This document shows positions 1 through 64,000 of a DNA stretch of 64,000 bases, one piece after another (positions within the stretch are counted from its first letter, which is position 1; each line of letters begins with the position of its first letter). Where the stretch lies: the IMG/VR virus record IMGVR_UViG_2639762987_000002. One strand, 5' to 3'. The notes under the pieces are model-generated. The model was not told the origin of the DNA and made no database searches. It was given only the letters and a program-made list of their open reading frames with translations. The position numbers and the translations under genes are program-made. The DNA comes from a virus (Duplodnaviria; Heunggongvirae; Uroviricota; Caudoviricetes).

Positions 1-633
1 ACTTTTGTAATGCACGTTGACGACATTATGGCGGCAGAGGATGCGGGTGATGTTATCGCAATCTGGCATTCACATACTGATGAATCAGCAGAAGCATCTG
101 ATGCCGATCGTGCAGGCTGTGAAGCGACGGAAGTTCCGTGGATGATTCTGGCTATTCGCAAGAATGTTGAGGGAGATGCCCCTTTCCATTTTAGCGAGAT
201 GAATGTGATCACACCTGATGGTTTCGAAATGCCATACCTGGGTAGACCGTATGTATTTGGCGTATTCGATTGCTGGATGTTGTGTCGGGACTATTTGAAG
301 CGTGAGTTTAACGTCGAACTAAACCCGAACGCACACCTGCATATTCCATCGTGGTACACCGGCGATAACGACATTCTCGATCAGAACTACCGTAACGAGG
401 GATTGGTGCGTCTTGCGCCCGGAACAGAGCCTCAACGTGGGGACGTATTCTTTATCCAATACGGGAAAATGCCTGACCACTGCGCGGTTTATATCGGCGA
501 TGGAATGATTCTTCATCACCAGATCGACCGCCTAAGTTGTCGTGCTTATTACGGCGGAATGTATCAGAAACATACGACGCATCACTTGCGTCACAGAGAC
601 TTGCTCAAGGGAGATGAGACGTGTCTGAGTTAG
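1..633 (+). CDS. Tail tip assembly protein, lambda gpK-like (JAB/MPN + NlpC/P60), 5' end cut by window edge
   Basis: Frame open from nt 1; HSHTDESAEASD metal motif then NlpC/P60-like Cys (FDCWMLCRDY) and His; followed by I- and J-like genes as in lambda. Confidence 0.7.
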   Translation, partial: TFVMHVDDIMAAEDAGDVIAIWHSHTDESAEASDADRAGCEATEVPWMILAIRKNVEGDAPFHFSEMNVITPDGFEMPYLGRPYVFGVFDCWMLCRDYLKREFNVELNPNAHLHIPSWYTGDNDILDQNYRNEGLVRLAPGTEPQRGDVFFIQYGKMPDHCAVYIGDGMILHHQIDRLSCRAYYGGMYQKHTTHHLRHRDLLKGDETCLS

Positions 634-1211
634 TTCATGTGCAGCTTGGCGGCCCTATGGCCAAACATTTTGGCCGCCACTGGCATCTAAAGGTGCGTAA
701 TACAAAACAGGCTCTGGATTTAATTGAGGCCAACAAGCCTGGGTTTAAAGCATGGATGAAGCGCAATATCAAAACCTATGACAGATACCACATCCAGATC
801 ACCAATAAACAGGGCCACAAGTGGTCTGTGGACGAGAGTGAATATCAGATGATGGGGCAGTCTGACAATATTGCAAAAATCCGCATTACACCTGTTCCGC
901 GAGGAAGCGGTGGATCTGCTTTTGGATGGTTTCAGACGGTTGTTGGAGCAGTATTAATGGTTGCCTCGATATGGGTGCCCGCTCTTGCGCCTCTCGGTTT
1001 GTCACTGATGATGGGCGGTATAGCGCAAATCATATCTCCGCAAGCCACTAACGAAAGTGTGAGGCAGGCGGATAACTCGAACTCTTATTACTTTGATGGA
1101 CCTCAAAACACAACAAACCAGGGGAACCCTGTACAGCTTATCTATGGCGAGGAAATTTTAGTTGGCTCACAGGTCGTGAGTTCTTCTATCACCATCGACC
1201 AGCTTATGTAA
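621..1211 (+). CDS. Tail assembly protein, lambda gpI-like
   Basis: 196 aa; hydrophobic central segment and C-terminal LIYGEEILVGSQVVS motif resembling lambda I; 13-nt overlap with upstream gene. Confidence 0.65.
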   Translation: MSELVHVQLGGPMAKHFGRHWHLKVRNTKQALDLIEANKPGFKAWMKRNIKTYDRYHIQITNKQGHKWSVDESEYQMMGQSDNIAKIRITPVPRGSGGSAFGWFQTVVGAVLMVASIWVPALAPLGLSLMMGGIAQIISPQATNESVRQADNSNSYYFDGPQNTTNQGNPVQLIYGEEILVGSQVVSSSITIDQLM

Positions 1212-1228
1212 TCAAGGATTTTTTGGAC

Positions 1229-4200
1229 ATGGAACAGTTCAAGAAGAAAAAATTACCGCTTCTTATTGCCGGTGCTGGTGGCAAGAAAAGTAAAAGCTCC
1301 AGCCGTACCCCGGTTGAAGCTGATGATACTGTCAATTCTCGTGCTATGGCAGCCATCCTCGACCTTCTTGGCGAGGGGGTTATCGGTGGCCTGGTAAATG
1401 GCGCAAAGTCGATCTTCATCGACGATTTACCGATCTTGAATGAAGATGGCTCTTCCAACTTCAGCGGTATTACATGGGATTTTCGTGACGGCTCACAAGA
1501 CCAGACGCCAATGGCTGGTTTTGATTTTGTTGAAACGCCTAAGTCCGTAAATATTCAGCTTAAAAAAACACACGACGTTACGGTTTCAATCGATAACGAT
1601 GAAGCTGATCGCGTTCGTGTCATCATGAAATTCCCCTCTTTACGTAGCGTTGATAAAAGCTCTGGCGATACAAATGGCACTACGGTGAAGTACAAATTCC
1701 AGATCGCCAACGCAGACGCAACATTTTCTGATGTAGTGGCAGAAGGTGAGAAAAGCGTTGATATCACGCTAACGGCAAAGAAAACAGGCGTGTATTACCG
1801 TAGCTATGAGCTGAAACTACCTAAGCCTGGTCGTGCATACAAGGTTAGGGTGATTCGTCTTACGGATGATAACAGTAGCCAGTACCTCTACAACGATACC
1901 TGGGTTGATTCCATCGGTGAGATTGTAGATACCCCCATGAACTACCCTAACTCTGCACTTGTTGGCTTAAAGGTCAATTCAGAGCAGTTTGGTAGCACAA
2001 TGCCTTCCCGTTCGTATTTGGTGCGCGGTATCAAAATTCGAGTGCCGTCAAACTACAACGAATACACCAATACTTATGTCGGCGTATGGGACGGTACTTT
2101 TAAGCTGTTGTCTTCTTCAAACCCTGCGTGGATTCTCTACGATTTGCTTACCAATACTCGGTATGGTCTTGGGCAATTTGTGTCGGAGTCCATGATTGAC
2201 CTCGGCCAGCTCTACCAGATTGGTCGATATTGTGACGAAGAGGTCGATGATGGCTTTGGGGGTAAAGAGAAACGCTTTGCAATCAATACGCAGATCACCA
2301 GTCGACAGGACGCATACCGATTAATTCAGGATATTGCCGGTGCATTCCGCGGCATGGTGTTTTGGGCTGGTGGCATGGTTAACATCATGCAGGATAGCCC
2401 ATCAGATCCGGTAATGATGTTTACCAACTCCAACGTCAAAGATGGACTGTTTACCTATAAAGGTTCTGCGCGTAAAGATCGCCCATCCGTTGCGCTCGTG
2501 ACCTACAACAACAAGGAGGACGGTTATAAGCAAAACATCGAGTACGTTGAAGATCAGGACGCAATGCGCCGTTATGGTGAGCGTAAAACAGAAGTCGTAG
2601 CATTTGGATGTACAAGCCGAGGCCAGGCCCACCGAGTTGGTTTGTGGCTTTTGTATACCGCCAGAATGGAGTCGGATGTAATTACATTTACTGCCGGCTT
2701 AGACGCCTCATTTCTGATGCCCGGTGAAACCGTTCTGATTCAGAACAAATATCGTGCAGGTAAACGTAACTCCGGTCGAATTGTGGAGTTTACCAAAAAC
2801 AGCATCACTCTCGATGCGCCTGTGTCGTTAGCTAAAAGCGGCAGCTTTATTCGGATATTGAATCAGGAAGGCAAAATCGTTGAACGCGATGTTCTTGAAA
2901 CTGGCGAAAACATAACAAAGGTTACGTTTTCAAAAGCCCTGTCGTCAGCGGAAACGCCTGTTTTGAACGGTGTCTGGACAATTACAGAACCAGATCTTGA
3001 ACCTATGCGCGTTCGCATCGTTAACATCGCGCAGGGGGAAACGCCGGGTAGCTTTGACATCACCGCTGTTGAGAACAATCCGTCTAAATATGAGGCAATC
3101 GACAATGGTGCAACGCTTATCCCGCAGAATACGACGGTATTGGACCCGACTTACTCCAAGCCGTCTAATTTGCAAATCACTGAAGGGACTTACCTCTCAA
3201 GCCCGGGCAACCTGTCAGTAAAACTGACTGCAACATGGGAAGGGAAATCTCCAGAGTATTGGATCAGTTGGCGACGTTCTGATGAAAACAATGTATCGAA
3301 CTGGCAATCGGCGCGTGTAACCGAAGAACAATACGAAATCGTTAATGTCGCGGAGAATGGACGCTACGACTTCCAACTGTATGCGGTTTCATTCAACGGT
3401 AAAAAAACAGAAATTATCAGTACCGTTTATCAGGTGCTGGGAACAATGACACCGCCGGATGCACCAACGTCATTAACGGCCGTTGGAGACTATCGTAATG
3501 TGATACTGAATTGGGTTAATCCAGATTCGGTAGACCTTGATCACATTAATGTTTACGCATCCCAGACCAACAATCTGGATACGGCGAAACTGATCGCAGA
3601 GTCTGCAAGCACCACCTTTACACATGCTGGTCTTGGGGATAGCGAAACGTGGTATTACTGGGTTCGAGCATCGAACAAGCGAGGTATGTTAAGCCCTCCG
3701 AACTCAAACTTGGGTACAGAGGCGACAACTCGCGATGTACTGTCGTTCCTGGCTGGCAAAATTACATCTTCCGAGCTTGGTCAGGCTCTGCTTGAGGACA
3801 TCAACAGCAAAGCCTCTCAAGAAGCAGTTGACGAGTTAAATGAGCATATCAACCAGAGCGTCGAATCTTTGGAGGGGTCGGTAAACGACGTTAAGGAAGA
3901 TATAGCTGAATTAGATAAGCAGTTCAGCGATAACCTCGCGGGTTTTGAAATAAAATTCAACGAGCGTAGCGATGCTTTGGAGAACGCACAAACCGAGCTT
4001 AAAGGTGAGGTTTCGGCAACGATCGACAAGGTCAATGAAGCGTTTGAAAAAATTGATGCTACTGATGCTGCAATTGTTGAAATCGAAAACACCGTATCTG
4101 AACACGATAAAGCTCTCGCTAATACAGTCGAGGCAATAAAGGCTGCAAGAGACGAAGCGGCGGCTCTTATTGCTAAGGAAAGCGAGGCTCGTGTTGAAGG

Positions 4201-5953
4201 TGATGCCGCAAACGCTAAACAACTGGAAGTGTTGCAGTCGACGGTAGAGGAAAGTTCCGCAGCCGTTGAAGAAATGAAAAAGACGGTTGCAGAGGTCGAT
4301 CGTGCCAGTGCAGAACTGACTACGAACATTGAGGCGTTAGCTAAAACAAATATTGACCTGGCTCTTCGTCAAGATGAAGACCAGCACAAGCAGATGGTCA
4401 ATAACGCGAAGATCGCAACAACACAGAAAACCTTTGCTGATGATATGTCTGCAATGGCCACGAAGGTTGAGGAAATTCGCGTAGAAATTGGCGAAGACAT
4501 TAAGGCCAGTATTCTGGAAGAGTCCACCGCTCGTGCCGATGGCGATGAAGCGTTGGCAAAGCGTGTCACTCAGCTGCAATCTAAGTTTGAAGGAGATATC
4601 AGCGCGGCGATTAGTACAGAACAGGAGGCTCGTACATCTGCCGATGAAGCTTTGACGAAACAAATAACTCAGCTTGAGTCGAAAGTAAGCAACGATATTG
4701 TCGCAGCCATTAAGGAAGAGCAAGAAGCCCGAGCAACGGAAGATTCGGCTCTGGCAAGCCAGATCACCCAACTTCAGGCAAAAGTTGATGATGATATTTC
4801 TGCTGCAATACGCAGTGAGCAGGAGGCGCGTGCGAGCGGAGACTCTGCGTTAGCTAAACAAATAAACCAGCTTCAAGCAAAGGTTGACGGTGATATATCC
4901 GCTGCCATCACTCAGGAGCAGGAGGCCAGAGCAAGTGCTGACCAGGCGCTCTCACGAGAAATTAACAGCCTGCGAGCACAAACCGGAACTGATATTGCCG
5001 CAGCGGTTGCTGTAGAGACAAAGGCAAGGACTGATGCCGATAGTGCATTGTCCACTCAGATTTCGTCTCTTACAGCAAAAGCTAATGATCTCGAGGCATC
5101 TCTTGCCAGAGAAACAACGGCTCGTGCTGATGGTGATACCGCTTTAACAAAAGAGGTTTCAAGTTTAAAAGCACAGACAGCGAAAGATATTAGTGCGGCC
5201 GTTGCAGTTGAAACGCAGGCTCGAACTGATGCTGACTCGGCGTTGTCGTCTCAGATCACCAAGCTGACCTCTCAATACAAAGAGGATATTAAAGCGGCTG
5301 TAGCAACCGAAACGAAAACGCGTACAGAGCAAGATGCTGCATTGGCGACTCAAATCACAAACTTAGAGTCTCAAACGGCAGCCAACATTTCCGCGGCGGT
5401 AACAACTGAAACGACAGCGAGAACGCAGGCAGATAATGCTCTGAGTGGGCGAATCGATACTCTGAAAGCAGAGGTGGATGGAAATACCGCGACAATTCAA
5501 CAGCAGGCAACAGCTATTGCTAATACCAACAAAAAAGTGTCAACCGCGTGGACGTTGAAAATGGAAACTTCAACGAGCGGAGGGCAGAAGTATGTTGCTG
5601 GTATTGCGCTTGGTATCGACACCACTGGCCTTTCTCAGTTTTTGGTGCAGGCTGACAGGTTTGGTTTGGTCAACTCTGTTAACGGGAAGATCACCACGCC
5701 ATTTGTTATCGAAAACAGTATCGCCTATATGAATGGTGCGTATATCAAGGATGGCACAATCACCAATGCAAAAGTAGGCGATCTGCAATCTACCAATTTT
5801 GTTAGCGGTAGATCTGGATGGCGGTTCGGCAAAAATGGAACGCTTGAGATCAACGGTAATAGCGGGGGTAATGGGCGACTGGTCATAAATGGTCAGCGGA
5901 TTGACGTTTATGACGATAACAACGTCTTACGAGTAAGAATTGGCCTTCTGTGA
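1229..5953 (+). CDS. Tail tip host-specificity protein, lambda gpJ-like, with inserted coiled-coil repeat stalk
   Basis: About 1574 aa from ATG 1229 (ORF track starts at TTG 1223); blocks NSALVGLKVNSEQFG, GFGGKEKRF, AFGCTSRGQAHRVGLWL, KYVAGIALGI..LSQFLV match lambda J from memory. Confidence 0.8.
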   Translation: MEQFKKKKLPLLIAGAGGKKSKSSSRTPVEADDTVNSRAMAAILDLLGEGVIGGLVNGAKSIFIDDLPILNEDGSSNFSGITWDFRDGSQDQTPMAGFDFVETPKSVNIQLKKTHDVTVSIDNDEADRVRVIMKFPSLRSVDKSSGDTNGTTVKYKFQIANADATFSDVVAEGEKSVDITLTAKKTGVYYRSYELKLPKPGRAYKVRVIRLTDDNSSQYLYNDTWVDSIGEIVDTPMNYPNSALVGLKVNSEQFGSTMPSRSYLVRGIKIRVPSNYNEYTNTYVGVWDGTFKLLSSSNPAWILYDLLTNTRYGLGQFVSESMIDLGQLYQIGRYCDEEVDDGFGGKEKRFAINTQITSRQDAYRLIQDIAGAFRGMVFWAGGMVNIMQDSPSDPVMMFTNSNVKDGLFTYKGSARKDRPSVALVTYNNKEDGYKQNIEYVEDQDAMRRYGERKTEVVAFGCTSRGQAHRVGLWLLYTARMESDVITFTAGLDASFLMPGETVLIQNKYRAGKRNSGRIVEFTKNSITLDAPVSLAKSGSFIRILNQEGKIVERDVLETGENITKVTFSKALSSAETPVLNGVWTITEPDLEPMRVRIVNIAQGETPGSFDITAVENNPSKYEAIDNGATLIPQNTTVLDPTYSKPSNLQITEGTYLSSPGNLSVKLTATWEGKSPEYWISWRRSDENNVSNWQSARVTEEQYEIVNVAENGRYDFQLYAVSFNGKKTEIISTVYQVLGTMTPPDAPTSLTAVGDYRNVILNWVNPDSVDLDHINVYASQTNNLDTAKLIAESASTTFTHAGLGDSETWYYWVRASNKRGMLSPPNSNLGTEATTRDVLSFLAGKITSSELGQALLEDINSKASQEAVDELNEHINQSVESLEGSVNDVKEDIAELDKQFSDNLAGFEIKFNERSDALENAQTELKGEVSATIDKVNEAFEKIDATDAAIVEIENTVSEHDKALANTVEAIKAARDEAAALIAKESEARVEGDAANAKQLEVLQSTVEESSAAVEEMKKTVAEVDRASAELTTNIEALAKTNIDLALRQDEDQHKQMVNNAKIATTQKTFADDMSAMATKVEEIRVEIGEDIKASILEESTARADGDEALAKRVTQLQSKFEGDISAAISTEQEARTSADEALTKQITQLESKVSNDIVAAIKEEQEARATEDSALASQITQLQAKVDDDISAAIRSEQEARASGDSALAKQINQLQAKVDGDISAAITQEQEARASADQALSREINSLRAQTGTDIAAAVAVETKARTDADSALSTQISSLTAKANDLEASLARETTARADGDTALTKEVSSLKAQTAKDISAAVAVETQARTDADSALSSQITKLTSQYKEDIKAAVATETKTRTEQDAALATQITNLESQTAANISAAVTTETTARTQADNALSGRIDTLKAEVDGNTATIQQQATAIANTNKKVSTAWTLKMETSTSGGQKYVAGIALGIDTTGLSQFLVQADRFGLVNSVNGKITTPFVIENSIAYMNGAYIKDGTITNAKVGDLQSTNFVSGRSGWRFGKNGTLEINGNSGGNGRLVINGQRIDVYDDNNVLRVRIGLL
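4500..5480 (+). repeat. About ten in-frame tandem 99-bp (33-aa) repeats inside the gpJ-like gene
   Basis: Repeating unit DISAAIxxEQEARAxxDxALxxQIxQLxxKVxx read in the translation; predicted alpha-helical. Confidence 0.75.
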
Positions 5954-6046
5954 TGGTAGAAAAAAATATTTATATCGGTAAAAATAAGTAGGTACTTACT
6001 TAATGGTGGGCAAGGATAGCCCACCAAATCAAGGAGCATATTCAAC

Positions 6047-9000
6047 ATGTGGTACAGGGAAGGTACTATCACATTTACACAGGGCAGCAATACTCTGGTT
6101 GGGGCAGGTACAGCCTGGAACGTAACAGCTAATGGTGTGTTGCCGGGGATGATCGTCATTGGCCCCGACAATAAGCTGTATGAGATCAAGCGCGTAACCA
6201 GTGATACGAACATTGTTCTCTCAGAACCTTATACCGGCGAAACTCAGTCTGAAGTTCCGTGCCGAATCATTACGACCTATGAAGGCGACTTAACACAGTT
6301 TAGCGCGCGCTTTACAGCACTAATGTCGCGTATGTCGGCTGATTCCAAGTCCATGCGCAGTTGGTTGACTGCTCTGGATGAGGTGACAATCGAGCGTGAA
6401 GACGGTACAGAAGTGACCGTTAAGCCGCTAATGCAGATCGTCAACGAGCACAACGAAAACGTTGAGTGGTATAAAAATAACACTGACGCGATTGATGCTG
6501 CTGGCGACAAAGCTCGTGAGGCGGCGGCCAGTGCTGCCGCAGCAGCAAAAAGCGCCAATGCCGCTGGAGAAAAAGCCTCTCAAGCGTCTCAAAGTGCATC
6601 CGCTGCGGCATCCTCACAAAGTGCCGCAAGTGCGAGTGCAACTGCTGCGAAAAAATCTGAAACGAATGCTGCAGCGTCACAAAAATCTGCAGCCACTTCT
6701 GCATCCACCGCGACCACGAAGGCGTCAGAAGCTGCCACCTCAGCCCGGGATGCGGCGGCCTCAAAAGAGGCAGCAAAATCATCAGAAACGAGCGCAGCCT
6801 CGAGCGCCAGTAATGCCGCTTCCTCGGCAACGGCGGCTGGAAATTCCGCGAAGGCGGCAAAAACGTCCGAGACGAACGCCAGGTCTTCTGAAACGGCAGC
6901 GGGACAGAGCGCCTCGGCTGCGGCAGGCTCAAAAACAGCGGCTGCGTCGTCTGCCAGTGCCGCGTCAACAAGTGCCGGGCAGGCCTCAGCCAGTGCCACC
7001 GCCGCCGGAAAATCGGCAGAAAGTGCCGCATCGTCTGCTTCAACGGCCACAACGAAGGCTGGCGAAGCCACTGAACAGGCCAGCGCAGCAGCGAGGTCTG
7101 CTTCCGCAGCGAAGACATCCGAAACGAACGCGAAAGCGTCGGAAACCCGTGCAGAATCCTCAAAAACGGCAGCCGCATCGTCCGCCAGTTCGGCAGCGTC
7201 ATCGGCATCATCTGCGTCTGCTTCAAAAGATGAGGCGACCAGACAGGCGTCAGCAGCGAAGGGCAGCGCCACGACGGCATCCACGAAAGCAACAGAGGCG
7301 GCAGGCAGTGCGACGGCTGCATCTCAGAGCAAAACTGCTGCCGAATCTGCTGCGACTCGTGCAGAAGCTGCCGCTGATCGTGCTGAAGAGATTGCCGGTG
7401 CAGTTGCGATGGAAGACGCAAGCCTTACAACTAAAGGTGTTGTGAAACTTAGCAGTGCTGTCGATAGCACCAGTGAATCGCTGGCTGCAACGCCAAAGGC
7501 AGTTAAAACTGTTAAAGATAGTTCAGTTCAAAAAACTGGCGACACAATGGGAGGGCAGTTAAAAATCGGCACGATAAATGCTCTTCGAATATTCAACCAA
7601 GCCTTTGGCCTTATTTTTAGGCGTTCCGAAGATTATATTCATCTTATCCCGACTAATGAAGGGGAGGGAGAAAATGGAGACATCGGTTCATTAAGACCAT
7701 TCTCTATAAACTTAAGATCAGGGTTGGTGTCCATCGGTAATGGACTAAAAGTTGGTGGTAGTGTTACTGGTAATTTGACCGGAAACGCAGATACTGCGAC
7801 CAAGATCAAGACAGCACGTAAGATTGGGGGCGTGGCATTTGATGGATCGGCAGATATCAACTTGCCTGGAGTCAACGCTACCGGTAATCAAAACACTACA
7901 GGTAATGCTGCGACCGCCACGAAACTTCAGGCAGCCAGAACGATTAACGGTGTGTCATTTGATGGTAGTGCAAATATCACATTGACCCCTTCAAATATTG
8001 GGGCGTTGGCATTAACTGGAGGGACTCTTTCAGGTGGTTTAACTGCTGCTGGTGAGATTATTTCAAAGTCAGCAAATGGTCTGCGTATTGCCTATGGCAA
8101 CTATGGATTCTTTATCCGAAATGATGGCTCAAATACATATTTTATGTTGACAGATTCGGGTAACAGTCTTGGTACGTACAATAGCTTAAGGCCGTTTATA
8201 ATTAGTAACTCTACTGGCAATGTTACAATTGCAACTAAATTAAACGCGAGTAGTGGTATCACTGGATCTTTATCGGGTAATGCAAGCACAGCAACCAAAT
8301 TGCAGACAGCAAGAACCATCGGTGGTGTTAGCTTCGATGGCACTGCGAATATTAATTTGCCTGGTGTTAATGCTGCCGGTAATCAGAACACTACCGGTAA
8401 CGCGGCCACAGCGACCAAGTTGCAAACAGCTAGAACTATTAACGGGGTGTCGTTTAACGGCTCTGCGAATATTTCAATACCAACAATTACGTCCAGAGGG
8501 CGCGTTACTGCGCTCACCGGTACAACACAAGGTGCTGCGACTGGATTGCAGATGTACGAGGCATATAACAATGGCTACCCTTCGTCTTACGGGAATGTGC
8601 TTCATCTTAAGGGCGCAACGGCCGTTGGTGAAGGTGAGTTGTTCATAGGTTGGAGCGGTACAAGTGGTGCTCATGCACCTGTACATGTACGTTCGCGACG
8701 AGATACGGATACATCCAGTTGGTCTGAATGGGCGCAAGTTTATACGTCCAAAGACTCAATTCCAGGTGTCAATGCCACCGGTAATCAGAACACTACTGGC
8801 AACGCAGCCTCTGCAACGAAGTTGCAGACAGCCAGAACAATTGGAGGTGTGTCGTTTAATGGCACCGCCAATATTAACTTGCCGGGTGTTAATATAGCGG
8901 GTAATCAGAATACGACTGGTAACGCAGCTTCAGCCACGAAGTTACAAACGGCTCGTACTATCGGTGGTGTTAGTTTTAACGGCACAGCCAATATTAACTT

Positions 9001-9571
9001 ACCTGGTGTGAATACGACCGGTAATCAGAACACTACTGGTAATGCTGCAACCGCCACAAAATTGCAGACAGCAAGGAAAATTGCTGGTGTGGCGTTTGAT
9101 GGCTCTGCCGATATAACTTTGACTGCGGCTAACCTTAATGCTTATACGAAAACAGAGGTAACAAACCTTCTCAGTTCCTATGTGAAGAGTAGTTCTCTTC
9201 CAAGCATGACTGTGCGAACTTCCTCTGTTTCTGGTGGGGATATGGGCATGAGTTTGTCCACATTCATTAGCCACCTTAAATCAAATGGGGCATTTAGCAA
9301 AAGTTATTGGATTGGCTTTGGCGATGCTATGGGATTCAATGCTGGCAGTATCAACAATATAACGGGATTTGGTGCTGTAGAATTAGCAGAATCTATAATC
9401 GAAGTTTTTAATCTACCTAACGGTGATTATACAATTCGTTTAACAACGTCACATAAAGCTGACTACGGTGGAGTGACAAACGCAATCCTCGTTTATCACT
9501 ACCGTAGTAATAGAAGTCCGTCAGGTCAATGGCTGAAATTTGCCGGTACTGTTGGGGCAACAAGCAACTGA
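6047..9571 (+). CDS. Tail fibre protein (side-tail-fibre type)
   Basis: 1174 aa after RBS AAGGAG; long Ala/Ser-rich tract; repeated ~40-aa units with GNAATATKLQTARTIGGVSF typical of phage tail-fibre repeats; follows J-like gene. Confidence 0.75.
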   Translation: MWYREGTITFTQGSNTLVGAGTAWNVTANGVLPGMIVIGPDNKLYEIKRVTSDTNIVLSEPYTGETQSEVPCRIITTYEGDLTQFSARFTALMSRMSADSKSMRSWLTALDEVTIEREDGTEVTVKPLMQIVNEHNENVEWYKNNTDAIDAAGDKAREAAASAAAAAKSANAAGEKASQASQSASAAASSQSAASASATAAKKSETNAAASQKSAATSASTATTKASEAATSARDAAASKEAAKSSETSAASSASNAASSATAAGNSAKAAKTSETNARSSETAAGQSASAAAGSKTAAASSASAASTSAGQASASATAAGKSAESAASSASTATTKAGEATEQASAAARSASAAKTSETNAKASETRAESSKTAAASSASSAASSASSASASKDEATRQASAAKGSATTASTKATEAAGSATAASQSKTAAESAATRAEAAADRAEEIAGAVAMEDASLTTKGVVKLSSAVDSTSESLAATPKAVKTVKDSSVQKTGDTMGGQLKIGTINALRIFNQAFGLIFRRSEDYIHLIPTNEGEGENGDIGSLRPFSINLRSGLVSIGNGLKVGGSVTGNLTGNADTATKIKTARKIGGVAFDGSADINLPGVNATGNQNTTGNAATATKLQAARTINGVSFDGSANITLTPSNIGALALTGGTLSGGLTAAGEIISKSANGLRIAYGNYGFFIRNDGSNTYFMLTDSGNSLGTYNSLRPFIISNSTGNVTIATKLNASSGITGSLSGNASTATKLQTARTIGGVSFDGTANINLPGVNAAGNQNTTGNAATATKLQTARTINGVSFNGSANISIPTITSRGRVTALTGTTQGAATGLQMYEAYNNGYPSSYGNVLHLKGATAVGEGELFIGWSGTSGAHAPVHVRSRRDTDTSSWSEWAQVYTSKDSIPGVNATGNQNTTGNAASATKLQTARTIGGVSFNGTANINLPGVNIAGNQNTTGNAASATKLQTARTIGGVSFNGTANINLPGVNTTGNQNTTGNAATATKLQTARKIAGVAFDGSADITLTAANLNAYTKTEVTNLLSSYVKSSSLPSMTVRTSSVSGGDMGMSLSTFISHLKSNGAFSKSYWIGFGDAMGFNAGSINNITGFGAVELAESIIEVFNLPNGDYTIRLTTSHKADYGGVTNAILVYHYRSNRSPSGQWLKFAGTVGATSN
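6480..7390 (+). repeat. Low-complexity Ala/Ser/Thr-rich coding tract in tail fibre gene
   Basis: Protein region of ~300 aa dominated by A, S, T, K, E; generates spurious long ORFs in other frames and on the minus strand. Confidence 0.8.
7780..9125 (+). repeat. Tail-fibre 120-nt (40-aa) repeats
   Basis: Three in-phase consecutive copies at 8761-8880, 8881-9000, 9001-9120 plus diverged copies near 7861 and 8341 and partial copies. Confidence 0.8.
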
Positions 9572-9609
9572 TTTAGACATTATTTCTAATAAGGATAATT
9601 TATAAGATG

Positions 9610-9645
9610 GTTGTGAGGTCGATAAATATGGCCTCACAACCGCAG
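9610..9645 (+). terminator. Possible hairpin terminator after tail fibre gene
   Basis: 10-bp inverted repeat GGTTGTGAGG...CCTCACAACC; no clear T-run. Confidence 0.35.
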
Positions 9646-9661
9646 TTATAAGGATATATTT

Positions 9662-9916
9662 ATGAGCTATGGTGCACAGGTTTGGTCGCCATCAAGACAG
9701 GAGATGGTCGATGCGTTGGCCCCTGTTTATTACCTCGATTATTTTACTCCCTCTGGTTCAGGAAGTAGAACATATGAGGTTGAGGCGGGATTGGGAATCG
9801 ACTATTACATAATGGACGTAACCAATGGAAAATACACAAGTCTTACGGTTTCTGGAAATACCATTTCGTGGTCTGGAGCTAGTGGCAATTTAAACATATT
9901 GGTTTTTCAAAAATAA
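9662..9916 (+). CDS. Hypothetical protein (tail-fibre-associated by position)
   Basis: 84 aa ORF with RBS AAGGA; no recognisable motif. Confidence 0.4.
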   Translation: MSYGAQVWSPSRQEMVDALAPVYYLDYFTPSGSGSRTYEVEAGLGIDYYIMDVTNGKYTSLTVSGNTISWSGASGNLNILVFQK

Positions 9917-10524
9917 TGTACGGAAGCAAGATATATCGATCTGACGGGAAGGTCTGGATGTCTCCTTCTTTGTCTCCTATCGTTTTTCAGAGAAAGCAGG
10001 TTGTTTCTTTGTCTGGCGGGACAGAGTTTAACACCCAAATATCTCCAGATCGTTCACCGATGATTTTTGTTGCCTATTCGAAAGCTGTTTCATTAATAGC
10101 CAACAGAATAGTGCGTAATAACCAGGTGATTTACAGTTTCGGAGGTCAGGGTAGCGACTCTAGTGCCACGATATACGTATTTTCGAAAGGTATAGCCAAA
10201 AAAGAAACTTGGGGCATGAGTTTTTTCAATGCGCGAGGAGAGGAGATCTATAATACGGCAAATATCCCACTTTCATTTACCTTTCTTAATAATACGGAGT
10301 GGAACAGTTCTGGAGGGCATGTTTTTGATTACCCGCCAGCGATAATCCCAACATATGCAAATGTGTTCGCGGTTCCAGTACCGGGCGGGGCCATGACAAT
10401 GGTTTATGGATATGCGGCATATGGAAATACTGTTAGTTCCATATTCGTAAACCAACTTAATGGCGGCCATAGTTTTAGCGTAAATGGCAGAGTACCGGTA
10501 ATAAATAGAAATCTGTATAACTGA
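9916..10524 (+). CDS. Hypothetical protein (tail-fibre-associated by position)
   Basis: 202 aa ORF, start overlaps upstream stop (TAATG); Gly/Ser/Asn-rich; no recognisable motif. Confidence 0.45.
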   Translation: MYGSKIYRSDGKVWMSPSLSPIVFQRKQVVSLSGGTEFNTQISPDRSPMIFVAYSKAVSLIANRIVRNNQVIYSFGGQGSDSSATIYVFSKGIAKKETWGMSFFNARGEEIYNTANIPLSFTFLNNTEWNSSGGHVFDYPPAIIPTYANVFAVPVPGGAMTMVYGYAAYGNTVSSIFVNQLNGGHSFSVNGRVPVINRNLYN

Positions 10525-10534
10525 TGAGTAAACG

Positions 10535-10765
10535 ATGAAAAGATTATTTCTAACAATAGCTGTTGTTCTCTCTCTTACTGGCTGTCAGAAATTGCCGACA
10601 CCCATATGTTATGGTGAGGCTATCATTGGTGGACAGGAGACAGTCATACCTATATATGCTGTTAAAAAGGTTAACGGCTATACCTTATACAAAGCGGGTA
10701 GCATCTATAACTGGCGATGGGTTGGAGTAGGTGCTTTCTCATCAGTGCGTTGCAATGCTGAATGA
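10535..10765 (+). CDS. Small lipoprotein, candidate receptor-blocking / superinfection-exclusion protein
   Basis: 76 aa; signal peptide MKRLFLTIAVVLSLTGC with lipobox LTGC; lies directly downstream of tail fibre genes. Confidence 0.5.
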   Translation: MKRLFLTIAVVLSLTGCQKLPTPICYGEAIIGGQETVIPIYAVKKVNGYTLYKAGSIYNWRWVGVGAFSSVRCNAE

Positions 10766-10846
10766 TAAGTAAGTACACACCTACAACAAAAGGGTGAAAT
10801 GTGATATAAATCCGCCATCCCGATTTGACTTTTCATGGAGGAAAAC

Positions 10847-11170
10847 ATGTCGAACGAGATGGCGGGCGTTACAACAGAGCAAGTTGAGCGTATTGCCGCG
10901 ATCGTTGCTAGGGAGGTTGTTGGCAAATTAGGTAAAGAGCTACGTGAAGAAATTGGCCAGGAGGTCAATAATCAGCTGAAAACCTACTTTGGTGATATGA
11001 CCCCGGCGCAACATAGTATTCAACACTCCAATCTGGACAAACTCCTTAACCGGTTAGATTCCATCTCCAGTGGGTTCTTTGGCGGCATTGTTTCTAAAAT
11101 AACGTCGTTCATTATTACTGCACTGCTTTTGGGGTTAGCCGCGTATGGCGTAAAAAATGGACTGCAATAA
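10847..11170 (+). CDS. Membrane protein with C-terminal TM helix (possible holin)
   Basis: RBS GGAGGA before ATG 10847 (ORF track begins 10835); single C-terminal hydrophobic helix; first gene of putative lysis cassette. Confidence 0.35.
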   Translation: MSNEMAGVTTEQVERIAAIVAREVVGKLGKELREEIGQEVNNQLKTYFGDMTPAQHSIQHSNLDKLLNRLDSISSGFFGGIVSKITSFIITALLLGLAAYGVKNGLQ

Positions 11171-11183
11171 CAGGAGATCAAGG

Positions 11184-11876
11184 ATGAAGACTCCGAGAGG
11201 CATTCGTAATAATAACCCCGGTAATCTTGATAAAGGATCACCGTGGCAAGGTCTGGTTGCGAATCCAGGCGAACCGCGCTTTTGCACGTTTAAAGACCCT
11301 GTTTGGGGAATTCGTGCGCTGGCGGTGACTCTAATTACCTACCACGACAAACGTCGCGCAAAAGACGGCTCAAGTATCGATACCATTCGTGAAGTTATTG
11401 AACGTTGGGCACCGCCGAATGAAAACAATACTGACGCCTACATTAATGAGGTGTCTAAAGCCGTTGGTGTAACCGCAGACATGATCATCGATCTGCATGA
11501 TTACGACATCCTTCGACCTTTGGTTGAGGCAATCATTCGCCACGAGAATGGCCGAGGCCCGCTAAAAACGCTGAACACCTGGTATGCGGCAGAAGTAATT
11601 GAGGAAGGTCTGCGTCGAGCTGGCGTTGTTAAGCCGGTGAAAACCGTGAAGGCTGTTCCTGTAACTAAAGAAACCGCAGGCGCAACTGTTACAGCAGGTA
11701 TTGGTCTGGCGCAGCTGGCCGATGTTATGCCGCAGGTTTCCGCTGCTATGGATAAAGCACAAGGTCATATCTCTAGCGGGGATACAGTACGCATCATCTT
11801 CGGTATTGCCACTATTGTTGTGGCAGGATTCATTGCCTGGTCGCAGGTAAGAAAACACCAGAAAGGGATGGTCTAA
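11184..11876 (+). CDS. Lysis-cassette protein, putative cell-wall hydrolase with C-terminal membrane anchor
   Basis: RBS CAGGAG before ATG 11184; motif IRNNNPGNL; C-terminal hydrophobic helix; position before spanin pair. Function inferred from context only. Confidence 0.35.
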   Translation: MKTPRGIRNNNPGNLDKGSPWQGLVANPGEPRFCTFKDPVWGIRALAVTLITYHDKRRAKDGSSIDTIREVIERWAPPNENNTDAYINEVSKAVGVTADMIIDLHDYDILRPLVEAIIRHENGRGPLKTLNTWYAAEVIEEGLRRAGVVKPVKTVKAVPVTKETAGATVTAGIGLAQLADVMPQVSAAMDKAQGHISSGDTVRIIFGIATIVVAGFIAWSQVRKHQKGMV

Positions 11877-11877
11877 T

Positions 11878-12129
11878 ATGCTAGGCAGCCTGATGACAAA
11901 GCTAAAAGTTGCTTTGATTACGCTGGCTGCCGTTCTTTTCGTTCTTGTCGGCGCTTACACGATGGGCGGGAATGCGGCGCGACGAGCAATGGAAGAGAAG
12001 GCAAAACAGGAAGACAGAAAACGACTTCAAAGCACAGTGGATGTCAAAAATGAAACGGTTAATGAAGTGCGGCAAAAAGATGCCTCTGGTGTTCATCGCG
12101 AGCTGTTTGATAAATGGGTGCGTGATTAA
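11878..12129 (+). CDS. Putative i-spanin (Rz-like)
   Basis: 83 aa; N-terminal TM helix then charged helical region; an overlapping lipoprotein gene lies in another frame. Confidence 0.5.
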   Translation: MLGSLMTKLKVALITLAAVLFVLVGAYTMGGNAARRAMEEKAKQEDRKRLQSTVDVKNETVNEVRQKDASGVHRELFDKWVRD

Positions 12130-12286
12130 GACGCAGGCTCCAGGCGTGCTATTCTGCGATGCTGCAAATCCTATTTATGTGAGTAGAGAGGATTTTATGA
12201 CTGAGGAAACGGAGCGACAGTTGCTTATCCACAATACGATAGGTGAAAGGCTGTGTGAGTGGGGGGCACCTGAACTGAGTCGATGA
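12050..12286 (+). CDS. Putative o-spanin (Rz1-like lipoprotein), overlapping the i-spanin gene
   Basis: Alternate frame of ORF 11945-12286; signal peptide MKRLMKCGKKMPLVFIAS with lipobox IASC; start codon uncertain (12041 or 12050). Confidence 0.45.
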   Translation: MKRLMKCGKKMPLVFIASCLINGCVIKTQAPGVLFCDAANPIYVSREDFMTEETERQLLIHNTIGERLCEWGAPELSR

Positions 12287-12502
12287 TTGATGAGTGGTCT
12301 CAGTTTACCTTTTATCCTAAAGATGGCATCTTCACTCATATACACGCCTGTTCACTCAAGCTCATGTTGAATCATTTAGTAATTTGATGTAGATTTATTA
12401 GGCATCCACGTAAGTGGGCACATACAGGCTACGCATCCTCGTAGCCTTCAACCCCGAGAGGGGTGCCGCAATGACACTTGTGTTAACGGCTAAGGTGGAC
12501 AC

Positions 12503-12886
12503 ATGCTGAACGAGAAACGTTCTATACAAACTATTCGCGATTGCACGAGTATTATCGAGACTCATGTGCTGAATCAGCACAAGCTTGAAGTACGTAAGCT
12601 CAATAATGACGCTATTGAACCGGAAGACTCACGCTTCATCGTTACCTTCAAAGACGATGTTGAGCGCGCTGGTGCAAGCGTGAAGCCATTAGCTGAAGCA
12701 ATTTACCTGAATGGTCGTGTTCGTTTTGTAGTCAAGCCAGCTAAACAGTACCCTGAGCTGTCTCGTTTTATCGAGGCTTTTTCGGAGGTTATTGAACATT
12801 CTATTCGCCGCTTCTTACGCAATCATGGTAGCATTGTCAGCACGGTTAAGGCTGATGATTCTGCTACAAAATGGCTCCTACACTAG
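12503..12886 (+). CDS. Hypothetical protein
   Basis: 127 aa; overlaps next ORF by 16 nt, suggesting a two-gene operon. Confidence 0.45.
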   Translation: MLNEKRSIQTIRDCTSIIETHVLNQHKLEVRKLNNDAIEPEDSRFIVTFKDDVERAGASVKPLAEAIYLNGRVRFVVKPAKQYPELSRFIEAFSEVIEHSIRRFLRNHGSIVSTVKADDSATKWLLH

Positions 12887-13623
12887 ATAGCGCATATTCA
12901 AAAGATCTAAGCGAGTTTCCTCATAAAGGGGAGACTCGTGTTGTTCGTTTTGGCTTTCTTATCAATGAAGCCTCCCTCTATAAAATCTCAGAAATTGAAA
13001 TCATTGAACCAGAAGATGACATTTGCCTGTATGTCTCTATGGAACTTGTAGGTGCGCGCGACCAAGGCGACCTGAGCGAATTCATCTTAGATCGAGCGGA
13101 TGAAGATGCCCCTGAAGAAGAGATTATCAAAGAGGTGCTCCAGTCCGGGCTTCTGGACGAAAACAAAAATACGATCGCTGGTAGGATAGCTCTGCGTGAA
13201 TATAGTTTTGTTGAAGACGGTAATGAGATCGAATGTTACCAGGTAGCCGGTGTCGAAACTGTCAGAGAGCGTCGTCAGCGAGGATTGTGTCACCGTACCT
13301 ATCTCTTTCTTCTTCATTGGTATGAGCATTTAGTCTGCGACGATACACAAACCATTCCTGGTGCTAAGATCTGGGCAGGGCCTCTCATGCGAACCGGCGA
13401 TGTGCGTATATACAATGCCAAAACAGAAACGTTCGAGGATGTGTTAGGTGAGTACGGGATGGGGAAAGAAACCGGATTTTTGCCGTGGAACAGAGGATTG
13501 TTGCTTGATGCAGAGTTAAGCTCTTGGCTCCCAAACAAAGTGCAAGTTAACGTTCAGAAATTTATCGTACTTATCATCTCCCGCAAAACAAGAACTCCAG
13601 TAGGTTTATACCTAAAAGATTAA
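12871..13623 (+). CDS. Hypothetical protein
   Basis: 250 aa, acidic N-terminal half; followed by a terminator. Confidence 0.5.
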   Translation: MAPTLDSAYSKDLSEFPHKGETRVVRFGFLINEASLYKISEIEIIEPEDDICLYVSMELVGARDQGDLSEFILDRADEDAPEEEIIKEVLQSGLLDENKNTIAGRIALREYSFVEDGNEIECYQVAGVETVRERRQRGLCHRTYLFLLHWYEHLVCDDTQTIPGAKIWAGPLMRTGDVRIYNAKTETFEDVLGEYGMGKETGFLPWNRGLLLDAELSSWLPNKVQVNVQKFIVLIISRKTRTPVGLYLKD

Positions 13624-13628
13624 AAATC

Positions 13629-13651
13629 AGGCGACTTTGGTCGCCTTTTTT
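13629..13651 (+). terminator. Rho-independent terminator
   Basis: AGGCGAC-TTTG-GTCGCCT hairpin followed by TTTTT. Confidence 0.8.
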
Positions 13652-13751
13652 GTTAACAGCCATTGATTCTCGCCTAAAAATTCTAAGGCAGCACCTACCA
13701 TTTAACCTTTACACCACAGCCGTAGGCATTTAGGCTATATCACATATAAGA

Positions 13752-13764
13752 AAACAAGTTGTTT
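13752..13764. promoter_or_regulatory. Palindrome AAACAAgTTGTTT upstream of parA (operator-like)
   Basis: 13-bp palindrome AAACAA-N-TTGTTT; similar sites at 16682, 28267, 40681, 54203. Confidence 0.45.
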
Positions 13765-13799
13765 CAGACGATAATTATATACGCAAAGGGAACTCTCCA

Positions 13800-14468
13800 A
13801 TGACCAAGATCTTTGTGGTTGGCGGCACAAAGGGCGGGCCTGGCAAATCCACCGTTGCCCAGCAAATTGCCGTTTGCCTGAAAGTCAAAAAGAAGAAGAA
13901 GGTTTATATCACTGATATAGATATTCAGCGCACGACAACAAGCTGGTGTGAAGACCGTCGACAGAACGAAGACCTTGAGCTGATTCCTTTTGCATACGTT
14001 CAGGATGACATCATTAAGCACCTAAAATCGCTTCAGGGTAGAGCTGAGTTTGTAGTGGTAGATGCTGGTGGCTTCGACTCCGAAATTCAGCGACAAGCGA
14101 TGCTGATGGCTGACGTTATCATTATCCCGCTGCGTCCTAAGCGTCGTGATTTGAAATCTTTACGTGACATCGATCCTATTATCGACAATGTTCGCAATGT
14201 AAACGATAAAGTGAAGGTCCGCGCGGTCATGAACCAGTGCCCGGCTTTGCCATCACAAGTGTCTCGCATTCTGGCGGCTAAAGAGATTGTTGAGACGTTT
14301 GGCATCGAGTCTGCGCCAGTCAATCTATATAACCGCAACGTCTATGATGATGCGGAAGAGTCTGGTCGTTCTATCTTTGAAATGACCGGTAGCGAGCGCG
14401 ACAAAAAGGCGGAAGCCGAGTTTGAAGAATTTGTAGATTATCTGTTGAGTCTGGAGGAAGAAGAATAA
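13800..14468 (+). CDS. parA: ParA-family partition ATPase
   Basis: Deviant Walker A GGTKGGPGKST at N-terminus; 222 aa; followed by a small RHH-like gene. Confidence 0.75.
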   Translation: MTKIFVVGGTKGGPGKSTVAQQIAVCLKVKKKKKVYITDIDIQRTTTSWCEDRRQNEDLELIPFAYVQDDIIKHLKSLQGRAEFVVVDAGGFDSEIQRQAMLMADVIIIPLRPKRRDLKSLRDIDPIIDNVRNVNDKVKVRAVMNQCPALPSQVSRILAAKEIVETFGIESAPVNLYNRNVYDDAEESGRSIFEMTGSERDKKAEAEFEEFVDYLLSLEEEE

Positions 14469-14827
14469 TGTCCATGAAAATGGGTGACCTAGCAAAGCGC
14501 AAAGAGCCTGATGCACCGGCTAAGAACACAACTCCTTTGCGCCAACCAGTCAGACCACAGGGACGCCCGACTCGTGGCAAAGAGAAAATTAAAAGCCGCA
14601 CAATGTCACTGGAGGACGAATACTTCGAACTGCTGGAGATGATGAAGTTCATCCCTCGCTTCGAGAAGTTCACTCGTTCTGACGTGATTCGAGCAGCCAT
14701 TTTCCATCTGGCAGAGAAGTCACCGCAGGAAATCGAGGACATCGTGAAATTGAATGAGGCGATCACCGCTGCCGATGTCACGATGCGTACCGATGAAATT
14801 AAACGAGAGTTGATGAAGAAAGGTTAA
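14468..14827 (+). CDS. Putative centromere-binding protein (ParG/RHH-like)
   Basis: 119 aa; basic disordered N-terminus, C-terminal strand-helix-helix-like region; start overlaps parA stop. Confidence 0.4.
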   Translation: MSMKMGDLAKRKEPDAPAKNTTPLRQPVRPQGRPTRGKEKIKSRTMSLEDEYFELLEMMKFIPRFEKFTRSDVIRAAIFHLAEKSPQEIEDIVKLNEAITAADVTMRTDEIKRELMKKG

Positions 14828-14828
14828 A

Positions 14829-14865
14829 AGTTATGCATTGGCGCAATGTACGCGCCAATGCATAA
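14829..14865. other. Perfect 15-bp inverted repeat between convergent genes
   Basis: GTTATGCATTGGCGC-aatgtac-GCGCCAATGCATAAC; no T-run; terminator or protein-binding site. Confidence 0.5.
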
Positions 14866-14879
14866 CTACAGTGTCAGCT

Positions 14880-15647
14880 TTATGCCGCGCTAACACTATG
14901 TTCAGTCCTAACCACCCCAACCTTCACAAAAGGGCTACCGTAGCTTGGTGGCTTCTTGATTAATTTGCCTACATACAGTTTTCTAATATGCTCATCGGCT
15001 ATTCTGCCAACAAATTCATAACGTTTTGTGTCGGGGCCAAGAGCTATATCCCTTGTAAAGTACTGCTGAGAACCGGCTTTGACCCAGCATTCAATCTGAT
15101 AAACTTCCATTATCAGCCCACCATATGTAGCGTAGGCATATTTGAGATTCTCGTCTCTTGGAACCTTTGCCCATACGCCACGCGTAGCTTCATATAATGC
15201 CAGAGCGGACATTCCTGACTTGTAGGTGCTGTTTAGCAGGAAGGCAAGACCGGCGTGCTCAGGAGCAATTTCAGTTTCCTCTTGCAGCACTAAGTGATGG
15301 TAGGCGTCCAGTGATATTCTGCCCATCATGGAACCACTTCCTCGTACCTTATTCGTAAGCTCTCCGACCCCCATAAGGTCGATGCATGTCGCCTCAACAA
15401 GTTTGGCTGTGGTTTCATCCATACCATGACGAAGTATATCTATGCCTAATTTTTTATTAGCCAAAAGTTCTTTGATCCGCATGGATTTGGGAGAGTCATC
15501 GGGATACTTGATGTGATCGAGACAACGAGTCGATTTGCCTTTTCCTATGTAAAACGGTCTTTTCATCTTGTCTTCTGTATCATAGAGACAGTAAACATAG
15601 TATTTAGCCTTATCCAATGATCTCGCGTATACCGATAAATCGTCCAT
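14880..15647 (-). CDS. GIY-YIG family nuclease
   Basis: 255 aa on minus strand; N-terminal YYVYCLYD...PFYIGKGKSTR matches the GIY-YIG motif; C-terminal domain unassigned. Confidence 0.6.
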   Translation of the reverse strand: MDDLSVYARSLDKAKYYVYCLYDTEDKMKRPFYIGKGKSTRCLDHIKYPDDSPKSMRIKELLANKKLGIDILRHGMDETTAKLVEATCIDLMGVGELTNKVRGSGSMMGRISLDAYHHLVLQEETEIAPEHAGLAFLLNSTYKSGMSALALYEATRGVWAKVPRDENLKYAYATYGGLIMEVYQIECWVKAGSQQYFTRDIALGPDTKRYEFVGRIADEHIRKLYVGKLIKKPPSYGSPFVKVGVVRTEHSVSAA

Positions 15648-15765
15648 TATTGCATCTCTTTGCTACTGACTAATGCGTTCTATTTTACACATAAGTTTTT
15701 AATCAATTTAACAGGCTCAAAGTGTAGAGCTTCTGGGCGTCTAAGACGACAAGTTATGCCTGTTT

Positions 15766-15822
15766 CTGTATATATAAATAATAAGTAACTTATTAAATAT
15801 ATACGGAAGCAGGTCTTTTAAA
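15766..15822. promoter_or_regulatory. AT-rich element with TATAAATA core flanked by imperfect inverted repeats (copy A)
   Basis: CTGTATATATAAATAA...TATACGGAAG(C)AGG; second copy at 61957-62015; lies in divergent intergenic region. Confidence 0.4.
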
Positions 15823-15929
15823 AGACACCACCAGAACAACTCCCTTCCGTTTCCACTTCCAAAAACTGCCACCAGTCGCTATCATCCGCTCATTGTGATA
15901 AGTAAGTAACTACCTACCAGGTGAGCCAC

Positions 15930-16670
15930 ATGAGCCAAATCTTTTTCGATACCATCGACAACGACCAGTACGACTTCATGACAGAGTGGAATACCGCTGT
16001 TATGGACAAGTGGGTCGCTGAAAACATTGGTTTGTCGCGCTGTAAAGACGAGGCTGAACTCTTCGAGACGAAGTGGTTTGATTACCGCGACATGCATCCT
16101 CTCATGGCCACCTGTCTTTTTACGGAGGCATACAAACGTCAGTACTCAAATATCATGCTGACGCACGGTCGCGAACACTTTGAAACAGCTCCGTTCACCA
16201 CCGGGTTAAAACGCCTGCCTTATCAGGAGTTGTCGACTGCCAATAAAACGTCGCTATGGAAAGCACGCCAGTTTGCGGATCGCTATTGCTGCTCATACGA
16301 CTACTTTATCTCCACCGTTCTTTCCGCAGCTGCACGACGGCTGTGGGACAAGCTGCCGCGCCCACAGCATTTGTGGCAGCCAGAACTGATTGAGATATTT
16401 GAAGAGAAATTAGCCAGACGCGCAACAACCCGTCTGGATGACTCTCTGGTTAGCTTTAAGCATATGGGAGACATGCAGTTCAACCCGATTCAGGAAAGCT
16501 ATTTTGAGTGGATTCTGGAGCGTTTGCGCACCATCCCTCGCAGCAAGCGCATACGCGCAATTTTCTCCGCTATCTGGCTAATGGAAATCGTTCCAGAGCG
16601 CCTTATTTCCGCCCACTTTCCAGAAGAACTGGAAGAAGCACGGCGGTTTATTGATCCCCTATCTAATTAA
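15930..16670 (+). CDS. Hypothetical protein
   Basis: RBS AGGTGAG before ATG 15930 (ORF track begins GTG 15921); no motif recognised. Confidence 0.5.
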   Translation: MSQIFFDTIDNDQYDFMTEWNTAVMDKWVAENIGLSRCKDEAELFETKWFDYRDMHPLMATCLFTEAYKRQYSNIMLTHGREHFETAPFTTGLKRLPYQELSTANKTSLWKARQFADRYCCSYDYFISTVLSAAARRLWDKLPRPQHLWQPELIEIFEEKLARRATTRLDDSLVSFKHMGDMQFNPIQESYFEWILERLRTIPRSKRIRAIFSAIWLMEIVPERLISAHFPEELEEARRFIDPLSN

Positions 16671-16681
16671 CTAATACTAGA

Positions 16682-16694
16682 AAACAATTTGTTT
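16682..16694. promoter_or_regulatory. Palindrome AAACAAtTTGTTT upstream of helicase gene
   Basis: Perfect half-sites AAACAA/TTGTTT 20 nt upstream of the ATG. Confidence 0.45.
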
Positions 16695-16713
16695 AAAAAA
16701 CAAAGGAAAGCAC

Positions 16714-18054
16714 ATGACCGAACTTTGCCATACAGGACGCGGGCTGTCCGAAGAGTTTGATGAAGATTTCCAGAACAGACTGACGGCATATTTTTGTCGT
16801 GATCACGAGTTTCTTACTCGTGCGGGAGATCTGGTTGTGCCTAGCCAGTTTGCCAATGCGGCCAATGCCATATTGGTTAATATGGTTTCGGGCTATTACC
16901 GTATGTACAAGAGCGCGCCCTCTTCATCTGCAATTCTGGATATGCTTAAGCGTGCGAAACGCGATAAGACTATCCGTGAGGAACTATTCGCCGATGTTGT
17001 TGCTGCGTTTAAGCGCATTCTTGCAGAAAAATTGTCCGATACCTCGTACATGGTTGACCAGGTATCAACCTTCGCAAAAAGTGTAGCGTTTGATGATGCT
17101 CTGATTAAGGCTGCTGAACTGAAAGAGAAAGGCGACTTTCAGGGGGCGATGGCAATCATGGCCAAGGTTCAGCAGATTGGATCGAACGAAGCGACCGGAA
17201 TCTATGACTACTACACCTCCGCAAGTGAGCGATTGAAAGCGCGTGAATATGAGGCTTCAGAGGAGTATGTACCAAACAGTATTACAACTGGACTCCCTCT
17301 TCTCGATAGGTTGCTGTACCAAAAAGGCTGGGCAAAGCGCGAAATGGTGCTCTTCATGGGGTTCGCTAAATCCGGTAAATCGACCGCAATGGGTGAGTTT
17401 TCCATAAACGCAACGCTTGCTGGCTACAATGTTCTGTATCTCTCGCTGGAGGTTCACACCACCATTTTATCCGACCGTTTTGATGCAAGATTGTCGGAGA
17501 CAGAAATGTCCAAGCTGGTGGAACGGCGCGATGAGGTTCATCGTAAGTTGGCAGAGTTGGGAGCCACGAAGGGGATTGGTAGTTTGTGGGTGGTTGAGCG
17601 TCCGTCAGGAAGTATGTCACCGGCAGATCTGGACCGTATGCTTAACAGCATGAAAGCCAACGGCATGGTACCTGACATGGTTGTTGTCGACTACGCAGAT
17701 TTGATGCGTGCCAGTTATGACCTTCGTGATGATCGCGCCAACATTCGTAGTATCTACACCGATTTACGTGCTCTTTATGACAAGCATAACGTTGCTGGGA
17801 TCACGGCATCGCAGACAAACCGTGAAGGTGGCGCGTCAGAAGTTGCCACAATGATGCACGCTGCCGACAACATCGAAAAAGTACGTATTGCTGACCTGGT
17901 AATAACGATCAACAAAACCGAAGAAGAAGAAGCGAAAGGAGAGGCTCGTCTCTACTTTGCCGGTTCACGTAACCAGCAGGGAGGGATCAGCATTCGCGTT
18001 AAACAAAACCTCGAACAAATGCGCTTCATTGAGCGAATCTTAGACGTTACCTAA
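16714..18054 (+). CDS. Replicative DNA helicase (DnaB-like, RecA-fold)
   Basis: 446 aa; Walker A GFAKSGKST, Walker B-like VVVDYADLM; adjacent to primase. Confidence 0.6.
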   Translation: MTELCHTGRGLSEEFDEDFQNRLTAYFCRDHEFLTRAGDLVVPSQFANAANAILVNMVSGYYRMYKSAPSSSAILDMLKRAKRDKTIREELFADVVAAFKRILAEKLSDTSYMVDQVSTFAKSVAFDDALIKAAELKEKGDFQGAMAIMAKVQQIGSNEATGIYDYYTSASERLKAREYEASEEYVPNSITTGLPLLDRLLYQKGWAKREMVLFMGFAKSGKSTAMGEFSINATLAGYNVLYLSLEVHTTILSDRFDARLSETEMSKLVERRDEVHRKLAELGATKGIGSLWVVERPSGSMSPADLDRMLNSMKANGMVPDMVVVDYADLMRASYDLRDDRANIRSIYTDLRALYDKHNVAGITASQTNREGGASEVATMMHAADNIEKVRIADLVITINKTEEEEAKGEARLYFAGSRNQQGGISIRVKQNLEQMRFIERILDVT

Positions 18055-18135
18055 AAAATAAGCGTGGAGAACACCTCCACGCTTGATTCATTGGTGAAAC
18101 AACTTTTCTTTTGCCAAACCACAAAAGAAAAACAC

Positions 18136-19317
18136 ATGAGCCTTTATGTTATATCAACATTTAGGTTGGTCACAATATTGCCTGTTAAAAGTGGAATTAT
18201 CGTGAGCGAGCTGAAAGAGCTAATTACCGAATTAGATTTTGAACAATGGTTGGATACTGAAGGTATCGTTTATCGACGTGGAGGCGTGAGTACTCGCGGT
18301 CGTGAAGTGAATATCAAGGAGTGTCCGGTATGCGGCAGCTCCAACTGGAAGGTATATTTCAATCTGACCAGTGGCGTCGGTAAATGCTTCGCTGGTGATC
18401 ATCCCGAAGAGATTCAGTTCAATAAGCTGGTCTTCCTCAAGCACTACAGCGGCAAATCACGACGACAGTTCGAGGAATATGTGCAGAACGCCCTTCTTTC
18501 CCAGGGGTGGGCACCAAAGAAAGAAGAGCTAGTGCTTGCAAGCACAGTCGAGTTAGAGGAGCCAGTTGCACTCCCTCGTCATTACGAGCTTCCTATAGAT
18601 GGCCGTCTTCCAGACTATCTGGTTGAACGAAACATATCGCCTGAAATGGCAAAGTATTTTGACCTACGATACTGCGTCGAAGGCAAGCACGCCTATGTAG
18701 ATCCGTATACAGATCAGGTTAAAGGACAGATATTCGATATGCGAATACTGATACCGGTTTACGATCTGGATGGGGTAATGAAGACATTTCAGGGACGAGA
18801 CATTACCGGTACAGCAGAACGCCGCTACCTCTTTCCTATGCAACTTCCAGCTTCAGGTAAGTTTCTCTACAACGGCCATAATGCAGTCGGCAAACAGACT
18901 GTAGTTGTCTGTGAGGGGGCGTTCGATGTTATGGGGGTTAAACGAGCTATTTTTGACGAAGAAACATTACGTGATTACGTGGAACCAATAGGAACGTTCG
19001 GGATGCATCTATCTGGTAACACCACTCAGGATGCAGAAGATCAGTTAGGCGCGTTCCTGACGCTCAAGGCGCGTGGATTACGTAATGTGATCATGATGTG
19101 GGATAGTGAAAAGCAAGCTATACGCAACACGATGGCCGCAGCCAGGCGACTGACCAGTATCGGTCTTAATGTCAAAGTTGCGTGTTTGGGTGAGGAAGGA
19201 CTCGACCCGGGCGGTGCAACGCCAGAACAAATTATCAAAGCCTATTATCGGGCAAAACCGTATACCAAACAGTTGGAGTTGCAAAGCAAGGTTTTGGGCA
19301 TTAAGGCTCTATCATAA
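18136..19317 (+). CDS. DNA primase (DnaG-like zinc finger + TOPRIM)
   Basis: ATG 18136 preceded by AAAAGAAAAACACATG; CPVCGSS...GKCFAGDH zinc motif; VVVCEGAFDVMG and MMWDSEKQ TOPRIM-like motifs. Confidence 0.7.
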   Translation: MSLYVISTFRLVTILPVKSGIIVSELKELITELDFEQWLDTEGIVYRRGGVSTRGREVNIKECPVCGSSNWKVYFNLTSGVGKCFAGDHPEEIQFNKLVFLKHYSGKSRRQFEEYVQNALLSQGWAPKKEELVLASTVELEEPVALPRHYELPIDGRLPDYLVERNISPEMAKYFDLRYCVEGKHAYVDPYTDQVKGQIFDMRILIPVYDLDGVMKTFQGRDITGTAERRYLFPMQLPASGKFLYNGHNAVGKQTVVVCEGAFDVMGVKRAIFDEETLRDYVEPIGTFGMHLSGNTTQDAEDQLGAFLTLKARGLRNVIMMWDSEKQAIRNTMAAARRLTSIGLNVKVACLGEEGLDPGGATPEQIIKAYYRAKPYTKQLELQSKVLGIKALS

Positions 19318-19392
19318 CAATCACCTTTAAAATAAGTAGATGATTACTTATCTTTCTGTGAGAATACTTTCATCTGTTAGCTAGGAGTTGGT

Positions 19393-20169
19393 ATGAAAGA
19401 CGAAATTCAGAAATTAGCCTGCGACATCATTGATAAAACTGGTTTAGAAATCAGCGAGAGCAATCGACTAGACATCATTGAAAAAGCGGTAAAAACAGCA
19501 ATGGATCATATCGCCACTCGTTTGGTCGAGATCCCGCTACCGGGGCTACCTTATCTGAAGGTTAAGTTACACGTATGGGGTGAACCTTCTTGTGCACGAC
19601 GTTCTGCATTAGTTGTTTTTATTAGCAAAGAAAACCCGCTCAGTCTTAAAGTGCAGGTTGGAGCATGGCTTGATGGCAGAGTGATCTACACAAATACCGT
19701 TTTTTGTCTTTCAAACGATGAAACTATTGAAGCGGCCATTCAAGAAGCAGTTCTAGCAATGCGCAGCAGCGGTTTGATGAAGAATAACTACGAAGAGTAC
19801 TTGCGTTCGATAAGTGGTGAAAAGACATTATCTCTGAAAGCAGATTTCGTTACCCCGAAAAATCTGTTGGAAGTCTTGCTTAATAAAGGGGCTAATGATG
19901 CCGTAAATGTAATCAGAGAGAGTGAGTATGCGTCTCTTTGCGACATGTGCAAAAGCCAGTTGGATCTGGTGCATATCGTTATTGATGCTGGGAAGGCATG
20001 TGATGGCGTAATGGCGGAATTTGCTTGGAAGGTGGTCAGGATTGCTAACGAATTACCGATGATAGAGCAAGAGGCTAAATCATACGCCACCAATCATGTC
20101 ACAGAGCTTCTTGCCCCCTATCGCTTAGAAAGCAATCAGCGCAAGATGATTAGCTGGGGAAGTTGGTAA
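19393..20169 (+). CDS. Hypothetical protein
   Basis: 258 aa; RBS AGGAG. Confidence 0.5.
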   Translation: MKDEIQKLACDIIDKTGLEISESNRLDIIEKAVKTAMDHIATRLVEIPLPGLPYLKVKLHVWGEPSCARRSALVVFISKENPLSLKVQVGAWLDGRVIYTNTVFCLSNDETIEAAIQEAVLAMRSSGLMKNNYEEYLRSISGEKTLSLKADFVTPKNLLEVLLNKGANDAVNVIRESEYASLCDMCKSQLDLVHIVIDAGKACDGVMAEFAWKVVRIANELPMIEQEAKSYATNHVTELLAPYRLESNQRKMISWGSW

Positions 20170-20224
20170 TCTCTCCGCGCGTCGTTTTTTACGCAAATAA
20201 CGATAGGTAAGTACAAGATTATTT

Positions 20225-20707
20225 ATGGCGGTAGTTGTGAAAGCTGACTTGTCAAAAATCCCCTCTATTTCAGGAAATAATGGTTATTCACTTCGTTGTG
20301 AGGAAGTAAAGATAAACGGTGAGTCGGCATATTGCAGCTACTCCGTTTGCCAGCACACCATTCTTGCCTTCAAAGAAAACCGTCTTCCTCGAACTTCATT
20401 CCAGTCGTGCGCAACCGCTATCAAAGCAGGCAAATGCAAGGCGTTAAAAATGATGGTTGAAGAGATTCGTAAAGGAGAATCTCTGTATTTCGAAGATATG
20501 ACCGTGCTCATTAAGGAGGTTGAAGAACGGAATAAACAAGCCAGAACTTTAAAACGAAAACGTGACAGTGTAACGATTAATGGCATGGTTAAGAAGAGCA
20601 CCACATCACAAACAGCGATCACTGACGTGTATGCGGCGTTGCTTGAAGAAACAACAAAAGAAACACATGAGCAAATCGATCAACATATGGAGGTAAAACA
20701 ACAATGA
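20225..20707 (+). CDS. Hypothetical protein
   Basis: 160 aa; several Cys; overlaps ligase start. Confidence 0.45.
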   Translation: MAVVVKADLSKIPSISGNNGYSLRCEEVKINGESAYCSYSVCQHTILAFKENRLPRTSFQSCATAIKAGKCKALKMMVEEIRKGESLYFEDMTVLIKEVEERNKQARTLKRKRDSVTINGMVKKSTTSQTAITDVYAALLEETTKETHEQIDQHMEVKQQ

Positions 20708-22026
20708 AAAAGTTGATCGCACTTAAGCATAAGCTGGACGAAATGAAAGCTATGGGAACCAATGCAAAAAAAGAGGCATTGGCCAACATGGATGACTTCG
20801 AGCAAAGCATGGTTTCATTGATGCTCAACCCTTTCATCCGTTTTGGGGTAAAGAAATACAAAGTGGCAGAGCCGCTTAGTGAGTCCATCCCAAGTGACGA
20901 AAAAGCCATTGATGTACTGAATAAGCTGGCCTCTCGCGAGCTAACGGGGAACGCAGCAATAGCAGCTGTTGAGTCTATCGTGGCGTCAATGTGCGCCGAT
21001 GGGCAGGACGTGTTCCGTCGTTTCCTCTTAAAAGACCCGAAAGCAGGTGTTGGGATTAGCCTATGCAACAAGGTTTTTGAAAATCCCATTCCGAAATTCG
21101 AGGTGCAGCTGGCGTCACCGTATAAAGAAAAAGGCGACAAATACCCCTTCAAGCCAAATCCTAAAGCAAAATGGCCGATGATTGGCAGTCTTAAGCTCGA
21201 TGGTTTGCGAGTAATTTGCGAGGTTATTGTTGACGAGGAAGAGGTTAACTTCCTTTCTCGTACTGGTAATCCAATCACGTCTCTCGATCACCTAAAGCCA
21301 GCAATGCTCGAATTAGGCAAACTTTCAGGCCACAAACACATCTTCTTCGATGGTGAAGGAACTGCCGGTTCATTTAACCAGTCCGTATCTGCATTGCGCA
21401 AAAAGAACGTGCAGGCAATTGGCGCTATTTATCATGTTTTCGACTTCTTCCTACCGGAATGGCGAGCACAGGCTAAATCCAAAGAGTATGCAAAGACAGG
21501 TATGAAGCTGAAAGAGCGCCTGGCTATGCTGGTGGCGTTGTTCAAAAACGATCGCAGTGAAGGCTACACACAAGACATTCACCTGCATCCGTTCTATATC
21601 ATCCATAGCCACGAAGACTTCATCGAACGCTTCATGAAACGCCTGGACGATAACGAAGAAGGGGAGATGGGCAAAGATCCGAACTCTGTTTACGAGTTTA
21701 AACGTACCCGCAGCTGGTGGAAGTTAAAAGACGAAGATTCAGAAGATGGTGAAATTATCGACTTTGAGCCGGGCGACCCGGACTCTGGTTTTGCCAACAC
21801 ACTTGGAAAAATTGTTATTCGTCTTGAAAACGGCGTCATCGTTCGTGCGAGCGGCATTAAGCATAAATATCTGGATGAGTTCTGGAACAACAAAGAGAAG
21901 TACCGTGGTCGTATTGTCGAGGTTCATTGTCACGAGAAAACACCGGACGGCAGCTTACGCCACCCACGACTGAAATGGCCGCGTTGCTTACGCGATACAG
22001 AAGATCGAATCGGAGATAAAGAATGA
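20704..22026 (+). CDS. ATP-dependent DNA ligase
   Basis: 440 aa; adenylation motif I SLKLDGLR (KxDG). Confidence 0.7.
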   Translation: MKKLIALKHKLDEMKAMGTNAKKEALANMDDFEQSMVSLMLNPFIRFGVKKYKVAEPLSESIPSDEKAIDVLNKLASRELTGNAAIAAVESIVASMCADGQDVFRRFLLKDPKAGVGISLCNKVFENPIPKFEVQLASPYKEKGDKYPFKPNPKAKWPMIGSLKLDGLRVICEVIVDEEEVNFLSRTGNPITSLDHLKPAMLELGKLSGHKHIFFDGEGTAGSFNQSVSALRKKNVQAIGAIYHVFDFFLPEWRAQAKSKEYAKTGMKLKERLAMLVALFKNDRSEGYTQDIHLHPFYIIHSHEDFIERFMKRLDDNEEGEMGKDPNSVYEFKRTRSWWKLKDEDSEDGEIIDFEPGDPDSGFANTLGKIVIRLENGVIVRASGIKHKYLDEFWNNKEKYRGRIVEVHCHEKTPDGSLRHPRLKWPRCLRDTEDRIGDKE

Positions 22027-22202
22027 TGCTCGGCTGGATGATTGCATTTTTAGCAGTTGGTTTTTTCATAGGTATTGTGGTGATGTCCAGTTGCATCAAT
22101 GACTACATTAAAAGCGGTGTTATAGAAAGACGCGGTCGTATTTATCGCATTGTAGAAATAACCAACACCCTGAAGGAGATTAAGGATGATCGTATTAAGT
22201 AA
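22023..22202 (+). CDS. Small membrane protein, paralog family member A
   Basis: 59 aa, below ORF-track cutoff; ATGA overlap with ligase stop; TM helix then RGRIYRIVEIT motif. Confidence 0.4.
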   Translation: MMLGWMIAFLAVGFFIGIVVMSSCINDYIKSGVIERRGRIYRIVEITNTLKEIKDDRIK

Positions 22203-22401
22203 ACGGGAGAAGGAAACGCTTCATGAAATCAGTAAGTGGCCGGAGTTCCCTGAGTACTGGAAGCCTAAAACGCGAGCTAAGTTAGAGCGTTTAGGGTTGG
22301 TTGCAAACGTTTCTGAAACGTGGTGTTCGGCCAACTACCAGTTAACTGATAAAGGGAAAGTATTGCTACAGCAATTAGTAGAATCAGGAGTGTTAAAATG
22401 A
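22186..22401 (+). CDS. Hypothetical small protein
   Basis: 71 aa; RBS AAGGAG. Confidence 0.45.
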   Translation: MIVLSKREKETLHEISKWPEFPEYWKPKTRAKLERLGLVANVSETWCSANYQLTDKGKVLLQQLVESGVLK

Positions 22402-22550
22402 TTCCATACATCTCATTAGCTTTTATGGGTGGCTTCCTTATCGGCTTCGGCATCTGTCGTGATTTAATTAAGCAGGAACTTAAAACCAAAACACTGTGCA
22501 TCGGAAAGCGTGTGTATCGGGTAGTTCATGAAACAAAGGTGAAAAAATGA
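22398..22550 (+). CDS. Small membrane protein, paralog family member B
   Basis: 50 aa, below ORF-track cutoff; ATGA overlaps at both ends; TM helix then GKRVYRVVHET motif paralogous to 22023-22202. Confidence 0.4.
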   Translation: MIPYISLAFMGGFLIGFGICRDLIKQELKTKTLCIGKRVYRVVHETKVKK

Positions 22551-22837
22551 GCAATTTAACTTCTTGGGAATGGTGGTTGGCCACCTATTTCTTAGCGGCC
22601 GGAGTCGCATTCGCCTTTTACGTAGGTCAGTTAGTCGTAAAACTGTTGCTGATTAAATTTGCTAGTCATAAACGTATCGATGATGGTCTGTGGCGTCTTG
22701 GCACCCTAGTGGAAACTCGCTACGGGCAACTTAAGGAGAACGAAACCATTACTATCCAAGCGAAACGATTCACTGCCACCATTACAAGAACACCTAGTCG
22801 TAGAGTGGCCTTGATCAAAAAAGTCACAACCGAATAA
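22547..22837 (+). CDS. Small membrane protein
   Basis: 96 aa; N-terminal TM helix; start overlaps upstream stop. Confidence 0.45.
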   Translation: MSNLTSWEWWLATYFLAAGVAFAFYVGQLVVKLLLIKFASHKRIDDGLWRLGTLVETRYGQLKENETITIQAKRFTATITRTPSRRVALIKKVTTE

Positions 22838-23039
22838 AAACATATTGATAAGTATTTACTTACTTATCTTTTGTGTATAAGATGACTTTGTTTTCGTTGA
22901 GACGCGACTGTTTGAACTTAAATACAAGTGCAAACGAAGAAGTCTATCTGGCAGTAGCCTAATAAGCCAAACACCAGCGAGGTCAGTTTCCAGCCTCGTT
23001 ACCGAAATGGGACACACTGAGCGAGTGTGATTGCAGAAC

Positions 23040-23420
23040 GCAGGAGGGAACATTCATGTTCCCTCCGATGAAGTAACAGAATGGGCGGTTGGTATATTTT
23101 CAACTCCATATGACTCCCGGATTCTTAGCCACTGACCGCCCATCCTGTTACGTCATTTTGTTCAATTATGTCGTTTATACTGGGTTAAAAAGCGGCGACG
23201 TAGCCCGGCTGGTATGGTTAGCCAGCACACAACGTTGAGGCCATTACATTTTTATCAATTCTAAGGTTCTATTCACAGAGATACCGGCGAGCGTTGATAT
23301 GTAACATGTTGGGCAAACATTCAATCGGAGTAGTGGCCTCAACGTTGTGAAGACGGGATTGTTGTGTAGGTTTAACCACTGTTGCCATTGGTGCCTGTTT
23401 TCACAACAAATGATTCCATA
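23040..23420 (+). ncRNA. Candidate structured non-coding RNA region upstream of tRNA cluster
   Basis: No ORF over 60 codons; perfect hairpin 23043-23066; long-range complementarity 23076-23089 with 23135-23148 and 23228-23244 with 23343-23359. Confidence 0.3.
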
Positions 23421-23615
23421 CATCACATTGTATAAATTACAAAGTAGGTGCTGTCCTCAGAAACATCATCTACTTAAAGATTTTGCCTTCTACTATTGAG
23501 CGAAGTCGAAAGCGTCTGGCACTAACGAAAAGTGCAAGTAGCGGTGCGTTTCCTGGCAGAAACTAAACCGTCGCGATTGGCACTGTTGAGTAATAAATAC
23601 TGGCAGTGCTGAATT

Positions 23616-23690
23616 GATGGTGTAGCTCAGCGGTAGAGCAGTTGGCTGTTAACCAACTGGTCGGTGGTTCGAATCCACCCACCATCGCCA
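23616..23690 (+). tRNA. tRNA-Asn (anticodon GTT)
   Basis: Manual fold: acceptor GATGGTG/CACCATC, anticodon loop CTGTTAA, T-loop TTCGAAT, 3' CCA. Confidence 0.75.
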
Positions 23691-23695
23691 ATTTA

Positions 23696-23782
23696 GGGGA
23701 GTTAGTCCGTAGAGGTAGCGGTGTAGACTGTAAATCTACTGTCATGGCGACTCGGGTGGTTCGACTCCATCACTCCCCACCA
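23696..23782 (+). tRNA. tRNA-Tyr (anticodon GTA), long variable arm
   Basis: 87 nt; acceptor GGGGAGT/ACTCCCC, anticodon loop CTGTAAA, T-loop TTCGACT, 3' CCA. Confidence 0.65.
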
Positions 23783-23786
23783 AATT

Positions 23787-23862
23787 GCCGGTTTAGCTCA
23801 GTTGGTAGAGCGCCTGCCTTGTAAGCAGGATGTCAGCGGTTCGAGTCCGTTAACCGGCACCA
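23787..23862 (+). tRNA. tRNA-Thr (anticodon TGT)
   Basis: 76 nt; acceptor GCCGGTT/AACCGGC, D-loop AGTTGGTAGA, anticodon loop CTTGTAA, T-loop TTCGAGT, 3' CCA. Confidence 0.8.
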
Positions 23863-24079
23863 ACACAACAGGAAAGAGCATTGAAAACCGCCGAGACTGC
23901 CCTGTTTTAAGCGTAAGTCCGTGCAAACGTCATACAGTGCTCTTTTCGTTGTGGTTGATGCGCAGACTGATGCGCGGAAAGAAATGCCCCAGCGACACAC
24001 GAGGCGAGTTCACACACTGCAATGCAGTCAGTAGCCGGGGTCGCTAAGCCGGAGATCAGTACCGGTAACCACAACAATT

Positions 24080-24166
24080 GGAGAGTAGGGAGCATGGTGC
24101 TCAAGCGGTCTTGAAAACCGTCCCATTGTGCAAACGATGATGGTTCGATTCCATTACTCTCCGCCA
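24080..24166 (+). tRNA. tRNA-Ser (anticodon TGA), long variable arm
   Basis: 87 nt; acceptor GGAGAGT/ACTCTCC, anticodon loop CTTGAAA, T-loop TTCGATT, 3' CCA. Confidence 0.65.
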
Positions 24167-24320
24167 GACACAGCGTTGAGCGGTTTGGCCTTTTAATCAA
24201 CTCGATTAAGACTCCGCTAACATAAACCAGACCGCTCAACGCTGTGATAGATAATTACGGCAGACGTTCTTAACCATAGCTTGCTAACATCCTAGCAACA
24301 CTTTTTTCAGCGCAAAATTC

Positions 24321-24343
24321 AAAGGGGCTTCGGCCCCTTTTTT
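24321..24343. terminator. Bidirectional rho-independent terminator
   Basis: AAAGGGGC-TTCG-GCCCCTTT with A-run before and T-run after; sits between tRNA cluster and the end of a minus-strand gene. Confidence 0.8.
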
Positions 24344-24358
24344 GTTGAACAGTGCAAT

Positions 24359-25621
24359 TTACTTTGCATAGTCGCCCAATTTTAATATTTCGCGCTTATA
24401 TTCATTAACCATGCTACTGGATTCAGTATAAATTCGATTTAAAAGATTATCGTTATCTTTATTTTCATTTATCTTAATTAGTGCTAATTTATATTCATAG
24501 TCATCAAATGCCACAATTAAATGGTGGCCTGGGATTATATCTTCGTCACTCTTAAAGTATATATCTTCAAGTATGTAATCTAGTTGATTAGATTTTCTTT
24601 TCTCGATGTAATCTTCAGCCATAGCTATTACATCATTCCTGTCATTTAACCTGTTTTTTTCGGAAGGCACATCTTCGTAATGTTGCACGATTGAACAACC
24701 AATAAGGCGTGGGATGTAAACGTCAAAATGAGTAACTCTATCATTCGCGGTTTTAAGTAGTTCCTCAAAGTAGTTTCTTACATGTAAAGGCAACTTCTCA
24801 AAGTAATCATTAATTATAGGAGAACAAGGAGTTTTATAATTCATAAGAACCGACGGTACGAGCTTTGGGTGTCGAAACATCCAGTCCCTTTTAACGTCCG
24901 ATGGAACATAATAACTTTTAATGATATTATCAAAATAATTTATCATTCGAGATTTGAATATTTTGTTGAATCTAAGGTTTATGAATGTATCCAGATAAGG
25001 CATATTTGAATAAGCATCATCAAAAAATATTTCTTCATTGAAGAAATCATATTTATTTAATAAATAAAACAGTTTTTCCGAATTAATATGTTCACAATAA
25101 TCGATTTTTAATCCAAAGATAGCAATGATCAACTTCATCTGAGGTGGGATTTTAAAAATTAATTGTGACACATACGCTCTTTTTTCCTTGAGACATTCCC
25201 CATCAATATAAAATGAACCATCCACATACTCAAATATATTAATAATATGCTTCACATACTGTATTACCTCATGCTGTCTTACCAATGGATAATATAGTCT
25301 ATGTAACTCATCGCTGTTTAAATTAATTTTGTGTTTATCGATAATTTGTTTTGCAAGAAGACATAACTCATCATGTTGATTTAATAAGGAATCAAACCAT
25401 TGTTTAAATGCACTCTTTCGCATTTCGAACAATGATTCAGTTGTTAATTGAAGGGCTGAAAAAGCCGCTTTTGCACTTTTTCTCGCTTCGTAGGCATTCC
25501 ATGCTGTTGCTATAAAAGCAAATGCTGTAGCCAATGTTCCAACAGTTTGACCATTTAAAACAACCCAATCCCAAAAAATGACGGTGAGCAGTAGTATAAT
25601 AATGAAAATTAAAAAAGGCAT
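24359..25621 (-). CDS. AT-rich membrane-anchored protein of unknown function (candidate exclusion/defence gene)
   Basis: 420 aa on minus strand; two N-terminal TM helices; strongly AT-rich by eye relative to flanks; own terminator. Confidence 0.6.
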   Translation of the reverse strand: MPFLIFIIILLLTVIFWDWVVLNGQTVGTLATAFAFIATAWNAYEARKSAKAAFSALQLTTESLFEMRKSAFKQWFDSLLNQHDELCLLAKQIIDKHKINLNSDELHRLYYPLVRQHEVIQYVKHIINIFEYVDGSFYIDGECLKEKRAYVSQLIFKIPPQMKLIIAIFGLKIDYCEHINSEKLFYLLNKYDFFNEEIFFDDAYSNMPYLDTFINLRFNKIFKSRMINYFDNIIKSYYVPSDVKRDWMFRHPKLVPSVLMNYKTPCSPIINDYFEKLPLHVRNYFEELLKTANDRVTHFDVYIPRLIGCSIVQHYEDVPSEKNRLNDRNDVIAMAEDYIEKRKSNQLDYILEDIYFKSDEDIIPGHHLIVAFDDYEYKLALIKINENKDNDNLLNRIYTESSSMVNEYKREILKLGDYAK

Positions 25622-25713
25622 GTATGTATTTCACTCTACTAACTATAAAATATTAGGCTAATGTTAACCAAACAATGCCTTAATTAATAGATTGATCGAG
25701 GCTTTAATAGCTT

Positions 25714-25753
25714 TATAATGCAGACCGCAAAGATAGGTATGCACATACCTATC
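25714..25753 (+). promoter_or_regulatory. Promoter with TATAAT -10 followed by perfect palindrome GATAGGTATG-ca-CATACCTATC
   Basis: TATAAT at 25714-25719; palindrome 25732-25753 belongs to the dispersed GATA(A/G)GTA...TAC(C/T)TATC family. Confidence 0.5.
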
Positions 25754-25795
25754 TTCTTTGTAAGTAAAGTTACATATCAATTCTACGAGGTCACA

Positions 25796-26041
25796 ATGAC
25801 GATCACTATCTACGGACGAGATAACTGCTCATACTGCAAACGTGCGGTCGAGCTGGCGAAGCAACTAAAGGGACATGGCTACGGTGATTATGAGTACATC
25901 GACATCACCACTGCCGGTATCGACAAGGAAAAACTAAGTGAAATTGTTGGTAAACCGGTAGAGACTATCCCCCAAGTGCTGATCGATGGCCAACCGATTG
26001 GCGGATACACAGAACTGGCTGCATACGTCAGCACCCTCTGA
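25796..26041 (+). CDS. Glutaredoxin/NrdC-like thiol-disulfide protein
   Basis: 81 aa from ATG 25796 with RBS GAGGT (ORF track begins 25718); active-site CSYC; C-terminal GG motif. Confidence 0.65.
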   Translation: MTITIYGRDNCSYCKRAVELAKQLKGHGYGDYEYIDITTAGIDKEKLSEIVGKPVETIPQVLIDGQPIGGYTELAAYVSTL

Positions 26042-26046
26042 TTTTA

Positions 26047-26068
26047 ACGGCTCACAGGAGCCGTTTTT
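26047..26068 (+). terminator. Rho-independent terminator
   Basis: ACGGCTC-ACAG-GAGCCGT hairpin followed by TTTTT. Confidence 0.75.
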
Positions 26069-26251
26069 ATTCCCACCAAACTCACTCCCGTTTCCCTTAA
26101 AATTCAAAAAACAACGTCAAAATGATTCCATACCTACTATGTATGGAATCATTGCTGAAAATGAGTTACTTTTACTCTTGATCCTATAAGAATCTATGCC
26201 TAATATACTGTTTACTTATACAGTGCATCGGCGTAACTCGGTGATTGTCAT

Positions 26252-27355
26252 ATGAAAAATAGCTTTGACAGAGCACGCGCTGCGGAGAACACCTCAAAAG
26301 AGGCGATAGAGTATCTCGAAAGAGCATCTCAAATGCAGGCCGTTATGATCTCGCAGGTTAGCAATGACATGAGATTCTCGGACGCATTCATGTTATTCAC
26401 TCGCTTATCTCTGCTGATAACCAGACGTCGGCCAGAGATCGCTGTTCATTGTATTTTGATACATGTTTTGCCGCACATTGCCGATGTAAAAGTAAGTGAC
26501 ATTAATAGGTTCATGGTGAACCAACTGGTCAACCCACTAATACTGGATGGCAAAATTGTTATGGGCCGCCGCGTTTTCTCTCTGATGAAGCAGTTCCTTA
26601 GCTGGTGCGCCTTCCAGGGGATGATAGACGTGTCACCGTTAAACGATATGTCACTAAACAAAGTTGCCGGTGGCGCAAAGCCCACACCTCGCGAGCGGAA
26701 GCTGACCGACGCAGAGGTATGGGTGTTCTGGAATATATGGGACTACTTCAATGTGTGCGCTGGTACAAAATGGGCGGCCAGGCTGTGTCTTGTATCCGCA
26801 AGACGACCTGACGAAGTACTGCGGGCTAAAAAAAGTGAGTTCAATCTTAAGCGTGGGGTTTGGAATCAAGGCAAGAGGAACAAATCTGCCCGTGAGCATT
26901 CGCTGCCTTTAAGCACATTAATGCGCACATGTATTGAAGAGTTGTTCGAATACGGTAAAGGCAGCCAGTGGCTCGTGCCTTCGAATAAAAAAATCGGGAA
27001 AGACCTTCCTATGTCTAAAGTGGCAATAGCCCAGGCATTACGTCGTATCCTGGAACGACCAGAACTGATGGAGCTTGAGCCATTTACACCCCGAGACTTG
27101 CGCCGTACTGCGCGTAGTTACTTCCCAGCATTAGGCATAAGCCAGGAGGTATCACGTAAAATCATGAACCACAGTCTTGAGGGGATAGATCGAGTCTACG
27201 ACCGGCACGATTATATGGACGAGATGCGAGACGCCTTAGAAAGTTTCTCGACGTACATCGCATCAATCGTAGAGCAACCGGATTTAGACGAAATTGACCA
27301 CAAATTTAAGGGAGATCGTCTATCAACAGAGCTTATTCGTGTAAATTTTTCATAG
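26252..27355 (+). CDS. Tyrosine site-specific recombinase (integrase or resolution recombinase)
   Basis: 367 aa; C-terminal region with ARRPDEVLR, LRRTARSY, NHSLEG...YDRHDY resembling tyrosine recombinase boxes. Confidence 0.6.
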   Translation: MKNSFDRARAAENTSKEAIEYLERASQMQAVMISQVSNDMRFSDAFMLFTRLSLLITRRRPEIAVHCILIHVLPHIADVKVSDINRFMVNQLVNPLILDGKIVMGRRVFSLMKQFLSWCAFQGMIDVSPLNDMSLNKVAGGAKPTPRERKLTDAEVWVFWNIWDYFNVCAGTKWAARLCLVSARRPDEVLRAKKSEFNLKRGVWNQGKRNKSAREHSLPLSTLMRTCIEELFEYGKGSQWLVPSNKKIGKDLPMSKVAIAQALRRILERPELMELEPFTPRDLRRTARSYFPALGISQEVSRKIMNHSLEGIDRVYDRHDYMDEMRDALESFSTYIASIVEQPDLDEIDHKFKGDRLSTELIRVNFS

Positions 27356-27736
27356 AGACTTTATGGCCTCAACAACCTTTTGTGATGCGCCTTTCTCTTT
27401 ACCGAATCGCTCGTTATATGCAGCAAGAACCTGTTTTTCGTCCTCGTTAAGAGGAGCAGTGCCTTCTTTGTATAAAAATGCTGCGAGTTCGGGTTGGCGT
27501 TCTTCCAGCACCATCATCATAAGACGACTTGGCTCAATACCCAGTGCCAGCGCCAGCGGACGAACCTTATCGATAGGCAAAGGAATTTTGCCGCTTTTAA
27601 TTAAAGAAAGGTTGTTGGCGTTTTTATACCCAATTGTTTTGGCTATCTGGGCCTGGCTCATAGGTGAGGATTCAATCAACCCTGCGATAAAAGCAGCGTA
27701 GCGACTTTCTATAAATTCAATCTTGTTATCAGACAT
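27350..27736 (-). CDS. XRE-family helix-turn-helix transcriptional regulator
   Basis: 128 aa on minus strand; HTH segment SQAQIAKTIGYKNANNLSLIKSG; divergent from downstream operon. Confidence 0.6.
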   Translation of the reverse strand: MSDNKIEFIESRYAAFIAGLIESSPMSQAQIAKTIGYKNANNLSLIKSGKIPLPIDKVRPLALALGIEPSRLMMMVLEERQPELAAFLYKEGTAPLNEDEKQVLAAYNERFGKEKGASQKVVEAIKSL

Positions 27737-27767
27737 GGTTACAACCTTTGCGCGTTCAATTCTCTCT

Positions 27768-27781
27768 GGTAAGTGCTTACC
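27768..27781. promoter_or_regulatory. Operator-like palindrome GGTAAGTGCTTACC in divergent promoter region of the XRE regulator
   Basis: Perfect palindrome; same core as the site at 51759-51779. Confidence 0.45.
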
Positions 27782-27987
27782 GATATTACATCAAAGGTTA
27801 GGGTTGTAAAGCTATTATCATTTTTTTCGATAGGCACTTAAAAGACCGGTTAAAGGCCATTGCACGGAGAAAAATTAGCCCAAAATAGGTAAGAAAATTA
27901 ACTTGCATATGATATGAATGTATTCAGTATTGATACAAATTTTAGTAGTATTCCTTACCATAGTATAAGTTAGAATGGATTGATTGA

Positions 27988-28200
27988 ATGAACACCACTA
28001 TTTCCAGCCTAATCGCTCTTGAGATCGGACACGTACAGAAATTAGCTGATGAGTGTGTAGCTGACATCCTCACCGATCTACCGAATGAGCAGATTCAGGT
28101 TGGTGTGAATGACACAACTGGCTTTATATTCGAACTTAACAACAAACGCTTCACGCTTCTCAATACCGGCTCCGAGTCTTTAGCCGTCAGAATCTGTTAA
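27988..28200 (+). CDS. Hypothetical small protein
   Basis: 70 aa; first plus-strand ORF after divergent region; followed by hairpin 28214-28248. Confidence 0.4.
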   Translation: MNTTISSLIALEIGHVQKLADECVADILTDLPNEQIQVGVNDTTGFIFELNNKRFTLLNTGSESLAVRIC

Positions 28201-28298
28201 CCCCTCTTCTCCCTGCGCGAATGGCTTAGTTCCCTGTTCGCGCAGTGCTACATTAAACACACTAGTAAATAATTTGTTTTCATAACAAAGGATTAGCC

Positions 28299-30407
28299 AT
28301 GTCTAAAAAACGTTCCATCAAAGAGGTTCAGGACTTCCGTGACAGTGTAAAACGAGTAGTCGCTCTCCTTTCAGGTAAAAACATCCCTGTTGCAGAACGA
28401 GGAGACGACGCTTATGTACGCTATAACGATGATGGAGAGCCAATTCTCGTAAACATCCCATCAATCCCGGATAACGCAACACCGGCATTGATGAATGCTG
28501 TGCGCGGATTTCTCGATCATGAGGTTGCTCACATTTTGTTTACCGATATTCGTGTGTCCAACAAAATGAGAGAAAAAGAACGCGTTCCTTCTTGGTCGCT
28601 ATGGAATGCCTTAGAAGACGTGTTCATCGAGCGAAAAATGGGGCAGGTCTTTAACGGAACAAGACGTAATCTGATGGCAACTCAGCGCCTTATAATCGAA
28701 AAAGTCTTTAAACCAAAGGCTTCAGAGGCTATTGCTTATTGTGGCAAAGATCAGCGCGCGCTTTTTCTAAACTTCTTTCTCTGTCCGGTTGTAAGAGCCT
28801 GGGATGGCCAAGCACCGTTCGTAGATTTCATGGATGAATACTGGCCTGTCATTGAGAAACCAATTTCATTATTAAAAGAACATGGTATCGATGTGGCCGT
28901 GCGTAACATGTCTTGCACCGAGGATTGTGTAAAGGTGGCTGCGACCATAGCTAAGATCCTCAAAGACACTGAAAGTGAAAGCAAAGGTAAGGAGTCAGCT
29001 CCGGGAAAAACTTCCGATCCTTCAGACGCTGACCAGACGGATGCCTCTGGAGAAAACAGTGAAGACAACGAAGATCATGAGACACCCTCAGCGTTAGATA
29101 ATCACAAATCTATCAAATCAGAATCACATAGTAGGTACAAACATGATAATAACGACAGTGATGATTCAGATAATTCTGAATCATCAGAAACAATATTCGA
29201 TGATACAGAAAATGATAAAGAGGTATCAGATTCTGATGCTTCTGATAACGCGGCGTCAGAATCATTAACCGCTGACCACGAAAAAAGAAAAACGACAGAA
29301 GACGGCTCTTCAGATATCCCAACTCCGTCAAAAATGAGTCTGGAAGAGGCTTTAGAGGAGTTGGATAGCATGGAAGATGAAGTCGGAGGCATGACAGAAG
29401 ATGCGCTATCCGAAACGATTAAAAGCGAGTTAACAGAAAGCTCGAAAAGCGAATACAGGCCATACAATCGCTCATACGACTTCATCGGCTCGATTGATCA
29501 GGCAGAAGCCCATATCAAACGGCTTATTAAAACATTCTCCGATATTGATTTGGGAGGATATCCAATCAGCCGCTATCGCATCGTTCCTGAAGGCAACCAG
29601 CTCTTCGACAAATATATTGAAAAGCACCTTTCGTCAGGTGTTTCGTCGACGCTGGCAAAAGACCTGGAACGTGCAATAGCAAGCAGAAACAGAGTTCAGT
29701 TTATACCTGGCCAGCGTCGGGGGCGCATTCATGGTTCAAGTATCTACAGATTAACAATGAATGATGATCGCGTGTTTCGTAAAAAAGAAGAATCTAAAGC
29801 CGTTAACGCCTGTGTTCAACAAGTGATTGATTTATCGGGTTCAATGAGTGGCGAAACGATAAAACTAGCTCTTGCAAGTGCATATACCATCGCCGATGCA
29901 CTTGATCGAATAAATGTTCCCAACATTATCACCGGCTTCACTACATTTGGCAGTCATATGGCAGCAGGAGAACTTAAGGCTATCAAATATGAGTTCTCTC
30001 GCTTTGAATCTTTAATGCTACCTATCATCAAAAATTGGAATGAAAAAGCAAATTCTCGCGAAGTTCGCTCACGTATGGGGTGCGTAGGCTACACATTCCC
30101 ACTTCTTAATAACGTGGATGGTGAAAGCATAGCCAGCCTTGCATCGTTATTTTCCGGTCGCATGGAGGACAGGAAGATCATGCTTGTTCTGAGTGATGGC
30201 GCGCCGTGGGCTGTTGGGAGAGGTTTTGACGCTCATTTGCGTTCAGTTGCGAAGCAAATTGAAACGCAGACTGATATTGATTTGATGGCAATTGGCATCA
30301 TGACTGACGCACCGGAGAGATTTTACTCAAATCATGCCCTGGTAACGAGCGTTGATAGTCTTGGTTCATCTGTAGTTACTGAACTATCTCGTATCATTTT
30401 AAAGTGA
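28299..30407 (+). CDS. vWA-domain protein (CobT-like) with long acidic linker
   Basis: 702 aa; MIDAS-like VIDLSGSMSG; about 120-aa D/E/S-rich tract; C-terminal VLSDGAPW. Confidence 0.65.
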   Translation: MSKKRSIKEVQDFRDSVKRVVALLSGKNIPVAERGDDAYVRYNDDGEPILVNIPSIPDNATPALMNAVRGFLDHEVAHILFTDIRVSNKMREKERVPSWSLWNALEDVFIERKMGQVFNGTRRNLMATQRLIIEKVFKPKASEAIAYCGKDQRALFLNFFLCPVVRAWDGQAPFVDFMDEYWPVIEKPISLLKEHGIDVAVRNMSCTEDCVKVAATIAKILKDTESESKGKESAPGKTSDPSDADQTDASGENSEDNEDHETPSALDNHKSIKSESHSRYKHDNNDSDDSDNSESSETIFDDTENDKEVSDSDASDNAASESLTADHEKRKTTEDGSSDIPTPSKMSLEEALEELDSMEDEVGGMTEDALSETIKSELTESSKSEYRPYNRSYDFIGSIDQAEAHIKRLIKTFSDIDLGGYPISRYRIVPEGNQLFDKYIEKHLSSGVSSTLAKDLERAIASRNRVQFIPGQRRGRIHGSSIYRLTMNDDRVFRKKEESKAVNACVQQVIDLSGSMSGETIKLALASAYTIADALDRINVPNIITGFTTFGSHMAAGELKAIKYEFSRFESLMLPIIKNWNEKANSREVRSRMGCVGYTFPLLNNVDGESIASLASLFSGRMEDRKIMLVLSDGAPWAVGRGFDAHLRSVAKQIETQTDIDLMAIGIMTDAPERFYSNHALVTSVDSLGSSVVTELSRIILK

Positions 30408-30502
30408 ACAAAACAGCCTTAACGATAAGTAACCACTTACGATAGATAATGATATATTTATATAAGAAGTTGAACGCTCATTAGAAAACAAAGGAAAAAC
30501 GC

Positions 30503-31738
30503 ATGACTACTACTGCACTGCAAAATGAAAAAAATCCTTCTGATTACCTTGTTTGCAAGTGGTGCGGAAAATCATTTCACTATTTTAAGTCCCATGTAGC
30601 CAATGGTAATTGCGAGGGCATTCCTGAGTCAGTAAAAGATGCCGATCCTGACACCGTACTGAAAATGTACACAACACAGTTTCCAGATGAGCCAACGCTA
30701 TCGAAAAAGGCACTTGATGCAATTCAAGCTAAACGTGCCGAGCAAAAAAGCGAAATGGCCAAATCATCTGGCGTGACCAGTAGCCCAGGCTACACAGGCA
30801 CAGTTGAGTACAAGACAGATCTGGTCGCAGCTCACGAACTGCTAAATGTAACGGTGAAAGAACTCGGAACAAAACGTGGGACGCCGCTCATGGTTAGCGT
30901 CAACGTCAATACGCCGTTTCCAGAGTTCGTTCCAGAAGTGAAGAAGGGATACGTATATGGCGACTTCGAACTGATCAAAGACATTTTCATGATGCTTGAA
31001 CTTGGCATACCTGGCTATTTGTGGGGTCATGCAGGAACAGGCAAATCTTCATTGCCTACACAACTATGTGCTTTGCTCAATCGTCCGTTAATCCGTGCCC
31101 AACATACAGCATCAATGGAAGAGGCTCATGTTACGGGACAAATTCTGGCGCGTGATGGCTCTACGTATTTCGAGCCTGGCTTGCTTGCGCTCGCAATGAA
31201 GCATGGCTGGGTTTACCTCGCGGATGAATACGACTTTGCGTTTCCACAGATTCTTGGCGTGTATCAGCCAGTGCTGGAAGGTGAAGCGTTGGTCATCAAA
31301 GAGGCGACTCCAGAATGGCGTCGCATTACTCCGCATGAACGGTTTGCTTTCATTGGCACTGGCAACACGAACGGATCTGGTGATGAAACCGGCTTGTACC
31401 AGGGTACAAACATCCAGAACGCCGCGAACTTTTCGCGTTTTGGCATCGTTTCGAATGTGAAATACATGAGCAAAGAGGCAGAGATCAACATGTTGATAAA
31501 TGCCGGTATCGTGGATGAATACGCAGAAAAGATGGTTAAGTTTGCCGGTATCGTTCGCGATGGATACGAAGAACACCTTATCAGTCAGCCAATTGGCCCT
31601 CGTGAACTTTTGTTGTCGGCCAAGATTGGAATGATGCGAGGCGACTTTGTGACAGGTATTGAGCGTTCTTTCATTAACAAACTCCCTTCAGCTTCTGCAC
31701 AAGCGGCTCGTGAAGTTGTTCAAAAAATATTTGGTTAA
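30503..31738 (+). CDS. AAA+ ATPase (MoxR/CobS-like)
   Basis: 411 aa; Walker A GHAGTGKSS, Walker B VYLADEYD; N-terminal Cys cluster CKWCG...NGNCEG. Confidence 0.65.
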   Translation: MTTTALQNEKNPSDYLVCKWCGKSFHYFKSHVANGNCEGIPESVKDADPDTVLKMYTTQFPDEPTLSKKALDAIQAKRAEQKSEMAKSSGVTSSPGYTGTVEYKTDLVAAHELLNVTVKELGTKRGTPLMVSVNVNTPFPEFVPEVKKGYVYGDFELIKDIFMMLELGIPGYLWGHAGTGKSSLPTQLCALLNRPLIRAQHTASMEEAHVTGQILARDGSTYFEPGLLALAMKHGWVYLADEYDFAFPQILGVYQPVLEGEALVIKEATPEWRRITPHERFAFIGTGNTNGSGDETGLYQGTNIQNAANFSRFGIVSNVKYMSKEAEINMLINAGIVDEYAEKMVKFAGIVRDGYEEHLISQPIGPRELLLSAKIGMMRGDFVTGIERSFINKLPSASAQAAREVVQKIFG

Positions 31739-31740
31739 TC

Positions 31741-31944
31741 GTGCGTAAAGGATGTTTCGGCTCTCTTATCGCTGCTTCTGAAACTGGTAAGGCTTGTCTG
31801 GTGTGTCCAGACAAGCCCGATTGTCACCAATCAGCAAAAGAAGTTGCGATTTCGATGCATGGGAAGTTCGTAGGCTTCCCCAATGACAAAATCAAAAAAA
31901 CCAGAAAGGTAAAAACACATGAAGGCACTGATGGTTCGAACTGA
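31741..31944 (+). CDS. Hypothetical small Cys-containing protein
   Basis: 67 aa from GTG; overlaps dnaE start; weak. Confidence 0.25.
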   Translation: MRKGCFGSLIAASETGKACLVCPDKPDCHQSAKEVAISMHGKFVGFPNDKIKKTRKVKTHEGTDGSN

Positions 31945-34900
31945 CTTCTCACTTGGGGAGTCGGCTCTAAAAGCAGAAAACGCGGTGAAGATTGCCAGAG
32001 AAGCTGGCTACACCGCTGTAATTTCAGCAGATAGCATGAATATTGCGAGCGTTATTCCACTACAACGTGCCGCTGGTGACGACATGGCGGTTATTTGTGG
32101 TGTGAAACTAAACATTGTTGATGATCCCACATACGAGCACCGGGCTAAACTTGCTAAAGAATCTATGAGATGTATGGAATCATTAGAGCGGGGACGTAAC
32201 TACTCGTTTACCGCTCTAATTAAAAATGAGCAAGGATATCGCGACATCTGCGAACTAATGACGGTGGCCAACACACGAGAACAGTTCTACTTTGTACCGC
32301 GTCTCTCGCTCGAACAGTTGGTTTCTACATATGCCAAAGGCAACATCATCCTGCTCACTTCCGACATCGGTAGCGTGTTCCAACGCAACGATTTTGCAAA
32401 AATCATAAGCTCACTGATTACAGCGGGCGGGAAAGACAACTTCTATAGTGTGGTTTATCCGCACCCTACCCCATTCTACGACCAGATTAACGTCCGAGCG
32501 ATGAAAGTCGCCAGCGCACTGAAAATAGAGCCAGTAGCGTTCTATCCCGCTTATTACGAATCGATCGACGATGCAGACATTAAAGACATTGCGCACATGG
32601 TTACGAACAACATAAAAATCGACCAGCCGCATCGTCTGCGTATCCCCCACCAGCGAGATAACGCCATCAATGGTCGTCGCCATCTCCTTGAGGCGCTTAA
32701 AGCCTTCTCCGTTCGCATGGATGTGCCGGTAACAGCTGCAATGGCCTCAACAACGCAGGACTCCATTATCGATGCCTGCACATGGCGCTGGCATGAATTG
32801 CCACCAGCACTGCCCAAGATGGCAGACGACGAACCTGCAACGCTGATGAAACTGGCTGTTGCAGGGCTGCGTAAACGTCTTACCACAAAAGAGTTTGGAT
32901 ACACACCACCTGCTTCTGAGAACAGGGTTTATGTTGAGCGGCTAAAGTACGAAATGGACACGCTGACTCGCCTGGGATTCTGTGGTTACTTCCTGATGGT
33001 ACGCGATCTGATGAATCACAGCCGTGAAACTGGCATTCCTGTCGGGCCTGGTCGTGGTTCCTCTGCCGGTTCTCTGGTGGCGTGGTGCATAGGCATAACC
33101 AACGTCGACCCAATCCGTCACGGTCTTCTGTTTGAGCGTTTCATCAACCCTGAGCGTCTCGACTTGCCGGATGCGGACTTGGACTTCAGCCAGGCACGTC
33201 GCCATGAGGTGATCGAGTATCTGAATGAACGCTACGGCGAAGATTACGTTGCAGGCATTCCGAACTTCACCTACCTGGGCGCAGCCTCTGCACTACGTGA
33301 CACCGCTCGTATTTATGGTGTGGAGTCCGCAGATATGGCGGTATCAAAAGAACTGAAGAACGTCGAGGATGATAGCCTTCCATTGGAAGAGCTGCGCGAA
33401 CAACTGGCAAGTCTCGACAAATACGCAACAAAATATCCTGATGCATTCAATGCAGCCTGCAAGTTACAAAGCCTTATGCGTGGCTTTGGTAGACATGCGG
33501 CAGGGATGATCGTAGCAGGTGTTCCTCTGACAGAACGTACACCGGTTGAACGCCGTGGTGACGCGCGTTGTATCGCATTTGACAAGCGTTACTGCGAGGC
33601 TATGGGCCTAATTAAGCTGGACGTACTTGGTCTGGCAACTCTCGATTTGCTCGATAGTGCAAAACGCTACATAAAAGAGAACACAGGTGAAGATATCAAT
33701 CTTGATGCCATTTCTCTTGAAGATCGCAAGGTGCTGGATGGTTTTGCTGCTGGGTACACTCAAGGTGTTTTCCAGCTTGAATCAGGCCCAATGCGCAAGC
33801 TGCTTAAAGATTTAGGTGGTGGAATTGAGCCAATGAGCTTTAAAACGGTTGTTGCTACGACTGCGCTCTTCCGGCCGGGGCCAATTCAGTCAGGCATGTT
33901 GGATGACTATGTTTCTGTAGCCAAAGGCTTTATGACGCCGGAATCATTACACCCCGTTCTTGATGAACTTACCGCAGAAACAAATGGCGTGATTCTCTAT
34001 CAGGAACAGACGATGAACGCGACTCGATTGCTTGCTGGCTTCACAATGGCTGAAGCTGACGGCGTTCGTAAAGCGATCGGCAAAAAAGACATGGAAAAAA
34101 TGAAGAGCATGGGCGAGAAGTTCATCGTTCAGGCTCAAGCTGGCTGGATAGACGTTGAGCTGGAAGATGGCACTACACAGCGCATTCACCGTGCGGAACA
34201 TTTTAAATGCGAAGACGGAACTCTGAAAACTGTCGAAGAGGCACTTGAGTACGGCGCAAAACTACCTATAAACGCAGTACGCGTTACAGCGTCACATCCA
34301 GGGCTATCAGAGATGAAAGCGAAGGAGATCTGGACCGCATTCGAAAAGAATGGTGCCTACCAGTTCAACAAATCACACTCTGTTGCTTACTCCTTAATCA
34401 GTTATCAATCTATGTGGTTGAAAACTCATTATCCCGCGGAGTTCTTCGCTGCTGCTCTCACTATTCTTGGCGAAGATAAACACCAGGGGCTGGTTAAAGA
34501 TGCGCTGACCTATGGTATTCGCGTATTGCCACCAGACGTTAACGTGTCATCTAACCGAATCGAGATCCGCACGCTTGAAGATGGCAGCCAGGTGCTGTAT
34601 GCGCCCTTCTCTGCTGTGAAAGGGTGTTCTGAGAATGGCTGCCAAGCCATCATGAGAGCGCGAGAAAAAGTTGGCGGCAAATTCGAGTCACTGGCGCAAT
34701 TCGAAGAAGCTGTCGAGAAACGTGCCTGTAATAGTCGAGTGCGCGAATCACTGCAAAAAGTAGGTGCGTTTGCATCCATCGAGCCAGGTAGTCTGCCAGC
34801 AACTGATCCAGAGCGTCTCCGCGACCAGGCTGAATTGATGGGAAACCTTGTCATAGACGCAGTTAAAGCCTCACGTCCGTTTGAGATGAACCCCAAACGT

Positions 34901-35437
34901 TCGGCTGAGATTAACGTGCTCATGACACGGATGGCGGCTGAAATGGGATTAGGTGATGAACTAATCCGCCCTAGCATTGGCATTAAGCCGAAAATCATGA
35001 TCATTCTGGACAATGCGAACGGCAATGATGCTCGAACCGGTTACTTTATGGAGAACGGATACGACGACTTTAAGGCCAAGCTATTGACGGCTGGAGATTT
35101 ACGCATGGGCGATCTCTATGTCACAGGCGTTTGCAAGAAGGTTAAAGACAAAGAAAAAGACTACACCAAAGACGAGATCGGCCAGTTCACCGACTTTATA
35201 CGAGAAGAGATCAATCTGGTGCGTCCGACCTATGTGCTGACGTGTGGCAGCCGGGCAACGGCATTGTTTAACAACAAAAACAAGCCATCCGATTTGGTCG
35301 GCAGGAAGGAGTACCTTCCAGACCTTGACGTTACTGTCTTTTACGGGTTTAACCCCAACATTCTTTACTTCAGACCTGAAGAGGGAGAACGACTAGAAGC
35401 GATATTAGCCGACGTAGCAGAAACCATTAAGACGTGA
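31919..35437 (+). CDS. dnaE: DNA polymerase III alpha-type replicase (DnaE family)
   Basis: 1172 aa; N-terminal PHP-like region; core motif GIPVGPGRGSSAGSLVAWCIGITNVDPI; start preceded by AAAGGTAAAAACACATG. Confidence 0.85.
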   Translation: MKALMVRTDFSLGESALKAENAVKIAREAGYTAVISADSMNIASVIPLQRAAGDDMAVICGVKLNIVDDPTYEHRAKLAKESMRCMESLERGRNYSFTALIKNEQGYRDICELMTVANTREQFYFVPRLSLEQLVSTYAKGNIILLTSDIGSVFQRNDFAKIISSLITAGGKDNFYSVVYPHPTPFYDQINVRAMKVASALKIEPVAFYPAYYESIDDADIKDIAHMVTNNIKIDQPHRLRIPHQRDNAINGRRHLLEALKAFSVRMDVPVTAAMASTTQDSIIDACTWRWHELPPALPKMADDEPATLMKLAVAGLRKRLTTKEFGYTPPASENRVYVERLKYEMDTLTRLGFCGYFLMVRDLMNHSRETGIPVGPGRGSSAGSLVAWCIGITNVDPIRHGLLFERFINPERLDLPDADLDFSQARRHEVIEYLNERYGEDYVAGIPNFTYLGAASALRDTARIYGVESADMAVSKELKNVEDDSLPLEELREQLASLDKYATKYPDAFNAACKLQSLMRGFGRHAAGMIVAGVPLTERTPVERRGDARCIAFDKRYCEAMGLIKLDVLGLATLDLLDSAKRYIKENTGEDINLDAISLEDRKVLDGFAAGYTQGVFQLESGPMRKLLKDLGGGIEPMSFKTVVATTALFRPGPIQSGMLDDYVSVAKGFMTPESLHPVLDELTAETNGVILYQEQTMNATRLLAGFTMAEADGVRKAIGKKDMEKMKSMGEKFIVQAQAGWIDVELEDGTTQRIHRAEHFKCEDGTLKTVEEALEYGAKLPINAVRVTASHPGLSEMKAKEIWTAFEKNGAYQFNKSHSVAYSLISYQSMWLKTHYPAEFFAAALTILGEDKHQGLVKDALTYGIRVLPPDVNVSSNRIEIRTLEDGSQVLYAPFSAVKGCSENGCQAIMRAREKVGGKFESLAQFEEAVEKRACNSRVRESLQKVGAFASIEPGSLPATDPERLRDQAELMGNLVIDAVKASRPFEMNPKRSAEINVLMTRMAAEMGLGDELIRPSIGIKPKIMIILDNANGNDARTGYFMENGYDDFKAKLLTAGDLRMGDLYVTGVCKKVKDKEKDYTKDEIGQFTDFIREEINLVRPTYVLTCGSRATALFNNKNKPSDLVGRKEYLPDLDVTVFYGFNPNILYFRPEEGERLEAILADVAETIKT

Positions 35438-35444
35438 TCCCATA

Positions 35445-35469
35445 AACATGGCCTCTATGGCCATGTTTT
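35445..35469 (+). terminator. Rho-independent terminator
   Basis: AACATGGCC-tctat-GGCCATGTT hairpin followed by T-run. Confidence 0.7.
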
Positions 35470-35562
35470 CCCTTATCCCCTCATATCCCCTATCCTCGAA
35501 CTCCTTGCCTTATCATCACAATGATATAATCAATATAAAATGATAAGTAAAAAGGAAAGCAC

Positions 35563-35994
35563 ATGATCACCGATATTTACGAGAAAATAATGTCTGATCT
35601 CGAGTTTGACCGAGACAATCTGGAGGAAGTCTGGCGTAGACAACCCCGCCTTTTAATGGAGTATGGCTCAAAACTCGCTCATGCAGAAAGAAGTGTCGCA
35701 GAGGCAAAACTTAACCTTGAAGCTGTTGAAGCAAAGCTATACGACACAGAGCGTAAGAACTTGAGTATGAACGGCATTAAGTTCAACGAGTCTGTACTGG
35801 ACGCTAAGGTTAAAACAAACCCACAGTATCTGTCTAAACGGCAGAAGTTGGATGAAGCACGGCACATCGCAGACATATACAAACATGCTGTCGCCGCCTT
35901 TTCGCATCGCCGAGACATGATCGTTCAGGCGTCAAAGATGGCCATCGTTGAATTAGAGCGATTAGGCTCTGAACGCTTTATTACTCCCCGTTGA
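35563..35994 (+). CDS. Hypothetical protein (coiled-coil)
   Basis: 143 aa; start context AAAAGGAAAGCACATG. Confidence 0.5.
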   Translation: MITDIYEKIMSDLEFDRDNLEEVWRRQPRLLMEYGSKLAHAERSVAEAKLNLEAVEAKLYDTERKNLSMNGIKFNESVLDAKVKTNPQYLSKRQKLDEARHIADIYKHAVAAFSHRRDMIVQASKMAIVELERLGSERFITPR

Positions 35995-36111
35995 TTTTTG
36001 ATAGATAATAAGTAAGTACTGATCTATCATTTAACAGCTCGAAAGAGCCACGAATGAACGAAAGCCCAACGCGCATAGCGCCATCGGCCAAATCACAACA
36101 AGGAGAAACAC

Positions 36112-37140
36112 ATGTCTAAGACATTACTTGATTTGCTTAACAAAACTCGTGAAGACATTGCCGCCAAACGTGGTAACAACGTTGATCTGACTCGCTTAAA
36201 AGACGGCGTCAACTATATCCGCATCTTCCCGAATAAAGACGACCCAAACGGTAAGTTCTTCCAGACTTTCGGTATGCACTACGTTAAGTATCAGAACGAG
36301 GAAGGTAAAGAAGCAACCAACGCTTATATTTGTGAGCAACATACTCACGGTCGCGCTTGTCAGCTATGCGAAATGGTGATGGAAGGTCGCGCTCGTCACA
36401 AGGGTAACAAAGCAATGGAAGAACGCATCGGTCAAATGCGTGCCACTCCTCGCTACCTGGTCAACGGCATTCTTTCTGCTCGTGAGGATTTCGCAGATGC
36501 TGAGAAATGCCAGTTAATCGAGCTGCCGTCTACTGTATTCGATGATATCTGCAAAGCAATCACCGAAGACATCGCTGATGATATCGGCAATCCACTGAGC
36601 AAAGAGGAAGGCTACGCATTCCTGATTAAACGTACTGGCTCTGGTCGCGATACCAAATATGACGTCTCGCCTAAGCGTAAAGTCTACAAAGGCGATATCG
36701 AAGATAAATTCTGGAATACCCAGCATGATCTGATCGCATACGCAAATCAGGCTGATGAAACTCGTCTTCTGTCGACAGTTCGCACTATGGGTCGTCTGAT
36801 TGGCATCGCTGCACCAACTGCCGCAGCATCTGCACCAGCAATTTCCTCAACCGCGAAAACATCGGCTGCGGCACTACCTGGATTTGGCTCTGTCACTGGT
36901 CATACAGAAGGAGCGACGGCTGTAGCAACCGCGCACACACCGGCTTCTGAACCAACCAGTCTGGTTGATGAAGAAATCCTCCGTGCCGTTGAAACTGAAT
37001 TTAAACCAGAGGCAAGTTCCGCTGCCGTTGCTGTATCAGTCAAAGAGTCTGAAGCAGTCGCAGCGACATCTGTAGCAACCGCATCTGCGACGGAAGATGA
37101 AGGTCTGGATGACCTACTGAGAGAGCTGGACTCTCTGTAA
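36112..37140 (+). CDS. Single-stranded DNA-binding protein (gp32-like)
   Basis: 342 aa; Cys/His cluster CEQHTHGRACQLCEM; Ala/Ser-rich linker; acidic C-terminal tail EDEGLDDLLRELDSL. Confidence 0.5.
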   Translation: MSKTLLDLLNKTREDIAAKRGNNVDLTRLKDGVNYIRIFPNKDDPNGKFFQTFGMHYVKYQNEEGKEATNAYICEQHTHGRACQLCEMVMEGRARHKGNKAMEERIGQMRATPRYLVNGILSAREDFADAEKCQLIELPSTVFDDICKAITEDIADDIGNPLSKEEGYAFLIKRTGSGRDTKYDVSPKRKVYKGDIEDKFWNTQHDLIAYANQADETRLLSTVRTMGRLIGIAAPTAAASAPAISSTAKTSAAALPGFGSVTGHTEGATAVATAHTPASEPTSLVDEEILRAVETEFKPEASSAAVAVSVKESEAVAATSVATASATEDEGLDDLLRELDSL

Positions 37141-37156
37141 TCCCATTACGTGACCA

Positions 37157-37185
37157 GTAAGGCGTCTACGGACGCCTTACTTTTT
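37157..37185 (+). terminator. Rho-independent terminator
   Basis: GTAAGGCGTC-TACG-GACGCCTTAC followed by TTTTT; lies inside the ORF-track 5' extension of the next gene. Confidence 0.8.
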
Positions 37186-37200
37186 GGAAGGAATGTACCG

Positions 37201-38145
37201 GTGAATTATCTCTTCGTAGATGGCAATAGCCTGGGTTATTACCACCAACAATCTGACAAATTGCACAACGGCGAAATGGAAGTACAGGCTGCTTTCGGCT
37301 TTGTTAAGAACGTCCGTCGTTATGCCTCCATCCTCCATGCCCGACCTATGATTCTTTGGGATGGATTTAGTGACAAGCGTCGCGACTTTTACCCGGACTA
37401 CAAAGCAAATCGCGACGACGATCCTGATATGAAAAAGATGAAGGAAGGCTTTGCTATCCAGAAGCCATACATCCTCAAAATGATGACCGCGCTTGGTGTT
37501 AACCAAATCATTGCAAAAGATGCAGAAGCGGATGATCTGGCCGGGCTGCTGGTATCCCGCATGGCACCGCAGCCAACCGTTGAACACATCTATCTGTTAA
37601 CAGGCGATAGCGACTGGCTTCAGTTAGTTCGCGAAAACGTAAGCTGGGTAAGCCTGCGTGAAGACGCCAAAAACAAGCAGGTTAATTTTGAGCAATTTGC
37701 GGAGCTGACAGGATTCGCCACGCCTCGCGCATTTTTGGAAGCAAAAGCATTACAAGGCGATAACTCGGACAACATTAGCGGTGTTGGTGGCATTGGTGCT
37801 GGCGGTGCGAAAGAGCTGCTGCATGAATGGGGAAGTGTCGCAACGATGGTACGCGGCATCAACGACGGCTCAATCGTGGTTAATAAAGGGCGTCATAAGA
37901 CCGCCTTCAACAAACTAGCGAAGAATGCCTTCAACGAGAAAACAGGCTGTCGAATGCTCGAAGCGTTCAAGAGAAACATCACGCTAATGAACCTGATTGA
38001 GACGAAGTTTCCGCCTACCGAAATCGAAACAATCAAAGGCAATCGTGACGTGAAAGCATTCGAGCAACTGTGCTACGAGCTGAATTTCCGTTCGTTCCTT
38101 GAAGACCTTGAAGTGTTTGTTCTTCCATTCGAAAGGTATTGCTAA
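37201..38145 (+). CDS. 5'-3' exonuclease / flap endonuclease (PIN-like)
   Basis: N-terminal YLFVDGNSLGYY as in Pol I-type 5' nucleases; GDSDWLQLV; start set at GTG 37201 after RBS GGAAGG because the ORF-track start 37150 overlaps the terminator. Confidence 0.7.
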   Translation: MNYLFVDGNSLGYYHQQSDKLHNGEMEVQAAFGFVKNVRRYASILHARPMILWDGFSDKRRDFYPDYKANRDDDPDMKKMKEGFAIQKPYILKMMTALGVNQIIAKDAEADDLAGLLVSRMAPQPTVEHIYLLTGDSDWLQLVRENVSWVSLREDAKNKQVNFEQFAELTGFATPRAFLEAKALQGDNSDNISGVGGIGAGGAKELLHEWGSVATMVRGINDGSIVVNKGRHKTAFNKLAKNAFNEKTGCRMLEAFKRNITLMNLIETKFPPTEIETIKGNRDVKAFEQLCYELNFRSFLEDLEVFVLPFERYC

Positions 38146-38411
38146 TGCTTAAATCGATTATCAATGGCGCTACAACCACCCCTGCCCAACTGGCAAAAGA
38201 GATTGTCTTTTATCACGGTGAGTACGCTGTCATCGCACTGCCGTCAATTCTAGGCGCTGCCGGAATGAAAGCGACAGATCGCGAGTTTGGATTAGTCAGC
38301 GAGCAGGTCGTAAAAATCCTCGCTCGTGTATCCAGACTCCTTAACCACGATGCGATTGTATTCGACGAATCCGCCGCTTTAAAACGAATCAACGAAACAA
38401 AAGGAGCCTGA
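38145..38411 (+). CDS. Hypothetical small protein
   Basis: ATG 38145 overlaps upstream stop (TAATG); ORF track begins TTG 38139. Confidence 0.4.
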   Translation: MLKSIINGATTTPAQLAKEIVFYHGEYAVIALPSILGAAGMKATDREFGLVSEQVVKILARVSRLLNHDAIVFDESAALKRINETKGA

Positions 38412-38413
38412 TC

Positions 38414-39487
38414 ATGGCAAAAGGAAAATCCGCACTGGCACTTGCTCTGAAAAAGAAAATCGGTAGCAACGACGAAATTCAGAAAGTAACTCATTGGATT
38501 GATACAGGCTTTCCACCGTTAAACAAAGCTATTTCTGGTCGTTACGATGGCGGCTTCCCATGTGGTCGTATCGTCGAAGTATTCGGTCCTCCAAGTGCAG
38601 GGAAAACGTTCCTTGCAACAGCAGCGATGATCTCCGCTCAAAAACAAGATGGTCTGGCGGTATTCCTCGATCATGAAAACAGTTTTGACGTTGGTCTGGC
38701 TGTAGCCAATGGCCTGAACGCAGATGAGGATGACGGTCAGTGGGTATACAAGCAGCCTGATACCTTCGAAGACTCTGTAGAGTTGATCGGCACAATTCTT
38801 AAATTGGTACGTGATGAAGAGCTTATTCCTGAATCAGCACCTATCTGTATCGTGGCTGACTCACTTGCGTCTATGGTTCCGAACTCCAAAGCCGAGAAGT
38901 TCGAAAAGATGGCTGAAGGCACTGCCAAAGACAAAGATCAGCTAAACATGAACGACAATACGGCACTGGCTCGTGCGACAAGTGCGAACTTCCCTACTCT
39001 GGCTTTGTGGGCACGCAAATACAACGCCTGCATCATCTTCTTGAATCAGGTTCGCACAAAAATCGGTGTAATGTTTGGCGACCCTACTACGTCGCCAGGT
39101 GGAGATTCACCGAAGTTCTACGCTTCTGTACGTATCCGTCTTGGTGCATCGGTGATGAAGGATGGTAAAGAGAAGATCGGCCAGGACGTAGGCGCAGAAT
39201 GCATCAAAAATAAAGTTGCACCACCGTATGGCAAATGCACCTGGAAATTCTACTTCGATCCTACTCGTGGCCTCGACGTTATCGAATCGCTCGTCGAGTA
39301 CATGCTGGAAGAAGGATACCTGCCAAAGAACGCCAGCGGGCGAGTTGAAATTGGTGACAAGAAATACACCAAATCGCAGATCGTCGAGATGTATCGGGAG
39401 AAGCCACTGGCTGAAATCATTGCGGCTTTGCAGGCAATCGACGACCGAAGAGCAAAAGACAACCCCACCGAGTCAGTAGAAGAGTAA
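38414..39487 (+). CDS. RecA-family recombinase
   Basis: 357 aa; Walker A VFGPPSAGKTFLA; RBS AAAGGAG. Confidence 0.65.
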   Translation: MAKGKSALALALKKKIGSNDEIQKVTHWIDTGFPPLNKAISGRYDGGFPCGRIVEVFGPPSAGKTFLATAAMISAQKQDGLAVFLDHENSFDVGLAVANGLNADEDDGQWVYKQPDTFEDSVELIGTILKLVRDEELIPESAPICIVADSLASMVPNSKAEKFEKMAEGTAKDKDQLNMNDNTALARATSANFPTLALWARKYNACIIFLNQVRTKIGVMFGDPTTSPGGDSPKFYASVRIRLGASVMKDGKEKIGQDVGAECIKNKVAPPYGKCTWKFYFDPTRGLDVIESLVEYMLEEGYLPKNASGRVEIGDKKYTKSQIVEMYREKPLAEIIAALQAIDDRRAKDNPTESVEE

Positions 39488-39493
39488 ACACAA

Positions 39494-39516
39494 GGCGTCC
39501 ACAGGACGCCTTTTTT
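39494..39516 (+). terminator. Rho-independent terminator
   Basis: GGCGTCC-ACA-GGACGCC followed by TTTTTT. Confidence 0.8.
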
Positions 39517-39521
39517 ATCTC

Positions 39522-39550
39522 TTGAAAATATATAAGTACTTACTTATTAT
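39522..39550 (+). promoter_or_regulatory. Sigma70-like promoter with palindrome ATAAGTACTTACTTAT in the spacer
   Basis: TTGAAA (39522-39527), 17-nt spacer, TATTAT (39545-39550); spacer carries the dispersed palindrome family. Confidence 0.5.
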
Positions 39551-39579
39551 TTTCGCATAACAACCACATAGGAAAACAC

Positions 39580-39780
39580 ATGATCAAAATCTATCTATTG
39601 GCAGTAGCCACAGGCCTTTCAGTGGCTCTCATCTACGGTTTACTGGTTCCGTCGCTGATTTCTACCAAGAGTGATTTAGCCGTCATGTTTGGAGTTATCG
39701 TTGGTTTTGGTGCTCCTGTAATCGGTCTTATTGCTGGTCGTAAGTTTATCAACTCATTAATCAAAGCAAAGGGGAAATAA
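39580..39780 (+). CDS. Small membrane protein
   Basis: 66 aa; two hydrophobic helices; immediately upstream of SPFH lipoprotein gene. Confidence 0.5.
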   Translation: MIKIYLLAVATGLSVALIYGLLVPSLISTKSDLAVMFGVIVGFGAPVIGLIAGRKFINSLIKAKGK

Positions 39781-39783
39781 GTA

Positions 39784-40614
39784 ATGAAGAAAGGTTTACT
39801 TGCAGTTGCTCTGGCGGCTATTTGCACAATGGGTCTTACTGGCTGTGATCGCGTGGAGCCTGGATACGTTGGCATCAAAGTAAACAAATTAGGTGAAGAC
39901 AAAGGGATCGGTGAAGTGGTTGGCGTTGGTCGCCAATGGACAGGTCTTAACACCGAACTTTACGTATTCCCGACCTTCAAACAAATGAAGACCTACGACG
40001 AACCGTTCACATTCCAGATGAGTGACGGTACTGCTATTGGTCACAAAATTGGCGTTGCGTATCTGGTTAATCGTGACAAGGTAACGACGGTGTTCCAGAC
40101 CTATCGCAAAGGCGTAGACGATATCACCGAATCAGATCTGCGTCAGAAAATTGCCGACTCTCTAAACCGTTTGGCCAGCCGTATGACCACTGACTCATTT
40201 ATCGACGGTGGTAAGGCGCAATTGCTGGACAACGCACTGAAAGACATTCAGAAAGAGATGTCTCCGGTTGGTATTGAGGTACTGAGCCTGTCATGGGTTG
40301 GAAAGCCTGATTACCCAAAAACCGTCATTGAATCTATCAACGCCAAAGTAACGGCTAACCAGCGTACTCTGCAACGTCAGCAGGAAGTTGAACAGCGTAA
40401 AGCTGAGGCGAATATGCTACGTGAACAGGCTAATGGTGAAGCTGATGCTATCCGTGCTCGTGCGCAAGCAGAAGCCGACGCCATTCGTCTGCGCGGTGAA
40501 GCTCTGCGTCAAAACCCGAACGTTATGGAGCTGGAAGCCATCAATAAATGGAATGGCCAGTTACCGCAGTACATGACTCAAGGGGCTAACACTCCTTTCA
40601 TTACAGTGAAATAA
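39784..40614 (+). CDS. SPFH/band-7 domain lipoprotein
   Basis: 276 aa; lipoprotein signal MKKGLLAVALAAICTMGLTGC; C-terminal EAEANMLREQANGEADAIRARAQAEAD coiled coil typical of HflK/C-like proteins. Confidence 0.55.
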   Translation: MKKGLLAVALAAICTMGLTGCDRVEPGYVGIKVNKLGEDKGIGEVVGVGRQWTGLNTELYVFPTFKQMKTYDEPFTFQMSDGTAIGHKIGVAYLVNRDKVTTVFQTYRKGVDDITESDLRQKIADSLNRLASRMTTDSFIDGGKAQLLDNALKDIQKEMSPVGIEVLSLSWVGKPDYPKTVIESINAKVTANQRTLQRQQEVEQRKAEANMLREQANGEADAIRARAQAEADAIRLRGEALRQNPNVMELEAINKWNGQLPQYMTQGANTPFITVK

Positions 40615-40632
40615 CTCTCATTAAGAAGATCA

Positions 40633-40656
40633 GGCGTCCAGTTGGACGCCGTTTTA
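40633..40656 (+). terminator. Rho-independent terminator
   Basis: GGCGTCC-agtt-GGACGCC followed by GTTTTATT. Confidence 0.7.
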
Positions 40657-40680
40657 TTCTCGTTATTATCACACACAAGA

Positions 40681-40693
40681 AAACAATTTGTTA
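40681..40693. promoter_or_regulatory. Palindrome AAACAAtTTGTTa upstream of gene 40710
   Basis: Member of the AAACAA-N-TTGTTT family. Confidence 0.4.
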
Positions 40694-40709
40694 AAAGGTT
40701 AAGTTAATT

Positions 40710-41534
40710 ATGCCCAACCACATTACAAACGAAATCCGAGTCATAGGTGGTACAAATAAACAACGCTTAGATTTCATACGTGCCATAACTAACAAAAAAG
40801 GTCTAATTGACTTTAATACCATTTGCAGACGTCCGAAAAGTATAGAAATGGAAGAAAACAATCATATCAGGCGCATGGCCTCTGCAATGGCGGGCGAAAC
40901 AGTTTACGACCACATGTTCGGTGAATTAAAGACTCCAGAACAGGTCGAATTAGCTATGCGTGAATCAGGAATGACACGCAAGGAAATTCGCAAAATCAAA
41001 GAGCAGGCTCTTATGCGGCTTGAGAATTATCGTCGCTATGGCTATTACTCATGGTTTGACTGGTCGCGAGCTAATTGGGGAACAAAATGGAATGCCTACA
41101 ACATCGAAATGCCCGTAAAACGTATCCCTACACGTATTAAGTACGGCCATAATTTCCGCCATACACACGTTCGAGCATATGCAAAAAGAATCTATAAAAA
41201 ACGTCTTGCAAGACATGCCGCAACTGGTGGTGAGTTGGTGATTCGCTTTGAAACAGCCTGGTCTATGCCAAAACCAATTTATCAAGCGATGGCTAGAAAG
41301 TTCCCGCACCTTGAGTTTGTAATACGTTATGCAGACGAAGACTTCGGCAATAACTGCGGATTCATTTTACTTCGCAACGGCAAATGGGAATATGACTACA
41401 TTGCACCGGCGAATAACAAACAATCGTCAGAAGAAAAAATCAAATGGCGCAAGTTCGCCTTTGAGTTATGTTGTCCTGGTATCACTCCACAAGAATACGG
41501 TCTAAATGAAGAATACGAATACGCCGGATATTAA
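40710..41534 (+). CDS. Hypothetical protein
   Basis: 274 aa; Trp-rich motif YSWFDWSRANWGTKWNAYNIE; basic. Confidence 0.5.
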   Translation: MPNHITNEIRVIGGTNKQRLDFIRAITNKKGLIDFNTICRRPKSIEMEENNHIRRMASAMAGETVYDHMFGELKTPEQVELAMRESGMTRKEIRKIKEQALMRLENYRRYGYYSWFDWSRANWGTKWNAYNIEMPVKRIPTRIKYGHNFRHTHVRAYAKRIYKKRLARHAATGGELVIRFETAWSMPKPIYQAMARKFPHLEFVIRYADEDFGNNCGFILLRNGKWEYDYIAPANNKQSSEEKIKWRKFAFELCCPGITPQEYGLNEEYEYAGY

Positions 41535-41581
41535 AAAAAATTGTCATTTAGCTTTACGCATGAAGCATAGAGGTTAATAAG

Positions 41582-42322
41582 ATGAAAAGAAAAATTGAAG
41601 AACCAAAAACGACCCTTAATAAACATGGGGAAAAAATTCAAACACATCCAGCGTTCGGTCTTGTGAAAACAAGCCGTGTTAGCACAACTGGCATTCGCCT
41701 ATTTGATTCAGAACTGGAACATAGAGACTATATTGAAATAGGCGTTTACGAGGCGGAACTGTCCTTAGACAATGAACGAACCCGCCCACAAAGAAGTTGC
41801 AATAGACGGCCTTTAGTTGAAATTAGACTTAGCCAGGCACAATGGGCTGCTATGGTTAGCAGTTTTGGAGTGGGCGAAGGTGTGCCATGCACTATTTCAT
41901 ATAAAACCATTGGAGACTCAATTAGAGTTCATGATATTGCCGAGCAAAAAAGTATTCGGCAAAAATTCAACGATCAAATAAAGGCCGCTACGAATAGTGA
42001 GATTGATCGACTTAATCAGCAAGTTTCAGAGCTAGGTGAACTTGTGAAAAAAGGAAGAGCTGGAAAACGTGACCTTGAAGAACTATATAGAAAACTAGCA
42101 TCTGCTGTAGCTAACCTTCCTGAAAATCTGTGCTTTGCTACCGAATTAATGCAGGAACAAATGGATGAAATTGTCTCATCTGGAAAGGCGGAGATTGAGG
42201 CGTATGTTGCGGGCACGGTTATGCGTAAAGGGTTAGCAGCATTAGGCACAGAATCATGCATTAACGATGATCCTACTGTCTCTATCACCAAAATGGAAAG
42301 CGGTAAAGAATTACTGCCATAA
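41582..42322 (+). CDS. Hypothetical protein (coiled-coil)
   Basis: 246 aa; RBS GAGG. Confidence 0.5.
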   Translation: MKRKIEEPKTTLNKHGEKIQTHPAFGLVKTSRVSTTGIRLFDSELEHRDYIEIGVYEAELSLDNERTRPQRSCNRRPLVEIRLSQAQWAAMVSSFGVGEGVPCTISYKTIGDSIRVHDIAEQKSIRQKFNDQIKAATNSEIDRLNQQVSELGELVKKGRAGKRDLEELYRKLASAVANLPENLCFATELMQEQMDEIVSSGKAEIEAYVAGTVMRKGLAALGTESCINDDPTVSITKMESGKELLP

Positions 42323-42342
42323 ATGCATCTGAGGTACTGACA

Positions 42343-42732
42343 ATGCTTTTAATTCAACCTGGGTTCGGTTTAAAGATAAAAAAAGGGCATATGTTTGGTG
42401 AGCGAGATTCCAAACGAAAAATTCTGTCTATTCGATTACCATTTATCACCATTCATTGGTTAAACAGAGAGTCAACCGATTATTGGTATAAATGCGCAAG
42501 AGCAGCATTTAACGACCCTGACTGGTTTGTAGAAAATCACCACGCGGTTCGTCAGGCAAAAAGAAAGGCTAATACGACATATATGAAGGCATATCAGGAT
42601 GCCTGGGAAGAACATCGTGGCCGATACCAAAAAAACATTGAAAAACTTGAATCAGAAAATATGGACCTAAGAAGAAAACTCGGTGAAGCACGTCGAGACA
42701 TCGAAGCATATAAACGTCTTGTATCGGAGTGA
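42343..42732 (+). CDS. Hypothetical protein
   Basis: 129 aa; basic, C-terminal coiled coil. Confidence 0.45.
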   Translation: MLLIQPGFGLKIKKGHMFGERDSKRKILSIRLPFITIHWLNRESTDYWYKCARAAFNDPDWFVENHHAVRQAKRKANTTYMKAYQDAWEEHRGRYQKNIEKLESENMDLRRKLGEARRDIEAYKRLVSE

Positions 42733-42793
42733 ATATATCTTTGCTTTATTTTTTCAAAGGTGATTATTTTCCTATTTATAAGGAGAAGTAAAC

Positions 42794-43219
42794 ATGGCAG
42801 CAATTAAGAAACTCTACGATGCCGCAAACGCGGCTCTGGATGTTATTGATGATGAAGTATCAAAAGGCTTTCCTGAACCTGATTGGGCGCATCAGCTACG
42901 AAACGCTATCGCCGAAATGAATCCACCAGATCCGACCACCGACGAGACAGACTGGCAGCGATTTATCCGTATGTACGCTCAGGAAATAGGTCCAACGCCA
43001 ACGGCAGAGCAAGCAATGCTGCTGAAATACTTCAAAGAGGCGGGAGAGGATTTACCAATTGATGACTCAGCATATTGGTTCCACTGCGCATGGCGTAAGT
43101 ATGACGTGATATTCACACAAGGCATGGGGAGCAAAGATATGGTTGTGTGGCATCTACTCCATATAGACACAGCCGTTGACAGAGTTATTGAACAGTTTTT
43201 CCCTAAACAAGAAGATTGA
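42794..43219 (+). CDS. Hypothetical protein
   Basis: 141 aa; RBS AAGGAG. Confidence 0.5.
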   Translation: MAAIKKLYDAANAALDVIDDEVSKGFPEPDWAHQLRNAIAEMNPPDPTTDETDWQRFIRMYAQEIGPTPTAEQAMLLKYFKEAGEDLPIDDSAYWFHCAWRKYDVIFTQGMGSKDMVVWHLLHIDTAVDRVIEQFFPKQED

Positions 43220-43274
43220 TCGCCTATTCATAACTAACAAAATAAGTAAACACTAACCACAAAAGGAAAAACAC

Positions 43275-43550
43275 ATGAGAGTTTTAGTTCGAATCGTTAC
43301 CAGCACTGTCTATGACGTGTTTCCGCTTTTTATGGTCAAAGCCGATGGCCTTAACGACGAAGAAACTGACGCACTGATCCAGCGTATTCTCGTTGAATAT
43401 ACAGGTCATGACGCTGATTCAGTGATGGTTGATGATGATGGTGTTTGTTGGCATAACGGCAACTGTTGGTACGTAGAAGAGACTCAACAAATCAGTGATG
43501 AAGATGCCGCACATCTTGAGCGTATTTTAAGCATCAGCACTTTTGAGTGA
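43275..43550 (+). CDS. Hypothetical acidic small protein
   Basis: 91 aa; start context AAAAGGAAAAACACATG. Confidence 0.5.
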   Translation: MRVLVRIVTSTVYDVFPLFMVKADGLNDEETDALIQRILVEYTGHDADSVMVDDDGVCWHNGNCWYVEETQQISDEDAAHLERILSISTFE

Positions 43551-43765
43551 GTTTACAGTAAAGTTTATATAAGTTAGTATCTACCTATCATGAAGATTTT
43601 TATTGAATACTTGTTACTCATCGTTTCAATAGCTTTTGTCATCGACTGCATTTTCACTGGTGTCATTCGTAAAGTCTTTTCCCCGGTGCACGACGTAGTC
43701 ATAAACGCTTTGGCTATCGTGCTCGTATTTAATTCAGCATTTGATGTAATCAAAGAGGTGGCAGC

Positions 43766-44101
43766 ATGAAGACCATCCCATTCGCGCTGTTGTTTCTTTC
43801 TTCGATCGTTGTGGCTGACACCACTGTTTATCAGTGTGAAATGTCTGTAGCCGACGTTAAGAATGGCGCTCTTACCGACGTCATAAAAGCACCATATGGA
43901 GCGATGGTCGTAGACAGCGGCGACCAGTTCTATGTTGTGCGTGACGATCGAGTGTTGTCATCCCCATATCTCACAAATCGTAATGGCAAATTAACCGGCG
44001 TCGGAGAAGACCACTTCGTATACAACAAATACAAGGGCTTCTATGGCGTTCACGCTTCTCAGCAAAGCTACCTTTTCGATGACTGCAAGGAGGTTGGGTA
44101 A
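43766..44101 (+). CDS. Secreted small protein (signal peptide)
   Basis: 111 aa; N-terminal MKTIPFALLFLSSIVVA signal; RBS AGAGGTGG. Confidence 0.5.
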   Translation: MKTIPFALLFLSSIVVADTTVYQCEMSVADVKNGALTDVIKAPYGAMVVDSGDQFYVVRDDRVLSSPYLTNRNGKLTGVGEDHFVYNKYKGFYGVHASQQSYLFDDCKEVG

Positions 44102-44313
44102 TGGCATTAACACTGGCAGGTCTGGAAATCGAGAAAACAAGCGGCTACTGGCGTGCTAAGGGTTTCAAGCAGCCTGGCATTCTTGAGCGTCTGGAACGTG
44201 AAGATGGGTATATCGTCCACCAGCGGCGTGAATGGCGTATGTACGATCCAGAAACAGGAAAACTGACTACAAAAGCCGGAACACTTTGGGGTCTGTTGAA
44301 GAAAATACACTAA
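44101..44313 (+). CDS. Hypothetical small protein
   Basis: 70 aa; start overlaps upstream stop (TAATG). Confidence 0.45.
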   Translation: MALTLAGLEIEKTSGYWRAKGFKQPGILERLEREDGYIVHQRREWRMYDPETGKLTTKAGTLWGLLKKIH

Positions 44314-44360
44314 ATGCAAACTGACTGCGGCTCGTTCCGCAGTCATATTTCATAGTCGTC

Positions 44361-44893
44361 ACCGCTGACAGCATACACAATCAACTACCGCTGATAGCAT
44401 ATCGAGAGTCTATCTCACCGCTCACAGCATACTTTACTCGATTTTTTACCGCTGACAGCATACTTAAGAAATTGCATGAATAATGTGTCCCGGTATGGGT
44501 ATAACCAGAACAAAATTACCGCTGGCAGCATACGAATGTCTGACATATACCATTAATTACCGCTGATAGCATATCCAAACAAAAATTCCTCAATAAAACA
44601 CCGCTGACAGCATACGTTCTATCAGGGAGTAGCAGGCAATAAATGCCTTTCACTACAAGCAATCAGCGCAATAGCAATAGAATGTTAGTGAGCGCAAACC
44701 TATATGGAATGCACTCTTCGAGGTTAGTAACCACTGGGGAGGTATGACAGAGCATTGAGTGGTGATAGATGATTTACCGCTCACAGCATACGTTCATCTC
44801 ACTATACCGCTGGTAGCATATCTTTAACCGTTCACAGCATACTTTTCAGAAAAATAGCCGCTGATAGCATACATTTCACCGCTGACAGCATAT
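44361..44893 (+). repeat. Iteron array downstream of rep gene (12 direct repeats, consensus ACCGCTGACAGCATAC)
   Basis: Copies begin at 44361, 44387, 44417, 44448, 44518, 44559, 44600, 44776, 44806, 44827, 44857, 44878; all same orientation, irregular spacing 21-70 bp. Confidence 0.85.
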
Positions 44894-45987
44894 CAAAGCA
44901 GTTTGAGACTATTGGAAAGGATCTCAATCATCTTGATATTTTCAGGCGTCAAATTCTGCGAAAGTTCGGTTATCTTGTTGATAATGTTCTGTTTGGCATC
45001 AATTTCCCCAGCTTTCTCATCTGGTTTTTTGGGTTCGATGTCTTCAGGTTTTGGCGGTGCGACTTTGAGTTTTGGATTGCGGCTGTGAATCTGGATATAG
45101 ATCGACCGCCCACGCTTAATCTCGCTGTATTCGAGATAGCCCAAATCTTGGAGAGCTTTTAAGCCGTTACGTATAGTCTGATTCTGCGAGCTGACATTCC
45201 TGCTACTCAAATTGAGTCGCGCACGCAATCGAGCAAGCGATACCGGCGCAGGCTTGGTTGGAAGACTTTCGATGAAGGTGTACAGAGCCTGTGCTGTTTC
45301 TTTGCGTGGTAGCTTATTGATAACCTTTAACTGCAAAAGAACCTTATGGTCAAAGCGATATAGCTCGGCCAGCTTCGGTTCTGCATAGAACACCACCGTA
45401 TCTTTCTGCTCGTTGTAGTCCACGCTATTGATGAGGTGCACCATCAGAAGCGAGATCTTGTTAGAGCCGTCGACGTTCTTTTCTTCATACGTTCTCTGGA
45501 AAGACAGAGTTGTACGCATGATCTTCAAAAGACTGTTTGTAAGCCGGTCGCGGAGTGTTTTGCGGATCTGTGACGATGGATAGCCACAAAACTTAGCAAA
45601 TTTCGTGATGCTTAACTCGACACGACCGTTAGGTTCGCCGTATTCTGCCAGCGAACGCACAACGCCCACCCACGTTTTGAAATCATGATCCATGTCGAGA
45701 CGAGGACCGGTTATCTTGATATCGGAATAGCCTTCAGAACGGGCTACTTCGAGCTGGACAAGCTCCTTTGAAGCATCGATCTCATTTGGCTTGTTACGTT
45801 TACTGTATTTTGTTCCCTTAAGCGTGGGGACGAACAACCCCAGTCGCATCAACGCAATTGGTTGGACTGTATTGTTGCTATTAGGGACAAGTTCCCCTGT
45901 GTACAATTCAAGGGAACCTTCTTCAAAGTTGTCGATGTTATCTTCTACTTCTTTGTTATTTTTACCTTTTTTATTTTTTGTGGACAT
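44893..45987 (-). CDS. repA: Iteron-binding plasmid-type replication initiator (RepA-like)
   Basis: Minus strand, 364 aa from ATG at 45987 with RBS AAAGG (ORF track extends to 46107 across iterons); flanked on both sides by iterons. Confidence 0.6.
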   Translation of the reverse strand: MSTKNKKGKNNKEVEDNIDNFEEGSLELYTGELVPNSNNTVQPIALMRLGLFVPTLKGTKYSKRNKPNEIDASKELVQLEVARSEGYSDIKITGPRLDMDHDFKTWVGVVRSLAEYGEPNGRVELSITKFAKFCGYPSSQIRKTLRDRLTNSLLKIMRTTLSFQRTYEEKNVDGSNKISLLMVHLINSVDYNEQKDTVVFYAEPKLAELYRFDHKVLLQLKVINKLPRKETAQALYTFIESLPTKPAPVSLARLRARLNLSSRNVSSQNQTIRNGLKALQDLGYLEYSEIKRGRSIYIQIHSRNPKLKVAPPKPEDIEPKKPDEKAGEIDAKQNIINKITELSQNLTPENIKMIEILSNSLKLL

Positions 45988-46007
45988 GTGGACACCTTTG
46001 TCATTCA

Positions 46008-46109
46008 ACCGCTGACAGCATACTTGATTTGCCGCTGACAGAATACCAAAAACAGTTGGCAGCATACGGTGAACCGCTGACAGACTATCAATTACCGCTG
46101 ACAGCATAC
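46008..46109 (+). repeat. Origin-proximal iterons upstream of rep gene (5 copies, about 21-bp periodicity)
   Basis: Copies at 46008, 46031, 46052 (degenerate), 46073, 46094. Confidence 0.8.
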
Positions 46110-46149
46110 ATGAACATGACTTCAGACCAGGCGTGGCGCGGCTTACAGC

Positions 46150-46222
46150 GATCGGGGATCTTATTTGATCTATATAAGGATCTGTCTATGGATCTCTTTA
46201 TTAGGATCTATCCTGTGGATAT
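46150..46222. promoter_or_regulatory. Origin-like region: six clustered GATC sites and a DnaA-box-like TGTGGATAT
   Basis: GATC at 46150, 46157, 46168, 46180, 46191, 46205, four inside (A/T)GGATCT heptamers; TGTGGATAT at 46214-46222 is 8/9 to the DnaA box. Confidence 0.6.
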
Positions 46223-46308
46223 GTGAATAATTAAAACAGGCATTTACTACCTTCGGCGCACCTGGTGGGTTATCGTTGCCTCGGCTAACAATCACAGAAA
46301 AATGACAT

Positions 46309-46953
46309 ATGGATCTAAAACGCACGCGCTGGGTTCGTCGTCTTGAAGACGGCTCCTACACTATCGAATCAAATTCCAACCTGAATAAGCAGAAGTTGCT
46401 TTGTGACATCTGCGGTATAGCGGCGAAGTGCCCGATCTACGAAACCAGAATTAAACTTGATAAGGCTGGTGTGAATTTTCATTTAAACAGTTGCATCAGG
46501 TACGTTCCATTACTCGCATTTCGTAAACCGATCATCGGATTGGATGCTCCCTACTTCAACACACTCCGTTCAGGTGTGACGTGGCGAGATCGTTTATCAC
46601 CAGACAAGCTGATTTGCCTCGTATCCGCAGACACAGGGAAAATCATCCGTTTTGGGAAAGTAGACAAGGTTTACTCAGGCCCAGTAGACGAAATGTTGCG
46701 GAAACACAGCCGGTTTAATCATCTCTGTATGGGTGGTGAGAAAATCGAGAAGGTAGAAGAAGTGATCCGCAAATCCTACGGACACTTTCTGACCAAAGAT
46801 AGCCTGCTCACCGCAATCTACATCAAACATGTAAAACGTGAGTTCGACCTCGAATACCACAGCGAAGAAGAGCTTAACCTTGTTGACCCACGTCCAAAAG
46901 CTGGCGTCATAAGCATAAACGCAGCGCGTAAAAAGCCCACTGACGCGCTGTAA
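46309..46953 (+). CDS. Hypothetical protein
   Basis: 214 aa; several Cys; no motif recognised. Confidence 0.5.
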   Translation: MDLKRTRWVRRLEDGSYTIESNSNLNKQKLLCDICGIAAKCPIYETRIKLDKAGVNFHLNSCIRYVPLLAFRKPIIGLDAPYFNTLRSGVTWRDRLSPDKLICLVSADTGKIIRFGKVDKVYSGPVDEMLRKHSRFNHLCMGGEKIEKVEEVIRKSYGHFLTKDSLLTAIYIKHVKREFDLEYHSEEELNLVDPRPKAGVISINAARKKPTDAL

Positions 46954-47207
46954 CCCTCCAGATCGTATATTGGCGTAGATAGAATCTACGCCTCCTCAAA
47001 ATAGCTCTCATAGCGTTCTACAGTGATTCTGTCTTATTTTTAGTCATATAGACAAGCAAACTTGCGCCACAATAAATAGGTATATACTTACTTATAAATT
47101 TTGTATATTAAGGCGCTCGTTTCATTCCTAACATACCGTTATGCATAGTTGTTTACCTCATCATTGCTCTTAGAATTTGTATCAAAATAACCACAAAGGA
47201 AAAATAC

Positions 47208-48293
47208 ATGACTTTGCCATACGGCGTCATTTCTGACTGCCACTACCACAAATGGGATGCGTTCTCCACGACGAACGCTGAGGGGCTTAACTCCAGACTT
47301 GAAATACAGTTGGAAGCAACGAAAGAAGCAGCCATCGCCATGAAGAAGGCCGGTTGTAAGTACATGTTGGTTGCCGGTGATACATTTCACGTCCGAGGAA
47401 CTGTGTCCCCTTCTGTTTTGCATTACGTAACTGAAACGTACAAGTGGATTATCAACGAGCTTGATCTGATAGTAGTAATGCTGGCCGGTAATCACGATCT
47501 TGAAACCAACGATTCAGTATATAGCGCCAACGCAGCAGCATCGCTGAGTTCTATCGGCGTGGTAATCGTATGTGGCAAGCGCCCACACTCAATAAAAATT
47601 GGTGATGTGACTGTCCACCTGATTAGCTGGCGTAACAATCATGCGGAGCTTATCAGCGATCTGAAAGCATTACGTAAGAGCGTAGAAGGTGATAATCATG
47701 ACGTTGTTATCCATACATCCATTAACAAAGCCATTCCAACAATGCCTGACGTCGGTATCGATGCGCAGGAGTTAAAGGATATCGGCTTTCGTCTCGTGCT
47801 TAGTGGGCATTACCACAACCACAAAGAGGTCATTCCTGGAGTTATCAGTGTCGGTGCGCTGACCCATCAAAATTGGGGAGATGTTGGATCTCTGGCTGGT
47901 TACATGATCGTAAACCCGGACGGCAGTTTCAGTCACTACGAAACCAGTGCGCCTAAATTCATTAACCTGGAAGATTATGTTGCCGATGACCAAATTCGCG
48001 GCAACTACGTGCGTTTCCGCGCCGTAATCGAGAACGATGAAGAAGGCATTAAGTACCAGAACATCCTTAAAACAATGGGTGCAAAAGGTGTTGTGTGCAA
48101 CTTCATCCGTAAGTCATCAATGATGGAAGGGACTGCAAGCACAACGGAAACCAGCAAAATCGATAGCCTGGGAGAGTCGGTATCTGCTTATTGCAAGATT
48201 GTCCACGATACTGACGGCGGATTTGATCTGAGCAAGTTGGATATTTTGTGTCAGGAAATCCTCACCGAAGCGGAGAGTTCGGAGGCTGTGTGA
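47208..48293 (+). CDS. sbcD: SbcD/Mre11-family nuclease
   Basis: 361 aa; phosphoesterase motifs LVAGDTFH, LAGNHD, SGHYHNH; start context AAAGGAAAAATACATG. Confidence 0.75.
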   Translation: MTLPYGVISDCHYHKWDAFSTTNAEGLNSRLEIQLEATKEAAIAMKKAGCKYMLVAGDTFHVRGTVSPSVLHYVTETYKWIINELDLIVVMLAGNHDLETNDSVYSANAAASLSSIGVVIVCGKRPHSIKIGDVTVHLISWRNNHAELISDLKALRKSVEGDNHDVVIHTSINKAIPTMPDVGIDAQELKDIGFRLVLSGHYHNHKEVIPGVISVGALTHQNWGDVGSLAGYMIVNPDGSFSHYETSAPKFINLEDYVADDQIRGNYVRFRAVIENDEEGIKYQNILKTMGAKGVVCNFIRKSSMMEGTASTTETSKIDSLGESVSAYCKIVHDTDGGFDLSKLDILCQEILTEAESSEAV

Positions 48294-48526
48294 GGCAAAG
48301 TCGTTATGGGAGCTTTCGAGACTTTGCCATCACGATGAAAAGACTTGAACGAGGCCAGACGGTGATGTTTCACAAGCCCTACCCGCCACAAGGAAATCCC
48401 GTAGCGTTTTATCTTGGAAGGTTAACCAGAAAAGGCGTATTGAGGCGCAGATCCTTCCCGGCGCATACGGAGTTCAGATTGAAAGAAGGTCAAAAGCTAA
48501 CACACGGTATCAAAGGTGTTATATGA
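48290..48526 (+). CDS. Hypothetical small basic protein between sbcD and sbcC
   Basis: GTG 48290 after RBS GGAGG, GTGA overlap with sbcD stop; ORF track begins GTG 48248. Confidence 0.3.
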   Translation: MRQSRYGSFRDFAITMKRLERGQTVMFHKPYPPQGNPVAFYLGRLTRKGVLRRRSFPAHTEFRLKEGQKLTHGIKGVI

Positions 48527-50439
48527 AGTTTTTAAAGCTCCAGGTTGAGAATTTTATGGCTATCGCCAGCGCGGAGGTCGAGTTAGATCAGCGTGGTTTA
48601 GTGCTCATTCAGGGTGTTAATAGTGATGATAGTTCCGCATCAAGTAATGGCTCTGGAAAGTCAACGCTAATGAATAGCCTGATGTGGTGTCTTTATGGCG
48701 AAACAGCTCATGGTGTGAAGGGTGACGATGTGTTGTCTACCGACCATGAAAAGAACTGTCGTGTTGCAGTAACCATCGAGGATGAAGGCAAGAGATATGC
48801 GATCATTCGTCACCGTAAACACAAAGAGTTCAAAAATCGTCTTATCGTTCGTGGTGAAGATGGCGATATGACGAAAGGCAAAGATGCGCTGACGCAAGAG
48901 TTCGTCGAGCGTCTGATCGGTGCATCTAAAGAGGTTTTCATGGCTTCCATCTATGCGAGCCAAGAAGCTATGCCAGATTTACCTGGAATGTCCGACAAAA
49001 ACCTCAAAACCATCGTAGAAGAAGCCGCTGGCGTTGACAGACTGACACGCGCCTACGCTATTGCTCGTGAGCGAGCTAATGCAGCTGCCGCACGTATGGA
49101 TGTGGTTAAAACCAAATTGGAGTCGACAATCTCGACCATTGAGGCAACACAGTCAGAAATTGAGTCAGCGAAAGCCTCCTCTGAATCATGGGAGCAAGAG
49201 CGTTCTAAACGTTATGACGATGCCCTGGCTGGGCTGGCCAGTGCCGAAGTTGAGTTAACGGAAGTTGAACTTGAGATCCGCACTCTTCCCGAACAGATCC
49301 GTGATACCGAGAAGGCAATCGAAAGTGAGCGCAAAAAGTTAGCCTCAAAAGAAGAACATGACGCCAAGTTGCTCAAAGTTCGTGGTGCGATAACTGATAT
49401 TCGGGCAAGCATCAAAGCTACAGAAAATAGTCAGGCTGATGCAATGAGCCGCGCGCGTAATTTTAAGACCAAAGCAGAAGAGGTTGGTACTAAAGTGGGA
49501 TCACCATGTCCTACTTGTGGCAAAGCCTACTGCGAAGAAGATCTATCAACGGTGAAGGAGAATTTCATTGAACAAGCACGTCAGGAAATTGGTCAGGCGA
49601 AGACACTTGCAGAGGCAATGGCTAAACACAAAACGAATCTTGAGAAAGCGTTAAGCATTGAGTCTGCCCTTGTTAAAACGACACCTGATGTAACGGCTAT
49701 CATTGCCCGGATTGAAGAGCTTACGAAACAACTCTCATCTTTGCGTCATCGTGAGAAGGAGGTTGTTGCTATTGAGTCTCTTGTGACTCGTGCTCGTACT
49801 GAGGTCGATCGTATATCAAAAGAGATTAATCCGTTTATTGCTCTTATCGCCAGACACGAAGATAACTTGGTATCCAGTAAGTCTACCTTCAAGTCCTTAA
49901 AAGATGAGTTGAAGGCTATTCAGGAACAAACGTTGCTATTGGAAAAAGCTCGTCAGGTCTACTCTCCTGCCGGGGTGCGTTCTCATATTTTGACGTCTGT
50001 TACGCCTTTCCTGAATACACGCACTGCCGAGTATCTCAATACGTTGTCTGACGGGAATATTACTGCTGAGTGGTCGACGATGGATGTCACTAAAAAAGGT
50101 GAGTATCGCGACAAATTCAACATTAGTGTGCAGAAGAAAGGTTCAAGTAAGTCGTTCCAGACCCTCTCTGGTGGTGAGAAGCGGAAGGTTCGCATTGCGT
50201 GTTCTTTGGCATTGCAGGATCTGGTTAGTAACCGGGCGAGTAAAAACATCGATTTGTTTATCGGCGACGAAATTGACGATGCACTCGATACAGCCGGTCT
50301 TGAACGCCTCATGGGTATTCTGGAGTCCAAAGCTCGCGAGCGAGGTACTGTGCTGATTATCTCCCATAAAGAGATGAAGTCATGGTTCCGGGAAACTATT
50401 ACGCTGGAAGTTAAAGAGGGGCGCAGCTATGTCGTTTAA
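48523..50439 (+). CDS. sbcC: SbcC/Rad50-family ATPase
   Basis: 638 aa; Walker A NGSGKST, coiled coil with zinc-hook CPTCG, signature LSGGEKRK, Walker B DEIDDALD. Confidence 0.75.
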   Translation: MKFLKLQVENFMAIASAEVELDQRGLVLIQGVNSDDSSASSNGSGKSTLMNSLMWCLYGETAHGVKGDDVLSTDHEKNCRVAVTIEDEGKRYAIIRHRKHKEFKNRLIVRGEDGDMTKGKDALTQEFVERLIGASKEVFMASIYASQEAMPDLPGMSDKNLKTIVEEAAGVDRLTRAYAIARERANAAAARMDVVKTKLESTISTIEATQSEIESAKASSESWEQERSKRYDDALAGLASAEVELTEVELEIRTLPEQIRDTEKAIESERKKLASKEEHDAKLLKVRGAITDIRASIKATENSQADAMSRARNFKTKAEEVGTKVGSPCPTCGKAYCEEDLSTVKENFIEQARQEIGQAKTLAEAMAKHKTNLEKALSIESALVKTTPDVTAIIARIEELTKQLSSLRHREKEVVAIESLVTRARTEVDRISKEINPFIALIARHEDNLVSSKSTFKSLKDELKAIQEQTLLLEKARQVYSPAGVRSHILTSVTPFLNTRTAEYLNTLSDGNITAEWSTMDVTKKGEYRDKFNISVQKKGSSKSFQTLSGGEKRKVRIACSLALQDLVSNRASKNIDLFIGDEIDDALDTAGLERLMGILESKARERGTVLIISHKEMKSWFRETITLEVKEGRSYVV

Positions 50440-51172
50440 ATTAAGCCGCTCGCAGTTTTTGCAGGTATTTGCAGTGATGCAGTCGATAAAACTGATCAAT
50501 GGGCATACTTCCAATGGTGCGGCTCCACGTATTCTGTGGGGCAGCAACAATATTGACGGAGTACAATTTGCCGCGTTGCTTGGTCTAATATCCGAGACGC
50601 CATTGATGCAAAGTTTGAAATCACTACCACCTGGATGTATTGCGCCGATCCTGATTAATCCTTTTGTTGAGGGGGGATATCTTCCCAACGTCGGGCCTGG
50701 GTTTATTGCATCCCATGAAACTGAAGATCTTAACATTAATAGCGAAGGGTTCTTTGGGGGAATGGGTGCGCATCACTGTATGGCTTTCACGAACCTTATT
50801 CGACTTGCCAATAAGCGGGTGGATAGTTTGGCATCGCCAGGTGATGCTTTTACTGGTTTCCTTATCCAAAGGAGGGATAAAAAGTACAGTGCGGACAAAC
50901 TACAGTTTGTTGGTAAGTATGGAGAAATGGTAGAAATCGAACTTCAGCTCCCTCATGTTTTAGCAAACGATAGTGCAGACAGTCGGAGGCTGTTGGGCAT
51001 CATGCGTCATTTCATAGCAAGTGGTGTTAAACATACCGCAGATAAACGTGTCACGCAGGAAAATGAGTATTCAGACTTTGCAAACTATCCCCAACCAACG
51101 TTGCAAACGGCAATAGTAGCCAATTCGTTGGAGGCGAGATTATTGGAAAACCCTATATGGGGAACATGGTAA
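50429..51172 (+). CDS. Hypothetical protein
   Basis: 247 aa; overlaps sbcC stop by 11 nt. Confidence 0.5.
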   Translation: MSFKLSRSQFLQVFAVMQSIKLINGHTSNGAAPRILWGSNNIDGVQFAALLGLISETPLMQSLKSLPPGCIAPILINPFVEGGYLPNVGPGFIASHETEDLNINSEGFFGGMGAHHCMAFTNLIRLANKRVDSLASPGDAFTGFLIQRRDKKYSADKLQFVGKYGEMVEIELQLPHVLANDSADSRRLLGIMRHFIASGVKHTADKRVTQENEYSDFANYPQPTLQTAIVANSLEARLLENPIWGTW

Positions 51173-51181
51173 GGAGACTAT

Positions 51182-51751
51182 ATGAGTAAAAAAATCAGCG
51201 TAGTTGGTGTTGATCCCTCAATGAGCAACTTTGGGCTTGCTGTGGGCACTTTAGACCTTGAGACGGACGAACTTGAGATTCACGGCCTTACTCTTATTGA
51301 GACTAAAGCGGGGAGTAACAAAAAGACCGTTCGTGTGAACAGTGACGATCTGCGCCGAGCCAGTGAAATATGGCGTGTTGCGAAGCCAATCATTGATAAG
51401 GCAAATATGGTTTTTTGTGAGCTACCGGTTGGGAGCCAAAACTCTCGTTCGCAGACGTCTTACGGTATTTGTATCGGTGTACTTGCGTGTGTGGATAAGC
51501 CATTGATCCAGGTTACTCCAAACGAAATCAAGCATTTTGTCGGCAATAAACTTACTACATCGAAAGAAGAGATTATCCAGTGGGCTACGAAAAAACACCC
51601 TAAAGCACCGTGGCTGCGTCGTAAGCAATCTGGACAGGATGTTCTCGTGAACAAAAACGAACATTTGGCTGATGCGGTGGCTGCCATCCATACCGGTATG
51701 CAAACAGATCAGTTCCGCCAGGTGCGCGATGTTCTTAAGTCTCTCATTTGA
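51182..51751 (+). CDS. RuvC-like Holliday junction resolvase
   Basis: 189 aa; N-terminal VVGVDPSMSNFGLAVG, internal FCELPVG, C-terminal DAVAAIHTG resembling RuvC catalytic segments. Confidence 0.6.
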   Translation: MSKKISVVGVDPSMSNFGLAVGTLDLETDELEIHGLTLIETKAGSNKKTVRVNSDDLRRASEIWRVAKPIIDKANMVFCELPVGSQNSRSQTSYGICIGVLACVDKPLIQVTPNEIKHFVGNKLTTSKEEIIQWATKKHPKAPWLRRKQSGQDVLVNKNEHLADAVAAIHTGMQTDQFRQVRDVLKSLI

Positions 51752-51785
51752 TTTCATTGATAGGTAAGTGCTTATCTATTAACAT

Positions 51786-51815
51786 GGGCCACTATATTTA
51801 GTGGCCCTCTTTATT
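51786..51815 (+). terminator. Hairpin terminator
   Basis: GGGCCACT-atattt-AGTGGCCC followed by TCTTTATTT. Confidence 0.6.
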
Positions 51816-51824
51816 TGGTGATAC

Positions 51825-54140
51825 ATGATAAGCATCGTAAAACGTAACGGCCAAACAGAGCCGTTATCCGAAGAAAAATACAACCGCGTCGTAATGTATG
51901 GCGTAGAAGGCATTCGTGGTGTAAGCGCATCCGCTGTAGCAATGGGAGCTGCGGCCAGCATTTTTGATGGGATGACCACCAGCCAGTTGCATGAGGCTTT
52001 GGTTAAATCTGCCGCTGATTTGATCTCACCAGAAGCACCAAATTACTCACAGGTGGCTGCCCGCCTGAACATTTTTAAAATCCGCAAAGATGCCTTCGGT
52101 CGTTACGACTATCCGAACTTCTACCAACACATTGTCAAGAACGTTAACAAGGGCGTTTATGACAAGGATTTGCTGACACATTATTCGTTTGAAGAGATCG
52201 AAGAACTCGGCAATTACATTAAGCCGAAACGTGACGATCTTTTTGGCTATGCAGCTACGGTGCAGTTGCAAAGCAAATACCTCGTTCAAAACCGTGTTAC
52301 TGGTGAGATTCATGAGGGGCCGCAACATATCTATATGCTGGTAGGCATGTGTCTGTTCCAGAATTGGGAAGACGACTGCGCTGGCAAAACACGTATGGAG
52401 ATGGTCAAAGGTTTCTATGACGTTACAAGTACGTTCAAACTGTCTCTGCCCACACCTATCATGGCCGGCGTCCGTACTCCAACCCGTCAGTTCTCCAGTT
52501 GTGTGCTGATTGAGTCTGGCGATAGTCTGAAAGGGATTAGTGCAGCTTCAGCCGCAATTATCGACTACGTTTCACGTCGTGCTGGAATTGGTATTGGTAT
52601 TGGCCGTATCCGTGCGCTGGGCAGCGAGATCCGCAATGGTGAAGCCACCCATACCGGAGTTATTCCATTCCTGAAGCATTTCCAGACGGCTGTTAAATCT
52701 TGTTCGCAAGGTGGTGTTCGTGGTGGCGCAGCAACAGCGTTTTACCCGATCTGGCATCTTGAAGTTGAAAGTCTGCTGGTGGTGAAAAATAACCGTGGTA
52801 TTGATGAAAACCGCGTTCGCCATCTTGATTACGGCGTCATGAGTAACCGTCTAATGTACCGTCGACTCGTCAGAAGCGAGAACATCACTCTGTTCAGCCC
52901 GCATGATGTGCCTGATATGTACGAAGCCTTCTTCACAGACCAGGAGCTGTTTGAAAAGCTGTACCATAAATACGAAGCCGATGATTCAATTCGCAAGAAG
53001 TCAGTACCTGCCATTGAGCTGTTCTCATCTCTGATGCAGGAACGAGCGTCCACGGGCCGAATTTATATTGCGAACGTCGATCATATTAATGAGCATGGCG
53101 CTTTCATTCCTGCTCTTGCACCTGTCCGCCAGTCAAACCTGTGTATGGAGATCACCCTACCCACCCGTCCACTGGCATTTACCGACGACCCGAACGGTGA
53201 GATCGCGCTATGCACTTTATCCGCTTTTAACCTCGGAGCCATCCGTTCACTGGAGTCTCTTAAAGAGGTGGCGTTCTATGCCGTTGCTGCACTGGATTCG
53301 TTACTGGATTATCAAGACTATCCGATGGAGGCAGCCGAAGTGCCTGCCAAAGCTCGTCGTAGCTTGGGAATTGGTGTAACCAACTTTGCTTATTACCTGG
53401 CAAAGAATGGCGTTCGTTATTCTGATACCGCTGGCAATAAACTGGTGCATGAAACGTTCGAAGCTATCCAGTATTACCTTCTTGATGCCAGCTGCCGACT
53501 TGCTGAAGCAAAAGGTGAGTGTGACTGGTTTGAGCAGACCAAATACGCAATTGGTCAGTTGCCGATCGACCATTACCGTTCTTCATTAGACGAAAGTGGC
53601 GAAACCAACTTTGAGTTAAAGATGCCGTGGGAAGAACTGCGTGAACGTATTGCAAAATACGGCCTTCGCAACTCCACACTGACGGCACAAATGCCATGCG
53701 AGACTTCCAGCCAGATCACTAATTCCACCAACGGCATCGAACCGCCTCGTGGCCCGGTGTCGGTGAAATCTTCTAAGGACGGCATCGTTAAGATGGTCGT
53801 GCCTGAGTTTGAAAAACTGAAGGAACAGTATGAATACCTGTGGGATATGCCGGACAACCGCGGCTATCTGACAAAGGTGGCGATCATCCAGAAGTTCTTT
53901 GACCAGGCTATTTCAGCCAATACCAACTATGACCCTTCTCGCTTTGAAGGCGATAAAGTCCCAATGATGACGCTACTGTCAGATTTGCTTCTCGCCTACA
54001 AGATGGGAGTTAAAACGCTTTACTACCACAACACCAGAGATGGTGCAGGAAAGCGTGATGACGACGAACCGCAGAATCCACTGGCGCAAGCTGTAGCCGT
54101 CGAGCCAGAAGATGAGTGCGACGGAGCCTGCAAAATCTGA
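51825..54140 (+). CDS. nrdA: Ribonucleotide reductase class Ia large subunit
   Basis: 771 aa; N-terminal ATP-cone-like VKRNGQTEPL; active-site SNLCMEITLPT and PCETSSQI. Confidence 0.9.
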   Translation: MISIVKRNGQTEPLSEEKYNRVVMYGVEGIRGVSASAVAMGAAASIFDGMTTSQLHEALVKSAADLISPEAPNYSQVAARLNIFKIRKDAFGRYDYPNFYQHIVKNVNKGVYDKDLLTHYSFEEIEELGNYIKPKRDDLFGYAATVQLQSKYLVQNRVTGEIHEGPQHIYMLVGMCLFQNWEDDCAGKTRMEMVKGFYDVTSTFKLSLPTPIMAGVRTPTRQFSSCVLIESGDSLKGISAASAAIIDYVSRRAGIGIGIGRIRALGSEIRNGEATHTGVIPFLKHFQTAVKSCSQGGVRGGAATAFYPIWHLEVESLLVVKNNRGIDENRVRHLDYGVMSNRLMYRRLVRSENITLFSPHDVPDMYEAFFTDQELFEKLYHKYEADDSIRKKSVPAIELFSSLMQERASTGRIYIANVDHINEHGAFIPALAPVRQSNLCMEITLPTRPLAFTDDPNGEIALCTLSAFNLGAIRSLESLKEVAFYAVAALDSLLDYQDYPMEAAEVPAKARRSLGIGVTNFAYYLAKNGVRYSDTAGNKLVHETFEAIQYYLLDASCRLAEAKGECDWFEQTKYAIGQLPIDHYRSSLDESGETNFELKMPWEELRERIAKYGLRNSTLTAQMPCETSSQITNSTNGIEPPRGPVSVKSSKDGIVKMVVPEFEKLKEQYEYLWDMPDNRGYLTKVAIIQKFFDQAISANTNYDPSRFEGDKVPMMTLLSDLLLAYKMGVKTLYYHNTRDGAGKRDDDEPQNPLAQAVAVEPEDECDGACKI

Positions 54141-54202
54141 CATATGGTGGGGGATATCCCCACCTTCTCTTTGATTTGTAAGCCTTGTTTAAACACATAA
54201 GA

Positions 54203-54215
54203 TAACAACTTGTTT
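54203..54215. promoter_or_regulatory. Palindrome tAACAAcTTGTTT upstream of nrdB
   Basis: Member of the AAACAA-N-TTGTTT family. Confidence 0.4.
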
Positions 54216-54246
54216 AAACGCACCAAAAAAGAAAAAGGAAAAACAC

Positions 54247-55389
54247 ATGTCATATTCAACGTTCCGTTTGGGTGCTAATGATGCAACCAAAGAGCCTATG
54301 TTCCTCGGACAATCTGTCAACGTGGCACGTTACGATCAGCAAAAATACCGTGATTTTGAAAAGTTGATTGAACGTCAATTGTCTTTCTTCTGGCGGCCGG
54401 AAGAAGTTGATATTTCGAGCGATCGTATCGACTTCAACACGAAGCTGCGGGACCACGAACGTCACATTTTTCTGAGCAATCTCCGTTATCAAACGTTACT
54501 CGATTCAGTTCAGGGACGTAGTCCAAATGCAACGCTGCTGCCGCTTATCTCTATTCCTGAACTGGAAACGTGGGTTGAAACGTGGTCTTTCTCTGAGACT
54601 ATCCATAGCCGCAGCTACACCCACATTATTCGTGGCATGGTGGACGATCCGAGCATTGTTTTTGACGGTATTGTTACGGATGAAGAAATCATCAACCGAG
54701 CGATCAGTATCTCTGCTGAATATGACAGGCTTTATGGGATGACCTGCGAGCGCCAGTCGTTAGGTGAGAAGGAATTTGAGCGTCTGTACGTAAATGAATA
54801 TGGCTGGGAGCCATACCCTTTGCATCGTCAGCTTTTCCGCACGTTGGTGTCCATTAATGCTCTTGAGGCGATCCGTTTCTACGTAAGTTTTGCATGTACG
54901 TTTGCCTTTGGTGAACGGAAGTTGCTTGAGGGTAACACCAAAATTATGCGCTTTATTGCCCGTGATGAAGCTCTGCATTGCGAAGGAACTGAACGCATGA
55001 TCCGCTTCATGCGTACCGGTCGCGAAGGTTTATTGTGGAAAGAGATTGCTGCTGATGAAGAAAACGTCATTTACGACACCATGAAATCAGTCGCCGAACA
55101 AGAAATGAACTGGGCAGACTATCTCTTCAAAGACGGTTCGATGATTGGTTTAAACGCGGATATTCTCAAAACCTATGTAAAATACCGCACCAATCTGGCT
55201 ATGAATCGTCTTGGCCTGAAGTCTTTATTTCCAGAAGTTACCACTGATCCGCTGGTCTGGATGAACAAGTGGTTGTTAACCGACACACTGCAAATTGCAC
55301 CACAAGAGGCAGAGCAAAGCACATATCTGGTAGGTCAGATCGATTCTACCGTGGATAAGGCTTCTCTAAGCCAGTTTGCAGACCTGTAA
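54247..55389 (+). CDS. nrdB: Ribonucleotide reductase class Ia small subunit
   Basis: 380 aa; di-iron/tyrosyl-radical protein features; directly downstream of nrdA; start context AAAAAGGAAAAACACATG. Confidence 0.9.
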
Positions 55390-55466
55390 ACCGATACAAA
55401 GCATTATGTGGCCTAGCAACGCTGGGCCACAATGGATCACAAGAATTAAGAAGGAACAAAACTAGC

Positions 55467-56336
55467 ATGAACTTTACCAAACTGACTGACCACCTGAAAC
55501 TTGCCACCGATCGACTCATTGGATTTAAGCCAGAACCATATGAATTGCATGAAGGCCATGGTGTAGCCACTGAAAGTATTTACAAGATGGTCGATCAGTT
55601 TCATGAACTCTTCCAGCATCCGAGACGCGTTATGCCGACACCAGAGCTGCTTCGTCTCCGTGCAAGCCTGATTCATGAAGAAGCTGTAGTGGAAGGTATT
55701 CCAGCTGCAATGAATGGGGATATTGAGCAACTGCTGGATGCAATGGCCGACTTTTTATACGTTGGTGTTGGTACGATGGTCGCCATCAAAGGTGGTATTT
55801 CTACCGGCATGACCTATTACACGCAGGAACAGAGCATTGATCGCTTTATGCAGACAATTTTTGTGCCTGGTAACACTGTTTTCGATGATATGGCAATGCC
55901 ATTTCAGGAAGCTCGTGAGGCGTCATGTATGCTCGAAGAGCTGGCAGATAAACTTGAGAAGAAGACTGTTAAGGATTCTGAGCTGATTCAGGAACTGCGC
56001 CGTGTAATGAACAAAATCTATGTGGCGTGCATGATGACTTATCGACTGGCTGATTTTCTCGGTATCAATGTCGTCGAGCTGGTTGGCGAAATTCATCGGT
56101 CCAACATGACAAAATTATGGCCTGCAGATGCCGAAGAGCGTCGCCATGCTGTGGCCAACTGCAAATACGACTCTTCTGACCTGGGATTTCGCCATGCTGA
56201 TGGCACCGATAAGATGATCGGTTTTCGAATTTCCGATGGAAAGATTCTGAAGTCTCCAACCTATAGTGATGTCGATTTATCCTCCTTTGTTGAGCAAGCT
56301 AAAGCCTCAGCAATGTACGGAATGATCAAAAAATAA
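55467..56336 (+). CDS. Possible MazG-like nucleoside triphosphate pyrophosphohydrolase
   Basis: 289 aa; helical EExxE/D-rich segment LIHEEAVVEGIPAAMNGDIEQLLDAMADFLYV; assignment tentative. Confidence 0.4.
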   Translation: MNFTKLTDHLKLATDRLIGFKPEPYELHEGHGVATESIYKMVDQFHELFQHPRRVMPTPELLRLRASLIHEEAVVEGIPAAMNGDIEQLLDAMADFLYVGVGTMVAIKGGISTGMTYYTQEQSIDRFMQTIFVPGNTVFDDMAMPFQEAREASCMLEELADKLEKKTVKDSELIQELRRVMNKIYVACMMTYRLADFLGINVVELVGEIHRSNMTKLWPADAEERRHAVANCKYDSSDLGFRHADGTDKMIGFRISDGKILKSPTYSDVDLSSFVEQAKASAMYGMIKK

Positions 56337-56405
56337 TTGTAGGTAGTTATCTATCTGTGTATATTGCGCTGGCGCGTTAAATTTCTGAAACAACTATTCG
56401 TTTTT

Positions 56406-56431
56406 GGTGGCCTATGGCCACCATTTTTTTA
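56406..56431 (+). terminator. Rho-independent terminator
   Basis: TGGTGGCC-tat-GGCCACCA followed by TTTTTTT. Confidence 0.8.
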
Positions 56432-56507
56432 TCTGTCTGGTCTTGTTCTCTCAATAAATGTAAACTCACGCAATGAATAAGTGGTTACTTATCTTTGTGA
56501 GGTTTTT

Positions 56508-57611
56508 GTGTCACTCCTTTTGAATCGTGAGCATACGAACGGTCAGGTAACAAACGCATCGTATGCAAAAGTTATTGAGACGGTGCTTAAAAGCGGCGTG
56601 CAGGCTGATGATCGCACAGGCACTGGTACTTTAAGCACCTGCTACGTTCCCTCTTACTACATGCTTACTGGTGGGACTGTGCCGCTTATTTCTGGAAAGG
56701 CGGTAAATCTTAAGCCACTGCTTGTCGAACTTGAGTGGTATCTGAAAGGCACGGGCAACATCCAATTTCTCAAGGATAACGGCGTTAAGATTTGGGATGC
56801 ATGGGCCGATGAGAATGGCGATTTGGGGCCGGTTTACGGTAAGCAGTGGCGTCGATGGGAAGATACCCGCATCGTGAGCCATAGTGAATATCTGAGCAAG
56901 ATCGCTACTTTCCGTGAACGCGGGTACAAAGTCGAGGGATACCTGGGTATCAGTGAAGATCGCGTAGTGCTGTCCCGTGAAATCGATCAGCTACAGCGTA
57001 TTGTCGATACACTGCGCACGAACCCTACCGATCGTCGCATCATGCTTAACGCATGGAACGTAGGCGAGCTTGAGGATATGAAACTGCCACCTTGCCACTT
57101 TGTCTTCTCTTTGTGGAGTCGTGAACTGGATTTTGAAACCCGTTTAACGATGGCAACTGACATTGGTCTACAACACAGTCGCCTCGGTTATGAGTCTATC
57201 TACACCAAGATGCTATACGATCTGGAGATGGACGGCAGTGTTACTGAAACTGAACTGGATGAACTTGGAATCCCCAAACGCATCCTCAACTCCTGCCTCG
57301 TACAGCGTAGCGTAGACACTTTTGTTGGTATGCCATTCAATATTGCTGGCTATGGCATTCTCACTCATTTTCTCGCGAAGATTACGGGTCACATGGCCGG
57401 TGCATTTGTGCATTTTGGCTTTGACGTGCATTTGTACAACAACCACATGGAAGGTGTGTGTGAGCTAATGCAACGACAGGCTCCAGAGCATTCAGATCCG
57501 GTCGTTATATTCCCTAATGAATGGTCTGAGCTGGATGATTTCAAATGGGACGAGATTCTTATTCTTGGCTATGCCCCTCTACCGTGGATCAAGGTTCCAG
57601 TGGCGGTGTGA
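56508..57611 (+). CDS. thyA: Thymidylate synthase (ThyA)
   Basis: DRTGTGTLS near N-terminus and catalytic MLNAWNVGELEDMKLPPCHFVFSLW; start uncertain (GTG 56508 after GAGG; ORF track begins GTG 56481). Confidence 0.85.
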   Translation: MSLLLNREHTNGQVTNASYAKVIETVLKSGVQADDRTGTGTLSTCYVPSYYMLTGGTVPLISGKAVNLKPLLVELEWYLKGTGNIQFLKDNGVKIWDAWADENGDLGPVYGKQWRRWEDTRIVSHSEYLSKIATFRERGYKVEGYLGISEDRVVLSREIDQLQRIVDTLRTNPTDRRIMLNAWNVGELEDMKLPPCHFVFSLWSRELDFETRLTMATDIGLQHSRLGYESIYTKMLYDLEMDGSVTETELDELGIPKRILNSCLVQRSVDTFVGMPFNIAGYGILTHFLAKITGHMAGAFVHFGFDVHLYNNHMEGVCELMQRQAPEHSDPVVIFPNEWSELDDFKWDEILILGYAPLPWIKVPVAV

Positions 57612-57612
57612 T

Positions 57613-58026
57613 ATGGCAAGAGGTATGTATGTCTTATGCGAAATTGAAGGTGTGCTGGCAAATACCAGCCATCGTAAATCTGTATCTGACTCGGATGCAG
57701 GCCAATTCATTGCCGGTGATGAACTCATTTTCCCCACCAGCCGTATGTTGCGTGGTTTTGCTCGCTCAGGGGCTGAAGTGGTGCTTATCAGTAGCCGCTC
57801 TGAAACTCTTGAAGCGCCCACTAAACGATGGCTGAAAGATTTTGGTGTTGATTACGACTGGCTTCACCTCGTACCGAATAGCACTAGTTATGAGAAGCAT
57901 ATTAAGCGCACATTAGCGGAGCATAAAGGCGATCTGCTTATCGCTGCGCTGGTGCACGATCCTCGACTCCGTGCCGCTTTAGCTGACTCACATCATAGAC
58001 CGGTCATCTATGAGGTGAGCAAATGA
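57613..58026 (+). CDS. Hypothetical protein
   Basis: ATG 57613 two nt after thyA stop; ORF track begins 57517 inside thyA; no motif recognised. Confidence 0.4.
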   Translation: MARGMYVLCEIEGVLANTSHRKSVSDSDAGQFIAGDELIFPTSRMLRGFARSGAEVVLISSRSETLEAPTKRWLKDFGVDYDWLHLVPNSTSYEKHIKRTLAEHKGDLLIAALVHDPRLRAALADSHHRPVIYEVSK

Positions 58027-58499
58027 AGATGATAGCTGCTGTTGGCCGTAACTATGAGATCGGCATAGCGAACGAACTGCCCTGGCGTTGTTCTACCGAT
58101 CTGAAGCTATTTAAGAGACTCACCAAAAACGCCACTGTCGTTATGGGGCGTAAAACGATGGAAAGTCTCAAACGCCCTCTTCCAGAGCGTCATAACCTCG
58201 TTTTGACGCGCTCTCATGGCTTTGTACCAAATGGATTCTACCCTGCTGGTGTGGATGATGTGTTGCGATTACCAGAGCCTGTGTGGGTGATTGGCGGGGA
58301 ACAAATTTACTCGCTATTCATGCCGCATGTTGAAGAGATTTGGCTCTCCCACATCGGCGTTGATGTGCCAAACGCCGATGCATTCTTCCCGGCAAGCATG
58401 ATGCGTAATTTAGGCTTTGTGCCTGTTGAAACAGCTTATACCCAACGAGCCAGCGAGGAAGAGCCTGGCTTTTCGCAGATCGTATACAGAAGGTCGTAA
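58023..58499 (+). CDS. folA: Dihydrofolate reductase
   Basis: 158 aa; MIAAVGRNYEIGIANELPWR and VVMGRKTMESL match DHFR N-terminal motifs; ATGA overlap with upstream gene. Confidence 0.85.
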   Translation: MKMIAAVGRNYEIGIANELPWRCSTDLKLFKRLTKNATVVMGRKTMESLKRPLPERHNLVLTRSHGFVPNGFYPAGVDDVLRLPEPVWVIGGEQIYSLFMPHVEEIWLSHIGVDVPNADAFFPASMMRNLGFVPVETAYTQRASEEEPGFSQIVYRRS

Positions 58500-59143
58500 T
58501 GGATTACCGGATTGGGATCACTGGTGCTCAGGGCAGTGGGAAAACAACCCTGGCTAAATATATCGACAAACATTACGGAATCCCTTACGTGGATGCTGGT
58601 GTCGGAAGTTTGATGAGCCGCCTCGGTGTTCGAGTAGGTGATTCTATGCCTCTATATGAGCGGCTTCAGATTCAAATGGAAATAGCAAAGCATATAGAGC
58701 TACTTACGCGTGGTGCTGAAGGCTTTGTTATCGATCGCACACCTGCTGATGTTATGGCCTACACGTTGGATTTGGTCGGCCATACAAATGAAGATCGGTG
58801 TATTGAGTTAGCCCTCGATATCGAAAAGTTTTGCCACAAAACTGCTATTTCAAACTTTAACGCCATTGCTGGCCTACGCCCGGGGGTCGCTCTCTCAGAG
58901 CGAGATTACTTGCGGTCACAACGAGCATCATTAGACCGTCTGTATGTCGCTCGTATTGATGCGTTGATGTGCGGGGAACTGACAAAAATTCACCTGCATC
59001 CGCAAAGGGGAGATCTGCAAACCTTCGTCGTTTCCAACCGGTATCGCACAGTTGAAGCAAGAGCCAGATCAGTGATGAGAATGCTAGATAACGCGGTAGA
59101 AAAGATAGAAAACCGGTTCTGTGGCCGAGTGACCGTTCATTAG
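58499..59143 (+). CDS. P-loop nucleotide kinase (possible dNMP kinase)
   Basis: 214 aa; Walker A GITGAQGSGKTT at N-terminus; sits in nucleotide-metabolism cluster. Confidence 0.45.
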   Translation: MDYRIGITGAQGSGKTTLAKYIDKHYGIPYVDAGVGSLMSRLGVRVGDSMPLYERLQIQMEIAKHIELLTRGAEGFVIDRTPADVMAYTLDLVGHTNEDRCIELALDIEKFCHKTAISNFNAIAGLRPGVALSERDYLRSQRASLDRLYVARIDALMCGELTKIHLHPQRGDLQTFVVSNRYRTVEARARSVMRMLDNAVEKIENRFCGRVTVH

Positions 59144-59204
59144 AAATTGTTCGCCTCTTCGACATTGCGACAATAAAACTCTCAAAATGGGTTAAGGATA
59201 AAAA

Positions 59205-59624
59205 ATGTTTAGTGAAATGTTGCTTGAAGATGAACTGGATCGGAAAACAACAGAGGCTTTGATTCGTGTAGCGGACGAACATTCCCGGTCGCTTATGAGC
59301 GATCGAGAGGCTCGTCTGGCTATTCGTGCCATATTCGAAACTGCGCAGGGGCTTGTTGGTACACAAGTGGGTGAAGCCATTAACATCGCCATGTCTCAGT
59401 TCAGTGAAGGCAGTAAAAAGTCTCTGTTTCCTATGCATTTGATGCTGGCTGGTGGCACGGTGCTTTATATCTCTGTTTGTCTGGATAGCAACCAAATCAA
59501 TATTCTCAACACTGTGTCAGGTAAGTGGAAAGATCCGATTGTCTGTGAAACCAGTGAAGAAACTTTGAAAAAAGCGGCTCAATTTGTACGTAGCGCACTA
59601 CTTAAGGGCGCTAAGAAGTTGTAA
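59205..59624 (+). CDS. Hypothetical protein
   Basis: 139 aa; helical. Confidence 0.5.
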   Translation: MFSEMLLEDELDRKTTEALIRVADEHSRSLMSDREARLAIRAIFETAQGLVGTQVGEAINIAMSQFSEGSKKSLFPMHLMLAGGTVLYISVCLDSNQINILNTVSGKWKDPIVCETSEETLKKAAQFVRSALLKGAKKL

Positions 59625-59633
59625 GGAGTTCTG

Positions 59634-60191
59634 ATGACAACGATTGTTGCAGGCATCGATATCGAGTCTACGGGACTGGATTTCCTTGCTGGTCATAAAA
59701 TTATTGAAATCGCAATTACCCGCTATGAACTGGAGACACAGAGACATATTGATAGTCTGGAGATGCGTTTTAACCCTCGCAGAAACATAGATCCGAAAGC
59801 TCAAGCCGTTCATGGCATTTCATTGGAACAGCTCGCAGCTGAACCTTTGTTGTCAAATCATGCCAGCGAAATTGGCGCTTATATGGGGGCATGTAGTGTG
59901 TGGGTTGCTCATAACGGCGAAGCATTTGATATACCATTTATTCGACACGAGTTTTCAGGGTATGGAGTAAGACTGCCAGAAGTTCCTGTTATAGATACTA
60001 TGTTATCGGGATTGTGGGCCACAGAAGACGGCAAACGTCCCCGCCTTGAAGAGTTGGCCTTCTCTCTTGGCTATATATACGATCATGCCAAAGCACATAG
60101 TGCCTTATATGACACAAACTTAATGATGCAATGCTTCTTTAAGGCACGTAATAAGTACGGATTTTTTAAATTACCCTCTGAAATTGTGTAA
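59634..60191 (+). CDS. DnaQ-like 3'-5' exonuclease (DEDDh)
   Basis: 185 aa; Exo I GIDIESTGL, Exo II HNGEAFD, Exo III HSALYDT. Confidence 0.75.
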   Translation: MTTIVAGIDIESTGLDFLAGHKIIEIAITRYELETQRHIDSLEMRFNPRRNIDPKAQAVHGISLEQLAAEPLLSNHASEIGAYMGACSVWVAHNGEAFDIPFIRHEFSGYGVRLPEVPVIDTMLSGLWATEDGKRPRLEELAFSLGYIYDHAKAHSALYDTNLMMQCFFKARNKYGFFKLPSEIV

Positions 60192-60195
60192 AACA

Positions 60196-60233
60196 AAAGC
60201 CTACTTTAAAAAGTTTAAAGTAGGCTTTCTTTT
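60196..60233 (+). terminator. Rho-independent terminator
   Basis: AAAGCCTACTTT-loop-AAAGTAGGCTTT followed by CTTTT. Confidence 0.8.
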
Positions 60234-60349
60234 AAAGAACAGTAGCCTTTCAATCATTTCCTGCCTGTATTTAATACTTTTCCGCCTGATAGGTTTAGTC
60301 AAAATGCAGCCATCGAAACGCAAATGTAACCAAACAGAAGGAGACTTAC

Positions 60350-61159
60350 ATGAGTTCGGTTGAAAATGTAATGACAAATGATGATCTGGACGAGCTGACA
60401 GCCATGTTGCAATCACTTGATGAACCAGTAAAAAAAGCTGCACAGGTTGAAAATACTGATGATATTGACGATCTGCTGCTCGGCCTAGATGCTGGCGTAG
60501 CCATGAGTTCTGATGATGTTGCCGAAGAACTGTTCAATGAAGAAAAAGCAGGTGATTTCAGCTCTGCTTTAAATGAGTTGGAGTTAGCGCATGAGCCTAT
60601 AAACGTAATTAACGCTGAAAGTGTTGAAGCTGCCGAAAACGAGCCAGAACAATTGGGATTTATTGAGGTTGAAGAGTGTGTTGAGGTTAATGATGAATTA
60701 AAAGTTCAACAGTCAAATGATAGCAATACAAATAAAAAAGCTCGTACTGCAAGAGGTCCTCGTTTTACTTTAAGTGATAAAGATGATTCGTTTTTCAATA
60801 AAGCGGGCTTAGAAAAAGATATTTTCTTAGACGCTTACGATAACGCGCCTGTCAAAGCAAAGGATAAGATATTAAACCTTCTTAATTGGTTTAGCGGAGG
60901 TCCAGATATTAGTGTTTACACGGTAATTTCCATGAGACACCTTCTCACAGAAAAGAAGGCTACAAGTAATAGTATTAAGATTGCTTTAATGAGCAATCCA
61001 GAAAAACCGTATCCGCTTAATACTGCGTCAACTCAGGCTGGGCAAATGATGGCTGTATTTCCAGCGACAGGAATTGCCGTTAGAGACGGTGGAAATCTAA
61101 CATTGAACGAAGAATCACCGATCGTTAAGAAGTTTGTCGCGGAGTACACTATTGGATGA
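60350..61159 (+). CDS. Hypothetical acidic protein
   Basis: 269 aa; D/E-rich N-terminal half; RBS AAGGAG. Confidence 0.5.
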   Translation: MSSVENVMTNDDLDELTAMLQSLDEPVKKAAQVENTDDIDDLLLGLDAGVAMSSDDVAEELFNEEKAGDFSSALNELELAHEPINVINAESVEAAENEPEQLGFIEVEECVEVNDELKVQQSNDSNTNKKARTARGPRFTLSDKDDSFFNKAGLEKDIFLDAYDNAPVKAKDKILNLLNWFSGGPDISVYTVISMRHLLTEKKATSNSIKIALMSNPEKPYPLNTASTQAGQMMAVFPATGIAVRDGGNLTLNEESPIVKKFVAEYTIG

Positions 61160-61342
61160 CGTTCCCCTACTTAAAATAAAGCCCATAGAGAGCTTTATAG
61201 TACTGGGTAAGCCAATCACATACCCAGCACCACAAAAACGCGCCAGAGAGCTTCTCGTTTGCATTTCTGGCGCGTTTTATTTGATTGCCAGACATAAAAT
61301 CAAATGCAAAAATAGGTATATACTTACCTATCGAGAAAGAAG

Positions 61343-61936
61343 ATGATTGCAGCCGAAAAAATCAAACAGCGAAAGCGCGACAACTCTCTTCGTGACCTCT
61401 GGAGAACACCTGACTGGCTGTTTTCTGCCATTCAACGTTATCTTGGAGTGACATTTGATGTTGACGTTGCCTGCAACAAGGACAATGCAAAGCTGCCTAA
61501 TTTCATAGGCGTTGAGCGTGATGCTTTGAAATCTGAATGGGGACAGCCAGGTACAATTGCCTTCCTCAATCCACCCTACTCCAAAATCTCCCCCTGGATT
61601 GATGCGGCTATACGTGAGCAGGCTCGCGGAGTTACAACAGTGATGCTAATTCCTCAATCCCTAGATACAAAGTGGTATGAGCGTGCAACAGAGTGTGCGA
61701 ATGAGACGATTATTCTGTCTGGTGGCCGCGTAGCGTTTGTCGAGCCTGACGTAAATCTGGGTCAGGTAGAAGTAAACATCAACCCAGGTGGCAGTATGCT
61801 CGTTGTTTTTCGAGGATTCTGTCAGGACGCTGGGCACTCTATAAGCAAGATCCCTTTGGACGTCATGAAAAGTCTGGGAGGGTATGATCCTGCGAATGTG
61901 ATCAGGAAAAAAAGACCATCAAAGAAGGCTGCTTAG
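61343..61936 (+). CDS. DNA N6-adenine methyltransferase (phage Dam-like)
   Basis: 197 aa; catalytic FLNPPYSKISPW (NPPY) motif. Confidence 0.7.
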   Translation: MIAAEKIKQRKRDNSLRDLWRTPDWLFSAIQRYLGVTFDVDVACNKDNAKLPNFIGVERDALKSEWGQPGTIAFLNPPYSKISPWIDAAIREQARGVTTVMLIPQSLDTKWYERATECANETIILSGGRVAFVEPDVNLGQVEVNINPGGSMLVVFRGFCQDAGHSISKIPLDVMKSLGGYDPANVIRKKRPSKKAA

Positions 61937-61956
61937 TTTGTTCTGGTGTCTGTAAT

Positions 61957-62015
61957 TAGCCTGCTTCTGTATATATAAATAACTACATATTAATTATTAA
62001 TATACGGAAGAAGGC
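61957..62015. promoter_or_regulatory. AT-rich element with TATAAATA core flanked by imperfect inverted repeats (copy B)
   Basis: CTGTATATATAAATAA...TATACGGAAGAAGG; paralogous to 15766-15822. Confidence 0.4.
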
Positions 62016-62121
62016 TGTTTTGTATCAGAGACTCCAGACCTGAACATCACTACAGAATCCACTAGAACCCCTTCCCAGACGCTTTAAAATCGATTTTATG
62101 AACCACTTTAAGGAAACCAAC

Positions 62122-62349
62122 ATGTCATACCCGACTAATGTCGTTGCGCTCGTAGAGAGCGATTTTCTGGCCCAGGCTCGTGAAATGATGAAAGATCGTG
62201 AGCAGGCTTTCAACTTGTACGAATGGGCAATTAAGTGCTTGCATCTTGGCGAGCATCGCGAACTTGTTGAACAGCTTTTAGGTGAGTTGATCAATGAGGT
62301 GTTTGCCTTGAATGTTCAACTACATGGTAGAGAAAATAATCAATCATAA
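62122..62349 (+). CDS. Hypothetical small protein
   Basis: 75 aa from ATG 62122 with RBS AAGGAAA (ORF track begins 62098). Confidence 0.45.
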   Translation: MSYPTNVVALVESDFLAQAREMMKDREQAFNLYEWAIKCLHLGEHRELVEQLLGELINEVFALNVQLHGRENNQS

Positions 62350-62399
62350 TGATAGATAAGTACAAACTATTCATAAAGTGAATTGTAAGTGCTAAGATC

Positions 62400-62850
62400 T
62401 GATAGTTTCCAGTCGTAGACTGGAGACTCGACCTGATGGGTGGGGGTAAGCGTCACTGGCGTCAGGTTTAAAAAAGCTCACTACCAGCGTAGAACTGGTG
62501 CCGTTTAGGTGTCGGGGAAGGGGGAACCAAAGTGAGCAGAGACAAGGGTCACTTTATGATTGTCGAGTCTGGGGTGTTTCGAGAGGTTGAATCCAGTACT
62601 CCCCTTCATAAAGTGTGGGAAGATCTCGGTTCTGGGGTGCTGTCATCCATAACTTCCCAAGTCTAAGCTGGCAGTAGACTTAGACCATAACTTTTCAGGT
62701 TATGAAACGACCAGGTTGGTGAGAGATTTTTATACTCACCTCCCTGGGAGAGTATTACCTGAAAAGACAACCTCTCACTTCGTTCGAGGTGAACTTCACT
62801 CACTTCGTTCGTTCAGTTCAGGTTTATAAAAACCTGTTCTGGGAAGTAAT
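62400..62850 (+). ncRNA. Candidate structured RNA or regulatory leader in an ORF-free region
   Basis: No ORF; complementary AGACTCGAC (62424-62432) and GTCGAGTCT (62562-62570); repeated TCTGGGGTG and CACTTCGTTCG motifs. Confidence 0.25.
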
Positions 62851-62872
62851 TTGTTTATTTTAATAATTATTA

Positions 62873-62897
62873 ACACGCACGCGTGTGCGCACGCGCG
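62873..62897. other. 25-nt strictly alternating purine-pyrimidine tract (Z-DNA-prone)
   Basis: ACACGCACGCGTGTGCGCACGCGCG containing palindromes CACGCGTG and GTGCGCAC; upstream of RNase H start. Confidence 0.6.
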
Positions 62898-62934
62898 AGG
62901 AAAAATCGGCGCGGCGCTTGATTCAGGAGTTTAT

Positions 62935-63525
62935 ATGACGACGAAGACACCAGCCCGATCGCAAGCAAAAACTCGCAAAAAAGCCAAAAACAAAAATTCC
63001 CCCCGCACCAATCCCACAACGCCTGTCGTAGAGTTCAATCCCCAGCTTAAAACCGTGAAAATCTTTAGTGATGGCTCTTGCCTTAAAAATCCGGGTGGCC
63101 CGGGCGGTTACGGTATCGTTCTCCAGTATCGTGGTGAGGAACGCGAGTTCTCAGATGGTTTTCATAGCACCACCAATAACCGCATGGAGATGATGGGGGC
63201 ACTTATCGGGCTGGAGCGTTTGAAATATCCATGCAACGTTATTTTGCACTCTGATAGCCAGTATCTGAAAAACGGCATGACACAGTGGATGAAATGGTGG
63301 AAACGCAATGGATGGATGACTTCTGACAAAAAACCGGTAAAGAATGTTGATCTGTGGAAGCGTCTGGATGAGGCCGCAAGTCGACATAATGTTCGCTGGA
63401 AGTGGGTTAAAGGCCACGCCGGGCATCGTGAGAATGAAATATGCGATCGACTCGCGAAGATCGCAGCTTTTTCAGCAGCAGATATGCCTCACAAGAAAGA
63501 TATTGGTTTTGTTTATAATAAGTAG
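62935..63525 (+). CDS. rnhA: Ribonuclease HI with basic N-terminal extension
   Basis: ATG 62935 after RBS CAGGAG (ORF track begins 62851); [48 protein letters not shown] closely match bacterial RNase HI from memory. Confidence 0.9.
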
Positions 63526-63673
63526 TAAGTAAGTGTTTACCTATCATTTTAAATCATGTATCTTATCGGCGTCAGGATGACAATGTGTCGGTAAGACACA
63601 GTTCCAGGATGGAACGAGAAAGGCGGCTGGCAATCGCCAGCCGCAACTCTTTCTGACACTGGATGGGGTCCAC

Positions 63674-63982
63674 ATGGCACGTCAAACCTATTTCACTTCT
63701 GCAACTAAACGTCCTCGTTCTTTACGTCAAATTTTGGCCGAATTATTTAGCGGTCGTGTTATGTCACGTCTTGATGAACTAGAGACTACCGTTCGGTTGC
63801 TGAATGAACGTTTAGATAATCAAGCGTCAGTTGTTGCGAACGTGGGGGCGATTGTTGCCTCTGGTTCTTCACGCGAAGCGAAAAGTACACGGCCTTTAGT
63901 GAAGGAGAAAAACAACAAGGACAGTTCGAATGGAAAATTTTCAAAGAAAGAGGCTGAAACCAATGGCCTACGTTCTCATTAG
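63674..63982 (+). CDS. Hypothetical protein
   Basis: 102 aa; preceded by GC-rich hairpin GCGGCTGGC-aatc-GCCAGCCGC at about 63623-63645. Confidence 0.45.
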   Translation: MARQTYFTSATKRPRSLRQILAELFSGRVMSRLDELETTVRLLNERLDNQASVVANVGAIVASGSSREAKSTRPLVKEKNNKDSSNGKFSKKEAETNGLRSH

Positions 63983-64000
63983 AGTTTCACTGGCGACGGT

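Follow-up and report, generated by a model that had tools for sequence, protein, structure and literature searches.

The locus analysed here raises the question of why a phage should carry a gene for an SPFH protein next to one for a small membrane protein. According to a paper published in 2026, the reason for such a gene in a phage 'remains unclear' (PMC13239085). The window, i.e. the whole stretch of 64,000 nucleotides, is part of an SSU5-like E. coli phage-plasmid of ~108 kb, which is temperate. A sequence-only reading had described a phage-borne band-7/SPFH lipoprotein with an HflK/C-like coiled coil, encoded behind a 66-aa two-helix membrane protein in a terminator-bounded unit, and had suggested that it might modulate host membrane proteolysis or lysis timing.

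The two genes form an accessory cassette between repeated hairpins

The two open reading frames (ORFs) and their control signals are arranged as follows.

39492..39512, plus strand: upstream intrinsic-terminator hairpin, AAGGCGTCC-ACA-GGACGCCTT followed by a T run (terminator scan)
39522..39550, plus strand: predicted sigma-70-like promoter, TTGAAA, 17-nt spacer, TATTAT
39570-39573, plus strand: ribosome-binding site AGGA, 5' of the small ORF
39580-39780, plus strand: small ORF, ATG start, 66 aa
39770-39775, plus strand: ribosome-binding site AGGGGA, 5' of the SPFH ORF
39784-40614, plus strand: SPFH ORF, ATG start, 276 aa
39844..39849, plus strand: codons for Cys21 (predicted lipidation site) and Asp22 (position +2), read from the sequence
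40633..40650, plus strand: downstream intrinsic-terminator hairpin, GGCGTCC-AGTT-GGACGCC followed by a T-rich tail

Both ORFs are in the same frame and only TAA GTA lies between them in the window sequence, so that they are separated by a single stop codon. A hairpin is repeated around the cassette: its left copy, upstream, closes a recA-like gene, and its right copy lies downstream. The motif GGCGTCC-N3-6-GGACGCC is found nowhere in the 64 kb except in these two flanks, with 0 occurrences expected. The predicted promoter, which follows the upstream hairpin and precedes the first ATG, scores 10/12 and is joint-best in a scan of positions 30000-48000, where a minus-strand site (40694-40665) likewise scores 10. 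Phage Cyrano keeps its -35 element and has TATCAT as the -10 element. The two ORFs, the promoter-like site and the two terminators are one unit, as the sequence-only reading had it: the ORFs are exact and hairpins stand on both sides. The evidence for the cassette is far beyond chance.

The cassette adjoins the recA-like gene, lies between two conserved genes and is present in some close relatives and absent from others. In a 97%-identical relative, E. coli D4 plasmid A, the site is empty and one hairpin is joined directly to the downstream flank. Thus, the arrangement hairpin-cassette-hairpin of the window is opposed to a lone hairpin in the relative. Because this relative has one terminator hairpin without the cassette, the latter, judged by its sequence, behaves as a moron, i.e. 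an add-on unit with its own promoter-like site and terminator. In a Klebsiella relative, this site is occupied by a gene that resembles HEC-07, a PADLOC candidate. Moreover, in some P1-like phages the pair is found in place of the classic P1 tciABC genes. An identification of the pair with the P1 'plp/upl' genes was not confirmed; the data from P1-like phages place the pair at the tciABC site.

The 276-aa product is an SPFH protein with a predicted lipid anchor

By its sequence and its predicted fold, the 276-aa product is an SPFH/Band-7 protein. The Pfam model Band_7 (PF01145) matches it with an E-value of 2.6e-30 and 106.2 bits (cut-off 23.6) over residues 23-209, covering the whole model, and PHROG 200, annotated 'lipoprotein', matches with an E-value of 3e-108. 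The AlphaFold2 model (pLDDT 91) has the alpha/beta fold of SPFH domains, continued by a long coiled-coil helix. When this model is used as a Foldseek query, the cage subunits HflK/C, erlin, prohibitin and stomatin are recovered at E-values of ~1e-14, and the probability is 1.00 for HflK/C, erlin, prohibitin, stomatin, flotillin, QmcA and major vault protein. The lipoprotein with an HflK/C-like coiled coil is thus borne out by the Pfam match, the Foldseek hits to HflK/C and the helix at residues 179-243, and structure prediction, which had been named as the check on it, finds the SPFH fold. The protein is divided as follows.

Residues 1-20: signal peptide
Lipobox: LTG-C21, followed by Asp22
Residues ~21-176: SPFH domain
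Residues 179-243: coiled-coil helix
Residues 245-254: short helix, followed by the conserved C-terminal tail

The tail is conserved as K-W-N-G-x-L-P ... P-F. In an alignment of 50 diverse sequences of the family, C21, G49, G163 and W256 are invariant. The conserved tail (W256, G258, P261) is of low confidence in the single-chain AlphaFold2 model, a combination that would fit a subunit interface. The dN/dS ratio of the SPFH ORF is 0.03-0.06, indicating purifying selection; a constraint of 0.03 is unusual for an arms-race gene. Of the solved structures recovered with the model, the SPFH assemblies (HflK/C-FtsH, prohibitin, erlin, stomatin, flotillin and QmcA-YbbJ) are all described as membrane cages. 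To our knowledge, every SPFH protein of solved structure oligomerises into a ring or cage.

The N-terminus reads as a lipoprotein signal, MKK followed by GLLAVALAAICTMG and LTG-C21. It agrees with the lipobox pattern [LVI][ASTVI][GAS]C, and Cys21 is the same in all 50 diverse homologues. The protein is therefore predicted to be a bacterial lipoprotein that is lipidated at Cys21. Position +2 is Asp in 90 of the 95 close homologues with a detected lipobox, and Ser, Thr or Gly in distant SPFH homologues. By the E. coli sorting rule, leaving the Arg at +3 aside, Asp22 is predicted to retain the protein in the inner membrane, which would make the SPFH domain, the coiled coil and the C-terminal tail face the periplasm.

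The small partner is a conserved two-helix membrane protein

Hydropathy analysis of the 66-aa protein reveals two hydrophobic helices (~4-24 and 33-53) and a basic C-terminal tail, and both termini are predicted to be in the cytoplasm. It is matched by PHROG 1130, annotated 'membrane protein', with an E-value of 2e-25; searches of Pfam and the PDB gave no match. A motif P24-x-x-x-S28 (VPSLIS) at the periplasmic end of helix 1 is conserved, P24 being invariant in the partner alignment and S28 conserved at at least 90%. The small ORF is under purifying selection as well (dN/dS 0.11-0.22). We rejected an NfeD-like partner: NfeD (PF01957) was absent from 17 partner homologues in the Pfam search, and the PDB profile search yielded nothing significant, only noise.

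The pair is conserved in unrelated phages

The phage-borne SPFH protein has homologues across many phages, and the pair is an ordinary, already annotated family. Of 50,697 phage records, 413 contain it, as do ~7% of the complete E. coli genomes; further carriers are Yersinia pestis plasmids of ~95-108 kb, phage N4 and Stx-converting phages. This wide spread, and the occurrence of the pair as an accessory cassette in the SSU5-like lineage, go beyond the sequence-only reading. A homologue of the partner lies directly 5' of the SPFH gene in 236 of the 247 loci examined, with a spacing that in most lineages ranges from a 20-nt overlap to a 5-nt gap. Counted by lineage, the partner is present in 14 of 16 clusters formed at at least 85% identity, in one of the 14 as spotted by inspection. 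Paired loci include gp19-gp20 of N4 and Jura, 116/118 of PVP-SE1, gp10/gp12 of TL, gp11/gp12 of P88, phiP27 and the P1-like phages, as well as loci in Sutterella, Dyella and Luteibacter genomes. For phiCbK, no recognisable partner was found. The phages that have conserved the pair are unrelated (N4, rV5-like, LUZ24-like, P1-like, P2-like and Stx/phiP27), and strictly virulent phages are among them.

In some homologues the two proteins are joined. Among 150 representative homologues listed, ~18 have partner, signal peptide and SPFH domain joined in frame in one chain, and their N-terminal domains align with free-standing partners. One such fusion could be verified, on a phage-like contig. For P0157, also a fusion protein, a search of viral contigs gave no related loci.

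The surroundings of the pair differ between the lineages. N4-, LUZ24- and rV5-like phages have it among early or middle genes, and in the N4-like phage Jura it is bounded by annotated terminators, as in the window. In phiP27 and the Stx phages it belongs to a leftward early operon adjoining xis/int. Pfam identifies a CI-like repressor (HTH and Peptidase_S24) and two DUF families among its neighbours in phiP27, which sets the orientation of the operon; the phiP27 proteins scanned against Pfam included no match to the CIII family.

In the full-text literature, we found no experimental study of the role of this family in phage biology, only genome annotations and one paper on Pasteurella virulence. 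This paper describes the Pasteurella multocida protein PM0222 (Pmorf0222), a prophage HflK/C-like protein of 25-35 kDa that stimulates TLR1/2 and is reported to occur in outer-membrane vesicles and to be a virulence factor (PMC9872710). PM0222, which we compared by description only, is possibly related, and stimulation of TLR1/2 is what is expected of a triacylated lipoprotein. However, it was studied in virulence rather than in phage biology, and outer-membrane vesicles differ from the inner membrane predicted here.

The pair resembles HflK/C and SPFH-NfeD operons in part

HflK/C are the top Foldseek, NCBIfam and PDB sequence matches of the SPFH protein. E. coli HflK/HflC (PDB 7VHQ, 7WI3, 9CZ2) share with it the SPFH fold, the long coiled-coil helix, a conserved C-terminal segment and an SPFH domain that faces the periplasm from the inner membrane, as is predicted for the phage protein. 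However, sequence identity is ~17%, and in each HflK- or HflC-specific feature examined (NCBIfam score, membrane-helix anchor, paralogue pair) the phage protein departs from them. It scores 30.2 bits against TIGR01932 (hflC; cut-off 134.4) and 18.7 bits against TIGR01933 (hflK; cut-off 159.4). It has a cleavable signal peptide and a predicted lipid anchor, whereas HflK/C are anchored by an N-terminal membrane helix. Finally, it is phage-borne and accessory, and it is a single SPFH gene rather than a paralogue pair forming the HflK/HflC heteromer; the dedicated partner encoded with it, of 66 aa and two helices, lies outside the SPFH family.

SPFH-NfeD operons, such as E. coli QmcA-YbbJ (PDB 8Z5G) and YqiK-YqiJ, B. 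subtilis FloT-YuaF and archaeal stomatin-STOPP, likewise consist of two genes, one for an SPFH scaffold and one for a small partner in the membrane, with the partner fused in some lineages, and QmcA matches the SPFH model at an E-value of 1e-7 in Foldseek. Unlike the NfeD proteins, the phage partner consists of two membrane helices only and has no OB-fold/NfeD domain. Moreover, QmcA and YqiK face the cytoplasm, whereas the phage SPFH protein is predicted to be exported and lipidated.

Gp19/gp20 of N4 (PHROG 1130 and PHROG 200) are of the same family and in the same gene order. N4-type gp20 is 65% identical to the SPFH protein of the window, and the gp19 partner group has the same P-x-x-x-S motif. 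L05 of phiP27, gp11/gp12 of P88, 116/118 of PVP-SE1 and gp10/gp12 of TL also belong to this family. In contrast to the N4-type relatives, the pair of the window is found in a temperate phage-plasmid, as a variable cassette adjoining a recA-like gene.

A split HflK/C-like cage is the favoured reading

We propose, with a probability of roughly 60%, that the locus is a moron of an SSU5-like phage-plasmid, belonging to the N4 gp19/gp20 family, that builds a periplasm-facing SPFH ring or cage with a membrane-spanning partner. The 276-aa product would be exported and lipidated at Cys21, as predicted from the lipobox, and Asp22 would hold it in the inner membrane, facing the periplasm, as predicted by the sorting rule. 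As its fold suggests, it would oligomerise, and the resulting ring or cage would enclose a membrane patch. The 66-aa protein would insert as a hairpin whose two termini are cytoplasmic, and its P-x-x-x-S motif would come to lie at the periplasmic membrane surface, directly beneath the lipid-anchored N-terminus of the SPFH protein. Topology and conservation suggest that the partner may serve as the membrane-spanning 'fence' or anchor that HflK/C subunits have in their own chain, and the two proteins together would amount to a split HflK/C-like subunit. The idea of a split subunit is supported by the natural single-chain fusions, in which the partner, a signal-like helix and the SPFH domain follow each other. 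The caged patch would trap or shield a component of the inner membrane, either early in infection or in the carrier cell.

Candidate roles of the proposed cage

What the cage would act on is a separate matter, and each of the roles that follow is tentative at best.

One role that may be considered is that of an HflK/C mimic, whose cage would enclose host FtsH, or compete for it, on the periplasmic side of the inner membrane. By sequestering or modulating FtsH-type proteolysis, it might change the decay of FtsH substrates (CII-like regulators, membrane proteins, LpxC) and thereby shift the lysis-lysogeny decision or host physiology. Since SPFH proteins that have been characterised mostly act as scaffolds for membrane proteases, of the FtsH family or others, and since lambda CII is under the control of HflK/C-FtsH, modulation of host membrane proteolysis, which the sequence-only reading had proposed, is a reasonable inference from the family. 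Moreover, HflC and HflK are among the best matches in sequence and fold, the predicted topology with its periplasmic SPFH domain is that of HflK/C, and the position in the leftward early operon by xis/int of phiP27 and the Stx phages is in line with such a role. However, strictly virulent phages, which have no lysogeny decision, carry the pair, and the NCBIfam scores (30 vs 134 for hflC, 19 vs 159 for hflK) are low. There is one lipid-anchored gene instead of an HflK/HflC heteromer, and its own dedicated partner is a more obvious client. Erlin, prohibitin and stomatin fit the model about equally well, and it is only family resemblance that makes the tie to FtsH.

Equally tentatively, the pair might act as an envelope guard in superinfection exclusion, blocking genome entry or attack on the membrane by phages or colicins at the inner membrane. 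Its own promoter would drive it in carrier cells and in early lytic infection. The moron architecture and the presence or absence between close relatives point in this direction, as do the HEC-07-like defence candidate at the same site in the Klebsiella relative, the replacement of tciABC, which is annotated as tellurite/colicin resistance, in P1-like phages, and the early or middle position in N4-, LUZ24- and rV5-like phages. Proteins with a known role in exclusion, for example T4 Imm/Sp, P22 SieA and T5 Llp, are of a similar kind, being early membrane proteins or lipoproteins. However, a scan of both proteins with the PADLOC-DB v2 models matched no family at E-values up to 1, which rules against a known or candidate anti-phage defence system. 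Furthermore, the strong purifying selection and the occurrence in phages of many phyla suggest a generic rather than a phage-specific role, and we know of no precedent for an SPFH protein in exclusion.

A general stabilisation of the membrane is rather unlikely. In this role, cage and partner would lend stability to the inner membrane during infection, or hold a pore-forming protein in check, and thus delay premature lysis or counter membrane-depolarising abortive-infection effectors, with the small protein being holin- or antiholin-like. In its size, two membrane helices and basic C-terminal tail the partner is like class II holins, and two partner sequences match a holin Pfam family, although at an E-value of 0.044, which is noise level. 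Such a helper would fit both the links of bacterial SPFH and flotillin proteins with membrane fluidity and stress, and the well-known long delay of lysis in N4. However, the phage-plasmid has a separate lysis cassette (holin-like protein, endolysin and spanin, 10835-12286) ~27 kb from the pair. Since the pair is far from these genes in the window and among early or middle genes in other phages, the role in lysis timing suggested by the sequence-only reading is disfavoured. In addition, otherwise intact close relatives are without the cassette, which is thus not part of the core lysis programme. We also considered membership of the lysis cassette as a spanin or holin and rejected it, given the distance to 10835-12286 and the Asp at +2. 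In a two-component spanin, an outer-membrane lipoprotein (o-spanin) goes with a type II inner-membrane protein. The pair is a poor match to this, since the lipoprotein is 276 aa long and of SPFH fold, its Asp at +2 predicts the inner membrane, and the partner has two membrane helices.

That the pair has some other role we consider similarly improbable. Finally, the legacy annotations, under which the protein would be a serine protease or a transposase fusion protein, are almost certainly wrong: they are GenBank product names in phiP27, the Stx phages, P88 and LUZ24-like phages, whereas Pfam and NCBIfam show Band_7 only and no protease or transposase domain, and the whole chain is predicted to fold as an SPFH domain and a coiled coil. 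The 'protease' label probably descends from the naming 'membrane protease subunit (HflC)'. Neither the SPFH protein nor the pair is a protease, spanin or holin.

Implications for phage biology

SPFH cages are a current topic of structural biology, with recent structures of HflK/C, prohibitin, erlin, stomatin and flotillin. We know of no phage-encoded SPFH cage with a known role. The pair is easy to study: the partner is present in most lineages, fusions occur in some, and N4 gp19/gp20 offers a model. Since the insertion or deletion of the cassette is clean, relatives with and without it already exist. If the pair controls FtsH, phage entry or membrane integrity, a widespread phage gene would be explained; if not, it would stay a routine accessory gene. 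On a more speculative note, and we regard this as doubtful, many unrelated phage lineages may share an early, split HflK/C-like cage that captures a host component such as FtsH or seals the membrane against phage DNA. The lineages concerned are N4-, rV5-, LUZ24-, P1-, P2-, Stx- and SSU5-like. Were such a shared device real, it would mean that phages control the host envelope in a new and general way.

Layout of the two-gene cassette

The sequence-only reading had proposed a terminator-bounded unit in which a 66-aa two-helix protein lies 5' of an SPFH ORF. Both are present, the coordinates given for the two ORFs are exact, and the observation is confirmed. The relevant features of the window are as follows:

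39492-39512: terminator-like hairpin flanking the cassette upstream
39522-39550: predicted sigma-70-like site (TTGAAA, 17 nt, TATTAT; 10/12 matches), after the upstream hairpin and before the first ATG
39580-39780, + strand: partner ORF, 66 aa, with hydrophobic helices spanning roughly residues 4-24 and 33-53 and a basic tail at the C-terminus
39784-40614, + strand: SPFH ORF, 276 aa
40633-40650: terminator-like hairpin flanking the cassette downstream
10835-12286: lysis genes, about 27 kb from the cassette

The two ORFs share one reading frame, with only TAA GTA between them, and have Shine-Dalgarno-like sites at 39570-39573 (AGGA, partner) and 39770-39775 (AGGGGA, SPFH). The site at 39522-39550 has the joint-best sigma-70-like score in an 18-kb scan. 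With its hairpins, promoter-like site and two ORFs, the cassette is therefore, on paper, a self-contained transcription unit. Both genes are under purifying selection, with dN/dS of 0.11-0.22 for the partner and 0.03-0.06 for the SPFH gene in comparisons with homologues whose synonymous sites are near saturation.

The larger product is a member of the SPFH superfamily

The 276-aa protein matches the full length of the Pfam Band_7/SPFH model (E 2.6e-30) as well as PHROG 200 'lipoprotein' (E 3e-108). Its N-terminus is a textbook lipoprotein signal, consisting of MKK, a hydrophobic stretch and LTG-Cys21, and this cysteine is invariant in 50 homologues with identities down to 30%. An Asp directly after the lipidated Cys is an inner-membrane retention signal in E. 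coli; the window protein has it, as do 90 of the 95 close homologues in which a lipobox was detected. In the AlphaFold2 model built on the 50-homologue alignment (mean pLDDT 91) the SPFH alpha/beta domain is followed by a helix of 65 residues (179-243), a second, short helix and a tail at the C-terminus, which is conserved yet modelled with low confidence. Foldseek searches of the PDB return HflC/HflK first (7VHQ, E ~1e-14), with further matches to erlin, prohibitin, stomatin, flotillin, QmcA and major vault protein, all at probability 1.00. Pfam, lipobox, AlphaFold2 and Foldseek thus agree with the SPFH lipoprotein with an HflK/C-like coiled coil described from sequence alone. A structure prediction lacking the SPFH fold was to count against that description; the fold is confidently present in the model, and the description therefore stands. 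Because sequence and fold both place it there, the protein is a member of the SPFH superfamily, and the structural part of the earlier interpretation is supported.

The protein is neither HflK nor HflC. Its equivalog scores are far below the cut-offs for both, it carries a lipid anchor whereas HflK and HflC have a membrane helix, and it is encoded by a single gene whereas they form a paralogue pair.

At least some homologues from Sutterella (among L265-L268, most clearly in locus L266) appear to be devoid of the lipobox Cys. In these the N-terminal hydrophobic helix appears to be uncleaved, and the two-helix partner is still found upstream. The type of membrane anchor therefore seems to vary within the family.

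The partner is co-inherited with, and in some cases fused to, the SPFH protein

The small partner belongs to PHROG 1130 'membrane protein' (E 2e-25) and has zero matches in Pfam, NCBIfam, PADLOC and PDB. An NfeD protein was considered and rejected, as the partner has no NfeD domain; for the same reason the cassette is not an SPFH-NfeD operon. What it shares with both HflK/C and SPFH-NfeD is an SPFH scaffold whose gene is accompanied by that of a membrane partner. A P-x-x-x-S motif (VPSLIS in the window), with an invariant Pro and a near-invariant Ser, marks the outer end of helix 1 in the partner.

Of 247 fetched loci, 236 have a partner homologue, detected with a profile, directly 5' of the SPFH gene. 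By lineage, using clusters defined at at least 85% identity, the pairing holds in 13 of 16 clusters by profile and in a 14th by inspection. The spacing usually ranges from a 20-nt overlap to a 5-nt gap; in PVP-SE1 and TL one small gene is inserted between the two. The pairing breaks down in phiCbK, in one truncated contig and in decayed copies. One decayed copy, in a Shigella/E. coli prophage on a Shigella flexneri chromosome (L258 4440-5000), has no partner ORF, and the ORFs 5' of the SPFH gene look IS1-type. Another, in a Symbiopectobacterium endosymbiont (L263 4849-5153), is a pseudogene with both genes truncated.

Moreover, natural fusions make up about 18 of the 150 best representatives; they are single ORFs of 320-390 aa in which the partner is followed by a signal-peptide-like helix with a lipobox and then the SPFH domain. 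Their N-terminal domains align with free-standing partners. One fusion lies on a phage-like contig adjoining recombination genes, and the helices of its model are confident (pLDDT 90). A single mutation of the in-frame, single-stop layout in the window would yield such a fusion. That the two genes are tightly coupled, sometimes fused and inherited together in unrelated types of phage is strong evidence that their products work together.

The pair occupies a variable site in a phage-plasmid

The window shares 99.6% identity with 'Escherichia phage CMS-2020a' and 93-95% with phages PhiR41_1 and Cyrano. The annotated gene set of Cyrano (lambda-like tail genes, ParA, RepA, DnaE, CobT/CobS-like genes, integrase and repressor) marks the window, by its relatedness, as an SSU5/pHCM2-type phage-plasmid. 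In Cyrano the pair is labelled 'membrane protein' and 'Stomatin-like integral membrane protein'.

Many related plasmids share the recA-like gene only as far as the upstream hairpin. E. coli D4 plasmid A, whose flank is 97% identical, has one hairpin between the recA-like and DUF7238 genes, and the cassette is absent. In the junction alignment this empty site reads as the left flank of the window through the hairpin, joined straight to the right flank of Cyrano; at filled sites the order is hairpin, promoter, two genes, hairpin. The 7-bp stem GGCGTCC/GGACGCC occurs in the 64-kb window only at 39494-39510 and 40633-40650 (0 expected). As judged from these signals, the cassette is a classic moron arrangement, and the single hairpin at the empty site fits gain or loss by recombination between hairpin copies.

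The insertion site itself is an apparent cargo hotspot. The window has three more genes at 40710-42732 (+), before the DUF7238 gene (42794-43219). Their products are a DUF1281_C/Api92-like protein of 274 aa, a coiled-coil protein of 246 aa (PHROG 6452) and a third protein of 129 aa. Neither Cyrano nor D4 plasmid A has any of these genes, which are therefore taken as extra cargo; a PADLOC scan of the 274-aa and 246-aa proteins gave no match. In the corresponding position, 3' of the recA-like gene, Klebsiella variicola plasmid p2_020019 (L253 5824-7413) encodes a 529-aa protein that matches the PADLOC candidate defence family HEC-07 (E 3e-30), with an NsnC-like region at its C-terminus. The site may thus be one where SSU5-like phage-plasmids tend to collect defence or accessory genes.

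Two neighbouring observations are of note. The recA/UvsX-like recombinase at 38414-39487 (+) has 357 aa in the window and 779 aa in Cyrano (L001 5656-7995) and D4 plasmid A (L252 4415-6754), where it is labelled 'LAGLIDADG family homing endonuclease'; in other relatives it is labelled 'intein-containing recombinase RecA'. The match of the window protein to PHROG 9666 (779 positions) falls into two stretches, and the relatives therefore differ in the presence or absence of an intein. Finally, a gene at 9916-10524 (+), between the tail-fibre and lysis genes, encodes a 202-aa 'membrane associated protein' (PHROG 425, category moron/host takeover) and may be another accessory membrane gene.

The family is widespread

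The SPFH protein is found by tblastn in 413 of 50,697 phage records. These include temperate phages and phage-plasmids (phiP27 and Stx2 phages, P2-like P88, P1-like RCS47 and relatives), strictly virulent phages (N4-like, PVP-SE1/rV5-like, LUZ24-like and Felix-O1-like Erwinia phages), phiCbK, Lak megaphages and a crAss-like phage. When 1.84 billion representative proteins were searched exhaustively, 2816 matched with E < 1e-3 (195 with E < 1e-30), and most of them are lipoproteins of ~280 aa. Among 5426 complete E. coli genomes 373 carry the protein; the 195 full-length matches correspond to 195 plasmid-borne places, and the six listed are plasmids of ~100-115 kb. Yersinia pestis plasmids of ~95-108 kb carry the pair adjoining recombinase and 5'-3' exonuclease genes; the SPFH protein of strain NCTC5923 (L257, a 108-kb contig) is 94% identical to that of the window, and plasmid records H115-H117 match the flank at ~80% nucleotide identity.

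N4 gp19/gp20, phiP27 L05, P88 gp11/gp12 and PHROGs 1130 and 200 represent the same family as the cassette. The pair of N4-like phage Jura carries the annotation gp19/gp20 on the strength of its match to N4 reference proteins, and lies just after the RNAP2 genes with annotated terminators on either side; gp20 is 100% identical in a 70,153-bp IMG/VR contig. In P1-like RCS47, Ro157c2YLVW, 813R1 and records labelled P1 the pair lies between tRNA and DnaB-like helicase genes (L049 4000-8600), a position held by tciA/tciB/tciC in classic P1, P7 and SJ46.

RefSeq already names the product 'SPFH domain-containing protein'. Misleading names also occur in the family ('putative serine protease', 'SPFH serine protease', 'putative transposase', 'transposase fusion protein'); Pfam and NCBIfam scans do not support the 'serine protease' and 'transposase fusion protein' labels. 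The phiP27 partner gene (L002 4756-4944) is without annotation.

Possible roles of the pair

By rule, the SPFH protein is predicted to be exported, lipidated at Cys21 and kept in the inner membrane, so that its SPFH domain would face the periplasm. The partner is predicted from the positive-inside rule to be a membrane hairpin with both ends in the cytoplasm. Matching solved SPFH assemblies, the SPFH protein would oligomerise into a ring or cage over an inner-membrane patch, with the conserved C-terminal tail as a probable inter-subunit cap. The partner motif at the membrane surface may contact the lipid-anchored N-terminus, and the partner would thereby provide the transmembrane fence that in HflK/C is part of the subunit chain itself.

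Such a cage might modulate an FtsH-type protease, a role to which we assign a probability of about 0.3. It has precedent in the family and suits the predicted topology, and the functional interpretation of the sequence-only reading (membrane proteolysis and the like) is in this respect plausible. Superinfection exclusion or envelope guarding is rated as equally probable: the moron and hotspot setting, the exchange with tciABC in relatives of P1 and the early expression of the pair in virulent phages argue for it, whereas the absent PADLOC match and the very strong sequence constraint argue against it. Membrane stabilisation or lysis timing is unlikely; lysis timing, which had also been proposed, is disfavoured by the distance to the lysis genes and the early-gene setting of the pair. 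Other roles of the cage are similarly improbable, and the occurrence of the pair in virulent phages speaks against a lysogeny-specific one.

A functional study of the family in phage biology was not found in full-text literature searches, and a 2026 paper on an N4-like phage states that why an SPFH lipoprotein sits in a phage genome 'remains unclear' (PMC13239085). An 'HflK/C-like' protein of 25-35 kDa from a Pasteurella multocida prophage was reported to occur in outer-membrane vesicles, to stimulate TLR1/2 and to affect virulence (PMC9872710); it may be a family member. The SPFH gene is common and already annotated, and so is no discovery in itself. The analysis adds that the gene is paired with its partner, that the two are naturally fused in places, that the cassette is inserted and deleted cleanly, and that the pair is equivalent to N4 gp19/gp20; together these points make an old unknown easy to test.

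Follow-up and report, generated by a model that had tools for sequence, protein, structure and literature searches.

Accessory genes beside the replicon of an SSU5-type phage-plasmid: a probable mosaic of three units

Genes and boundaries of the locus

The window, which is the whole stretch of 64,000 nucleotides that was analysed, is an SSU5/pHCM2-type phage-plasmid with 99.5% identity to the Escherichia coli O104:H4 plasmid p09EL50 and to Shigella sonnei plasmids. The block at 40710-44313 lies within the replication/recombination arm, outside the virion arm, and in this cassette-bearing, p09EL50-type context its neighbours are SPFH, recombination genes and RepA. The first-pass annotation listed seven consecutive ORFs here. 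All seven are present on the + strand with the coordinates given below, and the same seven are found in RefSeq p09EL50, but an eighth, ORF5b, had been missed. ORF5b is annotated in the SSU5, Cyrano, PhiR41_1, Enterobacter and Yersinia pestis pMT relatives, and its homologue is transcribed in Cyrano. The features of the locus are as follows.

40633-40650, + strand: GC hairpin resembling a terminator, downstream of the SPFH gene; marks the upstream limit of the block
40704-42775, + strand: optional 2.07-kb cassette of three genes, ORF1-3, flanked by the shared leader and the start codon of ORF4
40710-41534, + strand: ORF1, 274 aa, basic; DUF1281/YubB/Api92-fold protein with two ferredoxin-like domains
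41582-42322, + strand: ORF2, 246 aa; N-terminal beta domain (residues about 9-115) and long helical hairpin (125-223) in the AF2 model
42343-42732, + strand: ORF3, 129 aa, basic, probable coiled-coil C-terminus; lambdoid nin-region homologue
42794-43219, + strand: ORF4, 141 aa, acidic; DUF7238
43275-43550, + strand: ORF5, 91 aa, acidic; specific to the SSU5 lineage
43552-43580, + strand: candidate sigma-70-like promoter, TTTACA-17-TAGTAT, whose end lies 10 nt upstream of the ORF5b ATG
43590-43769, + strand: ORF5b, 59 aa, two hydrophobic helices (two TM)
43766-44101, + strand: ORF6, 111 aa, signal peptide and two Cys; predicted periplasmic
44101-44313, + strand: ORF7, 70 aa, basic; P1 Cra-like
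44322-44345, no strand: bidirectional terminator-like hairpin (inverted repeat); downstream boundary of the block
44362-44892, + strand: array of 12 iterons downstream of repA (incA-like); context

The earlier statement that these proteins have no assignable motifs does not hold, as all eight fall into PHROG families, each labelled 'unknown function', and four can be related to known domains or genes. Residues 171-242 of ORF1 matched Pfam DUF1281_C (57.8 bits against a cut-off of 22.8), and the protein has the two ferredoxin-like domains of the Api92 fold. ORF4 matched Pfam PF23885 (DUF7238) over the full profile length (129.8 bits, cut-off 27; 6.1e-38). ORF3 belongs to phrog_1511 (2.7e-76, full length) and resembles a lambdoid nin-region gene, and ORF7 belongs to phrog_804 (6.5e-34) and resembles P1 Cra. 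ORF5, ORF5b and ORF6 were assigned to phrog_2209, phrog_2535 (3.7e-31; hydropathy 2.68) and phrog_2077, respectively. An NCBIfam profile search of the block proteins returned nothing above noise, PDB sequence searches with six proteins (ORF1-4, ORF6 and ORF7) gave no matches, and no Rfam ncRNA family was detected in 39000-47000. We found no functional data in the literature on DUF1281, Api92, DUF7238, NinX or Cra.

Other descriptions in the first-pass annotation held in part. The 274-aa protein that it termed Trp-rich contains 7 Trp (2.6%), yet five of these are invariant or nearly so across the family. 'Coiled-coil proteins' suits the helical hairpin modelled in ORF2, but ORF3 produced weak, sub-threshold coiled-coil profile matches alone. 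Secretion of the 111-aa ORF6 product is plausible, being predicted from an N-terminal hydrophobic segment, a VVA|D site and two Cys.

The ORFs are real genes under purifying selection. In comparison with SSU5, Ka/Ks was 0.03-0.08 for ORF5 (0.08), ORF6 and ORF7 (0.03). For ORF4 and ORF5b, at 75% and 68% amino-acid identity to SSU5, respectively, Ks was saturated and Ka was 0.17-0.18. The pN/pS of ORF1-3 against an E. albertii plasmid was 0.03-0.13, with the ORF1 value based on just three differences, and that of ORF3 against Gally was 0.21.

Distribution and relatives of the genes

The presence/absence matrix over 12 loci, the exact insertion breakpoints, and the occurrence of the complete cassette in only 25 plasmids, as opposed to 783 plasmid records that match ORF7 with at least 80% identity, divide the genes into three units: ORF1-3, ORF4-5 and ORF5b-7. 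The block is an ordinary patchwork of eight small accessory genes rather than one coherent new system, and the treatment of the seven ORFs as a single block cannot be upheld. We consider it probable that 40710-44313 is a three-unit mosaic accessory region, in which the units have separate histories and separate regulation.

The cassette breakpoints were defined by alignment to the cassette-free PhiR41_1 and Cyrano. The complete cassette was found, with 95.6-100% identity, in 25 PLSDB plasmids from E. coli, E. albertii and S. sonnei, all of them typed as non-mobilizable, and is missing from the SSU5, Cyrano, PhiR41_1, Enterobacter, Y. pestis and Klebsiella relatives. No convincing direct or inverted repeats flank its ends, and no promoter for ORF1-5 was found in the block. 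Orthologues of ORF4-ORF7 lie in the same order beside the replicon in SSU5 (SSU5_064-068), Cyrano (CYRAN_58-62) and Y. pestis pMT. The slot before ORF4 is variable among relatives, holding NinX, ORF2 or the whole cassette; the SSU5, Enterobacter and Y. pestis relatives carry a NinX/DUF2591 gene there, whereas the window has the cassette and no NinX.

Each cassette gene has relatives elsewhere. The ORF1 family shares an invariant M-P-N N-terminus and an invariant cluster of polar residues. Tblastn with ORF1 matched 47 plasmid records, of which 43 are non-mobilizable; most are about 100-110 kb in size, and none is an F-type plasmid. Its domain family takes in the F-plasmid leading-region protein YubB, a distant relation visible by profile only, and corresponds to leading-region family #27, 'uncharacterized' (Samuel et al. 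2024). ORF1 forms a subfamily distinct from Api92 (Yersinia pseudotuberculosis, PDB 2IJR) and YubB. F YubB is short, has a single domain and is encoded in a conjugative leading region, whereas the two-domain ORF1 is carried by a phage-plasmid without oriT or leading region. ORF2-type proteins are common in phages, and the neighbourhoods of distant ORF2 homologues are just arrays of unannotated small ORFs. ORF3 is related over its full length (82% DNA and about 80% protein identity) to a lambdoid/P22-like nin-region gene located between ninE and ninF/ninG (Gally GALLYPH_42; Stx1-phage ORF B69). The DNA similarity to Stx and HK-type phages, likewise 82%, is limited to the gene, and ORF3 differs from the lambdoid gene in its setting, a phage-plasmid cassette that lacks both the nin neighbours and Q.

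In the backbone pair that follows, the C-terminal part of ORF4 has matches in 414 phage records, T4-like and rV5-like phages among them, and relatives of both ORF2 and ORF4 sit amid small early-type genes of many virulent phages. ORF5 is restricted to SSU5-type records among 50,697 phage records.

ORF5b, ORF6 and ORF7 form a translationally coupled operon with its own conserved candidate promoter and a terminator. The ORF5b stop overlaps the ORF6 start (ATGA; 43766/43769), and the end of ORF6 and the start of ORF7 share position 44101. The intergenic footprint containing the promoter candidate is conserved in the E. coli, Salmonella, Enterobacter, Yersinia and Klebsiella relatives, including those with a different gene upstream. 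A Shine-Dalgarno sequence is absent, implying that the ORF5b-7 mRNA is probably leaderless. Every SSU5-type relative examined, Y. pestis pMT included, retains the trio; in the most distant one, the ORF5b equivalent was seen by eye only. Among phage records, only SSU5-type ones carry ORF6.

ORF7 is 43.5% identical to P1 Cra (cre-associated ORF) over the 62 residues 8-69 (tblastn E 1e-4); the two proteins are of the same size and both are borne by phage-plasmids. Matches to ORF7 occur in 1426 plasmid records, 783 at at least 80% identity (SSU5-type among the matches listed) and 639 below 60% (those among the matches listed align as P1 Cra does). A profile search for distant Cra-like proteins or fusions recovered stand-alone proteins about 70 aa long, a tiny family with only 23 representative clusters among 1.84 billion proteins. 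The positions differ: P1 cra, at 207-428, is flanked by lox and cre and overlaps with the cre promoters, whereas ORF7 closes a membrane/periplasmic operon beside the iterons and repA, far from the recombinase gene. No LexA box, as is present upstream of P1 cra, was found in the block.

Transcription of the Cyrano homologues

Of the genes in the block, the published RNA-seq data on the near-identical phage-plasmid Cyrano cover only the homologues of ORF4-7, which are 97-100% identical in amino-acid sequence to those in the window. In LB-grown Cyrano lysogens, CYRAN_58-62 were at background and were absent from that study's lysogen-expressed morons (PMC9928086), indicating that they are not constitutive plasmid-state genes. 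For these genes, the plasmid-state role suggested earlier, understood as constitutive expression, is not supported by these data.

Inside macrophages, the homologues of the ORF5b-7 operon rose about 60-fold (CYRAN_60, the ORF5b homologue, from 2.3 to 8.6 log2; CYRAN_61, the ORF6 homologue, from 2.5 to 8.4 log2), and at 6 h CYRAN_60-62 were at RepA-like levels, with the replication genes flat (PMC9928086). The homologues of ORF4 (CYRAN_58) and ORF5 were silent in every condition sampled, and the RNA-seq signal stepped up between CYRAN_59 and CYRAN_60 (PMC9928086). CYRAN_56-57, encoding a membrane protein and SPFH, also rose in macrophages, and the following CYRAN_58 was silent. The trio was induced in lysogens within macrophages without detectable phage production (PMC9928086). 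The induction also involved some virion genes (MCP and a tail protein), and the rise of the trio might thus be patchy derepression rather than a dedicated response.

Possible roles of the three units

The analysis establishes the anatomy and distribution of the genes, their families, the purifying selection on them and the expression pattern in a close relative. The biochemical functions discussed below are all inferred, and the labels counter-defence and envelope module are drawn from context. The whole block could be an anti-defence island: while the phage-plasmid becomes established, every one of the small proteins would block a host immune system, by analogy with plasmid leading regions, lambdoid nin/early regions and the T5 anti-defence island. 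Conjugative-plasmid leading regions are enriched for the ORF1 domain family, the ORF3 homologue adjoins Lar and NinB in lambdoid nin regions (Gally and Stx1-phage contexts), the relatives of ORF2 and ORF4 occur within arrays of small early-type genes, and a variable slot such as that before ORF4 is usual for counter-defence loci. However, none of the proteins is similar to any characterised anti-defence protein, three of the eight are envelope-targeted or lineage-specific and are highly conserved rather than variable, and the ORF4-5 homologues were silent throughout the Cyrano conditions. Extended to the whole block, this explanation is unlikely. PADLOC defence models returned just two chance-level matches to the block proteins (E about 0.007-0.009).

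We also considered the anti-retron protein Rad and rejected it as the identity of any block gene. T5.076, a Toprim protein that we take to be a Rad homologue, had no tblastn match in the window, and the block proteins had no match in T5 20-60 kb. A Rad-like Toprim gene maps outside the block, at p09EL50 31914-32405. According to a preprint, Rad is present in 16-22% of the E. coli/Shigella SSU5 phage-plasmids, near the cassette frequency, and a published AntiDefenseFinder screen of SSU5-group phage-plasmids reported Rad only, which also speaks against an island in the block.

A more ambitious proposal confines counter-defence to the cassette, which would be a new counter-defence/establishment module moving among conjugative-plasmid leading regions, lambdoid nin regions and phage-plasmids, in which the DUF1281/YubB-fold protein, as an enzyme or ligand-binder, would disable a host immune pathway; separately, the Cra-like trio would be a phage-plasmid-specific envelope module induced by host-cell stress. 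We regard this combination as quite improbable.

The block does adjoin an iteron replicon, as first noted: CCGCTGACAGCATA iterons occur twelve times at 44362-44892 and five times at 46009-46108, and 17 of the 21 matches in the window lie there, compared with 4.6 expected by chance. The replicon-proximal genes, chiefly ORF7, might be read as plasmid-maintenance accessories that adjust copy control by RepA and the iterons, the resolution of dimers or the choice between the plasmid state and lysis. ORF7 ends 48 nt from the first of the 12 iterons, is small, basic and very conserved, and belongs to a very small family whose members, among the matches listed, are all on SSU5-type or P1-type phage-plasmids or phages. 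Against this, a terminator-like hairpin separates ORF7 from the iterons, the P1 homologue lies by lox/cre, away from the replicon, and the Cyrano ORF7 homologue was near background in LB, whereas RepA was constitutive. Moreover, some relatives carry a different Rep (50% identity, IncFIB type) beside ORF5b-7 at 98-100% identity, so the trio is not co-inherited with a particular replicon. As the replicon was swapped and the operon remained fixed, adjacency to the replicon says little about function, and a maintenance role is highly unlikely. The candidacy for plasmid-state or anti-defence functions that had been based on this proximity survives in a reduced form: the genes are accessory and non-structural, and an anti-defence/establishment role for ORF1-4 is plausible by association.

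Late or virion-associated functions, or spurious ORFs, are extremely improbable, for although the Cyrano trio rises alongside MCP and a tail gene in macrophages, the block lies amid replication and recombination genes, its genes are under purifying selection, and no protein matched a virion structural family in PHROG, Pfam or, for ORF1-4, ORF6 and ORF7, PDB. Matches to structural proteins, which would have told against the first-pass proposal, did not arise, and the assignment of the block to non-structural accessory genes is supported.

Returning to the three-unit mosaic, ORF1-3 would be promiscuous phage/plasmid accessory genes inserted exactly at the start codon of the next gene. Their proteins may be made shortly after DNA entry or induction, a timing suggested by position alone, and would serve as early host-takeover/establishment genes, with counter-defence as the leading guess. 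ORF4 and ORF5 appear to be early accessory genes of the backbone, silent in the lysogen. ORF5b, ORF6 and ORF7, predicted to encode a small protein with two TM segments, a protein of the periplasm and a small, basic, Cra-like protein of the cytoplasm, respectively, may act at the cell envelope as a lysogenic-conversion (moron-type) module that is expressed conditionally. Envelope-stress protection or superinfection exclusion would be its candidate roles, and the Cra-like protein is possibly its small regulator. Like the moron operons of temperate phages, which have their own promoter and terminator and are expressed in lysogens, the trio has a promoter-like element, a terminator and predicted envelope-targeted products, and its homologues are also lysogen-expressed, under host-cell stress. 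In contrast to morons, it is a core element of the lineage rather than sporadic, and the silence of its homologues in LB places them below the moron cut-off of the Cyrano paper.

Clinical E. coli, Shigella sonnei, Salmonella Typhi, Klebsiella and Y. pestis (pMT) commonly carry phage-plasmids of the SSU5 type. The genes beside the replicon of these elements can now be sorted into a core, the Cra-like trio, and optional cargo, the cassette of the YubB-fold, phrog_6452 and nin genes. The cassette genes are reasonable candidates for counter-defence screens, which would give the widespread DUF1281/YubB family its first function, and the trio is a candidate for a macrophage-induced lysogenic-conversion function.

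Gene content and relatives of the block

Between 40000 and 46500, the window is 99.5% identical, over the full length, to the Escherichia coli O104:H4 plasmid p09EL50 (NC_018651.1) and to Shigella sonnei plasmids, and it is also related to the phages Cyrano, PhiR41_1, and SSU5. This near-identity and kinship identify it as an SSU5/pHCM2-type phage-plasmid. The first-pass annotation had listed seven consecutive ORFs without assignable motifs next to an iteron replicon. These seven were confirmed at their coordinates and are the same seven annotated by RefSeq, but the block contains eight genes, the eighth being the 59-aa ORF5b.

40633-40650: terminator-like hairpin, one block boundary
40710-41534, + strand: ORF1, 274 aa, DUF1281_C
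41582-42322, + strand: ORF2
42343-42732, + strand: ORF3, 129 aa, lambdoid nin-region gene
42794-43219, + strand: ORF4, DUF7238
43275-43550, + strand: ORF5
43552-43580: sigma-70-like element TTTACA-17-TAGTAT, 3' end 10 nt before the ORF5b ATG
43590-43769, + strand: ORF5b, 59 aa
43766-44101, + strand: ORF6, 111 aa, predicted periplasmic
44101-44313, + strand: ORF7, Cra-like
44322-44345: terminator-like hairpin, other block boundary

The assignments for ORF1, ORF3, ORF4, and ORF7 indicate that the description "no motifs" was too strong. ORF5b encodes two hydrophobic helices, forms a PHROG of its own, is transcribed in Cyrano, and is annotated in SSU5, Cyrano, PhiR41_1, and the Enterobacter and Y. 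pestis pMT relatives. The RefSeq annotation of p09EL50 lacks this conserved two-TM gene. Ka/Ks against SSU5 was 0.03-0.08 for ORF5, ORF6, and ORF7 (ORF4 and ORF5b had saturated Ks), and pN/pS of ORF1-3 was 0.03-0.21; the block genes are under purifying selection. PADLOC and NCBIfam searches of the block proteins, PDB sequence searches of six of them (ORF1-4, ORF6, and ORF7), and LexA box and Rfam searches at the block yielded nothing useful, and a literature search on the block DUFs and on Cra led nowhere.

Three layers with different distributions

The block is a patchwork and not a seven-gene system: a tblastn presence matrix of 12 related loci resolved three layers, ORF1-3, ORF4 with ORF5, and ORF5b-ORF6-ORF7 (the trio). 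The first layer is restricted to some of the E. coli, E. albertii, and S. sonnei plasmids. Its 2072-bp segment (40704-42775, the cassette) is complete, with identities of 95.6-100%, in 25 PLSDB records, compared with 783 plasmid records matching ORF7 at ≥80% identity, and all 29 cassette-matching plasmids were typed as non-mobilizable. Alignment with the cassette-free PhiR41_1 and Cyrano placed the breakpoints at ~40703 and ~42775; the leader ahead of ORF4 in the short variants stands ahead of ORF1 in the window. No convincing repeats were found in the cassette flanks. Relatives from E. coli, Salmonella, Enterobacter, and Yersinia carry the second layer, which is truncated or missing in Klebsiella; within the matrix, the same slot can be taken by NinX/DUF2591 or by a homologue of ORF2 that is 44% identical. 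ORF6 and ORF7 were found in all SSU5-type relatives examined, including Y. pestis pMT, and ORF5b in all except the most distant, pCRKP18622-1, where tblastn gave no ORF5b match and an equivalent ORF was seen by eye only.

ORF1 has 848 homologues and a confident AF2 model (pLDDT 93.8). It had been called Trp-rich; W makes up only 2.6% of the residues, although five of the Trp residues are fully or almost fully conserved across the family. The invariant positions include M1-P2-N3, T125-K-W-N128, Y130, T182-A-W184, and E210-D211, and the polar constellation among them suggests a putative active or binding site. In the leading region of the F plasmid, the family profile detected an ORF (NC_002483.1 53322-53777, E 4.6e-9) with sopB on one side and the methylase, antirestriction, ssb, and psiB genes on the other; this kinship is remote. 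The F-plasmid ORF, which is not in the PLSDB gene table and matches the C-terminal half of the profile, is presumably yubB; YubB/DUF1281 is leading-region family #27, "uncharacterized" (Samuel et al. 2024). With tblastn, ORF1 was matched by just 47 plasmid records, of which 43 are non-mobilizable, and by a handful of phages.

ORF3 shows 82% DNA identity to the gene that lambdoid and P22-like phages carry between ninE and ninF/ninG, and the similarity stops at the gene limits. The ORF3 alleles at 42343-42732 of the window and 3840-4232 of L005/L006 differ by 10% in amino acids beside ORF1 and ORF2 copies that differ by <1%, which suggests a gene-sized allele exchange with lambdoid phages or prophages. 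The C-terminal part of ORF4 is shared by 414 phage records, T4-like and rV5-like phages among them. ORF1-4 belong to an accessory-gene pool that virulent phages and lambdoid nin regions have in common, with a distant tie to the leading regions of plasmids.

ORF5 to ORF7 belong specifically to the phage-plasmid lineage. Of 50,697 phage records, only SSU5-type ones matched ORF5 and ORF6. ORF7 is 43.5% identical to P1 Cra and matches 1426 plasmid records, 783 at ≥80% identity (those listed being SSU5-type) and 639 at <60% (those listed matching as P1 Cra does). An ORF7 profile run against 1.84 billion representatives retrieved only 23 clusters, nearly all stand-alone proteins of ~70 aa.

Expression of the trio and its adjacency to the replicon

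The ORF5b ATG has no Shine-Dalgarno sequence, and since the sigma-70-like element ends only 10 nt upstream, the mRNA is probably leaderless. The 40-nt intergenic stretch before ORF5b is kept in relatives ranging from E. coli to Klebsiella, also beside a different upstream gene, which suggests a dedicated transcript. Stop/start overlaps join ORF5b to ORF6 and ORF6 to ORF7. Published RNA-seq of LF82 carrying Cyrano covers ORF4-7 (97-100% identical to the window); Cyrano lacks ORF1-3, which are hence outside these data.

Expression of Cyrano genes, log2(FPKM+5) (PMC9928086, S1 Table)
Gene; LB overnight; macrophage 1 h; macrophage 6 h
CYRAN_58 (ORF4 homologue); 2.5; 2.9; 4.1
CYRAN_59 (ORF5 homologue); 3.2; 5.6; 5.0
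CYRAN_60 (ORF5b homologue); 2.3; 7.0; 8.6
CYRAN_61 (ORF6 homologue); 2.5; 6.2; 8.4
CYRAN_62 (ORF7 homologue); 3.7; 7.2; 8.9
CYRAN_63 (RepA); 7.0; 8.3; 8.3

None of CYRAN_58-62 is on the lysogen-expressed moron list of that study, and the ORF3 homologue of prophage Gally is at background level in the lysogen. In macrophages, Cyrano particles were not above background and its replication genes were flat; MCP, a tail gene, and CYRAN_56-57 (membrane protein and SPFH) also rose (PMC9928086). The window counterparts of CYRAN_56-57 lie at 39580-40614 and encode a membrane protein of 66 aa and an SPFH/band-7 protein whose signal is of the lipoprotein type (LTGC); they form a separate unit between the terminator hairpins 39492-39512 and 40633-40650, with ~75% DNA identity to phage phiP27.

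The reported adjacency to a replicon is real: CCGCTGACAGCATA iterons occur 12 times at 44362-44892 and five times at 46009-46108, where chance alone would give 4.6 matches across the whole window. The neighbouring Rep alternates between RepB-type and IncFIB RepA (50% identity) and the trio remains 98-100% identical, so the trio is bound to no particular replicon. Relative to L002, L003, L006, L009, and L010, the replicon at 44313-46300 is swapped (RepB-type rep_cluster_488 versus IncFIB RepA), while the flanking ORF5b-7 and ASCH-like gene keep 98-100% identity, which requires a recombination breakpoint somewhere between ORF7 and repA. The five distal iterons fall within the 5' end of the annotated 404-aa RepA ORF (44893-46107, - strand); the true repA start is probably an internal Met at ~45987 (MSTKNKKGK...), and these iterons an origin-side array. 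Directly beyond the replicon, a 214-aa gene (46309-46953; phrog_2105, ASCH RNA-binding by Cyrano annotation) is conserved throughout the relatives and expressed at a moderate level in the Cyrano lysogen (log2 4.6-7.4); no Pfam match was found for it.

Possible roles

From this context, the cassette and ORF4-5 would be early host-takeover or establishment genes, with counter-defence as the most likely class, and the trio a conditionally expressed, envelope-directed lysogenic-conversion operon. Less likely readings are a single anti-defence island, a replicon-control accessory, and a set of late or virion genes. Taken together, these three are opposed by the conserved, envelope-targeted trio, by the replicon swapping and the terminator in between, and by zero structural matches. 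The first-pass proposal of plasmid-state or anti-defence functions is supported in part.

The Rad anti-retron was rejected as a block gene. A Toprim-domain gene elsewhere on p09EL50 (NC_018651.1 31914-32405), not found in the window, is 42.5% identical to T5.076 (E 1e-34), which we take to be a Rad anti-retron homologue; it is probably the source of the "Rad" calls in reports on this clade of phage-plasmids. Its neighbours are small genes of the DUF551, Ea22-like, and ClpX-zinc-finger kinds, which make up a second accessory region.

As an accessory region, the block is mosaic and ordinary, and the phage-plasmid lineage that carries it is well sampled. Its most useful leads are the optional cassette with the DUF1281 fold, as a candidate for counter-defence, and the Cra-like trio induced in macrophages.

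Follow-up and report, generated by a model that had tools for sequence, protein, structure and literature searches.

An iteron replicon of the P1 RepA/RepFIB class in a 64-kb sequence from an SSU5-like Escherichia coli phage-plasmid

The rep gene and its flanking iterons

The DNA analysed was a 64-kb stretch of a tailed-phage sequence (the window). Within it, a rep gene on the minus strand lies between two sets of iterons, and a G+C-rich block, a cluster of GATC sites and a pair of DnaA boxes lie beyond the upstream set. The features of this locus, and those elsewhere in the window that bear on it, are as follows.

13800-14827, plus strand: ParA-type ATPase gene (222 aa; Pfam MipZ, AAA_31, CbiA and ParA) and a 119-aa partner open reading frame
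44322-44345, both directions: terminator-like G+C-rich hairpin of 9 pairs with a T-rich tail, from a consensus scan
44361-44893, minus strand: control array (equivalent of P1 incA), 12 iterons in the same orientation as the origin iterons
44715-44735, minus strand: non-iteron block AGTGGTTACTAACCTCGAAGA, 21 bp, inside the iteron-free spacer of the control array, from local alignment
44893-45987, minus strand: rep (repA), 364 aa, ATG at 45987; predicted iteron-binding initiator of the P1 RepA/RepFIB family
45979-45995, minus strand: two tandem weak DnaA-box-like 9-mers, GTGTCCACA and ATGTCCACA, two mismatches each
46008-46110, minus strand: origin iterons (equivalent of P1 incC), five direct copies spaced 21 to 23 bp
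46123-46149, minus strand: G+C-rich spacer containing CCAGGCGTGGCGCGGC, conserved with P1 oriR
46150-46208, minus strand: GATC (Dam) cluster, six sites, mostly AGATCC heptamers on the rep strand; 32% GC
46214-46230, minus strand: two overlapping DnaA boxes, TGTGGATAT and TGTGAATAA on the plus strand, ATATCCACA and TTATTCACA on the rep strand
61343-61936, plus strand: Dam-type N6-adenine methyltransferase gene (Pfam Dam, 2.5e-38)

The first-pass annotation had described a 364-aa Rep initiator on the minus strand, with five upstream iterons about 21 bp apart and 12 irregularly spaced downstream iterons. Each was recovered, and the coordinates were all right to within 1 to 2 bp. With up to three mismatches allowed, the iteron core CCGCTGACAGCATA occurred 21 times in the window, compared with 4.6 ± 2.0 times in shuffled sequences, none of which (0 of 100) reached 21 copies. 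Sixteen of the 21 matches, all on the plus strand, belong to the arrays on either side of rep, to which a three-mismatch copy at 46053 is added, and every copy with two or fewer mismatches is inside these arrays. Together the arrays hold 17 phased copies in one orientation, with the consensus (G/A)TATGCTGTCAGCGGT on the rep strand.

The five upstream copies (46009, 46032, 46053, 46074 and 46095) are spaced 23, 21, 21 and 21 bp apart, and the set ends 21 bp ahead of the rep start codon. The 12 downstream copies (44362, 44388, 44418, 44449, 44519, 44560, 44601, 44777, 44807, 44828, 44858 and 44879) are grouped as five, three and four going outwards from rep, with spacings in that direction of 21, 30, 21, 30, 176, 41, 41, 70, 31, 30, and 26 bp. 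The array includes a 162-bp spacer (44615 to 44776) free of iterons. That all the control iterons share one orientation had been overlooked in the first-pass annotation, as had the second DnaA box and the distance of the partition genes from the replicon.

Both the mechanical list of open reading frames and RefSeq give rep as a 404-aa frame that runs across iterons; the 364-aa start is favoured by alignment with P1 and by the annotation of a relative with a 99.7% identical Rep, deposited as Escherichia phage PhiR41_1 (host K-12 MG1655). In BLASTP, Rep shared 46% identity with P1 RepA across 278 of the 286 residues in the latter (E 3e-86), and in tblastn Rep matched repA of P1 and P7 (E 2e-64). 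At the level of sequence, the 46% identity settles the family, and Rep, genuinely homologous to P1 RepA, is longer than it by about 30 residues at the N terminus and about 55 at the C terminus. A profile search against the Rep_3/RepA families, suggested as a check in the first-pass annotation, gave Pfam Rep3_N (winged-helix domain WH1) 37.5 bits, above its cut-off of 22.4 (E 3.9e-9). Rep3_C (the second winged-helix domain, WH2) scored 13.0 bits, below its cut-off of 21.1; P1 RepA itself, at 20.5 bits, is also just under that value. No NCBIfam family matched Rep, and PDB searches by sequence, run both with Rep itself and with a four-sequence profile, found no meaningful match and no solved structure. 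A single-sequence AlphaFold2 model (mean pLDDT 40, pTM 0.28) was of too low quality for the fold to be judged.

The rep promoter presumably lies within the origin iterons. A sigma-70 consensus scan found no rep-strand promoter in or near these iterons, and manual inspection gave weak candidates only, inside the iterons. Because the scan found none, autorepression by Rep is assumed from position alone.

The origin core and the P1 R replicon

The region upstream of the origin iterons has the composition of an iteron origin core of the P1 type. GC content is 71% over 46123 to 46156. The six GATC sites (46150, 46157, 46167, 46179, 46191, and 46205), previously placed within 60 bp, fall within 59 bp; the window averages 4.1 GATC sites per kb, and its next densest 80-bp stretch has three. 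The cluster is presumed to be the unwinding region and a SeqA target. The DnaA-box-like sequence noted beyond it in the first-pass annotation is TGTGGATAT at 46214-46222, one mismatch from the consensus, and it is overlapped at 46222-46230 by TGTGAATAA, a strict consensus box. Only 16 DnaA boxes with no more than one mismatch occur in the entire 64 kb.

The annotated P1 record has a DnaA site, five Dam sites, incC with five iterons, repA and incA with nine iterons, in the same order as the window. The likeness to the P1 R replicon claimed in the first-pass annotation thus holds feature for feature, and the origin core (DnaA boxes, GATC heptamers, and GC-rich block) is 77% identical in nucleotide sequence to the annotated oriR. 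In this alignment the DnaA boxes at 46214-46230 fall on the 18-bp DnaA protein_bind feature of P1 oriR, and the GATC sites align one to one with its five annotated Dam sites, except that P1 has GGTCC where the window carries its sixth GATC. Both replicons have five origin iterons, spaced 22, 21, 21 and 21 bp in incC and 23, 21, 21 and 21 bp in the window, and in both the spacings of the control iterons are helical multiples, near 21, 31 and 41 bp.

The two replicons also differ in several respects. The iteron itself is TATGCTGTCAGCGG in the window and ATGTGTGCTGGAGGG in P1. The gap from the last iteron to the rep ATG is 21 bp in the window but 56 bp in P1. The 12 control iterons of the window are all direct, with the 162-bp spacer between them, whereas six of the nine in P1 are inverted; thus, looping geometry may differ. 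The two tandem 9-mers at 45979-45995 overlap the rep ribosome-binding site and start codon and may correspond to the rep-proximal DnaA box of P1, and the Klebsiella plasmid pJN2-26 has GTATCCACA, with one mismatch, at the equivalent position. However, the case for these boxes is weak because such matches occur 3.7 times per kb.

In P1, parA, parB and parS directly follow incA, whereas no parABS adjoins the control array of the window, where the open reading frames are small, on the plus strand and without Pfam matches. The ParA-type ATPase gene (13800-14468) is 30 kb from the replicon; with its partner frame, which had no Pfam match, it presumably constitutes the partition system, and parA and parB are listed for the related plasmid pECOH89 (PMC3999498). 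A search for a centromere-like repeat array beside the ParA gene yielded nothing beyond short matches in two copies and, at 14829-14867, a perfect palindrome of 16 nt. Adjacency of par genes does not define the replicon class, but its lack shows that the locus does not simply reproduce the maintenance block of P1. The phage backbones differ as well, that of the window being of the SSU5-like siphovirus type and P1 being a myovirus.

Relatives and distribution

The closest relatives of the locus are on pECOH89 and p09EL50, which were published as SSU5-like phage-like plasmids (PMC3999498). Rep is 100% identical to that of both plasmids, with no differences over 364 aa. The control array is 99.2 to 99.3% identical and the 2-kb locus 99.7% identical, and the replicon does not otherwise differ. 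Colinearity with p09EL50 extends over the whole window, at 91 to 99% identity, with BLASTN blocks covering most of it and divergent patches at 6.5 to 10.9 kb (tail fibre), 12.2 to 13.7 kb, 14.8 to 15.8 kb, and 24.2 to 26.1 kb. The annotation of p09EL50 includes tail proteins, dnaE, a DnaB-like helicase, nrdAB, thyA, a ligase and Dam. This colinearity and the identity of Rep bear out the phage-plasmid lifestyle proposed in the first-pass annotation.

More distant relatives of the SSU5/pHCM2 type and from Klebsiella share with the window the genomic position of the replicon and its neighbouring genes. The Klebsiella Rep is about 85% identical to that of the window, the origin core of pJN2-26 is 83% identical, and the Klebsiella iterons are equal to those of the window, with five plus eight copies in pJN2-26. 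SSU5 is further removed, with a RepA 47.9% identical (tblastn), an origin core 70% identical, about 300 bp inserted between the GATC cluster and the rep-proximal iterons, and a control array that is partly inverted rather than all direct. Its iteron, CTATCCACTGTAGTG, is unrelated in sequence to that of the window, despite a match between the spacers of the two control arrays, where the 21-bp block at 44715-44735 agrees with SSU5 at 18 of 21 positions in a local alignment. The P1, SSU5, Klebsiella and E. coli lineages share a conserved origin core, while their iterons and Rep have diverged together.

RepFIB replicons (P307, F, pO157, and Klebsiella IncFIB) encode a Rep that shares about 50% identity with that of the window across some 280 aa, as seen in more than 4,500 plasmid records. 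As in the window, their rep gene lies between upstream origin iterons and downstream control iterons, and a DnaA site is present; however, their iteron specificity is different, and the carriers are conjugative multireplicon plasmids, not phage.

The 2-kb locus was found at 95% identity or more in 122 plasmid records, which are circular E. coli or Shigella plasmids, mostly of about 110 kb, and 120 of these 122 keep the control array at full length. PhiR41_1, by contrast, has a nine-iteron array, in which an 87-bp iteron-to-iteron deletion removes three distal copies. Among 143 matching records, 136 are nonmobilizable. Of 5,426 complete E. coli genomes, 120 carry the replicon, which occupies 185 places on plasmids and none on chromosomes. 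MOB-suite assigned p09EL50 and pECOH89 a single replicon, rep_cluster_488. The name of the replicon in the typing scheme is IncFIB(H89-PhagePlasmid), a type reported for 110-kb phage-plasmids resembling pECOH89 (PMC12838234). The novelty of the locus was therefore overrated in the first-pass annotation, as both replicon and lifestyle were already catalogued.

Proposed function and alternative explanations

The anatomy of the locus, the homology of Rep and the origin core to P1, the identity to known phage-plasmids and the exclusively plasmid location are directly established. We conclude, with a probability of roughly 93%, that the locus is a replicon of the P1 RepA/RepFIB class by which an SSU5-like E. 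coli phage-plasmid of the pECOH89/p09EL50 type is maintained as a plasmid prophage, and that it most likely works like P1 oriR.

By analogy with P1 and RepFIB biology, from which we infer every biochemical step, Rep monomers would bind the five phased origin iterons, and host DnaA would bind the tandem boxes at the far end. The AT-rich stretch of Dam-methylated GATC heptamers would then melt, allowing the host replisome to be loaded. After firing, SeqA would sequester the hemimethylated GATC cluster, and Rep bound to the origin iterons would repress its own promoter. The Dam-type enzyme encoded by the element itself could keep the origin GATC sites methylated. The 12 downstream iterons would restrain copy number in two ways, through titration of Rep and through handcuffing with the origin, a Rep-mediated pairing expected both in cis and between sister copies. 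This role in copy control and incompatibility is suggested by P1 incA and by FIB replicons, in which the downstream iterons are the controlling set that exerts incompatibility and the upstream ones form the origin (PMC11983097). For iteron replicons, a review covers chaperone-dependent monomerisation, titration and handcuffing together with control by Dam and SeqA (PMC6090056).

The control region might be more than a plain P1-like incA. A host or phage factor linking copy control to the lysis-lysogeny state could bind the 21-bp block, and gain and loss of iterons, as in PhiR41_1 with nine, could tune copy number. We consider this elaboration unlikely. If it were true, iteron-number tuning would concern phage-plasmids that often carry resistance genes.

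The same Rep and iteron origin might also, or mainly, serve as the lytic (vegetative) origin of the phage and not be dedicated to low-copy maintenance. In favour of this, the element encodes its own DnaE, DnaB-like helicase and primase-like (toprim) protein. However, a control array of this size is a means of limiting copies, and the locus turned up on stably maintained plasmids and nowhere else. In P1, the closest studied homologue, oriR serves the plasmid state and a separate replicon is used for lytic growth, as the annotation of the P1 record also indicates. A lytic role in place of, or alongside, maintenance is thus improbable.

It is still less probable that the maintenance replicon is a decaying relic and that another, unrecognised replicon maintains the element. 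The failure of the sigma-70 scan to identify a rep promoter would fit such decay, but Rep is the same in pECOH89 and p09EL50, nearly all matching plasmids (120 of 122) retain the complete 12-iteron array, and this is the only replicon typed in plasmids of that type. Conservation of the origin core from P1 to E. coli phage-plasmids, while iterons and Rep diverge together, also argues against a relic.

We attach almost no probability to the repeats being attL/attR recombination sites or a partition centromere instead of initiator-binding iterons: the GenBank record of pJN2-26 labels two repeats attR and attL, but these labels fall on two ordinary iterons, the 17 phased copies flank a Rep3-family gene in the exact incC/incA arrangement of P1, the ParA-type genes are 30 kb away, and the locus is never chromosomal. 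A CRISPR-like array was also considered and was rejected in view of the phased copies around the Rep3 gene, the P1 layout and the lack of any chromosomal location.

As a P1-like maintenance replicon, the locus is ordinary and already known. No new biology is opened, because the replicon class, element family and lifestyle are all established. The locus does confirm that the window derives from an SSU5-like phage-plasmid, and it provides a replicon map at base level. This map corrects annotation, since the RefSeq rep runs over its own iterons and the iterons of one relative are labelled as att sites. It also aids the design of incompatibility or curing cassettes, for which the downstream iterons are the effective part in FIB replicons (PMC11983097), and it helps in reading copy-number variants of phage-plasmids that bear CTX-M-15.

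The hairpin at 44322-44345 is situated between a plus-strand gene (44101-44313) and the control iterons and is kept in p09EL50 and PhiR41_1. It probably shields the control array and rep from read-through. An Rfam scan of the whole window at gathering thresholds returned tRNAs only, none of them in the replicon locus. A tyrosine recombinase is encoded at 26252-27355.

Architecture of the replicon

The first-pass annotation had described a P1-type replicon in this phage genome. The observation was confirmed; every feature listed in the 44.3- to 46.3-kb region was present.

Features of the replicon and of loci discussed with it
13800-14867: presumed partition module, with a ParA-type ATPase (222 aa) and a 119-aa partner ORF (13800-14827)
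44322-44345: hairpin, from a consensus scan
44362-44892: twelve downstream (control) iterons, from a core scan
44715-44735, minus strand: 21-bp block AGTGGTTACTAACCTCGAAGA
44893-45987, minus strand: rep, 364 aa, ATG at 45987
45979-45995: two tandem weak DnaA-box-like 9-mers, TGTCCACA, 2 mismatches each, over the rep ribosome-binding site and start codon
46009, 46032, 46053, 46074, 46095: five upstream (origin) iterons, spacing 23/21/21/21
46150-46208: six GATC sites in 59 bp, in a stretch of 32% G+C
46214-46222: DnaA box 1, TGTGGATAT
46222-46230: DnaA box 2, TGTGAATAA, overlapping box 1 and fitting the strict consensus TTWTNCACA
61343-61936, plus strand: Dam-family N6-adenine methyltransferase (Pfam Dam, 2.5e-38)

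Five upstream iterons at about 21-bp spacing and twelve downstream iterons had been claimed, and both arrays were recovered. The 14-nt core of the 16-bp iteron, CCGCTGACAGCATA, has 21 matches across the 64-kb window when up to 3 mismatches are allowed, against 4.6 ± 2.0 expected from shuffled windows; 21 copies were reached in 0 of 100 shuffles. Seventeen copies make up the two arrays either side of the rep ORF, in one orientation. The other four are 3-mismatch copies outside the arrays, the number expected by chance. Read on the rep strand, the iteron consensus is (G/A)TATGCTGTCAGCGGT.

Beyond the upstream iterons, a block of 71% G+C precedes the GATC sites. The GATC cluster, claimed as six sites within 60 bp, is the densest in the window, where the mean is 4.1 sites per kb and the runner-up has 3 in 80 bp. 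The DnaA-box-like site that had been noted is box 1; the overlapping box 2 had been overlooked. At the position matching the weak 9-mers, Klebsiella plasmid pJN2-26 has a better DnaA-like 9-mer, GTATCCACA, with 1 mismatch.

The mechanical ORF and the RefSeq (PGAP) version of Rep are 404 aa long (44893-46107; 8594-9808 in record L001) and start 40 codons earlier. This start falls in the outermost origin iteron, and thus the 404-aa ORF runs through all five iterons. Support for 45987 as the likely true start of a 364-aa protein comes both from the P1 RepA alignment and from the record of Escherichia phage PhiR41_1. No sigma-70 promoter for rep was detected by a consensus scan.

A profile search had been proposed for the 364-aa protein. 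The Pfam Rep3_N domain (WH1 of iteron initiators) was found at 37.5 bits (cutoff, 22.4), whereas Rep3_C scored below threshold. Similarity to plasmid initiators was clear, with 46% identity to P1 RepA over 278 residues (BLASTP; E, 3e-86). Among phage records, tblastn recovered repA of P1 and P7 (E, 2e-64), SSU5 repA (47.9% identity), a group of Klebsiella SSU5-like phages and plasmids (about 85%), and three E. coli phage records (99.7 to 100%). A PLSDB protein search gave at least 5,000 matching records; among the matches listed, most were initiators annotated as RepB or RepFIB, about 50% identical, from E. coli and Klebsiella plasmids. The Rep3_N score and the matches to P1, P7, SSU5, and RepFIB place Rep, by sequence similarity, in the large P1 RepA/RepFIB family. 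Rep has about 30 N-terminal and about 55 C-terminal extra residues, which also occur in SSU5 and the Klebsiella relatives but not in P1.

Comparison with P1 and other relatives

The feature order, claimed to mirror the P1 R replicon, is that of the P1 GenBank record: a DnaA protein-binding site, five Dam sites, the five iterons of incC with the repA promoter in them, repA, and the nine iterons of incA. The origin iterons are equal in number and spacing, and the control-iteron spacings (mostly 21, 30 to 31, and 41 bp) are whole helical turns, as in incA. However, six of the nine P1 control iterons are inverted, whereas the twelve in the window, in groups of 5, 3, and 4, are all direct. In P1, the counterpart of the weak 9-mers at the rep start is CTATCCACA, which precedes repA by 27 nt. 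The P1 partition genes adjoin the replicon, whereas the presumed module of the window is 30 kb from it. In the presumed partition module of the window, the 119-aa partner ORF had no Pfam match, a perfect 16-nt inverted repeat (14829-14867) follows the gene pair, and no centromere repeat array was recognized nearby.

The likeness to the P1 replicon exceeds analogy: the origin core (DnaA boxes, AGATCC heptamers, and block GCCGCGCCACGCCTGG) shares 77% identity with P1 oriR. Core identity is 83% with pJN2-26 and 70% with SSU5, and the iterons of P1, SSU5, and the window element are mutually unrelated. The replicon is thus modular, with a conserved host-factor-facing part and a diverged specificity part (Rep and iterons). 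A 105-kb E. coli plasmid, NZ_CP124469.1 (104462-104614), matches only the origin-core end (46148-46300; 87% identity), which suggests that other SSU5-like replicon types pair the same DnaA/GATC core with a different Rep and iteron module.

Identity and distribution of the replicon

Megablast with the 2-kb locus found 143 plasmid records, 122 at 95% identity or higher; most carriers are nonmobilizable plasmids from E. coli or Shigella, about 110 kb in size. Rep is identical at 364/364 residues to that of the best-known carriers, p09EL50 (E. coli O104:H4) and pECOH89. The pECOH89 paper, published in 2014, counted this phage-like plasmid among the relatives of SSU5, pHCM2, and pLF82 and noted the RepA identity with p09EL50 (PMC3999498). 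The feature is the already known IncFIB(H89-PhagePlasmid) replicon (typing label, PMC12838234) of a common E. coli SSU5-like phage-plasmid; standard typing databases include SSU5-type replication genes as IncFIB (bioRxiv 10.1101/2025.09.12.675607). SSU5-related groups are established phage-plasmid groups, and size, host, and Inc type indicate that the element probably falls in the pSLy3 group (PMC7969092, PMC11652158).

The interpretation of a phage-plasmid lifestyle was supported. The entire window is colinear with p09EL50, whose annotation includes tail genes, dnaE, a DnaB-like helicase, nrdAB, thymidylate synthase, ligase, and a Dam methylase. Among 5,426 complete E. coli genomes, 120 carry the locus, at 185 places, all on plasmids and none chromosomal. 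It is possible that the origin is additionally used for lytic replication. That the replicon is a relic is unlikely because Rep is identical to that of reference plasmids, both iteron arrays are intact, and these plasmids have no other typed replicon. The reading of the iterons as att sites was rejected. Those marked attR (1378-1397) and attL (2648-2667) in the pJN2-26 record are two ordinary Rep iterons flanking rep, and the labels are an annotation artifact of repeat-based prophage callers.

The map matches the family prediction exactly. In the searchable literature, "oriR" is absent from papers naming pHCM2, pMT1, or SSU5, and "iteron" is unused for SSU5-like phage-plasmids; the one exception is a report on Klebsiella IncpKPHS1 plasmids, which describes four downstream iterons. 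Thus, a base-level replicon map may add annotation value.

Control array, proposed mechanism, and accessory loci

Twelve control iterons are the usual state: the full array was covered in 120 of the 122 matching plasmids. PhiR41_1 (6001-6515) has an 87-bp iteron-to-iteron deletion (window 44361-44447) that removes precisely the three outermost control iterons and leaves 9; pJN2-26 has 8. The 21-bp block lies within a 162-bp iteron-free spacer (44615-44776). It is identical at 18 of 21 positions to the corresponding spacer of the SSU5 control array despite the unrelated iterons, and pJN2-26 retains part of it (TAACGTCTAAGAG). The block may be a binding site for an additional factor. The hairpin probably halts a converging plus-strand transcript before it enters the array.

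P1 replication is described in the literature of Abeles, Austin, Chattoraj, and Wickner. We infer all steps of the following mechanism from that literature, P1/RepFIB biology, notes in the P1 record, and two reviews on iteron-based control (PMC6090056, PMC11983097). Chaperone-activated Rep monomers would fill the five origin iterons, on one helix face, and DnaA would bind the tandem boxes at the opposite end. The AT-rich heptamer region in between would melt only with its GATC sites fully methylated, and SeqA would hold the hemimethylated cluster once initiation was done. Rep on the origin iterons would silence the rep promoter, and the twelve downstream iterons would titrate Rep and, by pairing with the origin, block reinitiation. 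With its own Dam-type methylase, the element could modify the six origin GATC sites without relying on the host and so keep its origin methylated wherever it resides.

Four patches lack a BLASTN-level match to p09EL50, with the rest of the backbone colinear: 6534-10916 (the tail-fiber region), 12249-13693, 14825-15756, and 24246-26119. The third contains a minus-strand 255-aa ORF (14880-15647) with a LEM-3-like GIY-YIG nuclease domain, and the fourth contains a minus-strand 420-aa ORF (24359-25621) with no Pfam match and a glutaredoxin (25718-26041). These patches probably represent host-range and accessory or defense cargo. A plus-strand tyrosine recombinase (Pfam Phage_integrase; 26252-27355) may be a Cre-like dimer-resolution enzyme, not an integrase; among complete E. 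coli genomes, no integrated copy of the element was found. A tRNA cluster at 23616-24166 comprises four genes (Asn-GTT, Tyr-GTA, Thr-TGT, and Ser-TGA); the pECOH89 paper reported just two, Thr and Asn (PMC3999498).
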